Position numbers and translations under genes: made by a program. Positions 1-64,000 of a stretch of 64,000 nucleotides of DNA are shown in pieces. The notes under the pieces are model-generated. The model did no database searches and was not told the origin of the DNA. It was given only the letters and a program-made list of their open reading frames with translations. The DNA lies in contig CAXWPH010000012.1 in the NCBI GenBank assembly GCA_963666055.2, forward strand, positions 1 through 64,000, given 5' to 3'. The stretch comes from Acidobacteriota bacterium. GTDB lineage: Bacteria; Acidobacteriota; UBA890; WLXD01. Numbering within the stretch: the first letter of the stretch is position 1; every line of letters starts with the position of its first letter.

Positions 1-122
1 TGTCTGTCCTCGTCCTCTTGTTCGTGCCACTCGGAGCAGTCGTTCAGGCAGTCGTCTACGTGGTTCGCTATCCCGAGTAGCTGCAGGGGGAGGAGGATCC
101 GCCCGAAAGACGTCCCTCTTAC

Positions 123-1328
123 TTATTGACCCACTTTAAACTTAGCAGCTTCTCCAGATCCTCCGGTTGCATCACCCTCAGTGTAGGAATGTGCTCCGGA
201 TCCTGCGAGTTTTCCGCCTTCCACGATAAGATATTCTTCTCGTATTTGCCTATCATCAAACCAGCATTCCAAGATTTCCCTGACGCCCGCTGCATATCGA
301 GCTTGAGCCGCCAGCGAAGTTCCGGATGTATGTGGCGTCATTGCATGGTTTGGCATTGTTCGCCAAGGGTGATCTCTTGGTGCTGGTTGTGGAAACCAAA
401 CATCCCCGGCATAACCGGCTAATTGGCCGCTCTCAAGTGCTCTTGCAACTGCATTACGATCACAGATCTTTCCCCGAGCAGTATTAACAAGATAAGCTCC
501 ACGCTTCATCTTACCAATCATCTCGTCATCAAAGAGGTGTTCCGTCTCGGGATGAAGTGGACAATTAACCGACACAACGTCGCAGACCTCGACCATAGAC
601 TCAACGCTATCGTGAACGGTTAAATCAAGTTCCTCTTCAACCTCTGGTGGGAGTCTATGTTTATCAAAGTAATGGAGTTCTACATCGAAAGGCTTCATAC
701 GTCTTAGAACCGCTGAACCAATTCGACCTGCTCCTCCAACGATACCCACTCGCATTCCTTCAACGTCATAAGACCTTGATACGCAATCAGCGATGTTCCA
801 TCCTCCTTTGATAACCCAATTATATGAAGGAATGTAATTTCGAACGAGCGTCAAGATCATCATCACAACGTGCTCGGATACACTGATGCTGTTACAATAA
901 GTAACCTCCGCCACCGTGATATCGTTATCGATTGCGGCTTGTAAGTCCACATGATCTGAACCAATACCTGCTGTAATCGCCAGTTTCAATTTGGGCGATT
1001 TAGCAACTCTCTCCGAAGTAATATACGCAGGCCAAAACGGTTGTGAAATAACAATGTCAGCATCAACGATTTCTTTTTCGAAGACGGAATCCGGACCGTC
1101 TTTATCAGCGGTAACAACAAATCGATGGCCGCGGCCTTCGACGAAGTTCCGTAGACGAAGTTCGCCAGAGACACATCCAAGAAGATCCCCAGGATGGAAA
1201 TCTATCGCACTCGGTGATGGCATTGATTGCCCATCAGGATAATGAGGTAGATTGGGGATATCGTGGCGCGCATATGTTGGCGGATATCCATCTACGGGAT
1301 CATCATACAAGACACAGACGATCTTCAT
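123..1328 (-). CDS. fdh: NAD-dependent formate dehydrogenase
   Basis: MKIVCVLYDDPVDGYP...LLGCVSGEL, ISQPFWPAY, AGIGSDHVDL, GAGRIG, NTARG, GDVWFPQPAP, MTPHTSGTSL are all characteristic of metal-independent FDH. Start placed at ATG 1328. The gene is visibly more AT-rich than the rest of the window. Confidence 0.95.
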   Translation of the reverse strand: MKIVCVLYDDPVDGYPPTYARHDIPNLPHYPDGQSMPSPSAIDFHPGDLLGCVSGELRLRNFVEGRGHRFVVTADKDGPDSVFEKEIVDADIVISQPFWPAYITSERVAKSPKLKLAITAGIGSDHVDLQAAIDNDITVAEVTYCNSISVSEHVVMMILTLVRNYIPSYNWVIKGGWNIADCVSRSYDVEGMRVGIVGGAGRIGSAVLRRMKPFDVELHYFDKHRLPPEVEEELDLTVHDSVESMVEVCDVVSVNCPLHPETEHLFDDEMIGKMKRGAYLVNTARGKICDRNAVARALESGQLAGYAGDVWFPQPAPRDHPWRTMPNHAMTPHTSGTSLAAQARYAAGVREILECWFDDRQIREEYLIVEGGKLAGSGAHSYTEGDATGGSGEAAKFKVGQ

Positions 1329-1929
1329 GTTGTCTTTGCCCATTTGCTCCACCTGGTTGTCTAATCCGATCATTCGCCATGTGACATGTTGGCAAGCCCA
1401 GCGCTTGCCCGGAAGGATGTCAAACTACCGTCTTCCCCGACAAGGGTGCCCTCTGTCGCGGGAGCTGTCTGCGTGGCCGCGGGACCGAGAGGTGAGCCCC
1501 ATTCTTCGGACAGGGTGTCGTCACCGCTCGGGTGGAATCCGCGTATGATTCAGGCGGCCTCCTCGTCAGTGTACGCGTCGTCTACGCGAGTCTCGGGGTG
1601 GGCTACAGCCTTCAGCATGCGAGGCCCCCAGCGCGGGACTCTCGCCACTAGCTCTCCCTCTACAGTCCCAGTGTTGCCCGCTACGGCGGTCGGGGTTGCG
1701 GCCAAACTTGTCCCGCGCCGAGAGGCAACCTCATCCTAGTACCGGGGCAACCCCCTCGGTAGTGTCTAGCGAACTTCGACTTTACTCGTGCGCAATGTCC
1801 GGGCCGGGCACGATGACGACACGAGCACCGGGAATCGGCTCGTGACCGATTCGAGCAATCAGGCGTTGTCCATGGTCAGAAGATATCCGGGCGAGTTTCC
1901 GGCGCGGCTCGTTTGCCAGTCGTGTGCTA

Positions 1930-2380
1930 GTCCTGGATCTTATCCTAATAGTTTTATCAGGCCGTCCAAGACCATCTCCGGTCGCGCTGGGGATCCCGGT
2001 ATGTAGACATCCACCGGCATGATGGTGTCGATACCCACTACCGTGGCGTAGCTGTCATAGAAGGCGCCGGTGCAGGTGCAGACTCCGAAGGCGACCACCC
2101 AATTGGGGCTCCTCCATCTGGTCGTGGATACGCTTCAGCACCGGCGCCAACTTGTGACTGATGGTGCCGACGACGAAGAGCACGTCCGCCTGGCGCGGGG
2201 AACATCTCGGCAACCCGGCGCCGAGCCGGTCCACATCGTAGTGAGCGCAGAGCAGTGGCCATGTACTCCATGCCGCAACACGCTGTCACGAACGGGTATT
2301 GGAGGATCGAGTACTTCCGCGCCCATCCGATGGCTGCGCCTCCGGCGCGCTTCGGCTCCAGAATCGGTTTGAAACGGTCG
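1930..2380 (-). pseudogene. nuoB: NADH-quinone oxidoreductase subunit B (NuoB) pseudogene
   Basis: Frame-stitched translation gives WARKYSILQYPFVTACCGMEYMATA / HYDVDRLGAGLPRCSPRQADVLFVVGTISHKLAPVLKRIHDQMEEP / WVVAFGVCTCTGAFYDSYATVVGIDTIMPVDVYIPGSPARPEMVLDGLIKL. At least 2 frameshifts, and the conserved PGCPP Cys is changed to Ser. Boundaries approximate. Confidence 0.88.
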
Positions 2381-2441
2381 TCGGGGGCACGCTGGATGAG
2401 CGGCGGGAGCTGCTATCGGTGATTGCGGCGACCGTGGCCGC

Positions 2442-3149
2442 TCATCGAGCCCGTCTGGACACTCTAGCCCTCCATTCCTTCCACCGCGACCACCGCCTTC
2501 TCCTTGATGACGACGGTTTGATCGACACGTCGCCACCGCCCTTCAACTCGATCACCGCATCGAGCACGTTCTGCGCCACGGCTTGGAAGATCTTGGTCAC
2601 TTCGCTGTCGGGGTGTTCGACAACGTAGGGTATGCCTGCATCGCCCGCAATGGCGATCTGCGGATCGAGCGGCAGCGCGCCCAGGAACGGCACTCCGAGC
2701 TCTTCTGCCGTTCGCCGCCCGCCATCGGTGCTGAACACGTGCGTGCGATGCCCGCACTCCGGACACGTGAAGACCGACATGTTCTCCACCAGCCCGAGCA
2801 CCGGCACATCGACTTCCTGGAACATGCGGAGCCCTTTACGGGCATCGATCAACGCTACATCCTGCGGCGTGGTGACGATCACGGCGCCATCGAGGGGCGC
2901 CGATTGAGTCAACGTGAGCTGCGCATCGCCGGTGCCCGGGGGCAGGTCGATTACCAGCACCTCAACGCCGCGCCAGTCGACGTCGCGAAGGAACTGCCGT
3001 ATTGCCTTCATCACCATTGGCCCACGCCAGATCACCGGATCGTCTTCGGGCTGCAGGAAACCGAGCGACATGAGCTTCATACCGAACTTGTCGAGCGGCA
3101 CCAATAGCCGCTTGCCGTCCAGATCGATGATCTTCGGCTGCTCCCCCAC
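2442..3149 (-). pseudogene. Mrp/ApbC (NBP35) Fe-S carrier ATPase, 5'-truncated
   Basis: LMSLGFL, VIWRGPMVMKAIRQFL, DLPPGTGD, VTTPQDVAL, ENMSVFTCPECG are present. The N-terminal Walker A (GKGGVGKS) is missing and the sequence breaks at ~3150. Confidence 0.85.
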
Positions 3150-3351
3150 TGTGGGGGGGCACCGAGTCCGTGCTCACGGACGGCATGGAGCAAGTAGACG
3201 TGTCGACCTCGTCGGTCGATTCTTACGAACCAGTCGCCGGAACCACGCTGCAAGTCGTGGACGAGCGGCCAGTGGCGTCATGCGGTGACCGCTATCTGAT
3301 CGCGTGCCGAGAGGCACTCGACGCGGTCGGGGGCGGTGGTGCCGACCTGTG

Positions 3352-3400
3352 TTCGTAATCAGCAGGTCCGCGGTTCGAATCCGCCCGCCGGCTCTTTAGA
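3352..3400 (+). other. 3' half of tRNA-Thr(CGT), att-like duplicate, inverted relative to the intact gene
   Basis: ttcgtaatcagcaggtccgcggttcgaatccgcccgccggctctttaga matches the tRNA at 34176-34247 (anticodon loop to 3' flank) with 1 mismatch in 49 bp. Confidence 0.9.
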
Positions 3401-3413
3401 ATCAACGGCTTAC

Positions 3414-3433
3414 GGCCTGCCAGTTGGCAGGCC
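3414..3433 (+). terminator. GC hairpin after the tRNA fragment
   Basis: ggcctgcca-gt-tggcaggcc is a perfect 9-bp stem with only a weak U-tract. Confidence 0.45.
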
Positions 3434-3577
3434 ATTCTCATGTAGCAATCAGGCAGCAATCAGGCTCGGGTGTTTCGGCCGCGCGGCCGAGTCCGGATCC
3501 TCGCAAGAGGTTAGCCGGCTGGACGCCCGGCTCACCGGGGTGGAGGCGCCGGCCCGCGTGGTTTGCGAGATCCTGGT

Positions 3578-3752
3578 CTAGCAGGCCGTGGTGAAAGTGT
3601 GGTGGGTCTGGCGACAGGGTCTTGCGAAGTGGAGGCAAGGAGAGAGGAGGAGGCGACGCTTACCCCATCGTTGACGAGGAACGACGCAGCATACGCGCGC
3701 AACCCCCTGCCGCCCGAAGGGTTACCACCACACTTTCACCACGGCCTGCTAG
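3578..3752. mobile_element. MITE copy 1 (internally deleted)
   Basis: 28-bp perfect terminal inverted repeat CTAGCAGGCCGTGGTGAAAGTGTGGTGG. Near-identical to the left part of 52498-52776. Confidence 0.9.
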
Positions 3753-5719
3753 GTCCTCTCCGCCCACGGATACTGGAATTCGGGTCGAATGACGTCGGTC
3801 AACAGCTCCTGGACGGCTCGATGTGCCTGGTCAAACGCCGCCTGCGTGAGCGAGATCGCCGCGGCATCTGAGTTCGCGATCGCGATGCGCCCGAACCTCT
3901 GGCGCCCAACGACCCACGGGGCCTCGTCGTAGCCCCAGTCCGGGTCGTAAAGATCGTTGGCTCCCCCGGCGTAGCCGTGCGGCCAGCGGCCGACGGTGAT
4001 GCCGGCGATATCGCGTGCCGGATCGAAACCGCCCTCGCCCAGGGCACGGCCGAGCTGGTCGCGGATGTTGCGCTCGAAGGTCTCGAACGGGGTCGCCAGC
4101 AGCTCCTCGCGCCCGGCGCGGAACTGGTCGCGGGCCGACAACCCCGGCCGGTTCGGGGCGCGTTGCAACCACAGCAAGATCGGCTCCTCCGGAGACGCCG
4201 AGTGGCGATAGTCCCCCAGGTTCACGCCCCAATCCAGATCGATGAACTCGCAGAACCCACCCGGGGTGTGGATGTCTTGAACTCCAAGATTCTGGAAGGC
4301 AGTCCAGTTGCGGATCGCGACCTGTGTGTAGACGTACGGCTTGCGCACGGCCATTCGCAGCGCCTCGGCCTGCTCGGTTGGCAGTTCCGGGCACAGGAAC
4401 GGAATTATGGCGTTGTAGCAGGCCATGACACACGTATCGGCGGCCACCGAAAGCGCCTTGCCGTCCTGCACGTACGTCACCGTTACGCCCGACGAACCGC
4501 GACGCTCACCCACGTGTCGCACACCGACAACGGTGGAGTTCAGGCGGATTCGCACCGGGCTCGTCGGAAGGTCGAGTTGCGAATAGCGCACCGGCGTGGT
4601 CACCGAGTCGTGCATCGTGCTCCCGGGCAGCGCCGACGGGATGAGCCAGCGCACCAAGAGGCGCGCCACCCCGGCGTTGCCGTCGGGAAAGTGGAGTCCG
4701 TGGAAGGGGTTGCTCTCCGTCCCGGCGTTTCGCGGGGGCCGCGGCAGGCCGAGTCCCTGGAAGCCGGGAAACGTATCCTCGCGAAACGCGCCCCAGGAGC
4801 TGTACGAATCGATGCCCGCCGCTCCGTTCGCGTCGCCCCGCTGCCGCAGGTAAGGGATCACATCCTCACTCACGCCCACTACGTTCAAGACGTAGTCCTG
4901 ATAGCTCATCTTCCGCAGACGATCGACCTTCTGCTCCACTGTGAGCTCCGGCAGGTAGTCGGTTTCATCGGCGAACAGCGTCAGGATGCCGCGCTTGGCG
5001 TCGTCCGAAAGCGGCGTCCTGGACAGGTACTCCGTCCACCGCTGGCGCCCTTTTTCGCCGATCACACCACTGGAGAAGGAGCCCCAGGGCTCGCCAACGA
5101 CGAGTCGATCTTCACCGAACACTTCGCGGGTGAAGAACACTGCCGACTGGAGGCCCAGTTCGTCATACAGGCTGCCGGAGCTGCCGCGTGGCAGGTTCGC
5201 AGCGTCGAGACCGATGTCCTCAAGCAGCGACACGCCTGCCGGGGGGTAGTGGCCGTCGATGAACTGGGTTCCGCCGTAGCCGATCAGCTGTCGGCCGTCG
5301 ACATCGAACTCCACGCGCTTCGCATGCCCGCCGAAGTCGTCGTGGTTGTCGAGGATCAGTACGGAGGCGTCGGGGAGCGCTTTGCGGAAGTAGTAGGCGG
5401 CGGCAAGGCCGCTCAGTCCGCCGCCGACGATGACCAGGTCGTAGTGCTCGCCCGAATCCGCCGCGTCGTCCCAAATCTTGCCGTCGCGCATCTCATGGGC
5501 GACCTCGAAGGAGCCGTCGTGGCTTCCCCGCATGCCGGTCAGCCGCGGCGGATAATAGTCACCTGAGCCTTACGGTAGTGTGTTCTGCTGAGACCTGTTG
5601 ACGGCATGTGCGGTCGATGAAGAGAACATCGCCCCGCCGATTGCTACGCTGGCACCGTCGAGGAAGTCCCGTCGTGTGATCTCACGATCCATCCCGAGCT
5701 CACGGTCCTTCCTCTTCAT
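3749..5719 (-). pseudogene. Spermidine dehydrogenase (SpdH)-like FAD oxidoreductase with Tat leader; in-frame TAA at 5570-5572
   Basis: MKRKDRELGMDREITRRDFLDG leader, then a stop, then YYPPRLTGMRGSH, VGGGLSG, DNHDDFGGHAKR, FPDGNA, RWPHGYA, IAIANSDA. The 594-aa downstream part is open. Confidence 0.85.
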
Positions 5720-5749
5720 GTCTTCCTCCTCAACCAGGGGGGTTTTCCC

Positions 5750-5970
5750 GGTGCCGCGGGGCTAGCCAAAGCGTCCGTCTGCGCCCACGGCAACGCGTGC
5801 CTGCCGCTCAGCGCTACGCTGATACCGGCAACGAAATCGCGCCGGGCATTCCGGGCACCAAACTCGTCAGTATGGCATCACTCGCCCGACGTCACCCTCT
5901 ACAGCGGCCATGTACCAGTGGACGAAATTGGCCGGCAAGATCAGGCCAATTTCATGGGTCGCGTAGCGGC
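5750..5970 (-). pseudogene. Relic cassette: 3' end of a Rieske paralog fused to the Tat leader of an SpdH paralog
   Basis: 5852-5970 (minus) resembles the Rieske-1 end at 8663-8780 (RYATHEIGLILPANFVHWYMAAVEGDVGRVMPY*). 5757-5846 resembles the SpdH-2 leader at 18280-18367 (RRDFVAGISVALSG..LPWAQT). Confidence 0.85.
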
Positions 5971-6029
5971 TACCCAGACCCGTCTCACAGAATCTGCTTC
6001 ACGATTGTTTCTCATGGTACGGTCGATCA

Positions 6030-7341
6030 GTGGATAAGCATCTCCGGCACGAAAGCCACCGACCGACTCGTCGGCTCCGAGCAGGGACGATCGTTGCCAT
6101 GCTTTGCCTGCTGGGTTCCCAAGCGGAGTCTTCCCCTGTCTCCAGCAGAGTTGCCTTGAGCGCGGTTGAACTCTTGACGGCGTTCTCGGGTGGGAGTGCC
6201 ACGCAGTACGAGCCGTTCTTCCGATTCTCGGAGGAGGCCAGAATCGTCGGGGTGGAGATTCACGCCGTCGGAACGGAGAGCACCACTGCCCGGTATTCCG
6301 GTAGGAACAAACCTTCGAAATCGGTCAACAACATCTTGCGGCTCACGACCGCGGACGGATTCGAGGGTATCTCCGGCGTGGCGTCCTATGGACGAGAGTT
6401 CAGCCGAGAGCATTTGCTGGAGCTGCAGGGCGTCGCCGCTGATCTCCTTGCCCTGCAGTCACTGGACCCGGTCGAGGTCGGGACGATGCTCGAGCGAACG
6501 AGACCCGGCTTGAGCGATGCAGCTCGCTCGAGCATCGATATCGCACTGTGGGACTTGGCGGCACGCAAGGGCAGATCGTCCTCTCTACCAGCTGCTGGGG
6601 GCAAAGCGGGACTCGATCGAGCCCTACGCCAGCCTGCCCTTCTACGATTCGCTTCCCGAGTACGTCAACGCGGTCAACGAGTACGCCAAGCTCGGCTATA
6701 GGACCTTCAAGTTCCACGTCTGGGGCCTGATCGAGGAGGACTCGCGACTCGTGGAGTTGGTCCAGCAGACATTTGCAGATTCTCCCTATCGCTTCATGAT
6801 CGATATGGAGGGAGCGTACGGCTTTGAGGACGCCCTCAGGCTGGGCGGGGAAATGGATGAACGACTGTTCGTCTGGTTCGAGGGCCCCATCAACGACGAG
6901 CTTCTGGAGGAATACGGGCAGCTCAGGAGCAGGCTCGCGGTACAGATCATTCCTGCCGGATACAACATCTATTCTCCCGAGTTCATCAGACAGGGGATCG
7001 AGGCCGGTTCATGGGATGCGGCCAGAGTCGATGCAACGGCGATCGGCGGGATCTCGAAAGTGCTCGAGATCCTGACGATCACCAACGATGCCGGCCTGGC
7101 GATCGAGATCCAGAGCTGGGGTCATTCGCTGGCCCAGGCAGCCAACCTCCACCTGATGCTGGCCAATGAGCGCACCCGTTACTTCGAGGCTCCGATGCCC
7201 AAGGAGGCCCACGAGTTCGGGATGAAGAACGGCAACTTACTCGATCAGGGGCGGGCCGTTGTGCCCGAGGCGCCCGGTCTGGGTATCGAGGTAGACTGGG
7301 ATCGCTTGGCCACGGCAGATTTCTACGCCTACTCGAAGTAG
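6030..7341 (+). CDS. Mandelate racemase/muconate lactonizing enzyme (enolase superfamily) protein with signal peptide; +1 frameshift at ~6570
   Basis: LRLTTADGFEG, SSIDIALWDLAARK|ADRPLYQLLG, GYRTFKFH, WFEGP, PGLGIEVDW. The two ORFs join by removing one G from GGG at 6569-6571. Confidence 0.85.
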
Positions 7342-7439
7342 TGCGGTCGCCGCGGCGCGCTGGCAGCGATTAGAGCGCGCAGGGCTCAGGACGCGCCAGC
7401 TCCTCAGAGTGCATCGGCGGAGAGAGCTTGGAGGGCGAG

Positions 7440-8765
7440 ATGAGCAAGAAGGTGACCGGCAACAAGTCGACCCGACGTGACCTGGCGCGCAGCGCCGTTA
7501 TCGGTTACACCGCCGCCGCCCTCGGGTTGCCAAGGAACCTGCTTGCCAGGGCGATTCCAGATACGGGCCAGATGGGCGGCGGGGAATCGGGCCCCGCAGG
7601 GTGGCGCAAGAACACCATTGACGCGGAGTACTACACGGACGAAGAACGCTACCTGTTCGATGAGCGCTTAGTGGCCGATCATTTCTGGCAAATGGTCGAT
7701 CACGAGAGCAGGATTGCCGAACCGGGCGATTACTTCGTCTTCGAATACGGTCGCAGCGAGAGCGTCATCATCCTGCGCGATGAGGCCGGCGCGGTGCGCG
7801 CTTACTACAACGTCTGCCGCCATCGTGGCTCGAGGCTTTGTCGCCACGATGCCGACGCCGTCCCGGAGGATCCACGCCTTTCGGTTCGACAGTCCGGGCA
7901 GACGGGCAACACGCCGGTGTTCCGCTGCCCGTACCACGCCTGGACCTACGATCTGGACGGCAAGCTCGTCTATGCCTATGGCATGCAGGACGACTTCGAC
8001 CCGGCCGACAACGGCCTGATCCCCTGCCACGTCCGCACGGCAGACGGCTTCATCTTCGTGAACCTGTCGCGCGAGCCGGAGCCACCGGAGTTCGAGTCAG
8101 CGATCGAGCCCTTCCGCCGCAAAGTGGGTCAATCACACCGCACCGCAGACTTGAAGGTCGGCGAGCGCGTCTACGTTACGATGCGCGCCAACTGGAAGCT
8201 GGCGCTGGAGAACTTCCTGGAGTGCTATCACTGCGGGCCGTCGCACGACTACCTGTGCTACGTGTTCCCGAACATTGACCTCTCGATCCCGGAATCTCAA
8301 AGACCTGCGCGAGGGATGCCTGCGGGCTTCGTCAGCGCCACCCTCGACGGCAAGCCGGCGGCTCCGTTATTGCCCGCCTTCGAGCGCAGAACCGGCAGGA
8401 AGGTGGGAAGCGACGCGGCGACAGGTTGGTCGACCGGGTACTGGTCTCCCAACGAGGATTACGTCTTCGCGGTTCGATTCACCCCCCGTGATGTCGACCT
8501 CACCGACGTGGAATGCCTCTGGCTCGTACACCCGGATGCGAAGCGAGACGTGGACTACGACCCGGAGAGGCTGAAGGAGATATGGTTCGTCACGCTCCTC
8601 GAGGACATCTGGTTGTGCGAGAACAACCACACCGGCATCTGCTCCGGCGCCTACCGGCCCGGACGCTACGCCACCCATGAGATTGGCCGGATCTTGCCGG
8701 CTAATTTCATCCACTGGTACATGAACGCCGTCGAGGGCGACGTTGGGCGGGTGATGCCCTACTGA
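7440..8765 (+). CDS. Rieske non-heme iron oxygenase alpha subunit (choline/betaine/stachydrine-type), paralog 1, Tat-like leader
   Basis: NVCRHRG...CPYHAW Rieske ligands, NWKLALENFLECYHCGPSH and a C-terminal ED iron ligand. N-terminus STRRDLARS followed by a hydrophobic stretch. Confidence 0.92.
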   Translation: MSKKVTGNKSTRRDLARSAVIGYTAAALGLPRNLLARAIPDTGQMGGGESGPAGWRKNTIDAEYYTDEERYLFDERLVADHFWQMVDHESRIAEPGDYFVFEYGRSESVIILRDEAGAVRAYYNVCRHRGSRLCRHDADAVPEDPRLSVRQSGQTGNTPVFRCPYHAWTYDLDGKLVYAYGMQDDFDPADNGLIPCHVRTADGFIFVNLSREPEPPEFESAIEPFRRKVGQSHRTADLKVGERVYVTMRANWKLALENFLECYHCGPSHDYLCYVFPNIDLSIPESQRPARGMPAGFVSATLDGKPAAPLLPAFERRTGRKVGSDAATGWSTGYWSPNEDYVFAVRFTPRDVDLTDVECLWLVHPDAKRDVDYDPERLKEIWFVTLLEDIWLCENNHTGICSGAYRPGRYATHEIGRILPANFIHWYMNAVEGDVGRVMPY

Positions 8766-8839
8766 CGAGCTTGGTGTCCGAGAAGTTCACGGAGCGCGCT
8801 GAACCGGAGACGTCGGTGCCCGGTACGAGGAAGCAGACA

Positions 8840-10914
8840 ATGCGCCGAACAACGCTCGCTAGCTCCTTTGTCGCGATCATGCTGTTGGCCGGGCCTTCGC
8901 ACGCCGGCGAACAGCTCTCCCCGACCGAAAGCCAGATCCTGAGCGCTCTGGATAGCGACAGGACCATCGCCCTCACCCGCCGTCCTCTCGGAGGAGCTCG
9001 TCAAGAACGACTCGGGTGCCGGTGCCGGCTCGGCCATCGCCGGCAGCGCCGATGAGCGCCTCTTGGCCGGCTTCATCGAGGCGGAGATGAAGCAGATGGG
9101 CCTGGAGGTGCGGCGGGAGAGCTTCCCGGTGCACGCCTACGACTACGGGAAAGTAGTGTTGCGGGCAGCGGGCAAAGAGCTGCCGGCGATCACGCAGCAC
9201 TCCGGCTCCGGGACCTGGGGGCGCGGTCGAGCGAGTGCCGTACACCAAGGGCAACACTTCTGGTGGACGGCGCTTGCGGACGGCCTTGCTCGATGCCGGA
9301 GAAGGCTGGGTGCATGACTACGCCAACCTGAGCGAGGTGCGCGGCAAAGCCGTGCTGGTGCGGCGCGGAGACGATTGGCTTAACAGCCAGGTGGTGATGG
9401 AGGCGGCAGAGCAGGGAGCGTCCGCGATCTTGCTCTACGACTACGACAGCGGTGCCGAGGCCCCCCAGGACTCGATCCAGCAGATGAGCATCGTCTACCG
9501 CGACCCGATCCCGACCGTGACGATCAGCAACCGCGATGCCGCATGGCTCAAGGAACGTCTTGCCGAGGGCGAGGTGATGATCGAGCTGGAGAACCGCGTC
9601 GACGTCGGCTACGGCTTCTCGGAGAACGTCATCGGCATGATCCGGGGCACGGAGTATCCGGACGAGTGGATCGTGGTCTCAGCGCACCACGACCGCTGGT
9701 TCCAAGGCGCCCAGGATGACAGCGTTGGTGTGGCCGTCATGCTGGAGCTGGCCCGCGTGATCTCGGAGGGTTACCGACCGCGGCGCAGCTTCCTGTTCAT
9801 TGCCTTCGGAAGCGAAGAGGTCGGAGGGCTATGGACCCAGTTCGACTGGCTGGCGGGCTCCTATGCGTTCATCCGGGCGCACCCCGAGGTCACTTCGCGA
9901 CTAGCCTACGCCTTCAACGTGGACTTGGCCGGTTGGACGGGGCGTGAGGGCCAGGTGCGTGCCACCCTCGACCAGGTCGCCTTCCAACGCGGTTTGCTGG
10001 CAGACCTCGGTCTCGACGAGCGTGTGACCGTGCGCGAGCATGTCGGCACGGGCGTCGACGCCTGGTCGTTGGGAGGCGTTCGGGGCGGCGCGGTGGCCTA
10101 CCTGAGTTGGACCGGCGACGTCCCCTTCAGCCGCTACTACCATACGCAGCACGATCTCTATCGCGCCGAGGACTACGCCAACCTGCAGCACGACCTGCGA
10201 CACGGAGCACTCGGCGTGCTCCGGATGGATCAAGCCGTCGTCCTGCCCGTCGGTTTCTCGGAGATCGTCGACTGGGTCACCGAACAGCTCGACAGGATCG
10301 AGCAGACGGTCTCCTCGCTCTCGACACCGACGGAGCTGCTTTTCGAAGCCAGACAGTCGGCAGAGCGCCTTCGTACGCAGGCCGAAAGGCTCGCAGCGGC
10401 CTCAGCGTCCGTGGTGGATCGCGACGATATAGCGGTCGTGAATGCTCTCTTGATGAAGACCCGACACGATCTCGTTCCCTGGCTTCTCAACACAGAAGAA
10501 CGCTTGAGAGGGAGCCGCTACGCGGAGGATTTCACTGCACTCCAGAGAGCTCGCCTCGCTGCCACGGATGGAGATACGGAGGCTGCGGCTGCTGCGCTCG
10601 AAGAGGTCAACACGATGCAGTGGGGCAAGCGGGTTTCGCCCGAGACCTACCGCGCTGAGAGGCTGCTGTCTTACGAACCGACCGGTTGGATGTGGGAGTT
10701 CGACCAGCACCCACGTCCGGTCGATCCGGAGCTCCACACCATCTACTCGCAGCTGCGGGCGGGACGCGGCGTCGATTCGGTCTCCGGGATCGCCCGGCTC
10801 GAGGCGCAGGCGGAGGGTTCGCTGCGGAAGGCCTTGTTCATCGTGGCCGGCAAACTGCGGGAAGCCGCGCGGGCCCTTGCTGATGCTCCGCTGCCGAACG
10901 TAGGATCCTTCTGA
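8840..10914 (+). CDS. Secreted M28 metallopeptidase with PA domain; two +1 frameshifts (~8980, ~9219)
   Basis: Signal peptide MRRTTLASSFVAIMLLAGPSHA, NVIGMIRG, SAHHD, GAQDDSVG, FGSEE, NVD, YHTQHD. The N-terminus is split over three frames. Confidence 0.85.
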
Positions 10915-10943
10915 ACTTCAAACCTGCGGATCGAGGAGAGACG

Positions 10944-12446
10944 ATGAGCCAAGAGAAAGGCAAGGGCCAGAAAGACGGCATGAGCCGGCGCGACTTCGCC
11001 AAGTCCTCGATTGCTGCGGGTACCGCTGCGGTCACGCTTCCGAAAGGGCTGCGCGCCGAGGCCACGCCGGGCAGCAGCGTCACAGCAAGCGAAACGACCT
11101 ACGGGCGAACCCATCGCCCGCCTCCGCCGCCGGAGACGCGCGGCTATGGTGGGCTTGGAGCCGGAGAGGCGCCCGCCGCGCGCGCACCAGAGAAGACCCG
11201 CCCGAGCTATCCGAATGGCTGGAAGGAAGGCTCGACCATTCCGGCCGAGTACTACGTCGACGAGAGGCATTACGTCGCAGATGAGCGTTTCCTCGCCGAC
11301 AACATCTGGCTCTACGTCGATCACGAGAGCCGCATTCCCGAGCCGGGAGATTACTTCGTGTTCGAGATGGGGCGCTCGGAGAGCGTCATCATCGTACGCG
11401 GCACGGATAGCCAGATCCGGGCCTTCCACAATGTTTGCCGTCACCGTGGCTCGCGGCTCTGTCGACACGATGGCGATTCGATCCCGGGCGATCCGCGGCT
11501 GTCCGTCAAGCAGCTGGGGCAGACCGGCAACTCGCCCGTGTTCCGTTGCCCATACCACGCCTGGACGTACGACACCGAGGGCAGTCTGATCTATGCCTAC
11601 GGCATGCAAGAGGACTTCGACGCGGCCGACAACGGCTTGATCCCGTGCCATCTGCGAACGGCGGAGGGCAGCATCTTCGTCAACCTGTCGCAGCAGGCCG
11701 AGCCACCGGACTTCGAGTCCTCCGTCGCAAGACTGCGGATCATCGGCCAGTACTACGGACACGCGGGTCTGAAGATCGCCTCCCGCGACAGCTACGTGAT
11801 CAACGCCAACTGGAAGCTGGTGTTGGAGAACTTCGCAGAGTGCTACCACTGTGGGCCAACCCACAAGGGACTAACCACGACCCACCACTACGACCACGAG
11901 CTCACGCCGGAGCAGATGGCGGCGCGCAGCGCGGCGGTAGCAGAATGGCTGACACCGGCGGGCAGGATACGACCTGAGGGCACCGAGCAGGGGCCGAGGT
12001 TGGTGGGGAACCTGAACGCCGGGTTTGTCACCGGTTCCCCCGACGGCAAGTCGGTGGCCCCGTTACTTCCCAACATCAAGCAGCCGACACACGGCACCAA
12101 CGAAGCGCAGACTGGACACTACACCGGCTACTGGCAATCCTACGACGACTATGTCGTCGCGATCCGCTTCACGCCTCGAGATGTCGCGCGCACCGACTGT
12201 GAGGTCGTCTGGCTGGTGCACCCGGACGCGGTGGAGGGAAGAGACTACGATCTGGACAAGCTCAAGGCGTTCTGGCAGGTCATCGTCCAGGAAGATGGCT
12301 GGGTCATCGACAACAACCACAGGGGCATTCTCTCGGGCGCCTATCGCTCGGGTCGGTACTCTACCCATGAGAACTCGACGGCCGATTTCATCAAGTGGTA
12401 CATGGGCGAGGTGGTGACGACGGGAGAGCCTACGGACCTGGCGTAG
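10944..12446 (+). CDS. Rieske oxygenase alpha subunit paralog 2 with Tat signal
   Basis: MSRRDFAKSSIAAGTAAVTLPKGLRA leader, CRH...CPYH, NWKLVLENFAECYHCGPTH, QED. Confidence 0.92.
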   Translation: MSQEKGKGQKDGMSRRDFAKSSIAAGTAAVTLPKGLRAEATPGSSVTASETTYGRTHRPPPPPETRGYGGLGAGEAPAARAPEKTRPSYPNGWKEGSTIPAEYYVDERHYVADERFLADNIWLYVDHESRIPEPGDYFVFEMGRSESVIIVRGTDSQIRAFHNVCRHRGSRLCRHDGDSIPGDPRLSVKQLGQTGNSPVFRCPYHAWTYDTEGSLIYAYGMQEDFDAADNGLIPCHLRTAEGSIFVNLSQQAEPPDFESSVARLRIIGQYYGHAGLKIASRDSYVINANWKLVLENFAECYHCGPTHKGLTTTHHYDHELTPEQMAARSAAVAEWLTPAGRIRPEGTEQGPRLVGNLNAGFVTGSPDGKSVAPLLPNIKQPTHGTNEAQTGHYTGYWQSYDDYVVAIRFTPRDVARTDCEVVWLVHPDAVEGRDYDLDKLKAFWQVIVQEDGWVIDNNHRGILSGAYRSGRYSTHENSTADFIKWYMGEVVTTGEPTDLA

Positions 12447-12469
12447 GTTGCCCAGGGAGCGGCGGATCG

Positions 12470-14266
12470 ATGATGAAAACCGGGCCCCGGCTGCTAATCG
12501 CTCTGCTGGCGAGTCTGAGCGCATTGGCTTGCCGGCCGTCAACCGACGACTCCTCGCCAGGCGATGCTGGCGGTCCTGCCGATTCGGTCCTGCGCGGCGG
12601 TAGGTTCTTTACCCTCGACGAAGCCCAGGTCTGGGCGGAAGCTGTCGCGATCAGGGACGGCCGGTTCGTCTACGTGGGCGACGACGCGGGCGCACAGAGA
12701 TTCGTTGGTCCCGATACCGATCGCCATGACCTCGGCGGCAGGCTGACCCTTCCCGGTCTGGTGGATTCCCATACCCACCCGGGTCTGATGGGGCGGGTGT
12801 CGGCCGGGTATATCGCGGTCCCTGTAGGTGGTGGTCCGAGAGGGAGCCTGCCGAGGGGCGGGAGCAATGAGGAGGTGGTCGCCGCGGTGCAGGCGTATGC
12901 TCAGGCCAACCCGGATCTTCCCTGGATCGAGATGGGTAGCTGGTCCGGGCACGTGTACGGCAAGGCGGGCCCACACAGGCGAGATCTGGATCGCGTCGTA
13001 CCGGATCGACCTGTGATGCTGGGAGACGGCACCGGCCATAGCGTCTGGGTCAACTCCGTGGCACTCGAGATGATGGGGGTCGACAGCGACACACCCGATC
13101 CGGTACCCGGTCTTTCAACCTTCGTACGGGATGCCGATGGGGAGCCCACCGGCTGGATCAAGGAATTCGCCGCCTGGCCCTATGCGCGGCCCATTGCTGC
13201 TGCCATTGATCGGGAGTCCAACAAGGAGGGCATCGTCACCTTCTTGGAGTACCTGTCACGTCTCGGCGTTACTACGCTCTTGGACGCCGGTAACTTCGAC
13301 TACCACGATCTCACCTACTCGTTGCTTGCCGAGCTGGAGGGCGCCGGTCGTCTGCCGGTTCGCTACGAGGCCAGCTATCACATCTTCTTGCCCGATCAGG
13401 TGCCCGGTGCGATCGACGAGCTGGAGCGGCTGCGGCGCACCTACGGCGGCGAACGTCTGACGTTCAACACCATCAAGATCCATTTCGACGGCACGGATGA
13501 GCTTCGTAGCGGCGCGGTGCTCGAGCCGTTCAGCGATGACCCGGGCAACCGGGGCACTACGCTCCTCGACACCGAGGAACTGGGCGAGTTCATCGTGCAG
13601 CTTCACGCAGCCAGGATCGATCTGCACCTGCACATCATGGCCGACCGGGGCGTACGCATCGCGCTCGATGCCGTGCAAGCAGCGCGGGAGTCGGTCGACG
13701 GCGAGCTCTATCCGCGCGTCACCATCTGCCACCTGGATATCATCGATGCGGCTGACTACCCCCGTTTCAAACAGCTGGGTGTCATTGCCAACTACACGCC
13801 CCAGTGGCACGGCCTGGGAGACCGGCTGCCGTTGACCGCGCTTACCCTTGGCGATCGCTTCGAGAGGATGCTGCTGGTGCAGCCGTTACTGGATGACGGC
13901 GCCGTCGTGACCTTCTCCAGCGACGTGACATCGCTCCGTGGCATGGAGCGGGCCAACCCGTATCTCGGGATGCAGATCGGCCACAATCGCCAATACCATG
14001 AACAAGGTGCGGATGCGCCAATAAGGCTGCCGATGACCGAACGGCTGGACCTCGAGGACCTGATCAAGGGGTTTACCTTAAGCGGCGCCTATCAGCTCCG
14101 CATGGAGAACCAGCTCGGCTCGATCGAGGTGGGCAAGCTCGCCGACCTGGTGGTGCTCGACCGGAACCTTTTCGAAGTGGACCGCTACGAGATCCACACG
14201 GTGCGACCCGAAGCGGTCTTCATGGAGGGCGAGATCATCAGCGGAAGCTCGGACGCGTGGAGATGA
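12470..14266 (+). CDS. Amidohydrolase-3 (YtcJ/NfdA-like) lipoprotein, paralog 1
   Basis: Lipobox LSALAC, PGLVDSHTH, IKIHFDG, HLHIMAD, ICHLD, FSSD, GSIEVGKLADLVVLD. Confidence 0.9.
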   Translation: MMKTGPRLLIALLASLSALACRPSTDDSSPGDAGGPADSVLRGGRFFTLDEAQVWAEAVAIRDGRFVYVGDDAGAQRFVGPDTDRHDLGGRLTLPGLVDSHTHPGLMGRVSAGYIAVPVGGGPRGSLPRGGSNEEVVAAVQAYAQANPDLPWIEMGSWSGHVYGKAGPHRRDLDRVVPDRPVMLGDGTGHSVWVNSVALEMMGVDSDTPDPVPGLSTFVRDADGEPTGWIKEFAAWPYARPIAAAIDRESNKEGIVTFLEYLSRLGVTTLLDAGNFDYHDLTYSLLAELEGAGRLPVRYEASYHIFLPDQVPGAIDELERLRRTYGGERLTFNTIKIHFDGTDELRSGAVLEPFSDDPGNRGTTLLDTEELGEFIVQLHAARIDLHLHIMADRGVRIALDAVQAARESVDGELYPRVTICHLDIIDAADYPRFKQLGVIANYTPQWHGLGDRLPLTALTLGDRFERMLLVQPLLDDGAVVTFSSDVTSLRGMERANPYLGMQIGHNRQYHEQGADAPIRLPMTERLDLEDLIKGFTLSGAYQLRMENQLGSIEVGKLADLVVLDRNLFEVDRYEIHTVRPEAVFMEGEIISGSSDAWR

Positions 14267-14304
14267 GTAGCGTGACTCGACACCGGCCATCCGGGGAATC
14301 CCGG

Positions 14305-16437
14305 ATGAACCCACACGGTCTGGGCATTGCGGCCAGCGCTGCGGTCGTCGTGGCGATAGTGCTCGGTTTCGTCTTCCACGAAACACTGATGGGAGGCACT
14401 CTGCGCCGCCAGGCGACGGTGGCCGAGGGCATCGGCAGCGTCGACGGCGCCCGGATCGCTCGGGCCGCCGGTGAACCGGGGAACTGGTTCACCGGCGGCC
14501 GTACCTTTTCCGAGCAACGCTTCTCGCCGTTGGTCCAGATCCACCACGACAACGTCGGCGCGCTCGGCTTCGCCTGGGAATACGATCTGCGGACCAAGGG
14601 GCCGCTCGAGGCCTCGCCGGTCGTCATTGACGGCGTCCTGTACGCCAGCGGCACCTGGGGCCGCGTTTACGCCATGGACGCGGCGACGGGTGAGGAACTC
14701 TGGACCTACGATCCGCAGGTGCCCGGCAGCTGGGCTCGCAAAGCGTGTTGTGGCGTGGTCAACCGCGGCTTGGCGGCCTGGAAGGGCTCCATATACGTCG
14801 CTTCCCTCGACGGTCGGCTCGTCCGACTGGACGCCCGCACGGGCGAGCCGCTTTGGGAGCAGGATACGCTGATTGATCGTGACCGTGACTACACCATCAC
14901 CAGCGCCCCTCGCGTCGTGCGGGATCGCGTCGTCATCGGCAACAGCGGCGCCGAGTACGGGGTGCGCGGCTACGTCACCGCTTACGACGTCGAGTCGGGC
15001 GAGCTGGCGTGGCGCTTCTATACCGTACCGGGCGATCCCGACCTGCCCTTCGAGCATCCCGAGATGGAGATGGCGGCGGCCACTTGGGACCCCGACTCGC
15101 TGTGGGAGTTCGGTGGCGGCGGCACCGTATGGGGCGACATGGCCTACGACCCCGAGCTGAACTTGCTGTACGTGGGGACGGGGAACGCCTCGCCTTACCC
15201 CGTGGCGACCAGGAGCCCAGCAGGCGGGGACAACCTGTTTCTGGCATCGATTCTGGCCATCAACCCGGACACGGGTCGGCTCGTGTGGCACTACCAGACG
15301 ACGCCCGGAGAGAACTGGGACTACACGGCGACGCAGAATCTGATCCTGGCCGAGATGGAGATCGATGGTCGCCAGCGAAGGGTCATCATGCAGGCGCCGA
15401 AGAACGGCTTCTTCTATGTAGTCGACCGGCAGACCGGCGAGCTGTTGTCGGCAGAACCGTACGTCAAGGTGAACTGGGCCAGCCACGTGGATCTCACTAC
15501 CGGTCGTCCGGTACAGGTGCCGGCTGGCGACTACGCCGATGAACCGAAGACGGTCAGCCCGTCCTGGTGGGGTGGGCACAACTGGCATCCGATGGCGTTC
15601 AGCCCGATGACCGGGCTCGTCTACATTCCGACGATCGAGTGGCCGACCACCTTCGAGCGTGTGCGCGACCCCGTATACCGTCCGGGCCAGCAAACCACGG
15701 GGGTGAGGACCCAGGGTGGGTCGTTTCCCTACGACGCGCCCGCGGAGGATGAGCCCCACGCCCTCAAGGCCTGGGACCCGGTGGCAAACCGCGAGGTCTG
15801 GCGCGTGAGCTACCGCTTCCCCTACAACGGCGGCCTGCTGACCACAGCCGGCAACCTGGTCTTCCAGGGGACGGTTGACGGTCGCCTGAAGGCCTATGCC
15901 GCGGACACCGGCGCAGAGCTGATGAACATCGAGGTGGGCACCAGCATCATGGCGGCGCCAGTCGCGTATCTCGTAGATAACACCCAGTACATCGCCGTGA
16001 TGGCCGGCTACGGCGGCGGGTCGAACAACCGGGCGTTTCCAGAGGGCTCGGCAGCGATCGAGCGTGGCAACGCGGGACGCATCATCGCGTTCACGCTGGA
16101 CGGAGGGCGCGTGCCGCTTCCGCCGGTCGTCGATCCGCGCCCCGAGATCCCGCTACCGCCCCGACCGGACGCCTCCCCGGAAAAACTCGCTGAGGGACGG
16201 CGAACTTACAGCCGGTTTTGCGCCGATTGCCATCGCATCGATGACCAGCCGACAATAGCACCCAACCTGTTGCGCATGGACGGTGCCGCTCACGACGGGT
16301 TCGAGAGAATCGTTCTCGAGGGGCTCCTCGAAGCCAACGGCATGCCCGACTTCGGCGGCGAGCTTACCGACGACGAGGTCGAGGCGATTCACGCGTTTCT
16401 TGTCGAGACCGCCCACGAGGTGCGGGGCATCGACTGA
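14305..16437 (+). CDS. PQQ-dependent quinohemoprotein dehydrogenase (type II ADH-like) with C-terminal cytochrome c
   Basis: ACCGVVNRG vicinal disulfide motif, GNSGAEYGVRG, GGGTVW, WDYTATQ, APKNGFFY, GGHNWHPM, and C-terminal CADCH...GMP. Confidence 0.93.
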   Translation: MNPHGLGIAASAAVVVAIVLGFVFHETLMGGTLRRQATVAEGIGSVDGARIARAAGEPGNWFTGGRTFSEQRFSPLVQIHHDNVGALGFAWEYDLRTKGPLEASPVVIDGVLYASGTWGRVYAMDAATGEELWTYDPQVPGSWARKACCGVVNRGLAAWKGSIYVASLDGRLVRLDARTGEPLWEQDTLIDRDRDYTITSAPRVVRDRVVIGNSGAEYGVRGYVTAYDVESGELAWRFYTVPGDPDLPFEHPEMEMAAATWDPDSLWEFGGGGTVWGDMAYDPELNLLYVGTGNASPYPVATRSPAGGDNLFLASILAINPDTGRLVWHYQTTPGENWDYTATQNLILAEMEIDGRQRRVIMQAPKNGFFYVVDRQTGELLSAEPYVKVNWASHVDLTTGRPVQVPAGDYADEPKTVSPSWWGGHNWHPMAFSPMTGLVYIPTIEWPTTFERVRDPVYRPGQQTTGVRTQGGSFPYDAPAEDEPHALKAWDPVANREVWRVSYRFPYNGGLLTTAGNLVFQGTVDGRLKAYAADTGAELMNIEVGTSIMAAPVAYLVDNTQYIAVMAGYGGGSNNRAFPEGSAAIERGNAGRIIAFTLDGGRVPLPPVVDPRPEIPLPPRPDASPEKLAEGRRTYSRFCADCHRIDDQPTIAPNLLRMDGAAHDGFERIVLEGLLEANGMPDFGGELTDDEVEAIHAFLVETAHEVRGID

Positions 16438-16496
16438 GACTCCAAGTGTTGTCGGGGAGTGGGTAATGGCGGAAGCCCCCTGTGATCGCTGCGGCG

Positions 16497-18410
16497 CTAG
16501 GTCGCTACGCTGAGCCCCTCGACCGCCAGATGCGCCGCGCCGATGGCGCCTTCGGTCATCGCATTGGCCATCGCATCCGAGTTGGCGATCGCGATGCGGC
16601 CGAAAGGCTGGCGGGCGATGAGCCACGAAGAACGCTCGGGCGGCACTTCATTGAGCCTCCATGCGATCTGACCGGTCTCCAGATCGTGACCGTAGGCATA
16701 GCCGTGCGGCCAGCGGTTCACAGTGATCGCCTCGATATCGCGCGCCGGGTCGAAGCCCCCGGCAGAGAGTATGCGGCCGAGCTGGTCCCTGATCTCGCGC
16801 TCGAAGGTCTCGAACGTCGTCATCACCAGAGCCTGGCGGGCCGCCTTCCACTGCTCCGCCGCGGACCGCCCACGGGCCTCGGGCACCAGGGGGGCGCGCC
16901 ACATGCGCACCACGGTGGGCTCGTCGGGCGTGCTCGCGTGTCGGTAGCCCCCAATGCTGATCGGCGGCGTCAGATTGACGTCGTCGAAATAACTGCCCGG
17001 GCAGCGCACATCGTGCGTGCCGAGCTTCTGGAAGGCGGTCCAGTTGCGGATCAGCACGTTGGTATACACAAGGGGCGCCTTGAGAGCCTGCGATAGAGCC
17101 CGCGTCTGGAGGTCAGGAAGCTCGTCGCAAATGTGAGGAATGACCGCGTTGTAGCAGGCAAGCACACAGCGGCCGGCGCGAACTCGCTGGGCCCGACCGT
17201 GGCGGACGTAGGTGACCTCGACTTCTTCGGCGGTCTGCGGATCACCACGGTGGCCCACCCGCACCGCCGTGCTCTCCAGACGCACGCGGACGGGCGAGTC
17301 TTCCCGATCGAGCTTGCCGTAATCGAATCTGGCCGCGACGACATCCTCCATCGTGGTGCCGGGAGCGACGTCGGGGATCAACGACCGGACGAGCAGGCGC
17401 GCGATCGACGCGTTGCCATCCGGGAACTGGAAGAAGGCGCGCTCCTCGGTGGGTTCGGCGCCGTCATCGTTGTTACCGAATCCGAGCCCGGTGGTTCCTG
17501 GCCGGCTGCCAACGCCGCTCCAGGCGGAGATCGCATCGAAGCCGATCGCCCAGCCGTTGGACGTCTGAAGGAAGGAGATTGCCTCCGGGCTGATCTTGAC
17601 CGCCTGCAAGAGAAAGTCTTCGTAGCTGGTGCGCTGTAGATACTCGACTTTCTCTCCCGAGCTGAGGTGCGCCAGATAATCGACGTTCGACTCGTGGAGT
17701 CGCACGATGTCCTCACGGGCCCTTTCGGACAATGGCGTACGCGCCAGGAAGTCGCGCCAAGAGGGCTCGCCTTCGCCCACCAGCAGACGATCGGTGCCGA
17801 ACGTTTCGCGGTCGAAGAAGACCGACCCGCGCAGGCCGAGCGAGCTGTACAGATCCTCATCGACGAACTCGGCGTAGCGGCTCACGTCGATGCCGATCCC
17901 GTGGATCAGGCGCTGGGCTGCCGCACTGTACCGGTGCAAGTTGGAGATGAAGATGGTGCCGCCATGGGACAGCTCCATCTGACCTTCGTGCCAGAACTCG
18001 TTGCGCTTGGCATGACCACCGAAGTCGTCATGGTTGTCGAGGATCAGGATGCGCGCCCCGGGAACAGCCTCTCGGAAAAACCATGCCGACGCGAGGCCGC
18101 TGATGCCGCCCCCGACCACAATCAGGTCGTAGAGTTCACCCGTCTCCTCCGGATTGTCCCAGCGCATACCATCTCGTAGCTGGTGAGCAACCTCGTAGGA
18201 GCCTTCGTGGCTGCCGCGCATACCGGTCCGGATCGGAGGATACGCAGCCATGGACTGTCGGCTTCGCCCCGGAGTCCCAGGGCTCGCCAGGGCGTGAGTC
18301 TGCGCCCACGGCAACGCGAGGCTGCCGCTCAGCGCTACGCTTACACCGGAGACGAAATCGCGACGGGTGATCTCCCGGCACATTCCCAGATCAAGATCCC
18401 TATCTGTCAT
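16497..18410 (-). CDS. Spermidine dehydrogenase (SpdH)-like flavoprotein paralog 2, intact Tat signal
   Basis: ITRRDFVSG leader, YPPIRTGMRGSH, VGGGISG, DNHDDFGGHAKRNEF, FPDGNASIARLLV, NRWPHGYAY. Confidence 0.9.
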   Translation of the reverse strand: MTDRDLDLGMCREITRRDFVSGVSVALSGSLALPWAQTHALASPGTPGRSRQSMAAYPPIRTGMRGSHEGSYEVAHQLRDGMRWDNPEETGELYDLIVVGGGISGLASAWFFREAVPGARILILDNHDDFGGHAKRNEFWHEGQMELSHGGTIFISNLHRYSAAAQRLIHGIGIDVSRYAEFVDEDLYSSLGLRGSVFFDRETFGTDRLLVGEGEPSWRDFLARTPLSERAREDIVRLHESNVDYLAHLSSGEKVEYLQRTSYEDFLLQAVKISPEAISFLQTSNGWAIGFDAISAWSGVGSRPGTTGLGFGNNDDGAEPTEERAFFQFPDGNASIARLLVRSLIPDVAPGTTMEDVVAARFDYGKLDREDSPVRVRLESTAVRVGHRGDPQTAEEVEVTYVRHGRAQRVRAGRCVLACYNAVIPHICDELPDLQTRALSQALKAPLVYTNVLIRNWTAFQKLGTHDVRCPGSYFDDVNLTPPISIGGYRHASTPDEPTVVRMWRAPLVPEARGRSAAEQWKAARQALVMTTFETFEREIRDQLGRILSAGGFDPARDIEAITVNRWPHGYAYGHDLETGQIAWRLNEVPPERSSWLIARQPFGRIAIANSDAMANAMTEGAIGAAHLAVEGLSVAT

Positions 18411-18478
18411 GCGCACCTCGGCTCGGCGCTGTTCGTCGATCGCCCCACAGTCGCTCCCTGACGCAGCAACTCGGAGAT

Positions 18479-19867
18479 TCAGGTCAGCAGCGTACCCTCT
18501 GGACCCTCGAGGCGGGCAGTCGGACTCTCATGGCGCCGTGGGTTCCACGCTGGCCCGATGTCACCCGCCACGGCGTTCATATACCACTCCATGAATCTGG
18601 ACGGGCTGGGCTCATGGGTGGCGTAGCGGCCAGGCCCGTAGGCGCCGGAGCAAATGCCGGCGTGGTTGTTCTCGCACAACCAGATGTCTTCGAGGAGCGT
18701 GACGAGCCACACCTCCTTCAGCCTCTCTGGATCGTAATCCACGCCGCGCTTCGCATCCGGATGCACGAGCCAGGTGCACTCCACGTCGGTGAGATCGACA
18801 TCACGGGGGGTGAATCGAACCGCGAAGACGTGATCGTCGTATCCGAGCCAGTAGCCTGTAGACCAACCCGTCGTCGTTTCGGTCGACGTGCGCGATGTCG
18901 TCCTCGCGTCGGTGCCCTCGAAGGCGGGTAGCAACGGTGCCGCCAGCTTACCGTCCATCGTGCCGCTGACGAATCCGTTGAGCAGCCCACCCTTCCCTTG
19001 CTTCTCGGACTCCGTCGTGAAGTCAGAGCCCGGGTACACGTAGCAAAGGTAGTCGTGCGACGGCCCGCAGTGGTAGCACTCCAGGAAGTTCTCGAGCGCC
19101 AGCTTCCAGTTGGCGTGCATCGGAACGTAGACGCGTTCGCCGACCTTCAATTGTGCGGTCCCGTGGGGTCCGCCCACATCGCGGCGGAAGGGCTCGACCG
19201 CTGACTCGAACTCCGGCGGTACGGGCTCGCGCGACAGGTTGACGAAGATGAAGCCATCCGCCGTGCGGAGGTGGCAGGGCATGAGACCGTTGTCGGCCGG
19301 GTCGAAGTCTTCCTGCATGCCATAGGCATAGATCAGGCTGCCTTCGGTGTCGTACGTCCAGGCGTGGTACGGGCAGCGGAACACCGGCGAGCTGCCCGAC
19401 TGGCTGAGCTGCTTGACCGACAGGCGCGGATCCTCAGGGATCGGATCCGCATCGTGACGACACAGGCGCGAGCCGCGGTGGCGACACACGTTGTAGAAGC
19501 CGCGGATTTCGTTGTCCTGGCCCCGCACGATCAGGATGCTCTCGCTGCGACCGTACTCGAAGACGAAGTAGTCGCCCGGGTCGGCAATCCTACTTTCGTG
19601 ATCGACCATGAGCCAGAAATGATCGGCCACCAAGCGCTCATCGAACAGGTAGCGCTCTTCGTCCGTGTAGTACTCCGCGTCAATGGTGTTTTTTCGCAAC
19701 CCTGCGGCGTCCGATTCCCCTTCCCCGCCGGCCATCTGGCCCGGGTCTGGAATATCCCTGGCAAGCAGGTTCCTCGGCAACCCGAGGGCGGCGGCGGTGT
19801 ACCCGATAACGGCGCTGCGCGCCAAGTCACGCCGGGTCGACTTCTTGCCGTCCTCTTTCTTGCTCAT
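18479..19867 (-). CDS. Rieske oxygenase alpha subunit paralog 3, Tat-like leader
   Basis: MSKKEDGKKSTRRDLARS, with the same Rieske and mononuclear Fe motifs. An inverted near-duplicate of paralog 1, including ~95 bp upstream. Confidence 0.92.
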   Translation of the reverse strand: MSKKEDGKKSTRRDLARSAVIGYTAAALGLPRNLLARDIPDPGQMAGGEGESDAAGLRKNTIDAEYYTDEERYLFDERLVADHFWLMVDHESRIADPGDYFVFEYGRSESILIVRGQDNEIRGFYNVCRHRGSRLCRHDADPIPEDPRLSVKQLSQSGSSPVFRCPYHAWTYDTEGSLIYAYGMQEDFDPADNGLMPCHLRTADGFIFVNLSREPVPPEFESAVEPFRRDVGGPHGTAQLKVGERVYVPMHANWKLALENFLECYHCGPSHDYLCYVYPGSDFTTESEKQGKGGLLNGFVSGTMDGKLAAPLLPAFEGTDARTTSRTSTETTTGWSTGYWLGYDDHVFAVRFTPRDVDLTDVECTWLVHPDAKRGVDYDPERLKEVWLVTLLEDIWLCENNHAGICSGAYGPGRYATHEPSPSRFMEWYMNAVAGDIGPAWNPRRHESPTARLEGPEGTLLT

Positions 19868-20087
19868 CCTGCCCTCCAAGCTCTCTCCGCCGATGCACTC
19901 TGAGGAGTTGGCGCGTCCTGAGCCATTCGCACTCGATCGCTGCCAGCGACGCGCATCAATCGAGTACAGCTCCTTCAATGCATAGCTATTCGGCCATAGT
20001 TCAACGTCTCACGCCGTCGCAATTCAAACACAGCTTCGCGGCTTTCTCCACGGATCCTTTACCCAATCGACGGGTAGCGCGCCATCG

Positions 20088-22512
20088 TCAGCGTTGTGTC
20101 CCGTCTCGGAGCTGCAATCCAAGACGCGCGTGCTGGTTGGAGAGCTCGTTTCTGCCGAGTCGATTGTAGATATCCGCCAGCAAGAGATGACCCAGCACCT
20201 GGTCCTGCCTGGTCACTTCTTGCGGCACTCCGCGCGCAGTCGACGACTCGAGTCGCTCCAGCGCCCCCTCGACGAGCGACACGGCCTCGTCGAGGCGCTC
20301 GTTCTTCAGCAGGTAGATGCGGGCGAGGAAAAGGCGCCCACCGGCGAACTGCGGGTTGATCTCGAGGGCCAGACGCAGGTAGCGCTCCTCCTCGACGAGG
20401 TCACCGCGGTTGCGGTAGATGACGCTGAGGTTGAAGGCGGCCCTGCCGTTGCGCGGCGAGATCTCGAGCTCGCGGCGGTAGGCGGCGATCGCCTCGTCCG
20501 GCTGTTGCCGGGTCTGGAACAGCAAGGCACGTTGGAAGTGCAGATCGGCGATGCTCTCGTTGAAGCCGCGCGCCAGGTTCAGGTGTTCCTCCGCCATGCT
20601 CAGGCGGTTGCTGGCCAGCTGCACGGCCCCGAGCCCGACGTGCGCGGCGGCCATGATGTTGTTCGCCGGAGCATCCTCGTTGAGGCGCAACGCCTCGTTG
20701 AAATAGGTCGCCGCCTCGGTGTAGGAGCGCCTCGCCTGCTTGATGCGCCCGAGGCTGATGTACAGCCGGGCATCCTGGACCGCCCGGCGCCCCCCCGGCT
20801 CCAGGACGCCGATGAAGTCCAGCAACACCTTCTCGGCCTCGTCCAACCGACCGGACTTCCTCTGCGTGCTGGTAAGAAAGAGCACCAGGGCCGCGTCCTC
20901 GGGCCGCAGAGAGAGGGCGGTCTCGAAGGCTTCGATCGCTTCGTCGTAGCGGAGCTGCTCGACGAGCAGGTTGCCGAGCGACTGGTGTGCATCGACTACT
21001 CCGGCATCCGCGGCGATGACCCCCCGCAGGAGCAGCTCGGCCTCGGCCATCTCGTCATTGACGGTCAGACGGCGGGCCCGCAGCAGGTCGTTGTAGATCT
21101 CGATCTTGTCCCTCGGGTTGGCGCGCTCGACGTCCGGGTCGTCCGCATCGGCGCTGGCGTTGCCGATGTACCCGAGTGCGGCGAGCCGCTGGAGAGTCTC
21201 CTGGTCGAGCGTGACGGTGTCCGCCGGGTTGGCGTTCTCCTCGAGCTGCGCCACCAGCTCCTCGGCCTCCCGGCGCAGCGCCTCCGCCGTGGCGGCGCGC
21301 TCTGATGCGAGGTTCTGCTGCTCCTCGGGGTCCTGAAGAAGATCGTAGAGCTCCGGCTCGGGCGAGATGATGAGCTTGTGGGTGGGCTCGAGGATCGCCT
21401 GGAGCTCGCTCCAGCCGAAATGCAGGCGCGGGTAGAAGGTCTCGGCATAGACGCGCTCGTCGGTCCTGCCCTCGACCTCGGCGTCGTTGGTAAACAGCGG
21501 TACCAGGCTCCTGCCATGCACCTGCCCGGGGGTCTCCAGCCCGGTCAACTCCAGCACGGTCGGCATGACGTCGATCAACGAGACCAGTTCGTGGCGCCGG
21601 ATGCCCTGCGGCTCGTCGAACGGGGTGGCGATGATCAGCGGCACCCGGATGGCCGACTCGTATAGCAGCAGCCCGTGCTCGTTCTCCCCGTGCTCGCCCG
21701 AGGCTCTCGCCGTGATCGGCTGCCACCACCACGTAGGTGTCGTCGGAGCGGCCGGAGTCGTCCAACCACGAGGTCAGCCGGCCCACCAAGGAGTCGGTCC
21801 AGGCGATCTCACCAACGTAGGGGTTGGCGTATCGTGACCTGAAAGGTTCGGGTGGCTCGTATGGGGTATGCGGGTCGTACAGGTGAACCCACATGAAGAA
21901 CGGGGTCGTGTCGTCCTCGCCGGCCCACGCCAGGGCGGTATCGACGACCTCTGATCCGGGGCGCTGCACGCGGCTCAGAAAGATCGCTCGCTGCTTGGGC
22001 ATCTCGAACTCGTCGAAGTACCGGTCGAACCCCTGGGCCAGGCCCCAGCGCGAGTCGAGGACGAAGGCTCCGACGAAGGCGCCGGTGCGGTAGCCGGCCT
22101 CCTGGAAGCTCTCGGCCAGGGTCTGCAGCCCTTCCGGCGCGACGTGTACGCCGTTGTCGCGCACCCCGTGGTAGGGCGGGTGGGTGCCAGTGAACAGCGA
22201 CGTGTGCGAGGGCAGCGTCAGCGGCGTCGAGGCGTAGGCGCGCATGAAGGTAACGCCGCGGGCGGCAAGCCCATCGATAACAGGTGTGTCGATCTCGTCG
22301 AAGCCGTATACGCCGAGTCGATCGGCGCGCGTCGTGTCGAGCGTCACCAGCAGGACGTTGAGCTTGCGGTCGCCGCGGAGCTGGTCGAGATTGGCCCCCG
22401 GGGACGCTCCCGGGCCACAGCTGATCGTCAGCAGGATGATCGCGGACACGGACGCGAGAACGGCGAGCGCACCAGGTCGCGGCACACGCCGACCGCGCTC
22501 GAAGCTCGGCAT
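20088..22512 (-). CDS. Sulfatase-like hydrolase fused to TPR repeats; +1 frameshift at ~21698
   Basis: NVLLVTLDTTRADRLG, PLTLPSHTSLFTG, WVHLYDPH, ADHGESLG|EHGENEHG, LAALGYI, then TPR helices. Start approximate. Confidence 0.88.
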
Positions 22513-22814
22513 CCTACTCGCCTCATCGCCAGGGGTCGTGGGGATCGACCGCGCGGTGCGGGCCGCCATCCGTGGTCGGGACGCGGCGCGGCCGGTGCGG
22601 ATCCTCCCAGATATTAGCCCGGATTTCCCAGATGGATCTTTGATCCCGGTCACAGCTCATGATGGGCGGTAGCCATCGTTTGCGCAGCGAATCTCTTGAG
22701 GAGCCCAACGATCGGTGGTTGTATCCAGGCGTCCCGATACTGACCAAGCCAAGAGCCTGACTCGACCAGGGGCATCTCGGAAATCCCGGGAGGTAGACAG
22801 TGGCTGGAGGATCG

Positions 22815-24615
22815 ATGACGGAAACCAGGCCCGGGCTGTGGATCGCTTTGCTGGCGAGCTTGAGCATAACGGCTTGTCAGCCGTCAACGGAGGACGCGTC
22901 GCCAGGCGATGCTGGCGGTCCTGCCGATTTGGTCCTGCAGGGCGGTAAGTTCTTTACCGTCGACGAAGCCCAGGTCTGGGCTGAAGCCGTCGCGATCAAG
23001 CACGGTAGGTTCGTCTACGTCGGCGACAACACTGGCGTACAGGACTTCGTTGGCCCCGATACCGATCGCTATGACCTCGGCGGCAAGCTGGCAATTCCCG
23101 GTCTAGTGGATTCCCATACACACCCAGGTCTGATGGGGCGGGAGACGGCCGGGTATACCGCGGTCCCCGTGGGTGGTGGTCCCAGAGGGACGCTGCCCAG
23201 GGGCGGGAGCAAGGAGGAGATCCTCGCTGCGGTGGAGGCGTATGCCCAAGCCAACCCGGACCTTGCCTGGATCGAGATGGGTAGTTGGTCCGGGGATCTG
23301 TACGGCGTCGCGGGCCCACACAGGAGAGATTTGGATCGCGTCGTACCGGATCGACCGGTGCAGTTAGGAAGCGTCCATAGCGTTTGGGTCAATTCCGTGG
23401 CGCTCGAGATGATGGGGGTGGACAGCAATACACCCGATCCGGTACCCGGTCTCTCATACTTCGTACGGGATGCCGATGGGGAGCCTACCGGCTGGATCAA
23501 GGAATGGGCCGCCTGGCCCTATGCGCAGCACCTTACTGACGTTGACCGGGAGTCCAACAAAGAGGGTATCGACACCTTCTTGGAGTACCTGTCAGGCCAC
23601 GGCGTTACTTCACTCTTGGACGCTGGCAACAACAACTACCACGATCTCACGTACTCGCTGCTGGCTGAGCTAGAGGCAGCCGGTCGCCTGCCGGTTCGCT
23701 ACGAGGGCAGCTATCACATCTACTTGCCCGATCAGGTGCCCGATGCGATCGATGAGCTACAGCGGCTGCGCCGCACCTACGGCAGCGAGCGGCTACGGTT
23801 CAACACCATCAAGATTCACTTCGACGGCACCAATGAGATTCGTACCGGCGCGCTGCTCGAGCCGTTCAGCGATGACCCGGGCAACCGGGGCGCTACCCCT
23901 GCTCGACACCGAGCAACTGCGTGACTTCATCGTGCAGCTTCACGAAGCCAGGATCGATCTGCACTTGCACATCCTGGGCGACCGCGGCATTCGCATCGCA
24001 CTGGATGCGGTGGAAGCAGCGCGCAGGTCGGTCGACGGCGAACTCTATCCACGCGTCACCATCTGCCACCTGGACATCATCGATACGGCTGACTACCCCC
24101 GTTTCAAACCGCTGGGTGTCATTGCCAACTACACGCCCCAATGGCACGGCCTGGGAGACCGACCGCCGCTGACCGCCGGTACCCTTGGCCCCCGCTTCGA
24201 AAGGATGTTGCTGGTGCAGCCGTTACTGGATGACGGCGCGGTCGTGACCTTCTCCAGCGACGTGGTGTCGCTCAGCGGCATGGAGCGGGCCAACCCTTAT
24301 CTGGGGATGCAGATCGGCCACAACCGCCAATACCATCAACAAGGTGAGGCTGCGCCGATAAGGCTGCCGATGACCGAACGCCTGGACCTGGAGGATCTAA
24401 TCAAAGGATATACCTTGAGCGGCGCCTATCAGCTCCGCATGGAGGACCAGCTCGGCTCGATTGAGGTGGGCAAGCTCGCCGATCTGGTCGTGCTCGATCG
24501 CAACCTGTTTGAAATCGATCGCTACGAGATCCACGAGGTTCGACCCGAAGCGGTCATCATGGAAGGCGAGATCATCAGGGGAAGCTTAGACGGTGGCGCG
24601 GAGATGAGACCCTAG
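22815..24615 (+). CDS. Amidohydrolase-3 lipoprotein paralog 2; +1 frameshift at ~23897
   Basis: Close copy of 12470-14266 along its whole length. CCCC at 23896-23899 has one extra base relative to the paralog reading (GAT-LLDTE). Confidence 0.9.
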
Positions 24616-24619
24616 CGAC

Positions 24620-24792
24620 GGGGGCAGGGGCTGACTGCAGAATGGGCAGGTATCGTCCCGGACATGGCTGACAACCGCCGCAAGCCACGCCTCGCCATGC
24701 TCTTCCATGCCGTGAGCCGCGATCTGGTTGGCTACCCTCTGGCTCACGTCCTCGACCACACCTTCAAGGGTGCGCCGGAGAACTGGCTCCAC
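24620..24792 (-). pseudogene. Internal fragment resembling an AAA_13/RloC-like ATPase zinc-hook region
   Basis: ...VANQIAAHGMEEHGEAWL...DTCPFCSQPL. No start or other domains nearby. Recognised from memory only. Confidence 0.4.
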
Positions 24793-25029
24793 CGATGCAG
24801 GCAGTGTTGGTAACTCGACGGAGCTAAGAGCGGGTCGCTCGCGGCCGATTCTCCTTTTGAAGAGGGGGCTCGACGCGCTCTAATACTACGAGCGAGCCCC
24901 GCTGACACTTCTAAGAGTCCACTGCGCACCGGCGGGGGGCTATGAGACCCATCTCGGAGTGCTTTCGCAGTTCCTGAGTCTCTTGCGCAGGTCGGGAGCG
25001 GAGGGGGCGCGAGGCGCCCCGATGCCCGA

Positions 25030-26514
25030 CTAGCGGCGTCGCAACGGCTTGACCACGAGCTCCCAGGCAGCGTGGTCATCCGGTCCGGAGGGGCCGATCT
25101 TGCCCTTGGCCATCTCCAGCAGCTCCGCCGGGTCGTAGACCACCCCCGCCTTCACCACCAGGCGCACGTTGCGCGCGTTGGAGATGTCCTCCAGCGGGTT
25201 GCCCTCAGCGACGTACAGATCGGCGAGCTTGCCGGGTTCGATCGACCCGAGCCGGTCGACTACCCCGAGCGCTCGCGCTCCGTTGATGGTTGCGGCCTTG
25301 AGCACCGCCGCCGGGGGCAGCCCGGCTTGGACCATGATCATGAGCTCACGATGGTAGGCGAAGCCTGGCAGCCAGGGACCGGAGGTCGGCTCGTCGGTGC
25401 CGACGATGATGAGGTCGCCGCCACCCGACTCGAACAGGGCGCCGAGTTCGGCGATGTGCCGGCGGGAACTCCTCGACACGACGTACTCGCTCCCCGGCTC
25501 GGCCCCGGACGCCGCCTTTCGGGCACGAATCCGCTGCTGCGCGTACGGCGTGAAGAACTCGTATTCGTCCACCCAGACCAGGTCGAGCGACGGGTGGCCG
25601 GTGGGGTCCCCGTCATAGCGGGAGTACATCTGCAGGTTGGAGTCGAAATACACTCCCTCCTCGAGAAAGAGGTTGATCATGCGCTCCAGCTCGGCCGGAT
25701 CGTCACCCCTCCCGCTCCTGATCCCGTGCTCGATCCGGTCCAGTCCCATGGCGATGGCTTCATCGGGCTCGACGTCGTAGGACCCCGCGTAGTTGCCAAG
25801 GTGACTGGTCGTGGTCATGCCCCGGCGATGCGCCTGGTCGATGAGAATGCGCATCTCCTCGGGCGTCGCCTGCTTGATCTTGATGCTGCGTACGCCGCGC
25901 TGCGCCCAGTAGTCCACTTCGGCGCGAATCTCTTGTTCGGTGATGTCGTTCGGCCACGCGATGCAGTCGTCCTCCGCCGTCTTGATCTGGTATTCGCACC
26001 GGAAGGCACCGAAGTACGGCCCCGAGACGAAAAGGCGGGTACCGATTGCCTCACCGCGGTCGATCCGATCGCGCCTCTCGATGACGCGCTCGGGGAAGAA
26101 CTCACCCGCCGACCAGGTGGCGGTGACACCGTTGGCCAGGAAGATGATCGAGTTGTATGTGACCTCCTCGGCCCGCCCGATGCCCACCATGTTCATGTTG
26201 AGGTGGCCGTGTAAATCGATCATCCCGGGCAAGATCGTGGCGCCGTCATCGAGCTCGATCTTCCGGGCGGCCGGAAAATAGCGGCCGCTGAGGTCGGCGC
26301 CGACCTCGACGAACTTGCCGTCACGGATGACGATCCCGGTGTTGCGGACACGCGCGTCGCCAACGCCGTCGAACAGCCAGCCGCCGGTGATCACGACCTC
26401 GCGCGGCGGCGCTTGTGCCCACTGCGCGGCTGCCGGAGACGTCCACACCGCCATCACAGCCGTGAGCAAGGCCAGGCGCATGAAGATGAACGCTCGCACC
26501 GGTCTCGTCTTCAT
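25030..26514 (-). CDS. Secreted amidohydrolase family protein (imidazolonepropionase-like fold)
   Basis: Signal peptide ending AAA-Q, PGMIDLHGH, TSHL, IEHG, VGTD, GSIEPGKLADL. Confidence 0.88.
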   Translation of the reverse strand: MKTRPVRAFIFMRLALLTAVMAVWTSPAAAQWAQAPPREVVITGGWLFDGVGDARVRNTGIVIRDGKFVEVGADLSGRYFPAARKIELDDGATILPGMIDLHGHLNMNMVGIGRAEEVTYNSIIFLANGVTATWSAGEFFPERVIERRDRIDRGEAIGTRLFVSGPYFGAFRCEYQIKTAEDDCIAWPNDITEQEIRAEVDYWAQRGVRSIKIKQATPEEMRILIDQAHRRGMTTTSHLGNYAGSYDVEPDEAIAMGLDRIEHGIRSGRGDDPAELERMINLFLEEGVYFDSNLQMYSRYDGDPTGHPSLDLVWVDEYEFFTPYAQQRIRARKAASGAEPGSEYVVSRSSRRHIAELGALFESGGGDLIIVGTDEPTSGPWLPGFAYHRELMIMVQAGLPPAAVLKAATINGARALGVVDRLGSIEPGKLADLYVAEGNPLEDISNARNVRLVVKAGVVYDPAELLEMAKGKIGPSGPDDHAAWELVVKPLRRR

Positions 26515-26989
26515 TTCTCACCTATCAGGTTGGCGTCTTGACCCGGAATTTCCCAGATAACCCGTGTTCGGTCACGCGATAAGCTCTGGCCAACAGCAAC
26601 GGCGCGCTATTTAACATAGATTCACGATTCTGTCGACCGCGAGACGGGCCGGAGGACGACGCCAATGGCTTGACGAATCGATCCAGGGATCTTCTTCCGA
26701 ATCGATAGCGGTTTAATCGCCTTTGCGCAGGCCCTCCGTCTCGAGTGACACTCGTTCCCATTGCCAGAGTGAGTGAAAGCAACGGCAAGAGTGATGTCAG
26801 GGCCGGCAAAAGGCGAGCCTTGCGTTCGTACTCGTTGCTCAGTGCCAGGAGGCTAAGCCAACTTCTCGTCGCCATTCTCTGTCAATCTTCGCACGCGAGA
26901 CTGGGAAGGCTGGGCCGCATGCTTCATCGAGGAAGGCGTTTTCGTACCGCCCAACCAGCCCAGTGTCCACGGCCGCTCGGTGCTTGTTG

Positions 26990-27205
26990 AATACGGGAAC
27001 GGTTTACCCGAGATATCCGCCTTCGCGTTCTCCGATGTGCACTTTCAGGGCAGCGGCGACGTGGCCGTCGGCTGGTCGGCTTATGAGATGACGATGCTGA
27101 TCGACGGACAGGAGGTCAAGGACGTGGGATCGCAGCTGTTCTACTGCGTGGGGCACACCGGAAGCTGGCAGGTAGTGCGCTGGATGTACAACTCGGACTT
27201 CCTGG
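26990..27205 (+). pseudogene. C-terminal fragment of an NTF2/DUF4440 (SnoaL-like) protein
   Basis: GSGDVAVGWSAYEMTM...KDVGSQL...GSWQVVRWMYNSD. N-terminus absent. Confidence 0.5.
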
Positions 27206-27259
27206 GGTGGGCTGAGGAGCGAGGCCCTGCATTGCGACAGGCACTCGGTGGTCGCCGGC

Positions 27260-27505
27260 CTAGTCCCTTCGTGGGGGAATCCTCTTAGGCGGCAGTCTGG
27301 TCGCGCTTGGTATCGCCGCCGGGACACCGGCGAGCTTGCGACCGCCGGGGTACAGACAAAGTGAGCAGCCGTCTCGCTTGATGACGTTGCGGATGGCATC
27401 GAGCGTGTACCAGAGCCGGCCACAGGCGCCGCAGATCGACCAGCGGTAGACTCGGCCGCGGCACTTGTTCCGCTTGTAGAGGATCCGGTCGGGAGCCAGG
27501 CGCAT
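27260..27505 (-). CDS. Small basic Cys-rich hypothetical protein (possible zinc ribbon)
   Basis: CGAC...CSLC pair, with a possible RBS (GAGG) upstream of the ATG at 27505. Confidence 0.35.
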   Translation of the reverse strand: MRLAPDRILYKRNKCRGRVYRWSICGACGRLWYTLDAIRNVIKRDGCSLCLYPGGRKLAGVPAAIPSATRLPPKRIPPRRD

Positions 27506-27895
27506 TATCGCCTCGGCCTTCGGATCCCTCGCAAGCGCCCACTTCCTACCCACAACCCCTAATCGTCGCACACCCGCCATGCCGCCTCGCGAGAGCCATG
27601 CCCTGCCTAGAATAGAAAGACGGTTGGCAACCAGACGCGTGCAGAGGCGACGGGCTCGAACACGGTGATGCTTAATGCTTGCCCGTCCGAAGGGGGCCTA
27701 CGAAGCCGTGCTCTTGGCCCCTGCCACTGCTGGGCTGGCTAGATTCACCCGGCGACGCCCAGGTCGTAGAACCTGGTGATCTTTGTCCCTGCCGGTACCT
27801 CGCCAACACCCTTCGTTTGCCACGTAATAGTGATGATCTCGGTGTTTATCTCAGTCATTGATTGTTCGATCTGGTGGCCTCGTGCACGGTGCCAT

Positions 27896-28945
27896 TCAGA
27901 AGATCGCCACCGGATTCACCGGCGAGCCTGACCCACCTCGGATTCGCAGAGGAGCGGCGACGAAGAAGAACGTCTGCCGATTCATCTCGACGGCCGTGCG
28001 GGCGAGAGCCTCGAAATCAAGGTTGTCGAACAGGGGCATTCCCATCGCAGCGATGGTGAGCATGTGGAACGGATCCGAGATGCCCGCGACAAGGGTGGGA
28101 TAGCGCTCGTTGGCTCCGTCGCCGCCTACGGCCGCTACCCCGCGCTGCCGCAGCCAGCGCGCAACAGATGGATGGAGTCCGGCCGAACCCTCATCAGCTT
28201 CCCGACACTGTTGCAGAACTTCTTCTATCGGCGTCTCGGAGCCGAGCGTGGCGCCAGCGCAATACAGCGTCCAGCGGCCCTGAGCCGCTTCCCTGGCCCA
28301 TCTGCCGGTGCGCACGAGGAGCACGTCGCCTTCGCCGACGCGTTCACCGGTGCTCCGCTCCCATGCCTCCAGATCCGCCACAGTCACTAGGGTTCGCGGC
28401 TCTAGGTATTCGACCTCTTCGAGGCGGGGTAGATCAATCAGTACGCCACGCGAGGCGATGCCGTCTCGCATCACGTGGACGCCAAGAACGACGGATCCCG
28501 ATTCTGTCAGGGTCTCTACTCCATAACCGTTGTAGAACGCCTCGTCGAAGGCAGCGTGTGACAACGCGTCGAGGTGGGAGTAGGCATATCCGTGGGGAAA
28601 GATGCTCACCGTATCCTGCCCCCAGGTGACGGGTCCGTACACCGAGATGACATGGTCGTGCGTCATCCCCGGCGGGATGGCGTTCTGATTCTCACCGGGA
28701 ACCAGGTCATGTGCGAGGGACACGACGATGCCCTCCCGGACCAGCGCCGCAGCCGACTGTCTGATGGCGGGCGTGATCAGATTGAGCGTGCCCAGCCGGT
28801 CCTCGGCACCCCATCGGCCCGTGTTGGACAGCTCCTCAGCCAAACTCCTGAGCTCGGTCAGAGAGACCGGCCGTTCTTCTTGGGCCGCGACCACATTGAG
28901 GTTGCCGGCCAGGACCAAAACCACGAATAGACACTTGCGTAGCAT
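27896..28945 (-). CDS. Secreted cyclase-family (kynurenine formamidase-like) metal-dependent hydrolase
   Basis: Signal peptide MLRKCLFVVLVLAG, NTGRWGAEDRLGTLN, SHLDALSH, RGVLID, GDVLLVRTG, DNLDFE, GGSGSPVNPVAIF. Confidence 0.9.
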   Translation of the reverse strand: MLRKCLFVVLVLAGNLNVVAAQEERPVSLTELRSLAEELSNTGRWGAEDRLGTLNLITPAIRQSAAALVREGIVVSLAHDLVPGENQNAIPPGMTHDHVISVYGPVTWGQDTVSIFPHGYAYSHLDALSHAAFDEAFYNGYGVETLTESGSVVLGVHVMRDGIASRGVLIDLPRLEEVEYLEPRTLVTVADLEAWERSTGERVGEGDVLLVRTGRWAREAAQGRWTLYCAGATLGSETPIEEVLQQCREADEGSAGLHPSVARWLRQRGVAAVGGDGANERYPTLVAGISDPFHMLTIAAMGMPLFDNLDFEALARTAVEMNRQTFFFVAAPLRIRGGSGSPVNPVAIF

Positions 28946-28980
28946 TGCGTACCTCAAGGTTGGGCCGCACACCGTCGGAT

Positions 28981-29077
28981 TCAATCGTGTGTCGCGGGCG
29001 CGGTAGACCTCTCCCATACCGCCAGCGGCGAGCTGCTCGGTGATCTCGTAGGGGCCTAGTTTGGTGCCGGGGTCCAT
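28981..29077 (-). pseudogene. Ser/Thr kinase N-terminal stub, in frame with the cyclase
   Basis: MDPGTKLGPYEITEQLAAGGMGEVYRARDTRLN is kinase subdomain I only. Confidence 0.85.
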
Positions 29078-29096
29078 GGCGCTACCGCAGGGGGAG

Positions 29097-29143
29097 TGGG
29101 TGAGCGCCTGAAGCCTATCGCCAGAGTCGGCGAGATCCAACGG
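29097..29143 (-). promoter_or_regulatory. Repeated sigma70-like promoter cassette, copy C
   Basis: TTGGAT (29135-29140) - 17 bp - TAGGCT (29112-29117), then TCAGGCGCTCACCC. Repeated at 31837 and 33934. Confidence 0.7.
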
Positions 29144-29441
29144 GAGGGGCTGAGGAGGCACCAAGGGCCAGCTTGCGGAATGGAGGTGGTAGCCTCAATC
29201 ACCCCGAGTTGGAACCGGATCCAGAAAGAACTCCGAGGGCTGGATCGGCTACTCGCCTGACTCGGACGGGCCGTTTGGAAGGGATCCGAAAGAGCCAAGA
29301 ACGGGTTGCCGTCGAATTCCGTGAATGCGAGGAATCGGTTTCCCGCGGGCATAATCTTGGGCACACTGGTCAAAACGGCGCACGGCCAAAGGTAGCGAAC
29401 TGCCACCCGGGAGAACGATGCAACGAAGGGAACTTCTTACC

Positions 29442-29891
29442 ATGAGCACCCGACATGCCACGATCAAGGCACTCGGCGAGATCGCGCTGCGCGTCAACGA
29501 CCTGGAGACGATGCAGAACTTCTACCAGCAGGTGATTGGACTCGAGTTGATGAAGCGCTTTCCCAACGTGGCCTTCCTGAAGATCGCAGAAGGATACGGT
29601 GGCCACGTACAGTCGCTTGCTCTGTTTGATCGATCGGGTGAGGTATACGGCCCACAGATCCACAGCAGCACGCCGGACGGCGTCAGCCCCGAACGGTCTA
29701 CGCTCGATCACTTGGCGTTCGAGATTGACCTTGCCGATTTCCAAACGGAAAGAACGCGCCTCGAAGGACTCGGGCTCGAAGTGGAGGTTGCCGAGCATGC
29801 GTGGACGAAGTGGCGGTCAATCTACGTGCTGGACCCCGAAGGCAACACCGTAGAGCTCGTATGCTTCGACGAGTCGCTGGAAGCGGATTGA
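29442..29891 (+). CDS. VOC/glyoxalase family protein
   Basis: LGEIALRVNDLE..FYQQVIGLE, LDHLAFEI, SIYVLDPEGNTVEL. Confidence 0.9.
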   Translation: MSTRHATIKALGEIALRVNDLETMQNFYQQVIGLELMKRFPNVAFLKIAEGYGGHVQSLALFDRSGEVYGPQIHSSTPDGVSPERSTLDHLAFEIDLADFQTERTRLEGLGLEVEVAEHAWTKWRSIYVLDPEGNTVELVCFDESLEAD

Positions 29892-29924
29892 TATAGCCGC
29901 CCACGGCGCCTCTGGGATCCCGTG

Positions 29925-30008
29925 AACTCCTCGGCCAGCCATACGTCGCCCATTGCCGCCCGCACCGAGCTGCTCGGTGATCTCGTAGGGGCTGGTGCCG
30001 GGTTCCAT
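29925..30008 (-). pseudogene. Second Ser/Thr kinase N-terminal stub (decayed)
   Basis: MEPGT(-)PYEITEQLGAGG/MGDVWLAEE, with a short deletion and a frameshift relative to the stub at 29077. Confidence 0.75.
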
Positions 30009-30050
30009 GGTGGGAGCGTGATGAGTGACGTCGGTAGAGGTGCCCTCGCC

Positions 30051-31673
30051 CTATTGCCCCAGAAAAGCTCTCGCTTCGTCCAGCTCGGCGCGGGGGCTGT
30101 CCTGCGCTGTGAGCTGTAGCAGCTGCCGATAGTAACGTCGCGCGACCTCTGGCTGCCCGGCGGCCCGGGCCGCCTTGGCTGCTCCGTAGTTGCTGTTGAA
30201 GCGTTGGCCGGCGTGCTCGAGGGAGATCTCGTATTCGCGTAGAGCTTCCGTCGGACGGCCTAACTCCATCAGCAAGTCGGCGAGCTGCTCATGCACGGGT
30301 AGAACGCGGCCCGGGCTCAAGCTGCTCTTGTCGGTCTCGTCCTCCACATCGGCCGCCGCGCGCATGAGGCGCAACGCTGCCTGCCCATCGACTTTGGCCA
30401 GCGCCAGCCAAGCGTTGGCTTCGAGTCGCAGCACCTCGGCGGTATTGCGCGCCCACACGTTGACATCGCTACTCAACTCGGCGGCGATCTTCTCAACCCT
30501 CGCCAACGCCTGCTCGGCCGCATCGATCTGCCCGCTGCGAGCGGCGCCGACGGCACGGGCCCAGTAAATGAGGGCGACCAGTGTGCGGGTCTCGAAGTTG
30601 CCTCCCACCGCCTCGGCCTGTGAAGGTGGAGGAATGGATGCCGCCTCGTGCCAGCGGTGCCTCTCGAGAGCGTAGCGCGCCGGCACAGCCCCGGCGTTAA
30701 ATGCCACCACTCCGTTGCTCCAGTTCAGCCCCTCCTGTGCCGCGATGTGCTCGAGGATCTCGCGGGCCTTGTCGTTCTCCCCCCGTTGCAAGTAGGCATA
30801 GACTAGATAGTCGAGGGCGTGCATTTCCGACAGCTGCGCCTGGGCCAGGGCGCCGGTGCGTTGCCCACGATCGCGAGCCGCCTCGGCCGACAGCGTGTTG
30901 GCGTGGATCGACTCGGGCCACATCCCCTCCTGGGTAAAGATGTGGGCCGACATATGCAACGCGTGCGGAAGGGCGGAGGCGATCTCGAGATAGCGGTGAG
31001 CCGCCTCGACGGCGCGGTGGGCCAAGCTCGGGTAGTCGTAACTGTGAATGATGTAGTGGGCCAGCCCGGGATGGTTCGGCAGCCGGGCGAACAATGGCTC
31101 GAGCATCGCCCCCGTGCGTAGCTGTACGGCGTAGGTCTTGTCGGTCGGGTCGGCGTTGCTCAGGATGGCAAGTATATAGAAGATCTGCGCCTCTTGGTCG
31201 TCCGGATTGCCCTCGTATAAAACGGCCACCGCCGCTTCGTAGGAGCGTGCCCGGGTGCGATGATCGATCCTCTCGTAGTCGCGATAAAACGCCGCGATGG
31301 CTTCGACGTAGGCTCGCTCTCGTCCCGGCGCCGGCAGCGCCAGTGCCCTTTCCGCCGCGGCCCAACCGAGCTCCAGGTCGCGCTTTGTCGGCGGCGCCCA
31401 GAGCGGATGGTAGTAGGTGGTCGCCACACCCCAGTGAGCCATGGCGCAGTCGGGGTCGCGCTCGGCGATGCGCTCGAATACGCCTCGCGATTCCTCAAAC
31501 TCGAAGGAGTGCAGTAAGGCGATGGCACGGTTGAAGGCCCCTTGGACCTCGGCCGTGCACGACGTCGGGAAGCTCACCTCGCCGAGTCCTTCGATGAGCT
31601 GGCCACCGAGGCTCATCGTCGGCAGCGCCAGCGAGAGCCACAACAATGTCGAAACCGCGGCAAATCCGTTCAT
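30051..31673 (-). CDS. Secreted TPR-repeat protein
   Basis: Signal peptide, LGEVSFPTSC, LLHSF, DPDCAMAHWG, HPGLAHYIIH, HALHMSAHIF, and C-terminal TPRs. Confidence 0.85.
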   Translation of the reverse strand: MNGFAAVSTLLWLSLALPTMSLGGQLIEGLGEVSFPTSCTAEVQGAFNRAIALLHSFEFEESRGVFERIAERDPDCAMAHWGVATTYYHPLWAPPTKRDLELGWAAAERALALPAPGRERAYVEAIAAFYRDYERIDHRTRARSYEAAVAVLYEGNPDDQEAQIFYILAILSNADPTDKTYAVQLRTGAMLEPLFARLPNHPGLAHYIIHSYDYPSLAHRAVEAAHRYLEIASALPHALHMSAHIFTQEGMWPESIHANTLSAEAARDRGQRTGALAQAQLSEMHALDYLVYAYLQRGENDKAREILEHIAAQEGLNWSNGVVAFNAGAVPARYALERHRWHEAASIPPPSQAEAVGGNFETRTLVALIYWARAVGAARSGQIDAAEQALARVEKIAAELSSDVNVWARNTAEVLRLEANAWLALAKVDGQAALRLMRAAADVEDETDKSSLSPGRVLPVHEQLADLLMELGRPTEALREYEISLEHAGQRFNSNYGAAKAARAAGQPEVARRYYRQLLQLTAQDSPRAELDEARAFLGQ

Positions 31674-31836
31674 TCGTGAGATCTTCCCTTCCTTGGGAGC
31701 CTGGCCAAAGCGCCGCCAACGTGAAGTTTCGGCTCGGGTTCTGAGCCTTGGTCAGCCCGCCTCCAAACCAAGCGCCCATCGGATACCAATATCTTAAGGG
31801 GATCCATCTTCTTATCCGCCTCGCTCGACTTGATGG

Positions 31837-31884
31837 GTGGGTGAGCGCCTGAAGCCTATCGCCAGTGCGCACCAGATCCAACGG
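31837..31884 (-). promoter_or_regulatory. Repeated promoter cassette, copy B (upstream of the TPR gene)
   Basis: TTGGAT (31876-31881) - 17 bp - TAGGCT (31853-31858). The spacer has diverged while the hexamers are kept. Confidence 0.7.
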
Positions 31885-32029
31885 TGTCTTCACGTCGAGT
31901 AGCGTCGGCTTCCACGGGATCCGCCGCTGACCCCTGTGGCATGAGCGACGCAACGCCTGTCCGCCACTGGCTGTGTTCGCGAGCCCGGCACGGCGAAGCT
32001 GCGATTCATGAGCTTGTAGGCAGCCGACA

Positions 32030-33763
32030 ATGCGACATAACCTTGCGGCGCATGAGCAGCGCAGCGCGACTCTCATCGGGACACGTCGGCAAGCACGGGG
32101 CACGAATGTGACGCGCTCGGTGCCTCTAGAGCAATCGGAAGAGGGACGCGCCTTCCTTCAGCGTCGTGTGGCGTTGGCCGGCCTGTTCGGTGGTGTCGTC
32201 GGCCTTGCGTTCCTGATGCTTCGCACCGGCGAGGCGCTGCTTCACCAGCACCTGCAGGAATTCAGCTCGCCGGACTACTGGCTTCACATCGGCGGCACGC
32301 TGAGTATGGCGTCGGTGTGGCTGATCTGCGCCACCGGCCGTCGTGCGGTTCAGGTAGTGCGGGCGGCCGAGACCATCGGCCTCCTTGCGGCGTGCATCTT
32401 CTATTCGGCGATGGCTTCGTACCTTCCAGAGTGGCAGATGCCACACTACATCGTCTTGCTGGCGCTGCAGGTGACCTTCGTGGCACGAGCGATCTACGTA
32501 CCGAGCACAGCTCTCCGCACGTTCTCGCTCACGATCGCCGCTGGTGTTCCGATCCTCGCCGCCACCTACTGGACGTACGTCGATATCGACGTCGACGATT
32601 GGCGTCACTTCGAGGGAATCGCCCGGGATGCGACCGCATCGATGCTGGCGCTCGGCGCCACGGCGTCGGCTGCTCTCTGGTGGGCAGCAACCGTGGCGAT
32701 GTGCGCCGGAGCATCGAGGGTGATCTACGGCCTGCGCAGGCAAGTGCGCGACGTGCGCAAGCTGGGGCAGTACGAGCTGGTACAGAAGCTCGGCGAAGGA
32801 GGCATGGGTGTGGTGTACAGGGCCGAGCACGCGATGCTGCGCCGACCGACAGCGGTCAAGCTGTTGCCACCCGACAAGGCCGGAGAGCCCACCCTTGCGC
32901 GCTTCGAGAAGGAAGTGCAGCAGACCGCTCGCCTTACCCACCCGAATACGGTGACGGTGTTCGACTACGGGCGTACCCCTGAGGGGGTCTTCTACTACGC
33001 GATGGAGTATCTCGAGGGTGCAACGCTGAGCGAGATCGTCGAGATGGACGGACCTCAGCCAGCGGCCCGCGTGGCCCACGTACTGGAGCAGGCCGCGTGC
33101 GCTCTTGCTGAGGCCCACGGTGTGGGGCTGATCCACCGCGACATCAAGCCGGCCAATATCATGCTGGTGAAGCAGGGCGGCGAGCTCGACGTCACCAAGA
33201 TCCTTGACTTCGGGCTGGTCAAGGAGCTGAGCCCCCAGGGCGACCTGGCGCTGACCCAGGCAGATACGATCACCGGAACGCCGCACTATCTGTCGCCCGA
33301 GGGTATCAACCAACGGGTCGAAGTCGACGCACGGAGCGACCTATATGCTCTGGGCGCCGTGGGTTACTTCCTGATCACTGGCAGCCACGTGTTCCCCGGC
33401 AGCACCATCGTCGAGGTACTCGCCATGCATTTGCATACCGAGCCGGAGTCACCATCGAAACGGCTCGATCGGCAGCTGCCCAGAGACCTCGAGGCTCTGA
33501 TTCTGCAATGTCTGTCCAAGGCCCCTGGCCAACGACCACGCTCCGCGTTGGAATTCGTGCGCGGTCTGCGCGCTTGTCGCGATTTCGACCGGTGGACGCC
33601 GGAGGACGCCGATCAGTGGTGGGAACGGTGTGGCGGCGTTCTTGCCGAGCGACACGCAAGCGAGGCGGACACCGTGACCGGTAGGACACTGGCCATCGAT
33701 CTTGCGCACCGCGAGGGCCTGAAAGCCGTGGCGGAATTGCCCGCAAGTCGTCGATTCGATTAG
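32030..33763 (+). CDS. Hanks-type Ser/Thr protein kinase with N-terminal multi-TM domain
   Basis: About 6 TM segments, then LGEGGMGVVY, AVKLL, HRDIKPAN, DFGLVK, GTPHYLSPE, SDLYALG. The start may be GTG at ~32108. Confidence 0.93.
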   Translation: MRHNLAAHEQRSATLIGTRRQARGTNVTRSVPLEQSEEGRAFLQRRVALAGLFGGVVGLAFLMLRTGEALLHQHLQEFSSPDYWLHIGGTLSMASVWLICATGRRAVQVVRAAETIGLLAACIFYSAMASYLPEWQMPHYIVLLALQVTFVARAIYVPSTALRTFSLTIAAGVPILAATYWTYVDIDVDDWRHFEGIARDATASMLALGATASAALWWAATVAMCAGASRVIYGLRRQVRDVRKLGQYELVQKLGEGGMGVVYRAEHAMLRRPTAVKLLPPDKAGEPTLARFEKEVQQTARLTHPNTVTVFDYGRTPEGVFYYAMEYLEGATLSEIVEMDGPQPAARVAHVLEQAACALAEAHGVGLIHRDIKPANIMLVKQGGELDVTKILDFGLVKELSPQGDLALTQADTITGTPHYLSPEGINQRVEVDARSDLYALGAVGYFLITGSHVFPGSTIVEVLAMHLHTEPESPSKRLDRQLPRDLEALILQCLSKAPGQRPRSALEFVRGLRACRDFDRWTPEDADQWWERCGGVLAERHASEADTVTGRTLAIDLAHREGLKAVAELPASRRFD

Positions 33764-33897
33764 GGTGCTCCGACGACTCGGCGGAAGCTTGTCTCGCGCG
33801 GCGCGGGTCTCGTCCTGCTCGGATCAGATCTGTGGGGGAGGGCCCAACGACCACAGCGTCGTCGCCATGCCCTCACTCCAGACCGAACGCCAACAGC

Positions 33898-33980
33898 ACG
33901 GGTGCCGGGTTCCATGGCGCTCCCGAGGCAGGGTGGGTGAGCGCCTGCAGACTATCGCCGGAGTCGGCGAGATCCAACGG
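33898..33980 (-). promoter_or_regulatory. Repeated promoter cassette, copy A, with MEPGT kinase start stub
   Basis: TTGGAT (33972-33977) - 17 bp - TAGTCT (33949-33954). ATG at 33915 encodes MEPGT, then the sequence diverges. Confidence 0.7.
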
Positions 33981-34175
33981 AGGCACCGGTCAGGAGCCTC
34001 CCCAGCGTCAACGGGCCTGACCCCCGATCCGGGAAGGGCGGGAGTGTCCTATATATAGGGAGACGCTGTACCCGACGCCAAGTACGTCGATTCCATAAGT
34101 TACTCGCCGACCCCCAGACCGACCCCCACAACGGCAGGCTCCAGAGCGACTGGCTGTAAGTTATTGAATCTAAAG

Positions 34176-34247
34176 AGCCGGCGCGCGGATTCGAACCGCG
34201 GACCTGCTGATTACGAATCAGCTGCTCTCCCACTGAGCTACGCCGGC
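34176..34247 (-). tRNA. tRNA-Thr(CGT)
   Basis: GCCGGCG acceptor stem, TAGCTCAGTGGGAGAGC D-arm, GCTGA-TTCGTAA-TCAGC anticodon arm, GGTTCGAATCC T-arm. CCA is not encoded. Confidence 0.96.
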
Positions 34248-34259
34248 TGGCCGAAGTGG

Positions 34260-34288
34260 AGTCTACCGACGCGGAAAAGGGGTCGCAA
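34260..34288 (-). promoter_or_regulatory. Putative sigma70 promoter of tRNA-Thr
   Basis: TTGCGA - 17 bp - TAGACT, 12 bp upstream of the tRNA. Confidence 0.6.
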
Positions 34289-34460
34289 ACCGTCTTGGTG
34301 CCAGACTGCCGACGCGGACTGGATCGGCCTTTTGCCTCCTCGGCGACACAAGTCGACCGTGGTACACTCGCCGCCGGTGGGACGAAAGCGGAGCGAGGGG
34401 GTCTCGGCTGGCGCATCGTCTGGGGCGCCCGCCATCGGGTGGAACAACGACTGGAGGTAG

Positions 34461-37379
34461 GTGCCCGTGTGGCGTCTATCGAAGCTCGATATCTGCGGCT
34501 TCAAATCGTTCGCCGACGCATCTGAGCTCGTGTTTCCCGAGGGGATTACGGCGGTTGTCGGTCCCAACGGGTGCGGCAAGAGCAACATCTCCGACGCCAT
34601 AATGTGGGCACTGGGGGAGCAGAGCACGAGTCTGCTGCGGGCGCAGCGCATGAAGGACGTGATCTTCCAGGGTAGTGCGGACCGCAAACCAACTAGCACC
34701 GCCGAGGTAACCCTGCATCTGACGCCGCGCCCGAAGCCTGAGGTTGACCTATTCACGGTCAGCGCCGAGGGTGATGCAAACGGTCGCCGGGCGGCTACGA
34801 ACGGGGGCGCTGGTGGGGGGACATCCCGCACCGGCAGCAGCGAAGATCTCGAGGATGAGTTGGTGATCGCCCGCCGGCTGTTCCGCTCCGGCGACAGCGA
34901 GTACCTGCTGAACGGCAAGAAGTGCCTGCTACGGGACGTTCGTGAGCGGCTGCTGGGAACCGGCCTCGGTTCGCGCGCCTGCTACACGATTGGCCAGGGG
35001 CGCATCGATCAGATTCTCTCGGCGAGCCCAATGGAGCGCCGCGCCCCCATCGAGGAGGCGGCCGGGATTTCGCTGTATCGCCGGCACCGGCATGGCACCA
35101 ACCTGAAGCTCGAGGCGACGGCCCAAGATCTGGCGCGCCTCGACGACATCTGCCAGGAGGTTGCCCGGCAGATGCGGAGCCTCAAGCGGCAGGCGGGGCG
35201 GGCGCGTCGCTACCGTGAGCTGCGCGAACGACTGCGTGATCTGGAACGAAGGTGGTTCAGCATGCGGTTGATTGCGGCCCAGAGCGGGGCGCGAAGCGCC
35301 GCTGCGGCGGTAGAGGCGGCCAGCCTGGGGGAGCAGGTCGCCCGCGACCAGCTCGAGAGCGCGACACGAGCGTGGGAGCGCGCTCGTCAGGCTGGACGCG
35401 AGCAGAGGCAGGAGCGTGAGCAATGCCGGCAGAAGCTCTACCACGCCCAGGTGGAGCACGAACGGGCCAGGTCGGAGGCATCGCGGCAACGTGATCGCGC
35501 CGCGTTCGTCCTGGAGCGCCAGGAGGAGCTGCAGCGCAAGCTACAAGCTCTGCAAACCGCCCGTGAGGAAGCCCGCTCGATCGCCGACGCGAGACGCATT
35601 GCATCCAACGAGGGGGATCAAGCGGCGCGGTCGGCGGAGCGTCTGCTAGAAGAAGCGCGCCAGCGCCTGGACCCGATCACGCATCTTGACGCCAGGGCGG
35701 CGGGCGACAACGTTTTGCAGCTGAGCACGCTGGCGGCCAGTATCCAGGTGGAGCCGGAGCTTCGTGGTGCGGTCGCCCTAGCGCTGGGCGACAGCCTGAG
35801 GTTGCCGATGCTGTCGGCGAAGCAGATCGATGTTTGGTTGAAGGCCGCCGAGGCGCGCCGCGGGGTGTCGGCCGGGCTGCGCCCTCCCGGTACAGCGAGG
35901 TCCGTGAACGGAGCGCCTGAGCCGGATCTCGAGCCCCTGGGCGCGGCAGCGCGTGGGCGGGACACCGCCGCGCAGACGGTTCTTGAGGACCTCATGGCCG
36001 ATACCTGGCTGGTGGCTACGCCAGATGATGCGCTGCGCCTGGCGGCCGAGAATCCGGCGCACGGCTTTGTGGATACCCACGGCCAGGTCTGGGCCCGGGG
36101 CGCGGAGATCCGATACCGCAACGAGTCGGTCGACCGCATCGCCGAGGGAGCGAGCGCCGGAGTCCGCGTCGAGCTCCCTGCCACCGCGACGGAAGCGGTG
36201 CCCTCGGCACCAGTGGAGGCCCTGCGCCTGCAGGTAGATCGAGCGGAGACATCGCTCGGGGCGGCGCGTGCACAGGCTGCCGCTGGGGCCCGCGAGCTCC
36301 AAGTAGCGGAAGCGGGCGTGCGGCGACAGGACACCGAGATTACCCGCTCATACGCCGATGCCAAGGCGCTGGTAGCGAGCGGCGCCGCTGCCGAAGCGAG
36401 CGCTGGAGCCGCCGACCAGCGGGCCCAAGAGTGCAGCAAGCGGTGCGCTGAGCTCGAGGCAGGACTGCGGGAAGATGATGGCAGCGACCTGACCGAGGAG
36501 TTCGAGCTGGCGGCGTTGGAGTGTGCCGTTGGAGCGCACCGCAGCGCACTCGAGCGTGCCCAATCACGTTGCTCGGCCCATGAGGTGCATGCCGCCGAGG
36601 TGCGTATCGAGCGCCAGCACCTGCACGAGCAGATTCGTGAACGATTGGATACGGACGCGGCGCAGTTGCTGGCCTCGGTCTGCACCGAGACCCACGAGGA
36701 TGATCGATCGGACGCCGCCACGGAGGCACCCAACGAACCCGCCTTGGATGAGGAGATCGGGCAGGTTCGCGCCGCGATCGATCGGCTGGGCCCGGTGAAC
36801 CTGGTGGCCTACCAGGACTACGAGTCGCAGAAGGATCGTTTCGAGGAGCTCAACAGCCAGCGAGCCGACCTCCACGGGGCGACCACGAACCTGCGCGAGG
36901 CCATAAAGAAGATCGACGCGGAGTGCGTCGGGCGGTTCGCCGAGGCGTTCGAGGCCATCGACGGCTACTTCAACCGCATCTTCCGGCAACTGTTCGGCGG
37001 CGGCCGCGCCGGAATGCGACTCGAGTGCCCAGACGATCCGCTCAATAGTGGCATCGAGATCACGGCGCAACCGCCCGGCAAGACGCTCCAGAGCATCCGC
37101 CTGATGTCGGGTGGGGAGCGCTCGATGATCGCCCTGGCGTTGATGTTCGCGATCTTCGAATACCATCCGGCGCCGTTCTGCATTCTCGACGAGGCCGACG
37201 CGGCGCTCGACGAAACCAACGTGGCGCGTTTCATCCGCACCTTGCACCACTTCCAGGACCGGGCGCAGTTCATCATGATCACCCATAACAAGCTCAGCAT
37301 GGAGATCGCCGACCTGCTGTACGGCGTGACTATGGAAGAGAGCGGCGTCTCCAAGCTGGTGTCGGTTCGTTTGAACTGA
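34461..37379 (+). CDS. smc: Chromosome segregation protein SMC (short, 972 aa)
   Basis: GFKSF, GPNGCGKSN, IGQG, GPVNL, MSGGE, PAPFCILDEADAALD, ITH. Confidence 0.92.
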   Translation: MPVWRLSKLDICGFKSFADASELVFPEGITAVVGPNGCGKSNISDAIMWALGEQSTSLLRAQRMKDVIFQGSADRKPTSTAEVTLHLTPRPKPEVDLFTVSAEGDANGRRAATNGGAGGGTSRTGSSEDLEDELVIARRLFRSGDSEYLLNGKKCLLRDVRERLLGTGLGSRACYTIGQGRIDQILSASPMERRAPIEEAAGISLYRRHRHGTNLKLEATAQDLARLDDICQEVARQMRSLKRQAGRARRYRELRERLRDLERRWFSMRLIAAQSGARSAAAAVEAASLGEQVARDQLESATRAWERARQAGREQRQEREQCRQKLYHAQVEHERARSEASRQRDRAAFVLERQEELQRKLQALQTAREEARSIADARRIASNEGDQAARSAERLLEEARQRLDPITHLDARAAGDNVLQLSTLAASIQVEPELRGAVALALGDSLRLPMLSAKQIDVWLKAAEARRGVSAGLRPPGTARSVNGAPEPDLEPLGAAARGRDTAAQTVLEDLMADTWLVATPDDALRLAAENPAHGFVDTHGQVWARGAEIRYRNESVDRIAEGASAGVRVELPATATEAVPSAPVEALRLQVDRAETSLGAARAQAAAGARELQVAEAGVRRQDTEITRSYADAKALVASGAAAEASAGAADQRAQECSKRCAELEAGLREDDGSDLTEEFELAALECAVGAHRSALERAQSRCSAHEVHAAEVRIERQHLHEQIRERLDTDAAQLLASVCTETHEDDRSDAATEAPNEPALDEEIGQVRAAIDRLGPVNLVAYQDYESQKDRFEELNSQRADLHGATTNLREAIKKIDAECVGRFAEAFEAIDGYFNRIFRQLFGGGRAGMRLECPDDPLNSGIEITAQPPGKTLQSIRLMSGGERSMIALALMFAIFEYHPAPFCILDEADAALDETNVARFIRTLHHFQDRAQFIMITHNKLSMEIADLLYGVTMEESGVSKLVSVRLN

Positions 37380-37435
37380 GGCTTCGCTGCAACCTCGGCA
37401 CTCCCGTGTCGCCCGGAGGCCGCTGAGCGCGGCGC

Positions 37436-39517
37436 ATGCAGCTAGCGGACGGTGTCCAGTCAGTCCCCGGGGTCGGTCCGCGTCGCACCGAACAGCTGCG
37501 CCGCGCCGGGGTGCTGACCGTGGGCGACCTGCTGACGTTTCTCCCGCGACGCTACGAGGACCGTTCGCGCCTCGTTCCGGTTTCCGATCTCGTCGTCGGT
37601 GAAGCGGCCTGCGTCGATGTCGTGGTGCGCTCATCGCGGCGCGTCGGGGGTGGCGGGAGGCGCGCGCGCGCCGAGCTGCGTGCCACCGACGCCAGCGGTT
37701 CGATCCATGCGGTCTGGTTCAATCAGGCGTACGTGGCCGATGCTCTGCCGACCGGCAGCCGCGTCCGCCTATATGGCCGCGCGCAACTACACGACCGTGG
37801 GTTGCAGATGGTGAACCCGGTACATGAGTTGATCGAGGACGGTAACCCGCAGTCCCCTCATATCGGACGCCACGTTCCGGTATACCCCAGGGCGGGCGGC
37901 CTCGGCTCGGGCCCCATGCGTCGCCTGCTGGTGGCGGCGCTCGACGACCTAGATGAGCTCTTGGATCCGCTGCCGGAGTTCTTGGTCGGTCCGGGCAAAC
38001 TGCTCGATCTGCGCACCGCGCTGCGACACGTCCACTACCCACCAGCCGACGCCGACCTGGAGATATGGAACGCCCGCCGCTCGCCGGCTCACCGCCGCCT
38101 CATCATGCAGGAATTCATCGACTACCAGGCGGCACTCATGCTGCAGCGCCGACGTGCTGCACGCGAGCCCGGCATCGAGCGCCGGCTCGACGACAATGGC
38201 CGACGACGTATCGAGGCGACATTGCCGTTTCGGATGACCGCAGCACAGCAGCGCTGCACGAGCCAGATCATGGCCGACCTCTGTGCTCCAAGCTCGATGC
38301 ACCGGCTGCTGCAGGGCGATGTGGGTTGCGGCAAGACGGCTGTAGCGGCGTGCGCCATGTTCGCTGTGGCGTTGCATGACGAGCAGGCGGCACTGCTGGT
38401 GCCGAGCGCCATCGTCGCCGACCAACACGCGCGGAACCTGCAGGCTTGGGGCACCAGTCTCGGCATCGAGGTCGCGTCACTGACCGCGGCCACGGATGGT
38501 GCCCGCCGCCGCGAGGTTCTCGCAGCCCTCGAGGACGGGCGCTGCAAAGTCGTTGTCGGCACCCAGGCTTTGCTGCAGCCGCGGGTGCGATTCAAGCGGA
38601 TCGGCCTCGTGGTGGTCGACGAACAGCACCGGTTCGGTGTTGCTCAGCGAGCCTTGCTAGGGGCGAAAGGACGTCAACAACACGCCCAGCCCGACCTGCT
38701 GGTGATGACCGCCACGCCCATTCCCCGGAGCCTGGCGCTGTGCTTGTACGGCGATCTCGAGGTGAGCCATGTCGACGAGCTACCGCCGGGGCGCACCGAG
38801 GTGACGACGCGGTGGATCCGCGAAGCCGAGCCCGGTGCGGTGGATCGCGAACTTCGACGAGTTGCCAGAGCCGGAGAACGCGCCTTCGTGGTGGTGCCAC
38901 GCATCGACGAAGCCGAGACCGGCGGCATCTCGGCCGTCGAGTTGGCTCGGCAGCTCCAGGAGCGGATTCCAGATGTCGGCGTCGGCCTGGTGCATGGTGA
39001 TCTGGACGGAGAGGGTAAGGCGCGTGCTATGCGCCAGTTTGTCACCGGGGATACCCCAGTGCTGGTCGCAACGACGGTTATCGAGGTTGGCGTCGATGTA
39101 CCGGAGGCCACGCTGATGGTGATCGAAGACGCTGAACGCTTCGGTCTGGCGCAACTGCATCAACTCCGGGGTCGCGTGGGCCGGGGGGCGCTCCCCGGCC
39201 GCTGCTGGCTGATCTCGCGCGGCCCTCTGAGCGAGATCGCGACGCAGCGCTTGCGTACGCTGTGCGATACGCACGACGGGTTCCGTATCGCCGAGGAAGA
39301 CCTGCGGCTGCGTGGCCCCGGCGAGGTGCTCGGAACACGCCAGGCCGGCCCCGTGGAGCTGAGGATGGGGGACCCCTATGCGCATGCGGATTGGGTCGAA
39401 GAAGCTCGGGGCATCGCTCGGACATTGGTCGAGAGCGATGACGCGGCCGCGACTCGCTATCGCGAGCAGCTACGAAGCGCCTGGCGTACACGCATGCGGC
39501 TGGCTCGGGCGGGTTGA
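37436..39517 (+). CDS. recG: ATP-dependent DNA helicase RecG
   Basis: LLQGDVGCGKT, DEQHRFG, MTATPIPR, AERFGLAQLHQLRGRVGR, DLRLRGPGE. Confidence 0.96.
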   Translation: MQLADGVQSVPGVGPRRTEQLRRAGVLTVGDLLTFLPRRYEDRSRLVPVSDLVVGEAACVDVVVRSSRRVGGGGRRARAELRATDASGSIHAVWFNQAYVADALPTGSRVRLYGRAQLHDRGLQMVNPVHELIEDGNPQSPHIGRHVPVYPRAGGLGSGPMRRLLVAALDDLDELLDPLPEFLVGPGKLLDLRTALRHVHYPPADADLEIWNARRSPAHRRLIMQEFIDYQAALMLQRRRAAREPGIERRLDDNGRRRIEATLPFRMTAAQQRCTSQIMADLCAPSSMHRLLQGDVGCGKTAVAACAMFAVALHDEQAALLVPSAIVADQHARNLQAWGTSLGIEVASLTAATDGARRREVLAALEDGRCKVVVGTQALLQPRVRFKRIGLVVVDEQHRFGVAQRALLGAKGRQQHAQPDLLVMTATPIPRSLALCLYGDLEVSHVDELPPGRTEVTTRWIREAEPGAVDRELRRVARAGERAFVVVPRIDEAETGGISAVELARQLQERIPDVGVGLVHGDLDGEGKARAMRQFVTGDTPVLVATTVIEVGVDVPEATLMVIEDAERFGLAQLHQLRGRVGRGALPGRCWLISRGPLSEIATQRLRTLCDTHDGFRIAEEDLRLRGPGEVLGTRQAGPVELRMGDPYAHADWVEEARGIARTLVESDDAAATRYREQLRSAWRTRMRLARAG

Positions 39518-40086
39518 TGCGAGTGATTGCCGGGCGGGCGAGAGGGCGGCGGTTGCGTGTCCCCGATCTGGCTCGAGTACGCCCCACCAGCGACCGCGCC
39601 AGGGAGACGCTTTTCAGCGTGCTGCAGCCGCTCTTGGATGGGGCTCGCGTGCTCGACTTGTTCGCCGGTTCCGGGGCACTGGGCCTCGAAGCAGTAAGCC
39701 GCGGAGCGCGCAGCGCCACCTTTGTCGAACGCCACCGCAAGGTCGTCGCCGCGCTACGCGCCAACATCGTTCACTGTCAGCTGGAATCCGAGTGTGAGGT
39801 GATCGTTGCCGACTATCGCGCCGCACTACAGCGGCTCGGGGCCAGCGAGGCTTCGTTCGATCTCGTTTTCATCGATCCAGCATACGGTTCGGGACGCGGC
39901 ACAGAGTGCCTCGAGCTTCTGAGCACACATGGGCTCGACACGCAGGGCGCTCGCGTGGTTCTGGAGCAGCGTCGCGATGAAAGCACCGAGCTGCCTGAAG
40001 AATGGTCGGCGGTGCGAACCCTACGGATAGGGCAGACAGTGTTTCTGATCTGTAGCCGCGTAGAGCCCGACGGTGCGCCCTGCTAA
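39517..40086 (+). CDS. rsmD: 16S rRNA m2G966 methyltransferase RsmD
   Basis: MRVIAG, RPTSDRARETLF, LDLFAGSGALGLEAVSRGA, FIDPAY. Confidence 0.93.
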   Translation: MRVIAGRARGRRLRVPDLARVRPTSDRARETLFSVLQPLLDGARVLDLFAGSGALGLEAVSRGARSATFVERHRKVVAALRANIVHCQLESECEVIVADYRAALQRLGASEASFDLVFIDPAYGSGRGTECLELLSTHGLDTQGARVVLEQRRDESTELPEEWSAVRTLRIGQTVFLICSRVEPDGAPC

Positions 40087-40126
40087 AGTGCGACGGTAGC
40101 TTCCGAATCAGGGGTGGAGGCTAGCA

Positions 40127-40633
40127 ATGGGATCCGAGATCGTGAACACCGCCGCCATATACCCGGGGTCCTTCGACCCCGTCACCAACGGACATTTGGA
40201 CATCATCCGGCGATCCCGGCAGGTGTTCTCGCGTCTGATTGTGGCGGTGCTACGCAACACACGCAAGGACGCAATGTTCCCAGTTGCAGCGCGGGCAGCC
40301 ATGCTCGAGGGGCTGCTCGCTGACGACGACTGTATCGAGGTAATCAGCTTCGATGGGCTGCTAGTCAAGGTGGCGCAGGAGCGCGGTGCCAGCGTCATCA
40401 TCCGCGGTCTGCGCGCCGTGACGGATTTCGAATATGAGTTTCAGATGGCCATGATGAACCGGCACCTCGATGGTCAGATCAAGACCATGTTCATGGTGCC
40501 GCACGAAGACTACACCTACCTCTCATCCAGTTTGATCAAGGAAATCTACGAGCTCGGAGGTACTGTGACAGGCATGGTCCCTGCCGAGGTCGAGGAGCAG
40601 CTACGTGAGCATTTCACCTGCCCAAAGGAGTAA
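40127..40633 (+). CDS. coaD: Pantetheine-phosphate adenylyltransferase
   Basis: YPGSFDPVTNGHLDII, RGLRAVTDFEYE, SSSLIKE. Confidence 0.97.
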   Translation: MGSEIVNTAAIYPGSFDPVTNGHLDIIRRSRQVFSRLIVAVLRNTRKDAMFPVAARAAMLEGLLADDDCIEVISFDGLLVKVAQERGASVIIRGLRAVTDFEYEFQMAMMNRHLDGQIKTMFMVPHEDYTYLSSSLIKEIYELGGTVTGMVPAEVEEQLREHFTCPKE

Positions 40634-40637
40634 CGCC

Positions 40638-41822
40638 TTGCGACTCAGCAGCACCGTGTCGCGCATTGGCGCGTCGGCTACGCTCGCCGCCAGCGAAAAG
40701 GCCCGGCAGCTTCGCGCCGAGGGCGTCGATGTACTCGACCTCGGCCCCGGCCAGCCTGACTTCGATACACCGGAGGCGATCTGCGCGGCCGGCATCCGAG
40801 CAATCCGCGAAGGGCGTACCCGTTACACCTCGGTAGCCGGTATCCCCGAGCTACGCGAGGCGGTCGCCAATCTCTATAGCACGCGCGAGGGGGTGCCCTA
40901 CCGAACCGACGAAACAATGATCACGGCGGGTGGCAAGCAAGGTCTGCACAACTTCTTCATGAGCGTGCTCGACCCAGGCGACGAAGTGATCGTCCCGACA
41001 CCCTACTGGGTAAGTATCCCGGAGCAGGTGAAGCTGGCAGGTGGGGCACCCGTAACCGTCGACACCGACGAGGCCGATGGCTTCGAGTTGCATGCCGACA
41101 CCATCGCTGCGGCGTGCACGGAGCGTACCCGTGTGATCGTCGTGAACACGCCGAACAATCCCAGCGGCGCGGTCATCGACGGCGGTGAAATGCTCAAGCT
41201 GGCCGAGCTCGCGCTCGAGCGCGGTGTGCTGTTGCTGGTTGATGAGTGCTACGCCGCTTTGGTATACGAGGGTGCCGAGCACGTGACCCCCCTGTGCTTG
41301 GGCGAAGAAGCCAAGGACATCACCGTCGTATGCGGCTCGTGTTCCAAGAGCTACGCCATGACCGGATGGCGCATCGGCTACCTCGCGGGTCCGCGTGAGA
41401 TCATCGCCGCCTGCGTTCGCCTGCAGGGTCATACGACGTCGAACCCTTCGTCGGTTAGCCAGTACGCTGCGCTCGAGGCGATGACCGGCGATCAAACGCC
41501 AGTTCGTCAGATGCTGGCCACGTTCGCGGAACGACGGGATCGAGTCCTGCCGCGTATCCGGGCCCTTCCCGGCGTGGAGTGTGTCGAGCCAAAGGGTGCT
41601 TTCTACGCCTTTCCGAACGTCTCGGCCCTGTTCTCGGAGCAGTACCCGACATCCGCCGAGCTGGCGGGCTATTTCATCGATCATGCCCATGTGGTCACCG
41701 TTCCGGGGACAGCGTTCGGCCGCGACGGCTTCCTGCGCCTGTCGTATGCGACGTCGATGGAAACGCTCGAGCGCGCGCTCGACCGACTCGAGACGGCGTG
41801 TGCGACCCTGGCGGCAGGTTAG
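40638..41822 (+). CDS. aspC: Class I PLP aminotransferase (aspartate aminotransferase-like)
   Basis: [46 protein letters not shown] start after AAGGAG. Confidence 0.9.
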
Positions 41823-41875
41823 ACGGCGCACAGAGTGATGGCCAGCGCGATGCTGCACCCTCTGCGGTTGCCGCG

Positions 41876-43882
41876 ATGAGCTCCACCATCGCCGGGGACC
41901 AGTTCCGTCTAACAGCTGATTTCGAGCCCCAAGGCGATCAGCCTCAGGCCATCGAGGAGCTCGAGGCAGGGCTCGCTGCGGGCGCGGCGAACCAGGTCCT
42001 GTTGGGGGTCACCGGCTCCGGCAAGACCTTCACAATGGCGCAGATCATCGCGCGCCGGCAGCGTCCCGCCCTGGTCATCGCACACAACAAGACGCTGGCA
42101 GCGCAACTGTACCAGGAGTTTCGTGACTTCTTTCCTGACAACGCGGTGGAGTATTTCGTCTCCTATTACGACTACTACCAGCCCGAGGCCTACCTTCCGT
42201 CGACCGATACGTATATCGCCAAGGAAACGCTGGTCAACGAAGAAATCGATCGGATGCGGCACTCGGCGACGCGGTCTTTGTGGAGCCGTCGTGACGTCGT
42301 GATCGTGGCGTCAGTGTCCTGTATTTACGGTCTCGGAGCACCGGATTCTTACTACGGGCTCATGCTGCCGTTGGAAGTGGGGACGCGTCTGGACCGGCAG
42401 GACTTCCTGCGGCAACTCGTGGAGTTGCACTACACAAGGCGAGCGCACGGTCTCGAACGTGGCAGCTTTCGCGTACGCGGCGAAGAGGTGGAGGTTCTTC
42501 CCACCTACGGCGAGGAAGCGTTGCGCGTCACTTTCGATGATATGGAGGTCGTCGGGCTGGCCGAAATCGACCCGCTCATGGGGGAGACGCTGCGCCAGCA
42601 CACGAAGCTCGGCCTCTTTCCGGCATCGCACTACGTGACCACCTTGGAACGCCGCACAGAGGCGATCAAGACGATCAAGGCGGAGCTCGATGACTGGCTG
42701 CCAAAGCTCCATTCCGAGGGCAAGATGCTGGAGGCACAGCGGTTGCATCAACGCACGATGTTCGATCTCGAGATGATGCAGACGGTGGGCTACTGTCACG
42801 GTGTCGAAAACTACTCGCGACACCTGACGGGTCGCGAGCCAGGCGAACCCCCGCCGACGCTGATCGAGTATCTGCCGGAGGATCACATCGTCTTCATCGA
42901 CGAATCGCACATGACGGTGCCTCAGCTACGGGGCATGTACGAGGGCGACCGATCGCGAAAGACTACTCTGGTTGAGCACGGGTTCCGCCTGCCCTCAGCC
43001 CTCGACAATCGACCTCTGAACTTCAACGAGTTTCAGGGCCTCGTCGGGCAGGCTATCCACGTGTCGGCCACTCCGGGACCCTGGGAGCTCGAGGAGAGCG
43101 GCGGGGTCGTAGTCGAGCAGATCATCCGGCCCACCGGGTTGACCGACCCGGGTATTGACGTGCGTCCGGCTTCCGGGCAGGTAGATGACCTGCTTGCGGA
43201 GGTGCGAACCCGTGTCGACCGCTCCGAGCGCGTGTTGGTGACGACGCTAACCAAGCGCATGTCCGAGGAGCTCACCGACTACTACGGCGATCTGGGCGTT
43301 CGGGTGCGCTATCTGCACAGTGACATCGATACGCTCGACCGCATCAAGCTGCTGCGTGACTTCCGCCGCGGCGACTTCGACGTCCTCGTTGGGGTGAACT
43401 TGCTCCGCGAAGGACTCGATCTACCCGAAGTAACTCTCGTCGCAGTCTTGGACGCCGACAAGGAAGGCTTCTTGCGGTCGGCAACGGCACTCATCCAGAC
43501 AACCGGTCGCGCGGCTCGTAACGTCGCGGGGAAGGTCATCTTCTACGCCGATCGCGTTACCGCCTCGATGCAACATGCCATCGGCGAGACGACTCGTCGG
43601 CGCGCTATCCAGCAGGCCTACAACGACGAGCACGGCATCGTTCCCGAGACCATAGTGAAGCGGATCTCGGACATCTTTGGGCAGTTCTACGCTCGCGATT
43701 ACGTCGACCTCAACGTGGCCGAGGAACCGGAGCTTCCGATGGATAGCGTGAGCCTACACGAGCGCCTTGGCGAGCTCGAGAAGCAGATGTTGGCAGCCGC
43801 CGAGGAGCTCGACTTCGAGCAGGCGGCCGAGATTCGCGACCGCATGCAGGAGCTGCGCCGGCGGCAGCTCGGCATTTCATGA
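41876..43882 (+). CDS. uvrB: Excinuclease ABC subunit B
   Basis: [47 protein letters not shown], and a C-terminal UVR domain. Confidence 0.97.
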
Positions 43883-43904
43883 AACGCCGCCGAAACCGCC
43901 CCTG

Positions 43905-45713
43905 ATGCCGATCGACGCGATCCGCGAGCTCGTCGGCAACCTGCCAGCGAAGCCGGGCGTTTACCTCTTCAAGGATGCTCGAGGTCGCACAATCTACGTC
44001 GGCAAAGCCAACCGTATTCGTGACCGCGTACGATCGCATCTCACCAGCGGCGGGGAGGAACGCCGTCAGCAGCGCATGCTCCACGAGGCCGTCGATGTGG
44101 AGGTGATCGTTACCGATTCCGAGGTCGAGGCACTGACGCTCGAGAACAGCCTCATCAAGCAGAGCGCACCACGGTTCAACGTGCTGCTGCGCGACGACAA
44201 GAACTATCCGTACTTGCGCTTGACCGAGAGTGAGAGGTTTCCCCGCCTGCAGCTGGTGCGCGGCATGAAACAGGACGGCGACGAGTACTTCGGCCCCTAC
44301 ATCCCAAACACCCGGGCGCGCCTCATGCAGGTGGTGGTGTATCGAAACTTCGGTCTGCGTCCGTGCAACATCGACATCGACGGCTCGTGGGAGCGCGCCT
44401 GCCTCTACTACGACATCGGCGAGTGTGCCGGCCCGTGCGTGCGTGCCTTTTGCGACGAAGAGCGTTACTCCGAGATCGCCAAGGAGGTGAAGCTGTTCCT
44501 CCAGGGAAAGGGCGAAGACCTGGAGGGCGATCTGGAAGCCAAGATGCTGAGTGCGTCATCAAACCAGCAATTCGAGCGCGCCGCTCATTATCGCGATCTT
44601 CTGGAGACCGTCCGGACCTCCTCGCGTGAGCAGAAGATGGCCTCGAAAGACCTCGGCAATCGTGACCTGTTCGCCTTTTATCGTGAGGGGCAGCGTGCCG
44701 CGCTGCAGGTCTTCCTGGTGCGCGATGGCCTCGTCGTCGAACGGCGTCAGTATTTCTGGGACGACGTAAAGGGCGCCGACGAGCAGGAGCTTCTGACTAC
44801 GAGTTTGCAGCAGTACTATCACGGCGGCACCACGATTCCGCCCGAGGTATGCGTACCAACGGCGCTTGATTCGGCCGACGTGCTGATGGAGTGGCTAAGA
44901 AACGCTCGTGGAGGAGCGGTCAAGTTGGTGGTTCCGCAGCGCGGGCCCAAGCGGCGATTGCTCGAGCTGGTAGTGCAGAACGCCAAGCTCGCGTACGCGC
45001 ATCGGTACGAGCGTGGCGCGGCAGAACGCGGCGCCCAGCGGTTGCAGGAATTGCTGGACTTGGACCATCCGCCGCAGCTGATCCAATGTGTTGATGTGTC
45101 GAATCTGCAGGGGGGACAGATCGTTGCCAGCTTGGTGTCGCTGCGCGATGGTAAACCCGATAAGTCGAGTTACAAGCGGTTCCGTATCCGCGACTTGGCT
45201 GGACAGGACGACTTCGAGTCCATTGCCCAGGTAGTTCGGCGACACTTTCAGCGGGTGCTGGACGGCGAGTTGCCAGCGCCCGACCTGTTGTTGATCGACG
45301 GTGGCAAGGGGCAACTGTCATCGGCGTATGCGGCATTGACGGAGCTCGGCATGCAGCAGCAGGCGGTGGCTGCAATCGAGAAGGGCGAGGAGAAGCTCTT
45401 CCTCGCGGGGCGCGCCGCTCCTGTTCCGTTGCGACCGCATGCGGATGCGCTCAAGTTGGTGCAGAGAGTGCGCGACGAGGCCCACCGCTTTGCGATCACC
45501 TACCATCGTTCACTGCGTAGCAAGTCGGTGCTGCGGTCAGAATTGAGCGAGATCCCCGGCGTCGGACCGAAGCGCCAACGCGCTTTGCTCCGTAGGTTCG
45601 GGTCCCTTGCCGGGGTGCGCACGGCTTCCGAGGCGGAATTGGCCGAGGTCGTCGGCATCAACCTCGCCGGGTCGATCCGCGACGTTCTAGCACCGACCAG
45701 ACCGGCGGGATAG
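43905..45713 (+). CDS. uvrC: Excinuclease ABC subunit C
   Basis: PGVYLFKD..IYVGKA GIY-YIG, LRDDKNYPY, IDGGKGQL, RDEAHRFAI, and HhH IPGVG. Confidence 0.96.
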   Translation: MPIDAIRELVGNLPAKPGVYLFKDARGRTIYVGKANRIRDRVRSHLTSGGEERRQQRMLHEAVDVEVIVTDSEVEALTLENSLIKQSAPRFNVLLRDDKNYPYLRLTESERFPRLQLVRGMKQDGDEYFGPYIPNTRARLMQVVVYRNFGLRPCNIDIDGSWERACLYYDIGECAGPCVRAFCDEERYSEIAKEVKLFLQGKGEDLEGDLEAKMLSASSNQQFERAAHYRDLLETVRTSSREQKMASKDLGNRDLFAFYREGQRAALQVFLVRDGLVVERRQYFWDDVKGADEQELLTTSLQQYYHGGTTIPPEVCVPTALDSADVLMEWLRNARGGAVKLVVPQRGPKRRLLELVVQNAKLAYAHRYERGAAERGAQRLQELLDLDHPPQLIQCVDVSNLQGGQIVASLVSLRDGKPDKSSYKRFRIRDLAGQDDFESIAQVVRRHFQRVLDGELPAPDLLLIDGGKGQLSSAYAALTELGMQQQAVAAIEKGEEKLFLAGRAAPVPLRPHADALKLVQRVRDEAHRFAITYHRSLRSKSVLRSELSEIPGVGPKRQRALLRRFGSLAGVRTASEAELAEVVGINLAGSIRDVLAPTRPAG

Positions 45714-45722
45714 CATCACTCT

Positions 45723-46373
45723 ATGGAGGGAGCCGGCCTCATCGTCACCCAGATCGTCGCGCTGCTGTTCGCGATCTCGTTTCACGAGTCGGCGCACGCC
45801 TGGTCGGCCGACCGACTCGGCGACCCGACGGCACGGATGCTTGGCCGAGTGACCATGAACCCGCTCGCCCATATCGATCCGATAATGACGATCTTGTTCC
45901 CGGCCATGATGATCTTCGCCGGGCTGCCACCGTTCGGTGCTGCGAAGCCGGTGCCGGTCAATACGGCCAACCTGCTCCGTCCGAAGCGAGATCACGCCTG
46001 GATTGCCGCCGCGGGGCCGCTGAGCAACGTGCTCTTAGCGGTGATTTGCGTGTTCTTGATACGTTTGATGCGTGCCAACCAGGAAGTGCTCGTCGGCCTT
46101 GTCTCAGCAAGCGTGTTTCTGCCAGTCCTGCAGTTGCTGGTGGCTTCCTTGCTGATCAATTTGCTGCTGGCCGCCTTCAACATGATCCCGATTCCGCCGC
46201 TGGACGGCTCGTGGATCCTCTCGGCGACGCTGTCCGGCTCGGTGGCGCGGTTCTACCGCTCCATACAGCCATACGGCTTCTTCATCCTGATCGCGCTGAT
46301 ATGGCTCGGCGCCTTACGGGTGTTCATCTTGCCGGTGATCCGTTTAGGGCAAACCCTTGCGGGCCTCGGATAG
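45723..46373 (+). CDS. Site-2 protease family (M50) metalloprotease
   Basis: HESAH, AGPLSN, FNMIPIPPLDG. Confidence 0.93.
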   Translation: MEGAGLIVTQIVALLFAISFHESAHAWSADRLGDPTARMLGRVTMNPLAHIDPIMTILFPAMMIFAGLPPFGAAKPVPVNTANLLRPKRDHAWIAAAGPLSNVLLAVICVFLIRLMRANQEVLVGLVSASVFLPVLQLLVASLLINLLLAAFNMIPIPPLDGSWILSATLSGSVARFYRSIQPYGFFILIALIWLGALRVFILPVIRLGQTLAGLG

Positions 46374-46389
46374 GCGCGACGATCCGATC

Positions 46390-47157
46390 GTGGCCGATGA
46401 AAACTCAACCCCGTTTCTCGTTCATACGGAGTCTTTTGACGGACCACTCGACCTGCTGCTCCACTTGGTGCGCCGCCATGAGGTTGCGATCGAACAGGTG
46501 CCGCTGGCGCAGATCACCGCTGAGTATGTCGAGACCCTCGAGCTCATGGCCGAGCTCGAGCTGGAGCCGGCTGCAGAGTTCTTAGAGGTCGCGGCCACGT
46601 TGATGCGCTTCAAGGCCCGGGCCCTGCTGCCGCGCCCAGCGGTTCCAGAAGACCCTGAGCTCGCTGCGCAAGAGGAAGCCGTACTACTTCAGCAGCTCGT
46701 AGAGCACCAGGTCGTTCGCCTGGCAGCACAGCAGCTACGTCACCGCGAAAACCAAGCCGCGGCGGTGTGGTTCCGAGGCGAGGTCAGCCCCGCCGGCATC
46801 GAGGCCACCGACAGCGAGATCGTCGAGGCTGACCTGTTCACTCTGGTGACGGCATTCCGCAATGTCGTGGCTGGTCTCGAGGAGCCTGCTGCCTTCGAGG
46901 TTCCGCGTGAGGAGTTCTCCGTGGCCGAATGTTCCGCCGAGATCCGCGCCAAGCTCGCCTTGGGCGTGCCAGTACCGTTCCTGGAGCTCTTCGAGTCAGG
47001 AGCACCGCGCGGCAAGTTGATCGCGACGTTTCTGGCACTACTGGACCTGATACGCGGCTCCATGGTGCGCGCGTTCCAGGACGGGCCGCTGGGCACGATC
47101 TTGGTCTTTTCCACTGACGCTGACGATGATGTCGGCACCAACGAGACGACCGCATGA
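46390..47157 (+). CDS. scpA: Segregation and condensation protein A
   Basis: FDGPLDLLLHL, AEFLEVAATL..KARALLP, TFLALLDL. Confidence 0.92.
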   Translation: MADENSTPFLVHTESFDGPLDLLLHLVRRHEVAIEQVPLAQITAEYVETLELMAELELEPAAEFLEVAATLMRFKARALLPRPAVPEDPELAAQEEAVLLQQLVEHQVVRLAAQQLRHRENQAAAVWFRGEVSPAGIEATDSEIVEADLFTLVTAFRNVVAGLEEPAAFEVPREEFSVAECSAEIRAKLALGVPVPFLELFESGAPRGKLIATFLALLDLIRGSMVRAFQDGPLGTILVFSTDADDDVGTNETTA

Positions 47158-47726
47158 CCGAGTCCGCGGATTCTGTTGAGCTGCTCAGCACTATCGAAGC
47201 GGTGCTTTATGCCGCCGATCAGCCGGTATCGGCGGACCGGTTGGTGGAGCTCGTCTCGAAAGCGTGTGACGGGGATGGGGACGCCAACCTCGACGTGGAC
47301 ACGGTGCGCTCGGCATGCCTGGAACTGGAGGAGCGCTATCGAGCCAACGCCTCAGCGCTACAGGTCATGGAGATTGCTCGAGGATACCGTCTCGGTACCC
47401 GGCCGCATTTCGATGCCATTATTCGTCTACTGCGACAGGTCGAGCGGCCCACCCAGCTGTCGTTGCCGGCACTCGAAACGCTGGCCGTGGTCGCCTACCG
47501 CCAGCCCACCACAATTGCTGAGATCCACTCGATCCGTGGCAAGGACCCCGGGGCTGCCCTACGCCGGTTACGCGATCTGCGGTTGGTGCGAATCACAGGC
47601 CGGCGCCGAGCGGTTGGACGTCCGTTTACATATGGCACCACAGATCGTTTTCTGGAGCTCTTCGGCCTCCGAGACCTCACGGAGCTGCCGTCGGAGGAGG
47701 AGTTCCAAGAGTTGCTCGAAGCCTGA
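47154..47726 (+). CDS. scpB: Segregation and condensation protein B
   Basis: IEAVLY, ALETLAVVAYRQP, GRPFTYGTTDRFLELFGL. Confidence 0.94.
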   Translation: MTESADSVELLSTIEAVLYAADQPVSADRLVELVSKACDGDGDANLDVDTVRSACLELEERYRANASALQVMEIARGYRLGTRPHFDAIIRLLRQVERPTQLSLPALETLAVVAYRQPTTIAEIHSIRGKDPGAALRRLRDLRLVRITGRRRAVGRPFTYGTTDRFLELFGLRDLTELPSEEEFQELLEA

Positions 47727-47738
47727 GTGCCCGCCGCG

Positions 47739-48488
47739 ATGCCATCGGCGCGACTCCAGAAGCTCATCGCCGCCGCCGGGCTCACCTCGCGCCGCAAGGC
47801 CGAGGGACTGATAGTCAATGGGCGGGTGACGGTAAATGGCGCCGTGATCTCGGACCTCGGCGCCAAAGCCGACGTCGACCTTGATGATGTGCGCGTTGAC
47901 GGCCAACCCCTGCCGCGTCCACGGCGCGTATACCTGGCGCTCAACAAGCCGCGCGGGGGGGTGAGCTCGCTGCATGACCCGTATGCGCAGCGCGTCATTA
48001 CCGATCTACTGGGGAGCGACATCCAGGAGCGCGTCTATCCGGCGGGCCGGCTCGACCGCGAGAGCGAGGGGCTTATCCTGTTGACCAACGACGGGGCGCT
48101 CATGCAGGCCATGACCCGACCGGGCGGCGGGGTGGAAAAAGTCTATACAGTGCACGTCCGTGGGGTCCCGAATGAAGCCGATCTCGATCAGCTGCGCGCC
48201 GGCACGCGGCTGAATGGGCACCGCCTGTTGGCGTGCAGCGTCGAACCCTTGCCAGGGTCCGCCCCGCAGCAATCCGTGTTCCGTGTGATCCTGCACGAGG
48301 GGAAGAAGAACCAGATTCGACGGATGTTCGGCGATCTCGGCTACTGCGTGGAGAAGCTGGTTCGCACGCGGATCGGCCCCGTCAGACTCGGCGATCTGCA
48401 GCCCGCGTCGTACCGCAGGCTAAGCAAGCGTGAGGAGACCGTCTTGAAGCGGCAGGCCCTGCGACAGGCGCCGAATGAGGCGCGATGA
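47739..48488 (+). CDS. rluB: RsuA/RluB-family pseudouridine synthase
   Basis: RLQKLIAAAG S4 domain, LNKPRG, GRLDRESEGL, EGKKNQIRRM. Follows scpB. Confidence 0.88.
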   Translation: MPSARLQKLIAAAGLTSRRKAEGLIVNGRVTVNGAVISDLGAKADVDLDDVRVDGQPLPRPRRVYLALNKPRGGVSSLHDPYAQRVITDLLGSDIQERVYPAGRLDRESEGLILLTNDGALMQAMTRPGGGVEKVYTVHVRGVPNEADLDQLRAGTRLNGHRLLACSVEPLPGSAPQQSVFRVILHEGKKNQIRRMFGDLGYCVEKLVRTRIGPVRLGDLQPASYRRLSKREETVLKRQALRQAPNEAR

Positions 48489-49138
48489 GCGATCATCCCT
48501 TGCGCATAGCCATCGACGGACCGAGTGGGGCAGGCAAGTCGACCTTGGCACGGGCTCTCGCTCGAGCCTTGGGCCTGCGCTACCTCGACACCGGATCGAT
48601 GTACCGCGCCGTCGCCTGGAAGGCCATGCAGGCCAGCGCGCTAGATTCCGACGACGTCGTGGCACTGCTCGACGGCATGGATCTACAGGTGACCGCGGAC
48701 CCGGAGAACTTCCGGGTCCGAGTCGGGGGGATCGACGTAACCGACGAGCTGCGGACCCCGAGCATCGGCCGCCGCGCTTCCGAGGTGGCTCAGATTGCCG
48801 CAGTGCGTGCTTGGTTGCTGCAGCGGCAGCGCGACGAGGCGGAGCACGGCGCGGTCCTCGAGGGACGCGATATCGGCAGCGTGGTGCTTCCCGACGCCGA
48901 TGCCAAGTTTTTTATCACGGCGCCCGAAGCGGAGCGCCTAGAGAGACGCGCCCGCCAGCTCGGCGGGGCCAGCTCTGCCGAGGTCGCCGAGGATGTCCGC
49001 GATCGCGATCGGCGCGACGAGCAACGCGCCGCATCACCGCTGCGAGTCTCGCCCGGGGCAACCGTCATCAATACCGGCGGCGAGGACGAGGAGACGAGCC
49101 TGAAGCGGCTCCTGCGTGTGGTCCGCGCGTCGCGTTGA
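48485..49138 (+). CDS. cmk: Cytidylate kinase
   Basis: IAIDGPSGAGKST, LDTGSMYRA, EGRDIG. Confidence 0.96.
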   Translation: MSDHPLRIAIDGPSGAGKSTLARALARALGLRYLDTGSMYRAVAWKAMQASALDSDDVVALLDGMDLQVTADPENFRVRVGGIDVTDELRTPSIGRRASEVAQIAAVRAWLLQRQRDEAEHGAVLEGRDIGSVVLPDADAKFFITAPEAERLERRARQLGGASSAEVAEDVRDRDRRDEQRAASPLRVSPGATVINTGGEDEETSLKRLLRVVRASR

Positions 49139-49163
49139 CAGTCACCCGAGACCCCCCTAGGAT
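49135..49163 (+). promoter_or_regulatory. sigma70 promoter of rpsA
   Basis: TTGACA - 17 bp - TAGGAT, overlapping the cmk stop. Confidence 0.75.
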
Positions 49164-49234
49164 TAGGGGCTGCCCCCGTAGGGCATAGGTGTGCCCAGAG
49201 GGCAAATTCCGCGTTCAGGAGGATACCCAACCCC

Positions 49235-51064
49235 ATGTCGGTCCAGACGGAAGAAGAACCAAACTCGCGCCCCTTGGACGATTTGCTCGCCCAGCTCGAC
49301 GCCATGGAAGGCGGGCAGATCGACCCCAAGCTCATGATGCAGCTCTACGAAGAGAGCCTGCAGGATCTCGCAGAGGGCGAAGTTGTCAACGGAAACGTAC
49401 TCGAAGTACGCGAGAACGACGTCCTCATAGATATCGGCTACAAGTCGGAAGGTCTCGTCGACATCAACGAGTTCCGCGATCCCCTCGGCGAGTTGCTGGT
49501 TGCCGCCGGCGACCAGGTCGAGGTGCTGCTCGTCCGACGCGAGGATCAGAACGGTAACGTCATCGTCTCCAAGGACAAAGCGGAGAAGATGAAGGTATGG
49601 GGCAAGATCGAGGAAGCCTACCGCGATGAGGCGACGATCAAAGGAATCGTCACGGACCGCGTCAAGGGTGGCCTGTCAGTTGACATCGGGGTGCGCGCCT
49701 TCCTGCCAGGCTCCCAAGTCGACCTGCGCCCGGTGCGCAACCTCGAGGCAATGCGCGGCGAGGAAATCGAGTGCCGCGTCATCAAGGTAAACAAGCGCCG
49801 CGCCAACGTCGTCGTGTCGCGCAAGGCGGTGCTCGAAGAGGCTCGCGCCGAAGAGAAGAAGGGCACGCTCGGCAAGCTCATCACTGGCAATATCCTTCCC
49901 GGTGTAGTCAAGAACATCACCGACTACGGGTGTTTCACCGATCTGGGTGGTATTGACGGCTTGCTGCATATTACCGACATGTCCTGGGGACGCATTTCGC
50001 ACCCCACTGAGATGTTCAAGATCGGCGATGAGATCAAGGTCGTCATCCTCAGCTTCGACCCGGAGCGCGAGCGCGTGTCGCTGGGCTGCAAGCAGCTCAC
50101 GCAGGATCCTTGGATCGGAGTGACCGAGAAGTATCCAGTCGGATCGCGACTCCAGGGGAAGGTCGTCAGCCTTACCGACTATGGCGCCTTCGTGGAGCTC
50201 GAGGAGGGCGTCGAGGGGCTCGTCCACATCTCGGAGATGACCTGGAAAAAGCGCATCAAGCACCCCTCCAAGCTGGTGCAGATCGCCGACCCGGTGGACA
50301 TCGTCATTCTTGACGTCGACGAGGACAACCGTCGCATCTCGTTGGGCATGAAACAGACTGAGCCCAACCCCTGGCGCGTCATTGCCGACAAGTATCATGA
50401 GGGTCAGGTAATCACTGGCCGGGTCCGAAACCTGACCGACTTCGGTGCCTTTGTAGAGATCGAGGATGGCATCGACGGCTTGATCCACATCTCCGACATG
50501 TCGTGGACCAAGCGCGTCGAACACCCTTCTGAGGTCCTGCAAAAGGGGCAGGAGGTTGAGGTCGCGGTGCTGAATGTCGACGTTGAGCGACAGCGCCTGT
50601 CGCTCGGTCTCAAGCAACTGCGGCCGAACGTCTGGGACCAGTTCATCGAGAAACATCACGTGGGCGACCAGATCAGCGGGCAAGTAACCAAGCTGACCAA
50701 CTTCGGTGCGTTTGTGGAACTGCAGGAGGGCCTCGAGGGACTCCTGCACGTTTCCGAGATCGCGGATCGGCACGTGAAGGACCCGGCAGACGAGCTGAAG
50801 GTCGGAGATACCGTCGACGTACGCATACTCAAGATCGAAACCGACGCTCGAAAGATCGCCCTCTCTCTGCGCGAAGGAGACAGCGCGGCACCGCCGCGTG
50901 ACTACGAGCCGGTCGCACCGGCTGAGCCCACCAGCCGTTACGAGAAGGACGGCACGATGACGCTCGGGGACATGGTTGGGAACATCTTCGGCTCCAGATC
51001 CGACGCGGCGTCAGAATCCGACGACGACGCGCCGCCGGACGAGCCAGACGTGGACGAGGAGTAG
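49235..51064 (+). CDS. rpsA: 30S ribosomal protein S1
   Basis: Six S1 repeats (DIGYKSEG, AFLPGSQVD, DGLLHITDMSW, etc.). Confidence 0.97.
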   Translation: MSVQTEEEPNSRPLDDLLAQLDAMEGGQIDPKLMMQLYEESLQDLAEGEVVNGNVLEVRENDVLIDIGYKSEGLVDINEFRDPLGELLVAAGDQVEVLLVRREDQNGNVIVSKDKAEKMKVWGKIEEAYRDEATIKGIVTDRVKGGLSVDIGVRAFLPGSQVDLRPVRNLEAMRGEEIECRVIKVNKRRANVVVSRKAVLEEARAEEKKGTLGKLITGNILPGVVKNITDYGCFTDLGGIDGLLHITDMSWGRISHPTEMFKIGDEIKVVILSFDPERERVSLGCKQLTQDPWIGVTEKYPVGSRLQGKVVSLTDYGAFVELEEGVEGLVHISEMTWKKRIKHPSKLVQIADPVDIVILDVDEDNRRISLGMKQTEPNPWRVIADKYHEGQVITGRVRNLTDFGAFVEIEDGIDGLIHISDMSWTKRVEHPSEVLQKGQEVEVAVLNVDVERQRLSLGLKQLRPNVWDQFIEKHHVGDQISGQVTKLTNFGAFVELQEGLEGLLHVSEIADRHVKDPADELKVGDTVDVRILKIETDARKIALSLREGDSAAPPRDYEPVAPAEPTSRYEKDGTMTLGDMVGNIFGSRSDAASESDDDAPPDEPDVDEE

Positions 51065-51103
51065 CGGCGCCGGCCGGTGGCCGAACAATACGCCCGTGTA
51101 GCG

Positions 51104-51379
51104 ATGACCAAAGCGGACCTGATCGAAGAGGTAGCGGTGGTTTCCGAGCTCAGCAAGAAGAGTTCGGAGGTCATCGTGAACACTTTCTTCAACAGCATCG
51201 TCGAGTCGCTAACGCGGGGCGACAAGGTCGAGCTCCGTGGCTTCGGCACCTTCAAGTTGCGCCGCCGCCGAGCACGCATTGGCCGAAATCCGAGGACCGG
51301 CGAGCGCGTTGACGTGCCGGCCAAGGTGGTGCCGTTCTTCAAGCCGGGCAAGGAGCTTCGCGAGCTCGTCAATCGCTAG
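51104..51379 (+). CDS. ihfB: Integration host factor beta / HU family DNA-binding protein
   Basis: MTKADLI, VELRGFGTF, GRNPRTGE, FKPGKEL. Lies downstream of rpsA. Confidence 0.85.
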   Translation: MTKADLIEEVAVVSELSKKSSEVIVNTFFNSIVESLTRGDKVELRGFGTFKLRRRRARIGRNPRTGERVDVPAKVVPFFKPGKELRELVNR

Positions 51380-51424
51380 CCCCTGTTCCTAAACGCCGCC
51401 AGTCGAGTCTGGTCGCAGGGGTAG

Positions 51425-52501
51425 GTGGCGCATGCGGGAACCAACGTGAACCCACTGCTGAGTGTTATCGAGCAACAGGTGCGTGATCAGGCAAGAGACC
51501 TGGCCCTCGAGCACGTTGCACCTCGGGCGGCGGTTATCGATAGCTCCGGTTGCTGCCCGGACGAGCTCGTGCAGCGGCTCTGTGCGCTGATCTCCGACCA
51601 CGTCGACGGCGCCTGCCCGACGCCGATGCACCTGGCCTTGCGTCTGGAACAAGTGGCTCGCCACAGCGCCGCAGCGGCGGCCATTGCGGCGGCCCACGGG
51701 GTCGGGAGCTTCATCGCACGCGACCACGGCAAGCTCGACGCGCCGGTGGCCGACAATGGCCCCATCTACGTTGCTGTCTACGGCGGCACCGCCCTTTCGG
51801 CGGAGGCGTCCGACGATGGAGTGGTGTTGCAGGGAACCGTCGACCTGGCACCGGGCGCAGCCTACGCGACGGCCTTCGTGGTGGCCTGCGAGCAAGGAAG
51901 CGCCGCCGGTGTCTTCGTCGTTCTCGCCAACGCCGACGGCGTCTCCGTCGGACCTACGGAGGTCTTGATGGGCCTGGCGGGCAGCGGCACGGCTTCCATC
52001 ACGTGGGCAGGGGCCCGGCTGACGCCGTCCGCGCGGGTGGGGGATCTAGAACAGGTCTCGAGGCTCCTGGACGCCACGCGTATCGCTCACGCAGCCCAAG
52101 CGGTGGGGATCGCAACGGGCGCGCTGGACGCCGCTTTGACGCACTTGGCCTCTGCCAACACTGCCGAGGATATGCGCCAGCCGCCGCAGTCAACTCAGTG
52201 GATGCTGGCCGATATCGCCACCGAGTCGGAGGCGGCGCGGCTGTCGCTGTGGCACGCTGCGCTGGAGCTCGGTACCGGCAACGCGTACGAGGCCGGTGCG
52301 ATGTGCCGCCTGCTGGCAGCCGAGGCCGCCGTCGCAGCCAGCCGCCGCGCCATACAGATAGTCGGGGAACAAGGTACCCTGCGCGCCTCGGTGTTCGAGC
52401 GCCTCTACAGGGATGCGAAGGTCATGGAGGTGCTGGGCGGTACGAACGAAGACCAGCTTGGAATCATCGCCGACGGGCTGCTACCTACCCTGCCGCGCTA
52501 G
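51425..52501 (+). CDS. Divergent acyl-CoA dehydrogenase-family protein
   Basis: C-terminal ACAD motifs QWMLADIATE and ERLYRDAKVMEVLGGT. The N-terminal and middle domains are degenerate. Confidence 0.8.
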   Translation: MAHAGTNVNPLLSVIEQQVRDQARDLALEHVAPRAAVIDSSGCCPDELVQRLCALISDHVDGACPTPMHLALRLEQVARHSAAAAAIAAAHGVGSFIARDHGKLDAPVADNGPIYVAVYGGTALSAEASDDGVVLQGTVDLAPGAAYATAFVVACEQGSAAGVFVVLANADGVSVGPTEVLMGLAGSGTASITWAGARLTPSARVGDLEQVSRLLDATRIAHAAQAVGIATGALDAALTHLASANTAEDMRQPPQSTQWMLADIATESEAARLSLWHAALELGTGNAYEAGAMCRLLAAEAAVAASRRAIQIVGEQGTLRASVFERLYRDAKVMEVLGGTNEDQLGIIADGLLPTLPR

Positions 52502-52776
52502 CAGGCCGTGGTGAAAGTGTGGTGGGTCTGGCGACAGGGTCTTGCGAAGTGCAGGCAAGGAGAGAGGAGGAGGCGATGGTTACCCCATCGTTGACGAGGA
52601 ACGACGCAGGATACGCGCGCAACCCCCTGTCGCCCGAAGGGTTACGGCGATTTGGGGCCATTCGCAGCGTTGGCCTTCCTCAACGATGGCTAGGGCATCG
52701 CCTGTGTCAGGCCGCCTTGCATCTGGCCCCAACTCACCGTAACCAGACCCACCACACTTTCACCACGGCCTGCTAG
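52498..52776. mobile_element. MITE copy 2 (longest, 279 bp)
   Basis: 34-bp perfect TIR CTAGCAGGCCGTGGTGAAAGTGTGGTGGGTCTGG and two internal hairpin modules. No transposase. Confidence 0.92.
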
Positions 52777-52828
52777 GGACGAAGCGCCGACGACCTGGCA
52801 CGCATCTTCCCGATAGGACCGTAGAGAC

Positions 52829-54004
52829 GTGGACTGGCAGCTAACACCGGATCAACAGATGATCCGGCACACAGTGCGCGAGTTCGTCGATGCCAAGGTG
52901 GCGCCTGTAGCAGCGGACTGGGACCGCCAGAAGCGCTTCCCGGCGGAGACCTTCACGCAGCTTGGCGAGCTCGGCTTGTTCGGCATGATCGTGCCCGAGG
53001 AATGGGGCGGCGCCGGGCTCGACGGCACCGCCTACTGTCTCGCCCTCGAGGAACTGGCACGTGGCGATGCCTCGACCTGCGTGGCGATCAGCGTCACCAA
53101 CTCGGTGTTTTGCGCTCCGCTGAACAAGTACGGCAGCGACGAGCAACGCGAGCGCTGGCTTCGTCCGTGCGCCAGCGGCAAGTGGCTCGGCTCCTTTTGC
53201 CTCTCCGAGCCCGAGGCCGGATCCGACGCCGCCGCAATCAGGACGCGTGCCGAGCGCAACGGCGGTGACTACGTGCTCAACGGGGCGAAAGCATGGGTTA
53301 CCAGCGGCGCGGTGTGCGGAGCCATGCTGGTATTCGCGGTTACCGATCAGAAATCCGAACGACGTCGCATCTCGGCATTCATCGTGCCGCGCGACCATCC
53401 GGGGGTAAAAGTGCTCGGTGAGGAGGACAAGCTGGGGCTGCGCTCGTCGCGCACCAATCAGGTGAGCTTCGAGGATGTCGTGCTACCGGTATCGCATCGG
53501 CTTGGAAAGGAAGGAGACGGCCTCGGTATCGCTCTCGACAGCCTCGATGGGGGGCGCGCCGGGATCGCCTCGCAGGCCGTCGGCATTGCCCAAGCAGCTT
53601 TCAACGCGGCCCGCGACTATTTGCTGGAGCGCGAGGCGTTCGGCCGCCCGCTGGCGCACTTCGAGGGGCTGCGCCATCAGCTGGCTCGCATGGCCGCGGA
53701 GATCGGCGCTGGACGGCTGCTATACCTACGAGCCGCGGCGCTACGCGATCACGGCGCTCGCAACACCAAGGCAGCGGCAATCGCCAAGCTCTTCGCCAGC
53801 GAAGCAGCGAACCGGATCGCCTACCAGGCGATGCAAATGCACGGCGGCTACGGCTACGTGGCCGACTATCCGGTCGAGCGTTTCTATCGAGATGCTCGGG
53901 TCACCACCATTTACGAGGGGACTTCGGAGATCCAGCGACTCGTTGTTGCGCGCACGCTGCTCGCTGCCGCGGCGACAGCTGCGACCGGACCGCCAACTGT
54001 GTAG
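52829..54004 (+). CDS. Acyl-CoA dehydrogenase (short/branched-chain type)
   Basis: [52 protein letters not shown]. Confidence 0.95.
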
Positions 54005-54166
54005 TCGGTCTCCGAGGTCTGTGGGATACTCCAAGCTTCAGACAACAGAGGGCCGATCGCGACACCCTTATCAAAGAATAGGGGGCGCGCCAACGAGCAT
54101 GGCGGGTTTGGCCAGCCGGGGTTTGGCGCGGTATCGGGCCACACGAGAACAGGGAAGAGGCGATTT

Positions 54167-54502
54167 GTGAGCGATGGCACCATCGAGCTGACGACGGAGA
54201 ACTTCGAGAACGAAGTGCTGCAAAGCGACCTCCCGGTATTGGTCGACTTTTGGGCTGTTTGGTGCGCCCCGTGCCGCATGATCGCCCCGCTTGTAGAAGA
54301 GCTTGCCGGGTCCTATGCGGGCAAGGTCAAAGTCGGCAAGCTCAACGTCGACGATCACGGTGACGTGGCAACGCGCTACAACGTCCGTGGCATTCCCACC
54401 CTGCTGCTGTTCCATGATGGCGAGGTACAGAACCAGATGGTTGGGGCTGCATCGCGCGACACCATCATGGAAATGCTCGACAAGGTGACCGCCGTAGCCT
54501 AA
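54167..54502 (+). CDS. trxA: Thioredoxin
   Basis: VLVDFWAVWCAPCRMIAP, GIPTLL. Confidence 0.96.
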   Translation: MSDGTIELTTENFENEVLQSDLPVLVDFWAVWCAPCRMIAPLVEELAGSYAGKVKVGKLNVDDHGDVATRYNVRGIPTLLLFHDGEVQNQMVGAASRDTIMEMLDKVTAVA

Positions 54503-54694
54503 GCAGGCGGTGATGGAAGTCTGGCGGGCCTGGCGGCAGGGTCTTGCGCGGCGGCGGCAAGGAGAGAGGAGGAGGCGATGGTTATCCCATCGTTGACGAC
54601 GAACGACGCAGCATACGCTCGCAGCCCCCTGTGGCCCGAAGGGTTACGGCGATTTGGGGCCATCTGCGATGTTACTTCCCCCACCGCCTGCTAG
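54499..54694. mobile_element. MITE copy 3 (diverged)
   Basis: Ends GCAGGCGGTG..GGAAGT / ACTTCC..CACCGCCTGC-TAG. Shares the core GCAAGGAGAGAGGAGGAGGCGATGG...CCATCGTTGACG...CCCGAAGGGTTACGGCGATTTGGGGCCA with copy 2. Confidence 0.85.
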
Positions 54695-54696
54695 AC

Positions 54697-55212
54697 ATGC
54701 GGGTCCGGATCGCCACTCTGGAGGACGGGCCGTGTCGGTTTGCCGGCACCGTGGCAATGTCTTCCGATGGGCACGACGTCAGCCTGGCCGCTCCGATAGC
54801 CTTCGCTGCGACTGTAGCGCTCGACGGCGACTCGATACGGGTCAAGGTCACGGGATGGCTTCACTCGACGGTCCGCGTGCCGTGCGCTCGCTGCCTCGAG
54901 CCCACGCCCGTGGTAGTAGATCGTGAACTCGAGCTGGTCTTCCACTCGGCGGAAAAGGCACCGCCGCCGGACAACACCGAGCTTGACGCCCAACGGCTCG
55001 AAGTCGATTATTACGCGGGTGGCGCTTTGGATCTGCGGTCCGTGTTGACCGAGCAGGTTCTACTCGACCTTCCGATGAAGCCACTTTGCAGCAACGAATG
55101 TCAGGGGCTCTGTCCGCAGTGCGGCGCGAACCGTAGCAAGCAGGCTTGTAATTGCCAACCTGCTGTGGATGCACGGCTCTCACCGTTGGCCGCGTTGCGG
55201 GATCGTCGGTAA
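54697..55212 (+). CDS. yceD: YceD/DUF177 family protein
   Basis: CARCL, LPMKPLCSNECQGLCPQCG. Lies upstream of rpmF. Confidence 0.9.
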   Translation: MRVRIATLEDGPCRFAGTVAMSSDGHDVSLAAPIAFAATVALDGDSIRVKVTGWLHSTVRVPCARCLEPTPVVVDRELELVFHSAEKAPPPDNTELDAQRLEVDYYAGGALDLRSVLTEQVLLDLPMKPLCSNECQGLCPQCGANRSKQACNCQPAVDARLSPLAALRDRR

Positions 55213-55271
55213 TTTATTGTGCGGCTAGCGCGCATAGGCACGTTGCTCGCGCCAACCTGAGGAAATAACCC

Positions 55272-55457
55272 GTGGCACTTCCCAAGCGACGACACTCGCG
55301 TACGCGTCGCGACAAGCGGCGCACGCACGACGCTCTGAAACGCCCTCCGCAGTCCCTGTGTCCCGAATGTGGCCGAGCCAAGCAGCCCCACCGCGTGTGT
55401 GCTCACTGCGGCACCTACCGGGGACGACAGGTGATTTCGTCTAGCGACGAAGGCTGA
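55272..55457 (+). CDS. rpmF: 50S ribosomal protein L32 (zinc-binding type)
   Basis: MALPKRRHS, CPECG...HRVCAHCGTYRGR. Confidence 0.96.
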   Translation: MALPKRRHSRTRRDKRRTHDALKRPPQSLCPECGRAKQPHRVCAHCGTYRGRQVISSSDEG

Positions 55458-55514
55458 GCTCACTCGTTTCGCGCTCCGGACCCTGAGGTCAAGCGCTCTG
55501 CTCGCGGAGGTCAC

Positions 55515-56543
55515 ATGAGGATCGCCGTTGATGCGATGGGCGGGGATCACGCTCCGGAACACCCGGTGAACGGCGCCGTAATGGCAGCCCGGGACCCCGA
55601 GGTGAAGATTGCCCTCGTTGGCGATAAGGCCATACTCGCACCGCTGCTGGCGCGTCATGGCTCCCCGGATCGCGTCGACATCGTCCACGCCGACGAAGCC
55701 ATCGGGATGGATGAGCCAGTCGTCGTAGCGGTGCGACACAAGCGTCGGTCATCCATTCATGAGGCCGCCCGTCTACTCCGCCGCGGCGAGGTGCAGGGCC
55801 TCGTCTCGGCCGGCAACACCGGTGCGGTCATGGCCGTGTCCAAGGTAATCGTCGGGACCCTGAGCGGCGTCGATCGACCCGCATTGGCGGTTGTCCTACC
55901 GACGCAAACGGGCCGCGCGATGGTGCTTGACGTCGGCGCCAACGTATCGCCCAAGAGCCGGCACCTGGTGCAGTTTGCGGTGATGGGCGCCCACTTCGCG
56001 AGCGTGATCCTCGGAGTCGAGCGACCGCGGGTAGGCTTGTTGTCGATCGGAGAGGAAGCCGGAAAGGGCACCGAGTTAGTGCGCAACGCGTACACCGCGC
56101 TGCAGGGCTCCGCACTGAACTTCATTGGCAACGTCGAGGCACGCGACCTCTATCGTGGTGGTGCCGACGTCGTGGTGTGTGACGGTTTCACCGGCAACAT
56201 CTTGTTGAAAACCAGTGAGGCCGCGGTCGAGACGCTGAGGGTCCTGATGCGTTCCGAGTTTACTCGTACCTGGAGGGGCCGCTTGGCTGGCCTGTTGGGT
56301 CGCGGTGCCTTCCGCCGGTTGAGAGACAGGGTCGACTACGCGGGGTTCGGTGGCGCGCCACTGCTGGGCCTTCGCGGCCTGGCGGTAATCTGCCACGGAC
56401 GCTCCAACCCGCGGGCGATCTGCAATGGTGTGCGAGTGGCTGTCGAATACGGCCAGCATGGCGTCGATCAACGGATCGAGGCGGCACTGGCCGAGATGCA
56501 AGCGCCGGCGGCTACCTCCGCCAGCGGCAGCGCTACGACATGA
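55515..56543 (+). CDS. plsX: Phosphate acyltransferase PlsX
   Basis: IAVDAMGGD, SAGNTGA, LDVGAN, DGFTGN, GGAPLLG. Confidence 0.96.
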   Translation: MRIAVDAMGGDHAPEHPVNGAVMAARDPEVKIALVGDKAILAPLLARHGSPDRVDIVHADEAIGMDEPVVVAVRHKRRSSIHEAARLLRRGEVQGLVSAGNTGAVMAVSKVIVGTLSGVDRPALAVVLPTQTGRAMVLDVGANVSPKSRHLVQFAVMGAHFASVILGVERPRVGLLSIGEEAGKGTELVRNAYTALQGSALNFIGNVEARDLYRGGADVVVCDGFTGNILLKTSEAAVETLRVLMRSEFTRTWRGRLAGLLGRGAFRRLRDRVDYAGFGGAPLLGLRGLAVICHGRSNPRAICNGVRVAVEYGQHGVDQRIEAALAEMQAPAATSASGSATT

Positions 56544-57487
56544 ACGGCCCGTCATCCGTCGCGTTCCTGTTCCCGGGGCAGGGAGCGCAGTACATCGGCA
56601 TGGGCAAGGAAGCGCACGATGCGTTCCCGGAGGCAGCGTCGGCGTTCGCCGAGTCCGACGACGCGTTGGGCTTTTCCCTTTCGCAGCTGTGCTTCGCCGG
56701 CGATGCAGACGAGCTTCGGCGCACCGAGAACACGCAGCCGGCGATCTTGACCGTAAGCATTGCGTTACAGCGTACCCTCGCCGCGCGTGGAGTAGAGGCC
56801 AGGTGGATGGCCGGGCACTCGTTGGGCGAATACAGCGCCCTGGTCGCTGCCGGCAGCCTGGAGCTTACTGATGCCGTGCGCTTGGTGCGGGCTCGAGGGC
56901 GCTATATGCAGGAGGCGGTTCCGGTCGGCGAAGGGGCCATGGCGGCTGTGCTGGGTCTCGATGACGACGCCATCATCGCTACCTGCGAGGAGGCCTCGCG
57001 CCAGACCGAACCGGTCGAACCGGCGAACTTCAACTCGCCCGGCCAGGTGGTGATCGCCGGTGCCACGCAAGCAGTAGAGCGTGCCGTGGAAATGGCAAAG
57101 GCCCGGGGTGCCCGCCGTGCCCTCATGCTAGAGGTATCGGCACCGTTCCACTGCTCGTTGATGGCCCCCGCCCAGCAGCGACTTGCGGCCGACCTGCAGT
57201 CTGTTCCCCTCGCGCCGCCGCGGGTGCCTGTCGTTTGCAACGTACGCGCCACGCCCCTGTCGACTGCCGACGAGGTGCGTGAAGCCCTCATCCAACAGGT
57301 CACGGCGGCCGTCCGGTGGGTGGACAGCCTGCGCTGGCTCGCCGATGCCGGTGCCACGACCTATGTGGAGGTCGGGCCAGGTAGAGTACTCGCGGGTCTG
57401 GCGAAGCGGACCCTGGAAGCACCCCAGATACGCTCGGTGCAAGGGCCGACCGATGTGGACGCGCTACTCGCCTTGGTGGCGGGTTGA
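56540..57487 (+). CDS. fabD: Malonyl-CoA:ACP transacylase
   Basis: FPGQGAQ, GHSLGEY, SAPFH, EVGPG. Confidence 0.96.
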   Translation: MNGPSSVAFLFPGQGAQYIGMGKEAHDAFPEAASAFAESDDALGFSLSQLCFAGDADELRRTENTQPAILTVSIALQRTLAARGVEARWMAGHSLGEYSALVAAGSLELTDAVRLVRARGRYMQEAVPVGEGAMAAVLGLDDDAIIATCEEASRQTEPVEPANFNSPGQVVIAGATQAVERAVEMAKARGARRALMLEVSAPFHCSLMAPAQQRLAADLQSVPLAPPRVPVVCNVRATPLSTADEVREALIQQVTAAVRWVDSLRWLADAGATTYVEVGPGRVLAGLAKRTLEAPQIRSVQGPTDVDALLALVAG

Positions 57488-57513
57488 CTCCAACTCCTCG
57501 ACGGAGGGCAAGA

Positions 57514-58260
57514 TTGTCCGGCAGCTTGCAGGACCGGGTCAGCATCGTTACCGGGGCCTCGCGCGGCATCGGTAAGGCTATCGCCCTAAGCCTCGCGAGC
57601 CAGGGGTGCCATCTAGCGATCGGAGCACGTACGGCCGCGGCATGCGAGTCGGTTGCGGAGGAGGCTCGGACGCACGGCGTAGACGTCCTTCCGTTGGAGA
57701 TGGATGTCGGCGAACCCGACTCCGTCAAGGCTGCCGTCAAGGCCGTCCTGGATCACTTCGGGCAGATCGACAACCTGGTCAACAATGCCGGGATCACACG
57801 TGATGGACTGCTCCTGCGACTCAAGGACGACGCCTGGAACGACGTGCTCCGGACCGACCTGACTGGCGTCTTTCTGTGCTCGCGCGCCGTGCTAAGATCG
57901 ATGCTTCGCCGACGAGAGGGCCGGATCGTCTCGATCAGTTCGGTCGTCGGGCTGCTCGGCAATCCCGGCCAAACGAACTACGCCGCCGCTAAAGCCGGAG
58001 TGCACGGTTTCACGAAGGCACTCGCGCGCGAGGTGGCGTCGCGCGGCATTACGGTGAACGCTGTGGCTCCGGGTTATGTCGAAACGGACATGACCCACGG
58101 CCTGCCCGAGGAGGCCAAGCGGCAGCTAAAGGAACAGATTCCGCTCAACCGGCTCGGGACCGGTGACGACGTCGCCGGGACGGTCAGCTTTCTTCTGTCT
58201 GATGACGCCGCCTACATCACCGGCCAGGTGATCAGCGTCGACGGCGGTATGTGTATGTGA
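57514..58260 (+). CDS. fabG: 3-oxoacyl-ACP reductase
   Basis: TGASRGIG, NNAGITRD, YAAAK, VDGG. Confidence 0.96.
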   Translation: MSGSLQDRVSIVTGASRGIGKAIALSLASQGCHLAIGARTAAACESVAEEARTHGVDVLPLEMDVGEPDSVKAAVKAVLDHFGQIDNLVNNAGITRDGLLLRLKDDAWNDVLRTDLTGVFLCSRAVLRSMLRRREGRIVSISSVVGLLGNPGQTNYAAAKAGVHGFTKALAREVASRGITVNAVAPGYVETDMTHGLPEEAKRQLKEQIPLNRLGTGDDVAGTVSFLLSDDAAYITGQVISVDGGMCM

Positions 58261-58340
58261 ATCCTGGTTTCGGAGTCACGGGCGCCTGCTATTGCACGCG
58301 TCATCCAAACTACCTGTAACCTGCTGTGCTGGAGGAAGGC

Positions 58341-58574
58341 ATGGACGTCGAAGCAAAGGTAAAGGAGATCATCGTCGAGCAACTCGGTGTGGATGCTGAG
58401 GAAGTGACCACTGGGGCCTCGTTCATCGAGGATCTCGGCGCCGACTCTCTGGATACGGTCGAGCTCGTGATGGCCTTGGAGGAGGAGTTCGACCTCGAGA
58501 TCCCCGACGAGGACGCCGAGAAGATTGCCAAGGTCCAAGACGCCGTCTCCTACATCACGAGCAAGGTCGGCTGA
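58341..58574 (+). CDS. acpP: Acyl carrier protein
   Basis: [14 protein letters not shown]. Confidence 0.97.
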
Positions 58575-58603
58575 CAGCACAGCTGGCGGAGGATGGGGGA
58601 TTC

Positions 58604-59842
58604 ATGGATCGTCGCGTCGTCGTTACGGGCGTTGGACTGATCACGCCGGTCGGTCTGACCACCGACATCACCTGGAGCGCTCTGCTCGAGGGTCGTAGCG
58701 GTGTGGGTCCAATCACCAAATTCGATGCCACCGGCTACGCGGTCACGATCGCCGGCGAGGTACGTGACCTAACCGCCACCGACTTCGTCCCGAAGAAAGA
58801 CCTCAAGAAGATGGACCTGCATATCGTCTACGCCTTGGCGGCCACGGCCGACGCGTGGGCAATGTCCGGTGTCGAGGGCGCCTATGCTGCGGCACGAATC
58901 GGCACCATCATCGGATCGGGAATCGGCGGCCTCAACATCATGCAGAAGTTCCACGAGGTTCAGCTCCGGCGAGGGCCCGGTCGGGTCAGCCCGTTCTTCA
59001 TTCCGGCGCTCATCGTGAATCTCGCCTCCGGGTGGGTTTCCATGCGGTACAAGCTCCGGGGGCCGAACTCTTCCGTATGTACCGCCTGTTCGACTGGCAA
59101 CCACGCCATCGGCGATGCCTTCCGGGTGATCGCCCGCGGAGATGCCGACGCTATGGTCTGTGGCGGTACGGAGGGGGTCATATGCTCGCTCGCCATCGAC
59201 GGGTTCAGCGCCATGCGCGCCCTCTCGACGCGCAACGACGATGCGGCCCGGGCGAGTCGACCGTTCGACTCCGAGCGCGATGGATTCGTGCTGGGCGAAG
59301 GCGCCGGGATCCTGGTTCTTGAGGCCGAGGAGAAAGCCAGACAGCGGGGGGCCACCATCCTCGCCGAGATCGTCGGCTATGGCATGACCGCGGACGCCTA
59401 CCATATCTCCACGCCGCCCGAGGATGGAGACGGGGCCGTGCGCGTGATGCAAGCGGCGCTCGACGATGCTGACCTCGAGCCGAGCACGATCGACTACGTC
59501 AATGCCCACGGCACCTCCACACCGGTGGGCGATGCGGCAGAGGTGAAAGCGATCAAGTCGGTCTTCGGCGACCACGCAACCAACCTGGCCGTATCCTCGA
59601 CCAAATCGATGATGGGGCACCTGCTCGGCGCTGCAGGCGGCGTAGAAGCCGGCGTTACGATACTGGCGCTAAAGCATGGCCGGGTCCCCCCGACGATCAA
59701 CTACGAGAATCCCGATCCCGCGTGTGATCTCGACTTCGTCCCTAACGAGGCGCGGGCGATAGATCTCGAATACGGCCTCTCGAACTCGTTCGGATTCGGC
59801 GGCACGAACGCAGCACTGATCTTCAAGCGCTACGCCGGCTGA
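58604..59842 (+). CDS. fabF: Beta-ketoacyl-ACP synthase II
   Basis: TACSTG, NAHGTST, GHLLGAAG, SNSFGFGG. Confidence 0.96.
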   Translation: MDRRVVVTGVGLITPVGLTTDITWSALLEGRSGVGPITKFDATGYAVTIAGEVRDLTATDFVPKKDLKKMDLHIVYALAATADAWAMSGVEGAYAAARIGTIIGSGIGGLNIMQKFHEVQLRRGPGRVSPFFIPALIVNLASGWVSMRYKLRGPNSSVCTACSTGNHAIGDAFRVIARGDADAMVCGGTEGVICSLAIDGFSAMRALSTRNDDAARASRPFDSERDGFVLGEGAGILVLEAEEKARQRGATILAEIVGYGMTADAYHISTPPEDGDGAVRVMQAALDDADLEPSTIDYVNAHGTSTPVGDAAEVKAIKSVFGDHATNLAVSSTKSMMGHLLGAAGGVEAGVTILALKHGRVPPTINYENPDPACDLDFVPNEARAIDLEYGLSNSFGFGGTNAALIFKRYAG

Positions 59843-59880
59843 ACGGCGTCTCCACGAGCCCCTCTCAGCGAGAGCTGAAT

Positions 59881-61356
59881 ATGGTCGAAGCCGACTTGTT
59901 GGAATCCCGCCGGCGCAAGCTTGCCGCGTTGGAAGCGGCGGGAGTCAATGGTTTTCCCAGCCGATTTCCAGTCGATGGCACCCTGCAGCAGCTGAGTGCC
60001 GCCCACGGCGGTGCGACGGCGGAGGAGCTGCAAGAGGCGCAACCGGCCGTGCGAATCGCGGGACGCCTCGTGGCGGTGCGCGAGCACGGCAAGTCTGTCT
60101 TCGCTGACCTCGACGACGGCAGCTCCAAGCTTCAATGTCACGCACGGCAGAAGGTGCTCGGCGAAGATCGCTTTCGGGCCTGGCTAGACTTGGATCTGGG
60201 CGACTTCGTCGGCGTCGAGGGCGTGCTGTTCCGCACACGGACGGGCGAGCTGACCGCCCGGGTCGAGGACTACCGACTGCTGTCGAAAGCGTTGCGGCCG
60301 ATGCCGGAGAAGTGGCATGGGCTGCGCGATACCGAGGTGCGCTACCGACAGCGATACCTCGACTTGATGGCGAACCCGGAGGTGCGGGCGGTCTTCGTGC
60401 GTCGTGCCGAGATCGTCCGGACCCTGCGGGCCCACCTCGATTCGAACGGCTTCCTCGAGGTCGAGACGCCGACCCTGCAGCCTCTGTATGGCGGCGCCAC
60501 GGCGCACCCGTTCAAAACGCATCACAACGCGCTCGACATGGACCTCTACCTTCGAATTGCGCCTGAGCTATATCTCAAGCGGCTCCTCGTAGGCGGATTC
60601 CAGCGGGTCTACGACCTGAATCGGAACTTCCGCAACGAAGGAATCTCCCGGCAGCACAATCCGGAGTTCACCATGCTGGAGTTCTATGCCGCCTACTGGG
60701 ACTACGAGCGCATGATGGAGTACGCCGAAGATCTGCTTTGCGCCGCCCTCGGTGGCGCCGGGCACGAGGCCCGAATCCCCTACCAGGACCATGAGATCTC
60801 GTTGCAACGCCCCTGGAGGCGGATGCCGCTGCGCCAGGCACTCCTCGACATCGGCGGACTCGAGTCGGAGCTAGTCGATGACGCGTCGAAACTCTCCGAT
60901 TGGTTGCGGACAAAGGACATACCAACGGCGGGTATGGGTCTAGGGGCGCTGCGCGAGGCTGCGTTTGACAAGACCGTCAAGCCGCAGGTCAGCTCGCCGT
61001 TGTTCATCACCGACTACCCGCTAGAGCTCTCACCGCTGTCCAAAGCTCGCCCCGACGACCCCGATACGGTCGAGCGTTTCGAGCTTTTCATGGGTGGGAT
61101 GGAGGTGGCCAATGGTTATTCGGAGCTGAACGATCCACGCGAGCAGCAGCGCCGTATGCAGGAACAAGTGGACGGGCGAGAAAACGACGGAGAGATCCCG
61201 CCCGCCGTCGATGCCGATTACATCACCGCGCTTGAGCATGGTATGCCCCCGGCAGCAGGTATCGGCATTGGTGTGGACCGCCTTGTAATGCTGTCCACTG
61301 ACTCACCAACGATTCGAGACGTGATCTTATTCCCATTATTACGCCGAAGGAATTAG
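59881..61356 (+). CDS. lysS: Lysine-tRNA ligase (class II)
   Basis: RYRQRYLDL, LRIAPELYLKRL, FRNEG, HNPEFT, GIGVDRL, IRDVILFP. Confidence 0.97.
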   Translation: MVEADLLESRRRKLAALEAAGVNGFPSRFPVDGTLQQLSAAHGGATAEELQEAQPAVRIAGRLVAVREHGKSVFADLDDGSSKLQCHARQKVLGEDRFRAWLDLDLGDFVGVEGVLFRTRTGELTARVEDYRLLSKALRPMPEKWHGLRDTEVRYRQRYLDLMANPEVRAVFVRRAEIVRTLRAHLDSNGFLEVETPTLQPLYGGATAHPFKTHHNALDMDLYLRIAPELYLKRLLVGGFQRVYDLNRNFRNEGISRQHNPEFTMLEFYAAYWDYERMMEYAEDLLCAALGGAGHEARIPYQDHEISLQRPWRRMPLRQALLDIGGLESELVDDASKLSDWLRTKDIPTAGMGLGALREAAFDKTVKPQVSSPLFITDYPLELSPLSKARPDDPDTVERFELFMGGMEVANGYSELNDPREQQRRMQEQVDGRENDGEIPPAVDADYITALEHGMPPAAGIGIGVDRLVMLSTDSPTIRDVILFPLLRRRN

Positions 61357-61490
61357 TCTAATTAACTAAAAGTCACTATTAGTTAGTCATAGATTTTTAA
61401 GTTCTCCCTTGACTGCTACAGTCTATGTGGAGTCTTCGAAAGCAGGCCCACCGAGGTGTTGACCTCAGTTAGGCACTCGACGAGGGCAGG

Positions 61491-62768
61491 ATGCGGGAGA
61501 GCGAACCCCTATGGCTGGCGAGCCGATTCCAGCTGTATATCGCACTACGCTACTTCAAGGCGCGCCGCCAGCAGGCGTTCACGTCGGTCGTGAGCGTCGT
61601 TTCGATCCTCGGCGTGGGCGTCGGGGTGGCAGCGCTGATCATCGCGCTGGCGCTGCTTACCGGCTTCCAGGAAGACATCCAGGACAAGATCATCGGCGCC
61701 AACGCGCACGTCTTCGTGCAGCCGTTCGGCCCCTATCTGGACGACCACGCGTATGTCGTAGACACGGCCCGATCGGTGAGCGGCGTGATCGATGCGGCGC
61801 CGGCCTTGCTGACGCCTGGTCTCATGGAGGGGCGTTCGCAGACGCCGCGCTTCGTCAATCTCAAGGGTGTCGATGCCGGCGGCGAGGCCCGCACCACGAG
61901 GCTTCTCGATCGGATGGTGAAGGGCAGCGCCGAGGGCCTGATAGCACGAGGCGCAAGCTCATCGGGCCGTCCCGGCGTGGTGCTCGGCAACGAGCTGGCC
62001 GCGAGTCTCTTCGTCGACGTTGGCGACCAGGTGAAGGTCAGCGTTCACTCCAGCGGCATGATTACCCCATTCGGCGGCAGTGGCGGGATCAAGATCGTTC
62101 GCTTCGACGTAGTGGGGATCTTCGAGGCGGGTATGTACGAGTACGACAACACCTGGGCCCTCATTCCCCTCGAGACCGCGCAACGCATGGTCGAGGCGGG
62201 GGATGGGGTGACCTTGGTGCAGGTCCGCGTCGAGGATGCCTTCAACACCGCTCCAGTGGTCGAAGAACTGGGGGACCGTCTCGGCGAAGGCTACTTCTTG
62301 ATGGACTGGCAGAGCATGAACCGCGCCTACTTCGCGGCGCTGCAGCTGGAGAAGCTCGCTCTCTTCGTCACCATCAGCCTGATCACCGCGGTAGCCGCAC
62401 TGAACATCGCCGCCAGTCTGGTGCTGATGATCAAGGACAAGCAACGCGATATCGGCATCCTGATGTCGCTCGGGACTACGCGGCGGCATATCCGACAGAT
62501 CTTCATGATCCAGGGCGTGATGATAGGGCTCATCGGCACCGCACTGGGGTGCATTCTCGGCGTCGCTACTTCCTTGACGCTGGACCACTACGAGCTCATC
62601 CGGTTGGAGGCGCAAGTCTATTACTTGGCGTACGTGCCGTTTCACGTACGCTCGGTCGACCTCGGCCGCGTCTGCCTGGTCGCCGTGGTCATCTCCCTCG
62701 CCGCGACGCTCTATCCGGCACTGCGCGCGTCACGCCTCGACCCGGTCGCCTCCCTTCGCTACGAGTAG
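61491..62768 (+). CDS. Lipoprotein-releasing ABC permease LolC/E
   Basis: IALRY, TM1, GMYEYD, LEK, RDIGILMSLG, YPALRASRLDPVASLRYE. Start may be slightly downstream. Confidence 0.92.
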   Translation: MRESEPLWLASRFQLYIALRYFKARRQQAFTSVVSVVSILGVGVGVAALIIALALLTGFQEDIQDKIIGANAHVFVQPFGPYLDDHAYVVDTARSVSGVIDAAPALLTPGLMEGRSQTPRFVNLKGVDAGGEARTTRLLDRMVKGSAEGLIARGASSSGRPGVVLGNELAASLFVDVGDQVKVSVHSSGMITPFGGSGGIKIVRFDVVGIFEAGMYEYDNTWALIPLETAQRMVEAGDGVTLVQVRVEDAFNTAPVVEELGDRLGEGYFLMDWQSMNRAYFAALQLEKLALFVTISLITAVAALNIAASLVLMIKDKQRDIGILMSLGTTRRHIRQIFMIQGVMIGLIGTALGCILGVATSLTLDHYELIRLEAQVYYLAYVPFHVRSVDLGRVCLVAVVISLAATLYPALRASRLDPVASLRYE

Positions 62769-62770
62769 TC

Positions 62771-63475
62771 ATGCATGACGCTGAAGAGTTCCTCACCGTC
62801 GAAGGGATCGATAAGAGCTACCGCTCCGGCGACCGCCGACTACAAGTTCTGTCGGACTGCGACTTACGTCTGGCGGCAGGCGAACGTATCGCCATCATCG
62901 GCCAGAGCGGCGTCGGCAAGAGCACGCTGCTGCACCTGCTGGCCGGACTGGATCGTCCCGACAGCGGCAGCATCCGCTTCCGCGGCCGCGAGCTGCGATC
63001 GCTGTCCGAGCCCGACCTGGCGGCGTTTCGAGGTCGTCACGTGGGCCTCGTCTTTCAGTTCTACCACCTGCTTCCGGAGTTCAGCGCCCTGGAGAACATC
63101 ATGATGCCGCTACTGATCAACGGCGACGTGGATGGGGCACAGGAGCGCGCCACGGGTCTGCTGGCGGACGTTGGGCTGGCCGATCGGGCACACCATTTCC
63201 CATCCGAGCTATCCGGCGGTGAGTGCCAGCGGGTTGCCATTGCGCGCGCCCTCGTCCGGCAGCCCGAGGTCCTGCTTGCTGACGAGCCTACCGGCAACCT
63301 CGACCGCGACAACGGCAGGCGAGTCCTGGAGATCTTCTTGCGACTTCACGAGAGCTATGGCAACGCCATGGTGCTGGTTACGCACAACCCCGAGTTGGTG
63401 GCCGACTTCGACCGCGTTCTGGTGATGGAGTTCGGCGGCCAACTCAGGGCGCATGTATCAGGAGAACGTCAATGA
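62771..63475 (+). CDS. lolD: Lipoprotein-releasing ABC ATPase LolD
   Basis: GQSGVGKST, VFQFYHLLPEF, LSGGE, ADEPTGNLD, VTH. This is the 3' part of the listed ORF 61511-63475. Confidence 0.92.
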   Translation: MHDAEEFLTVEGIDKSYRSGDRRLQVLSDCDLRLAAGERIAIIGQSGVGKSTLLHLLAGLDRPDSGSIRFRGRELRSLSEPDLAAFRGRHVGLVFQFYHLLPEFSALENIMMPLLINGDVDGAQERATGLLADVGLADRAHHFPSELSGGECQRVAIARALVRQPEVLLADEPTGNLDRDNGRRVLEIFLRLHESYGNAMVLVTHNPELVADFDRVLVMEFGGQLRAHVSGERQ

Positions 63476-63700
63476 ACCGCGCGCCGAGGGAACGGTTGCC
63501 TGTGACGTGCCCATCAGCGGCGTGGATCCCCGATTGGGTACCGCGCATGACTGCTAACGTCTTGGCGGCTGGAAAATCGCTCCGCTATACTCGAAACCAA
63601 GCGGCGCCCTTTGGCGTCGCCCTTTGCGACAGGAGACCCAACGGACGCGGCGCCACGGCACGCGGCCTGCGGGGGGGCTCCTGCGAATGGGGCTGGGTCG

Positions 63701-64000
63701 ATGTTTGAGCGCTATACCGAACGAGCTCGACGGGTCATTTTCTTTGCGCGCTACGAAGCCAGCCAGCTAGGCTCGCGCACGATCGAGACCGAGCACTTGC
63801 TGCTCGGGCTGATCCGCGAGAACAACGGCCTCACCGGCAAGCTCCTGGGTCGCTCAGCCATCGAGGCGGAAGCCATCCGCGGAGAGATCCAGACGCGTAC
63901 GGAGGTACGCGAGAAGATCTCCACCTCGGTAGAGATCCCCCTCTCGGTCGAATCAAAGCGCGTGCTGGCGTACGCAGCGGAGGAAGCCGAGAAGATGCTG
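63701..64000 (+). CDS. clpC: ATP-dependent Clp protease ATPase ClpC, N-terminus (runs off window)
   Basis: MFERYTERARRVIFFARYEASQLGSRTIETEHLLLGLIRE...EKISTSVEIPLS..SKRVLAYAAEEAE. Confidence 0.9.
   Translation, partial: MFERYTERARRVIFFARYEASQLGSRTIETEHLLLGLIRENNGLTGKLLGRSAIEAEAIRGEIQTRTEVREKISTSVEIPLSVESKRVLAYAAEEAEKML

Follow-up and report, generated by a model that had tools for sequence, protein, structure and literature searches.

Where does a Rieske oxygenase work when its gene starts with a twin-arginine motif, and what feeds it electrons? The question is raised by the window analysed here, a whole stretch of 64,000 nucleotides from an Acidobacteriota bacterium (contig CAXWPH010000012.1), which carries three such genes. 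The bacterial Rieske oxygenases characterised so far depend on NAD(P)H in the cytoplasm, and to our knowledge the class to which these three belong is known only from the cytoplasm. An earlier note on this DNA proposed that the proteins are exported by the Tat pathway and draw electrons from neighbouring exported dehydrogenases.

Three Group V oxygenase genes and their clade

The three genes are intact and encode Group V (Stc2/GbcA-like) Rieske oxygenase alpha subunits. Subunit 1 lies at 7440..8765 on the plus strand (441 amino acids), subunit 2 at 10944..12446 on the plus strand (500 amino acids) and subunit 3 at 18479..19867 on the minus strand (462 amino acids), so that position 19867 of the earlier note is the start of subunit 3. 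A Pfam scan of the 49 window ORFs finds both PF00355 and PF00848 in each. The cluster ligands and mononuclear iron site that the note had read are present in all three, as the C-x-H/CPYH Rieske ligands, E-C-Y-H-C-x3-H and a distal Asp. In subunit 2 the cluster is held by C165, H167, C202 and H205, the bridging residue is E299, the iron ligands are H302, H307 and D451, and C300 and C303 form a CxxC pair. Over 81 aligned rows, C165 (C141 in the first row), H167, C202, H205, H302, H307 and D451 are invariant, and E299 and the CxxC pair are kept in 81 of 81. A passage in one source gives a bridging Glu with a CxxC pair beside the iron as a Group V feature (PMC10952381). The AlphaFold2 model of subunit 2 (pLDDT 78, pTM 0.78) has a low-confidence linker after the leader, to about residue 85, and its top Foldseek matches are 3n0q, Stc2 and CntA. 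The beta subunit family PF00866 has no match in the 95.7%-complete genome. Against the GbcA equivalog NF058607, the three ORFs score 219, 238.7 and 219.5 bits, below the curated cut-off of 670.

In a quick tree of the catalytic core, the oxygenases with leader and insert form one clade (SH-aLRT 100, stem 1.04), with RR in 31/32 clade rows vs 0/40 outgroup rows. Along with the leader, the clade is marked by a Rieske-loop insert of 17-27 residues, also present in subunit 1. In subunit 2 this insert (11463..11519, plus strand, about residues 174-192) sits between the two cluster-binding boxes, in a segment corresponding to that with the YeaW reductase-docking residue K104, which is placed in a His91-Cys109 segment by a passage of PMC9508527. 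Cluster box II reads CPYHAWTY and resembles that of cytoplasmic oxygenases. The genome holds 16 clade copies, three of which are one 99.9%-identical segment, and the clade spans Acidobacteriota and Gammaproteobacteria. Matches were found in 1 of 201 genomes of the order of G412 and 2 of 101 of the family of G414, counts that are lower bounds because the metagenome scan covered 4 and the GTDB scan 5 of 64 parts, with generic patterns. Matches with E values of 1e-101 to 1e-106 in genus g77 were rejected as clade members, being leaderless outgroup proteins.

The twin-arginine leader and the site of action

All three subunits begin as the earlier note stated, with STRRDLARS in subunits 1 and 3 (RR at 7473-7478 and 19834-19829) and (M)SRRDFAKS in subunit 2 (MSRRDFAKS, the leader SRRDFAKS with RR at 10986-10991), followed by 13-14 uncharged, Ala/Gly-rich residues. 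RR leaders in the oxygenase clade exceed chance, since all 16 full-length clade copies of the genome carry one, vs 91 of 4694 called genes (1.9%) that meet our own Tat-like pattern. The leader is conserved among homologs, as the export proposal implied: it occurs in 112 of the best 120, with the consensus S-R-R-D-F-A-K. Its Ala stands where the Tat motif has Leu and most Tat leaders carry a large hydrophobic residue, and the Phe of the Tat consensus is replaced by Leu in the copies at 7440 and 19867. R15 and R16 are invariant in 38 and in 81 aligned rows, with freely varying flanks. By our own pattern, an uncharged run of at least 13 residues follows in 107 of the 112 leaders and an AxA-like site in 98.

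Tat profile scores are mostly below cut-off. TIGR01409 or TIGR02811 weakly match 7/9 clade leaders vs 0/2 leaderless controls, and one of the nine reaches the TIGR01409 cut-off. In the TIGR01409 and PF10518 searches the 10944 leader obtains 10.2 bits vs a cut-off of 16.7 and 18.8 vs 22.7; the 7440 and 19867 leaders match neither profile. None of the three window leaders passes a curated Tat HMM cut-off, and the leader of the intact SpdH-like gene likewise falls below that of TIGR01409. The 10944 leader is identical in contigs from three runs, which belong to two studies. The genome encodes two TatC loci and TatA, and a heme-copper oxidase too.

These sub-threshold scores would suit oxygenases of the cytoplasm whose RR-like N-terminus does not direct export and which are fed by an Fpr-like FNR and stand-alone ferredoxins. 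So would P0007, which is 80% identical to its ortholog 10944, has lost the whole leader and is seen on 12 contigs, as would the Fpr-like FNR (C15:1228163), one plant-type ferredoxin and three Rieske ferredoxins encoded elsewhere in the genome. Yet an invariant RR and a conserved h-region over Acidobacteriota and Gammaproteobacteria are hard to account for without export, a single Fpr would have to serve 16 copies, and reductase fusions are confined to the outgroup (4/150 representatives). The genomic setting also speaks against cytoplasmic enzymes. The window neighbours bear export signals: a mandelate racemase/MLE-family enzyme upstream of subunit 1 (6030..7341, plus strand) has a signal-like N-terminus, an M28/PA peptidase between subunits 1 and 2 (8840..10914, plus strand) a Sec-type signal, and an Amidohydrolase_3 protein directly after subunit 2 (12470..14266, plus strand) a lipoprotein-type signal. 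Leaderless relatives, by contrast, have cytoplasmic enzymes as neighbours, for example DAO/GcvT dehydrogenases or class III aminotransferases. Frameshifts at 6569 in the racemase gene and at about 8983/4 and 9217 in the peptidase gene were rejected as pseudogene marks, the extra bases being assembly errors according to the run contigs. Overall, a cytoplasmic location appears quite improbable. Instead, the [2Fe-2S]-loaded oxygenase is very probably exported folded by Tat, with leader cleavage near LRA/E.

As the earlier note stated, no FNR, Reductase_C, plant-type or Rieske ferredoxin or beta subunit is matched in the 64 kb, by genome-wide searches and the scan of 49 ORFs. Genome-wide, no cognate FNR-[2Fe-2S] reductase is found except the stand-alone Fpr and a PyrK-like protein, and none lies within 3 kb of any of 52 non-redundant clade copies. 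The note's use of this absence as an argument for a periplasmic system does not hold, because a missing neighbour reductase is not diagnostic: leaderless relatives have an FNR within 3 kb in 1/84 rows, and by Pfam in 0/27 loci (106 of the 142 listed neighbours searched, each of at least 150 amino acids). Candidate oxygenase-donor fusions in G060 and G250 were rejected, their long open frames being GC-rich read-through and tandem genes. A fusion search among proteins of 876-2500 residues had no match at E 1e-30, a negative that carries little weight.

Candidate heme partners and the direction of electron flow

The conserved RR leader, together with adjoining exported flavin-heme dehydrogenases and small cytochromes, makes periplasmic work independent of NAD(P)H likely. 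Subunit 3 starts a same-strand pair: 62 bases downstream lies an SpdH-like FAD/heme-b dehydrogenase gene (16497..18416, minus strand), a candidate electron source with an RR leader, an FAD fold (E 2e-143 to PDB 7d9f) and both heme His ligands, given as His54/His562 in a passage on SpdH (PMC12564564). A second candidate source is the quinohemoprotein dehydrogenase at 14305..16437 (plus strand; TIGR03075, 623.8 bits; PF13442), with an N-terminal hydrophobic segment, a PQQ propeller and a C-terminal CxxCH cytochrome c domain. Another SpdH-like gene (3749..5719, minus strand) has an RR leader over the TIGR01409 cut-off (20.6 bits) and, right after it, an in-frame TAA at 5572-5570 that is present in contigs of three runs.

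The co-occurrence of exported SpdH-like dehydrogenases with the oxygenases, suggested in the earlier note, is borne out by both adjacency and co-expansion. An SpdH-like gene lies within 5 kb of 11/16 oxygenase copies (2000 random placements: mean 1.0, maximum 6). Five genomes with 6-23 oxygenases hold 24-32 SpdH-like copies; the class has 21 further genomes, all without clade oxygenases, and each of these holds 0-2. This co-expansion counts as one evolutionary event. In G019 and G020, the three oxygenase types lie one after another, and the next gene is SpdH-like. Amidohydrolase_3 genes also occur near 9/16 copies at 10 kb, so part of the neighbour signal reflects an island of exported enzymes.

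Outside the genus, the most specific oxygenase neighbour is a small cytochrome c with an invariant CxxCH and a nearly invariant Met, indicating His/Met ligation. It lies within 3 kb of 10/26 oxygenase copies outside the window's genus and is the next gene in nine loci of two phyla, three of them with a GTGA stop/start overlap between oxygenase and cytochrome. G250 has an SpdH-like gene, two oxygenases and the cytochrome in that order on one strand, and in four sister genomes the cytochrome comes after an SpdH-like gene. In this genome, none is found within 6 kb of any oxygenase copy. Neither SpdH-like nor cytochrome c partners occur near the 84 leaderless rows, a contrast that is partly circular because genes flanking clade members were used to build the partner HMMs and because the outgroup comes from other taxa. 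Co-folding an oxygenase dimer with the cytochrome gives 0.45 vs 0.00 for the best control, which is weak support, as scores of 0.60 or less came from 18 of 157 solved complexes and from both passing mismatches of 215; at least 90% of contacts are shared between runs, and partner pLDDT is at least 88.

From gene order, co-expansion and the weak co-fold we infer the heme-feeding step, and with somewhat better than even confidence we favour a periplasmic amine/N-methyl oxygenase fed from dehydrogenase to heme to Rieske centre and not by NAD(P)H. The SpdH-like (or PQQ) enzyme would oxidise a substrate of its own, an amine or alcohol, and its surface heme would pass electrons to the Rieske centre, directly or via the small class I cytochrome c, on a docking face presumably remodelled by the clade insert. 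By established Group V chemistry, the electron would then reach the iron of the adjacent subunit through the bridging Glu, and O2 would be activated there. An N-methyl or amine-adjacent C-H would be hydroxylated, the substrate class being the weakest step. Paralog expansion would give a range of substrate specificities for scavenging beyond the inner membrane. The Tat-exported, dehydrogenase-fed module of the earlier note is partly supported, by leader conservation, TatC/TatA, SpdH-like adjacency and co-expansion and the 0/52 reductase count, and loses the reductase-absence argument.

The energetics are less favourable. In SpdH, according to a passage of the source, electrons pass from FAD to a surface heme b, cytochrome c is accepted, and the onset is -0.14 V vs Ag/AgCl (PMC12564564). 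Our own conversion puts this onset at about +0.06 V vs SHE. As general background, potentials of about -0.1 V are usual for oxygenase Rieske centres, and potentials higher than +0.1 V for His/Met cytochromes. Heme-to-Rieske transfer therefore looks energetically uphill, which counts against the favoured model. Electrons may flow either way between the oxygenase and its candidate heme partners.

With the flow reversed, the exported Rieske protein would be a dehydrogenase or O2-independent amine oxidiser, passing electrons from substrate to iron, Rieske centre and cytochrome c, an acceptor common to Rieske, SpdH-like and PQQ enzymes. Gene order and the weak co-fold fit this equally well, Rieske to cytochrome c is the usual periplasmic direction (bc1, AioAB), and the cytochrome is His/Met and also found beside dehydrogenases. 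Indeed, since its family is also found beside PQQ dehydrogenases and in 14 genomes of the class that have no clade oxygenase, it may be a general acceptor. Nevertheless, the full oxygenase site, the bridging Glu and the CxxC pair are all invariant, and box II is without the Ser determinant of bc1-type Rieske proteins. We know of no O2-independent dehydrogenase chemistry for the Rieske oxygenase fold. It is unlikely that the fold runs backwards, as a Tat-exported, possibly hetero-trimeric enzyme whose electrons from amines would enter respiration through a dedicated cytochrome c, independently of NAD(P)H and perhaps without O2 activation.

The uphill step would be sidestepped altogether by a periplasmic enzyme with another supply, either H2O2, as a peroxygenase, or the quinol pool via some membrane protein. 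A passage on CntA describes a peroxide shunt that runs without NADH or reductase (PMC10952381), and 18/52 non-redundant clade copies, several on short contigs, are without any of the three partner types within 3 kb. A peroxygenase could, however, dispense with the Rieske ligands and the conserved new loop, yet both are invariant. Beside the oxygenase genes, neither an oxidase nor a membrane cytochrome is recurrent, and the three loci where oxygenase and cytochrome c genes overlap at stop and start point elsewhere. Such a supply seems improbable to us.

Relation to known systems

A literature search found no described example of an exported, heme-partnered Rieske oxygenase system. If the favoured dehydrogenase-fed model is true, electrons for Rieske C-H oxidation can come from a redox chain in the periplasm, comparable to the extracellular supply of fungal LPMOs, and a role emerges for the SpdH-like paralogs of the genus, which number 24-32 in each genome. 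A heme enzyme compatible with electrodes might then drive the oxygenases with no need for cofactor recycling, and the four-gene unit of G250 is a direct test case for electron feeding.

The best matches in sequence and in fold are Stc2 (PDB 3VCA/4QUP) and the uncharacterised 3N0Q, with E values of about 1e-56 to 1e-55 and Foldseek TM of 0.80-0.81 by target length. Like Stc2 and GbcA, the clade has the metal ligands, Glu bridge and CxxC pair and no beta subunit, and its invariant W444 is the equivalent of Stc2 W353. It differs from them in its identity of about 30%, its RR leader plus linker of 55-110 residues, its Rieske-domain insert and its heme-protein neighbours in place of a GbcB/CntB-type reductase. 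With CntA/YeaW it shares the Group V alpha3 type, the bridging Glu and a possible peroxide shunt, but those enzymes, with CntB/YeaX, are cytoplasmic and NADH-fed, and the K104 segment is expanded in the clade. The Tat-exported PetA/QcrA and AioB combine a [2Fe-2S] cluster with an RR leader and exchange electrons with c-type cytochromes, as proposed here; they are small electron-transfer subunits with no mononuclear-iron domain, however, and donate to cytochrome c. By analogy only, cellobiose dehydrogenase is an exported flavo-heme-b donor that feeds a metallo-oxygenase, the lytic polysaccharide monooxygenase, with no NAD(P)H, although that pair has unrelated folds, uses copper instead of Rieske and iron centres, and is fungal and extracellular. 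Finally, SpdH (PDB 7D9F) and the enzyme at 16497..18416 have the RR leader and both heme-b His ligands in common, the difference being the roughly 30 SpdH-like paralogs per genome found here.

Oxygenase genes and their leaders

The window encodes three intact Rieske oxygenase (RO) alpha subunits, at 7440-8765 (+), 10944-12446 (+) and 19867-18479 (-), named here by their first coordinates. Their sequences read with complete metal ligands, and their N-termini bear the twin-arginine (RR) motifs that the earlier note described. As that note also stated, the 64-kb window contains no reductase, ferredoxin or beta subunit, according to genome-wide profile searches and a Pfam scan of the window ORFs. 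The 10944 leader is letter-for-letter identical in contigs from three runs and two studies. Independent contigs identify single-base frameshifts at 6569, 8983-8984 and 9217 as assembly errors; others lie in 21055-22653 (sulfatase-TPR) and 22800-24615 (second amidohydrolase).

The proposal that such ROs are Tat-exported turned on whether homologs keep the leader, and they do. The motif lies within the first 60 residues in 112 of the 120 top homologs, and is present in 16/16 full-length clade copies of the host genome (5.73 Mb, 95.7% complete), three of these being one 99.9%-identical segment. This segment (C2:332000-339000, C2:403526-407445 and C6:299983-306733, each carrying an RO gene together with an SpdH-like one) reflects either recent duplication or an assembly artefact. 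The host also has three leaderless GbcA/CMO-like ROs, one frameshifted. By inspection, five of the eight motif-less homologs start inside the leader and have late start calls; P0055 has a cluster member with a full leader, P0060 starts within the RO core, and P0007 has truly lost its leader. P0007 (L256:2299-3546, G415 contig 56) is an ortholog of 10944 at a syntenic locus, with leader and linker deleted; its product may stay in the cytoplasm or leave piggy-back as part of a mixed trimer, or the gene may be decaying.

In a quick ML tree of core sequence, P0007 nests beside 10944, and all 32 insert-bearing rows form one clade (SH-aLRT 100). The strict RR pattern is found in 30 of these 32 (P0123 has TRRDL), and a leader in none of the 40 outgroup rows. 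Within the class, 5 of 26 genomes have the clade, all from one genus and with 6-23 copies each. Across the phylum, a sample of 401 genomes gave 8 with the clade (12 matches minus 4 leaderless), and it is present as well in further Acidobacteriota, one Woeseia genome and one relative. RR-leader ROs are a family-wide feature, not a local quirk of the window. A Gly/Met-rich (GMG) catalytic-domain loop (alignment A1, columns 400-450) is found in many members and is absent from the 7440/19867 type.

The leader consensus is S-R-R-D-F-A-K-T-S-V-A-A-G-A-A-A-V-A-L-P-x-x-L-R-A-E, preceded by a variable n-region and followed by a variable, low-confidence linker. RR is invariant in clade leaders. Of 112 leaders, 107 have at least 13 uncharged residues in a row, 98 have an AxA-like site and 77 have a basic c-region. 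An FA/LA pair is unusual for a Tat signal, and the curated Tat HMM cut-offs are passed by none of the three window leaders, two of which give no match. TIGR01409 or TIGR02811 weakly match 7 of 9 clade leaders tested and neither of two leaderless controls. TatC and TatA are encoded in the host, and Tat logic demands that a cofactor be loaded before export. Export of the clade ROs through the RR leader is predicted, and very probable.

Genes beside the oxygenases

Neighbours were counted for 52 clade copies (56 rows minus four duplicates: three L159 rows, which repeat G413 contig 103, and L161, which repeats G415 contig 56), partial matches below 90 bits also being dropped and distances running between HMM-matched segments. 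The expected co-occurrence with SpdH-like and PQQ dehydrogenases holds inside the genus, where 13 and 7 of 26 copies have them within 3 kb (18 have either, none a small cytochrome c), and thins outside it, to 5 and 3 of 26 (cytochrome c 10, any 16). None of the three partner types lies near the 84 leaderless rows; in this comparison the partner HMMs derive from genes next to clade copies, and the leaderless outgroup belongs to other taxa. In the host, an SpdH-like gene lies within 500 bp of 7/16 copies and within 5 kb of 11/16 (null means 0.4 and 1.0); for amidohydrolase_3 the counts are 1 and 4, and 9 within 10 kb.

Each of the five RO-rich genomes has 24-32 SpdH-like copies, versus 0-2 in the other 21. 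In the host, tblastn puts the SpdH-like paralogs at about 31-32, the PQQ-family loci at 20 and the amidohydrolase_3 loci at 28; among 31 long SpdH-like frames, the two heme-His motifs occur in 27 and 30, and an RR leader in 27. Its exported catabolic repertoire is very large, and this genus alone shows the SpdH-like expansion. Two exported proteins that belong to no named family, one of ~290 aa with "FEGW...N.DG" and one of ~450 aa with CxxCH, recur as a pair, often near PQQ enzymes and clade oxygenases (L032:6461-8697, L041:1327-3618, L042:5826-7868, where they are fused, L159:2267-5667, and host C12:462931-465149 and C6:423353-425668).

Since genomes G019 and G020 carry M28, 10944-type, 7440-type, 19867-type (types by N-terminal likeness) and SpdH-like genes in this order on one strand, the gene order in the window probably arose by rearrangement of this unit, with the 19867-18416 pair retained. 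At L268:7387-11545 and L269:11569-15729, three distinct RO paralogs (one RRDF and two RRDL leaders) stand in tandem before an SpdH-like gene, which suggests a hetero-trimer. The window's SpdH-like gene 5719-3749 (-) has a good Tat leader and an in-frame TAA at 5572-5570, seen also in contigs of three runs and two studies; it is a pseudogene or has a leaderless restart. C12:420795-422604 is a partial, 99%-identical copy.

The small cytochrome c (about 150-170 aa, CxxCH plus Met, mostly with a lipobox) adjoins the RO with a GTGA overlap in G060, G335 and L160, on the same strand in G250, G414, G629 and L164, and convergently in L163 and L042; in G017-G020 it follows an SpdH-like gene. Its four homologs in the host either are at least 17 kb away from the nearest RO or sit on different contigs. 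Host C6:34351-39859 encodes a Rieske/cytochrome b complex, then a large protein, and possibly links quinol with periplasmic cytochromes.

Reductases and the docking face

The absence of a nearby reductase had been read as a sign of unusual electron supply; this argument fails its control, since leaderless ROs mostly lack one too. An HMM of four FNR domains finds a reductase within 3 kb of 1/84 leaderless rows, many with short flanks, and 0/52 clade copies. Among the Pfam families listed for 106 genes that adjoin 27 leaderless ROs, none is FNR or Reductase_C, and the host's own leaderless ROs have no adjacent reductase. Elsewhere the host encodes an Fpr-like FNR (missed by a PF00970 search), a plant-type ferredoxin and three Rieske ferredoxins. 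Its only Fpr-like FNR and a plant-type ferredoxin lie at C15:1223772-1228978, near a gene that by eye resembles a selenium-binding protein/methanethiol oxidase. Reductase or ferredoxin fusions occur in the outgroup only (P0167, P0211, P0243, P0181).

The predicted RO structure (pLDDT 78) matches 3N0Q, Stc2 and CntA in structure searches. The CxxC pair and bridging Glu, reported as Group V features (PMC10952381), are invariant in the clade alignment. The clade insert separates the His of one cluster box from the Cys of the other and is modelled at low confidence (pLDDT about 55-60). In YeaW, charge reversal of K104, which its authors propose to be part of the reductase docking face, leaves 6% activity (PMC9508527). 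By CntA alignment the insert falls in the K104-bearing segment, and we therefore infer that the docking face is remodelled in the clade. When the G250 RO dimer was co-folded with its own cytochrome, the score was 0.45 versus 0.00 for the best control, contacts agreed in at least 90% and the partner reached a pLDDT of 88 or more. Passes this low were obtained for 18 of 157 solved complexes and include both mismatches, out of 215, that passed falsely, and the calibration is only rough here; the result lends weak support to an RO-cytochrome c contact.

Electron supply and location

The best model, held with moderate confidence, is a periplasmic chain in which electrons would flow from a dehydrogenase through heme b or cytochrome c to the Rieske cluster and then to iron and O2. 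SpdH is reported to transfer electrons from its FAD to a heme b at the surface and to use cytochrome c as acceptor (PMC12564564). The host encodes a heme-copper oxidase. On known potentials, the step from dehydrogenase or heme to Rieske looks uphill, which gives some weight to three alternatives: electrons may run the other way, or peroxide or quinol may replace the neighbours as supply, both of which we consider unlikely, or the clade ROs may be cytoplasmic, which is slightly less likely still. N-methylated or other amines are the candidate substrate class for the periplasmic chain, given the Group V kinship, conserved Trp/Tyr positions, amine-type neighbours, and leaderless sister ROs that adjoin DAO/GcvT dehydrogenases.

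Searches of open-licence literature, at the level of titles and abstract openings, turned up no description of an exported RO. The catalytic core of the clade is of a known kind; if the model is true, what is new is the location and the electron supply of these oxygenases.
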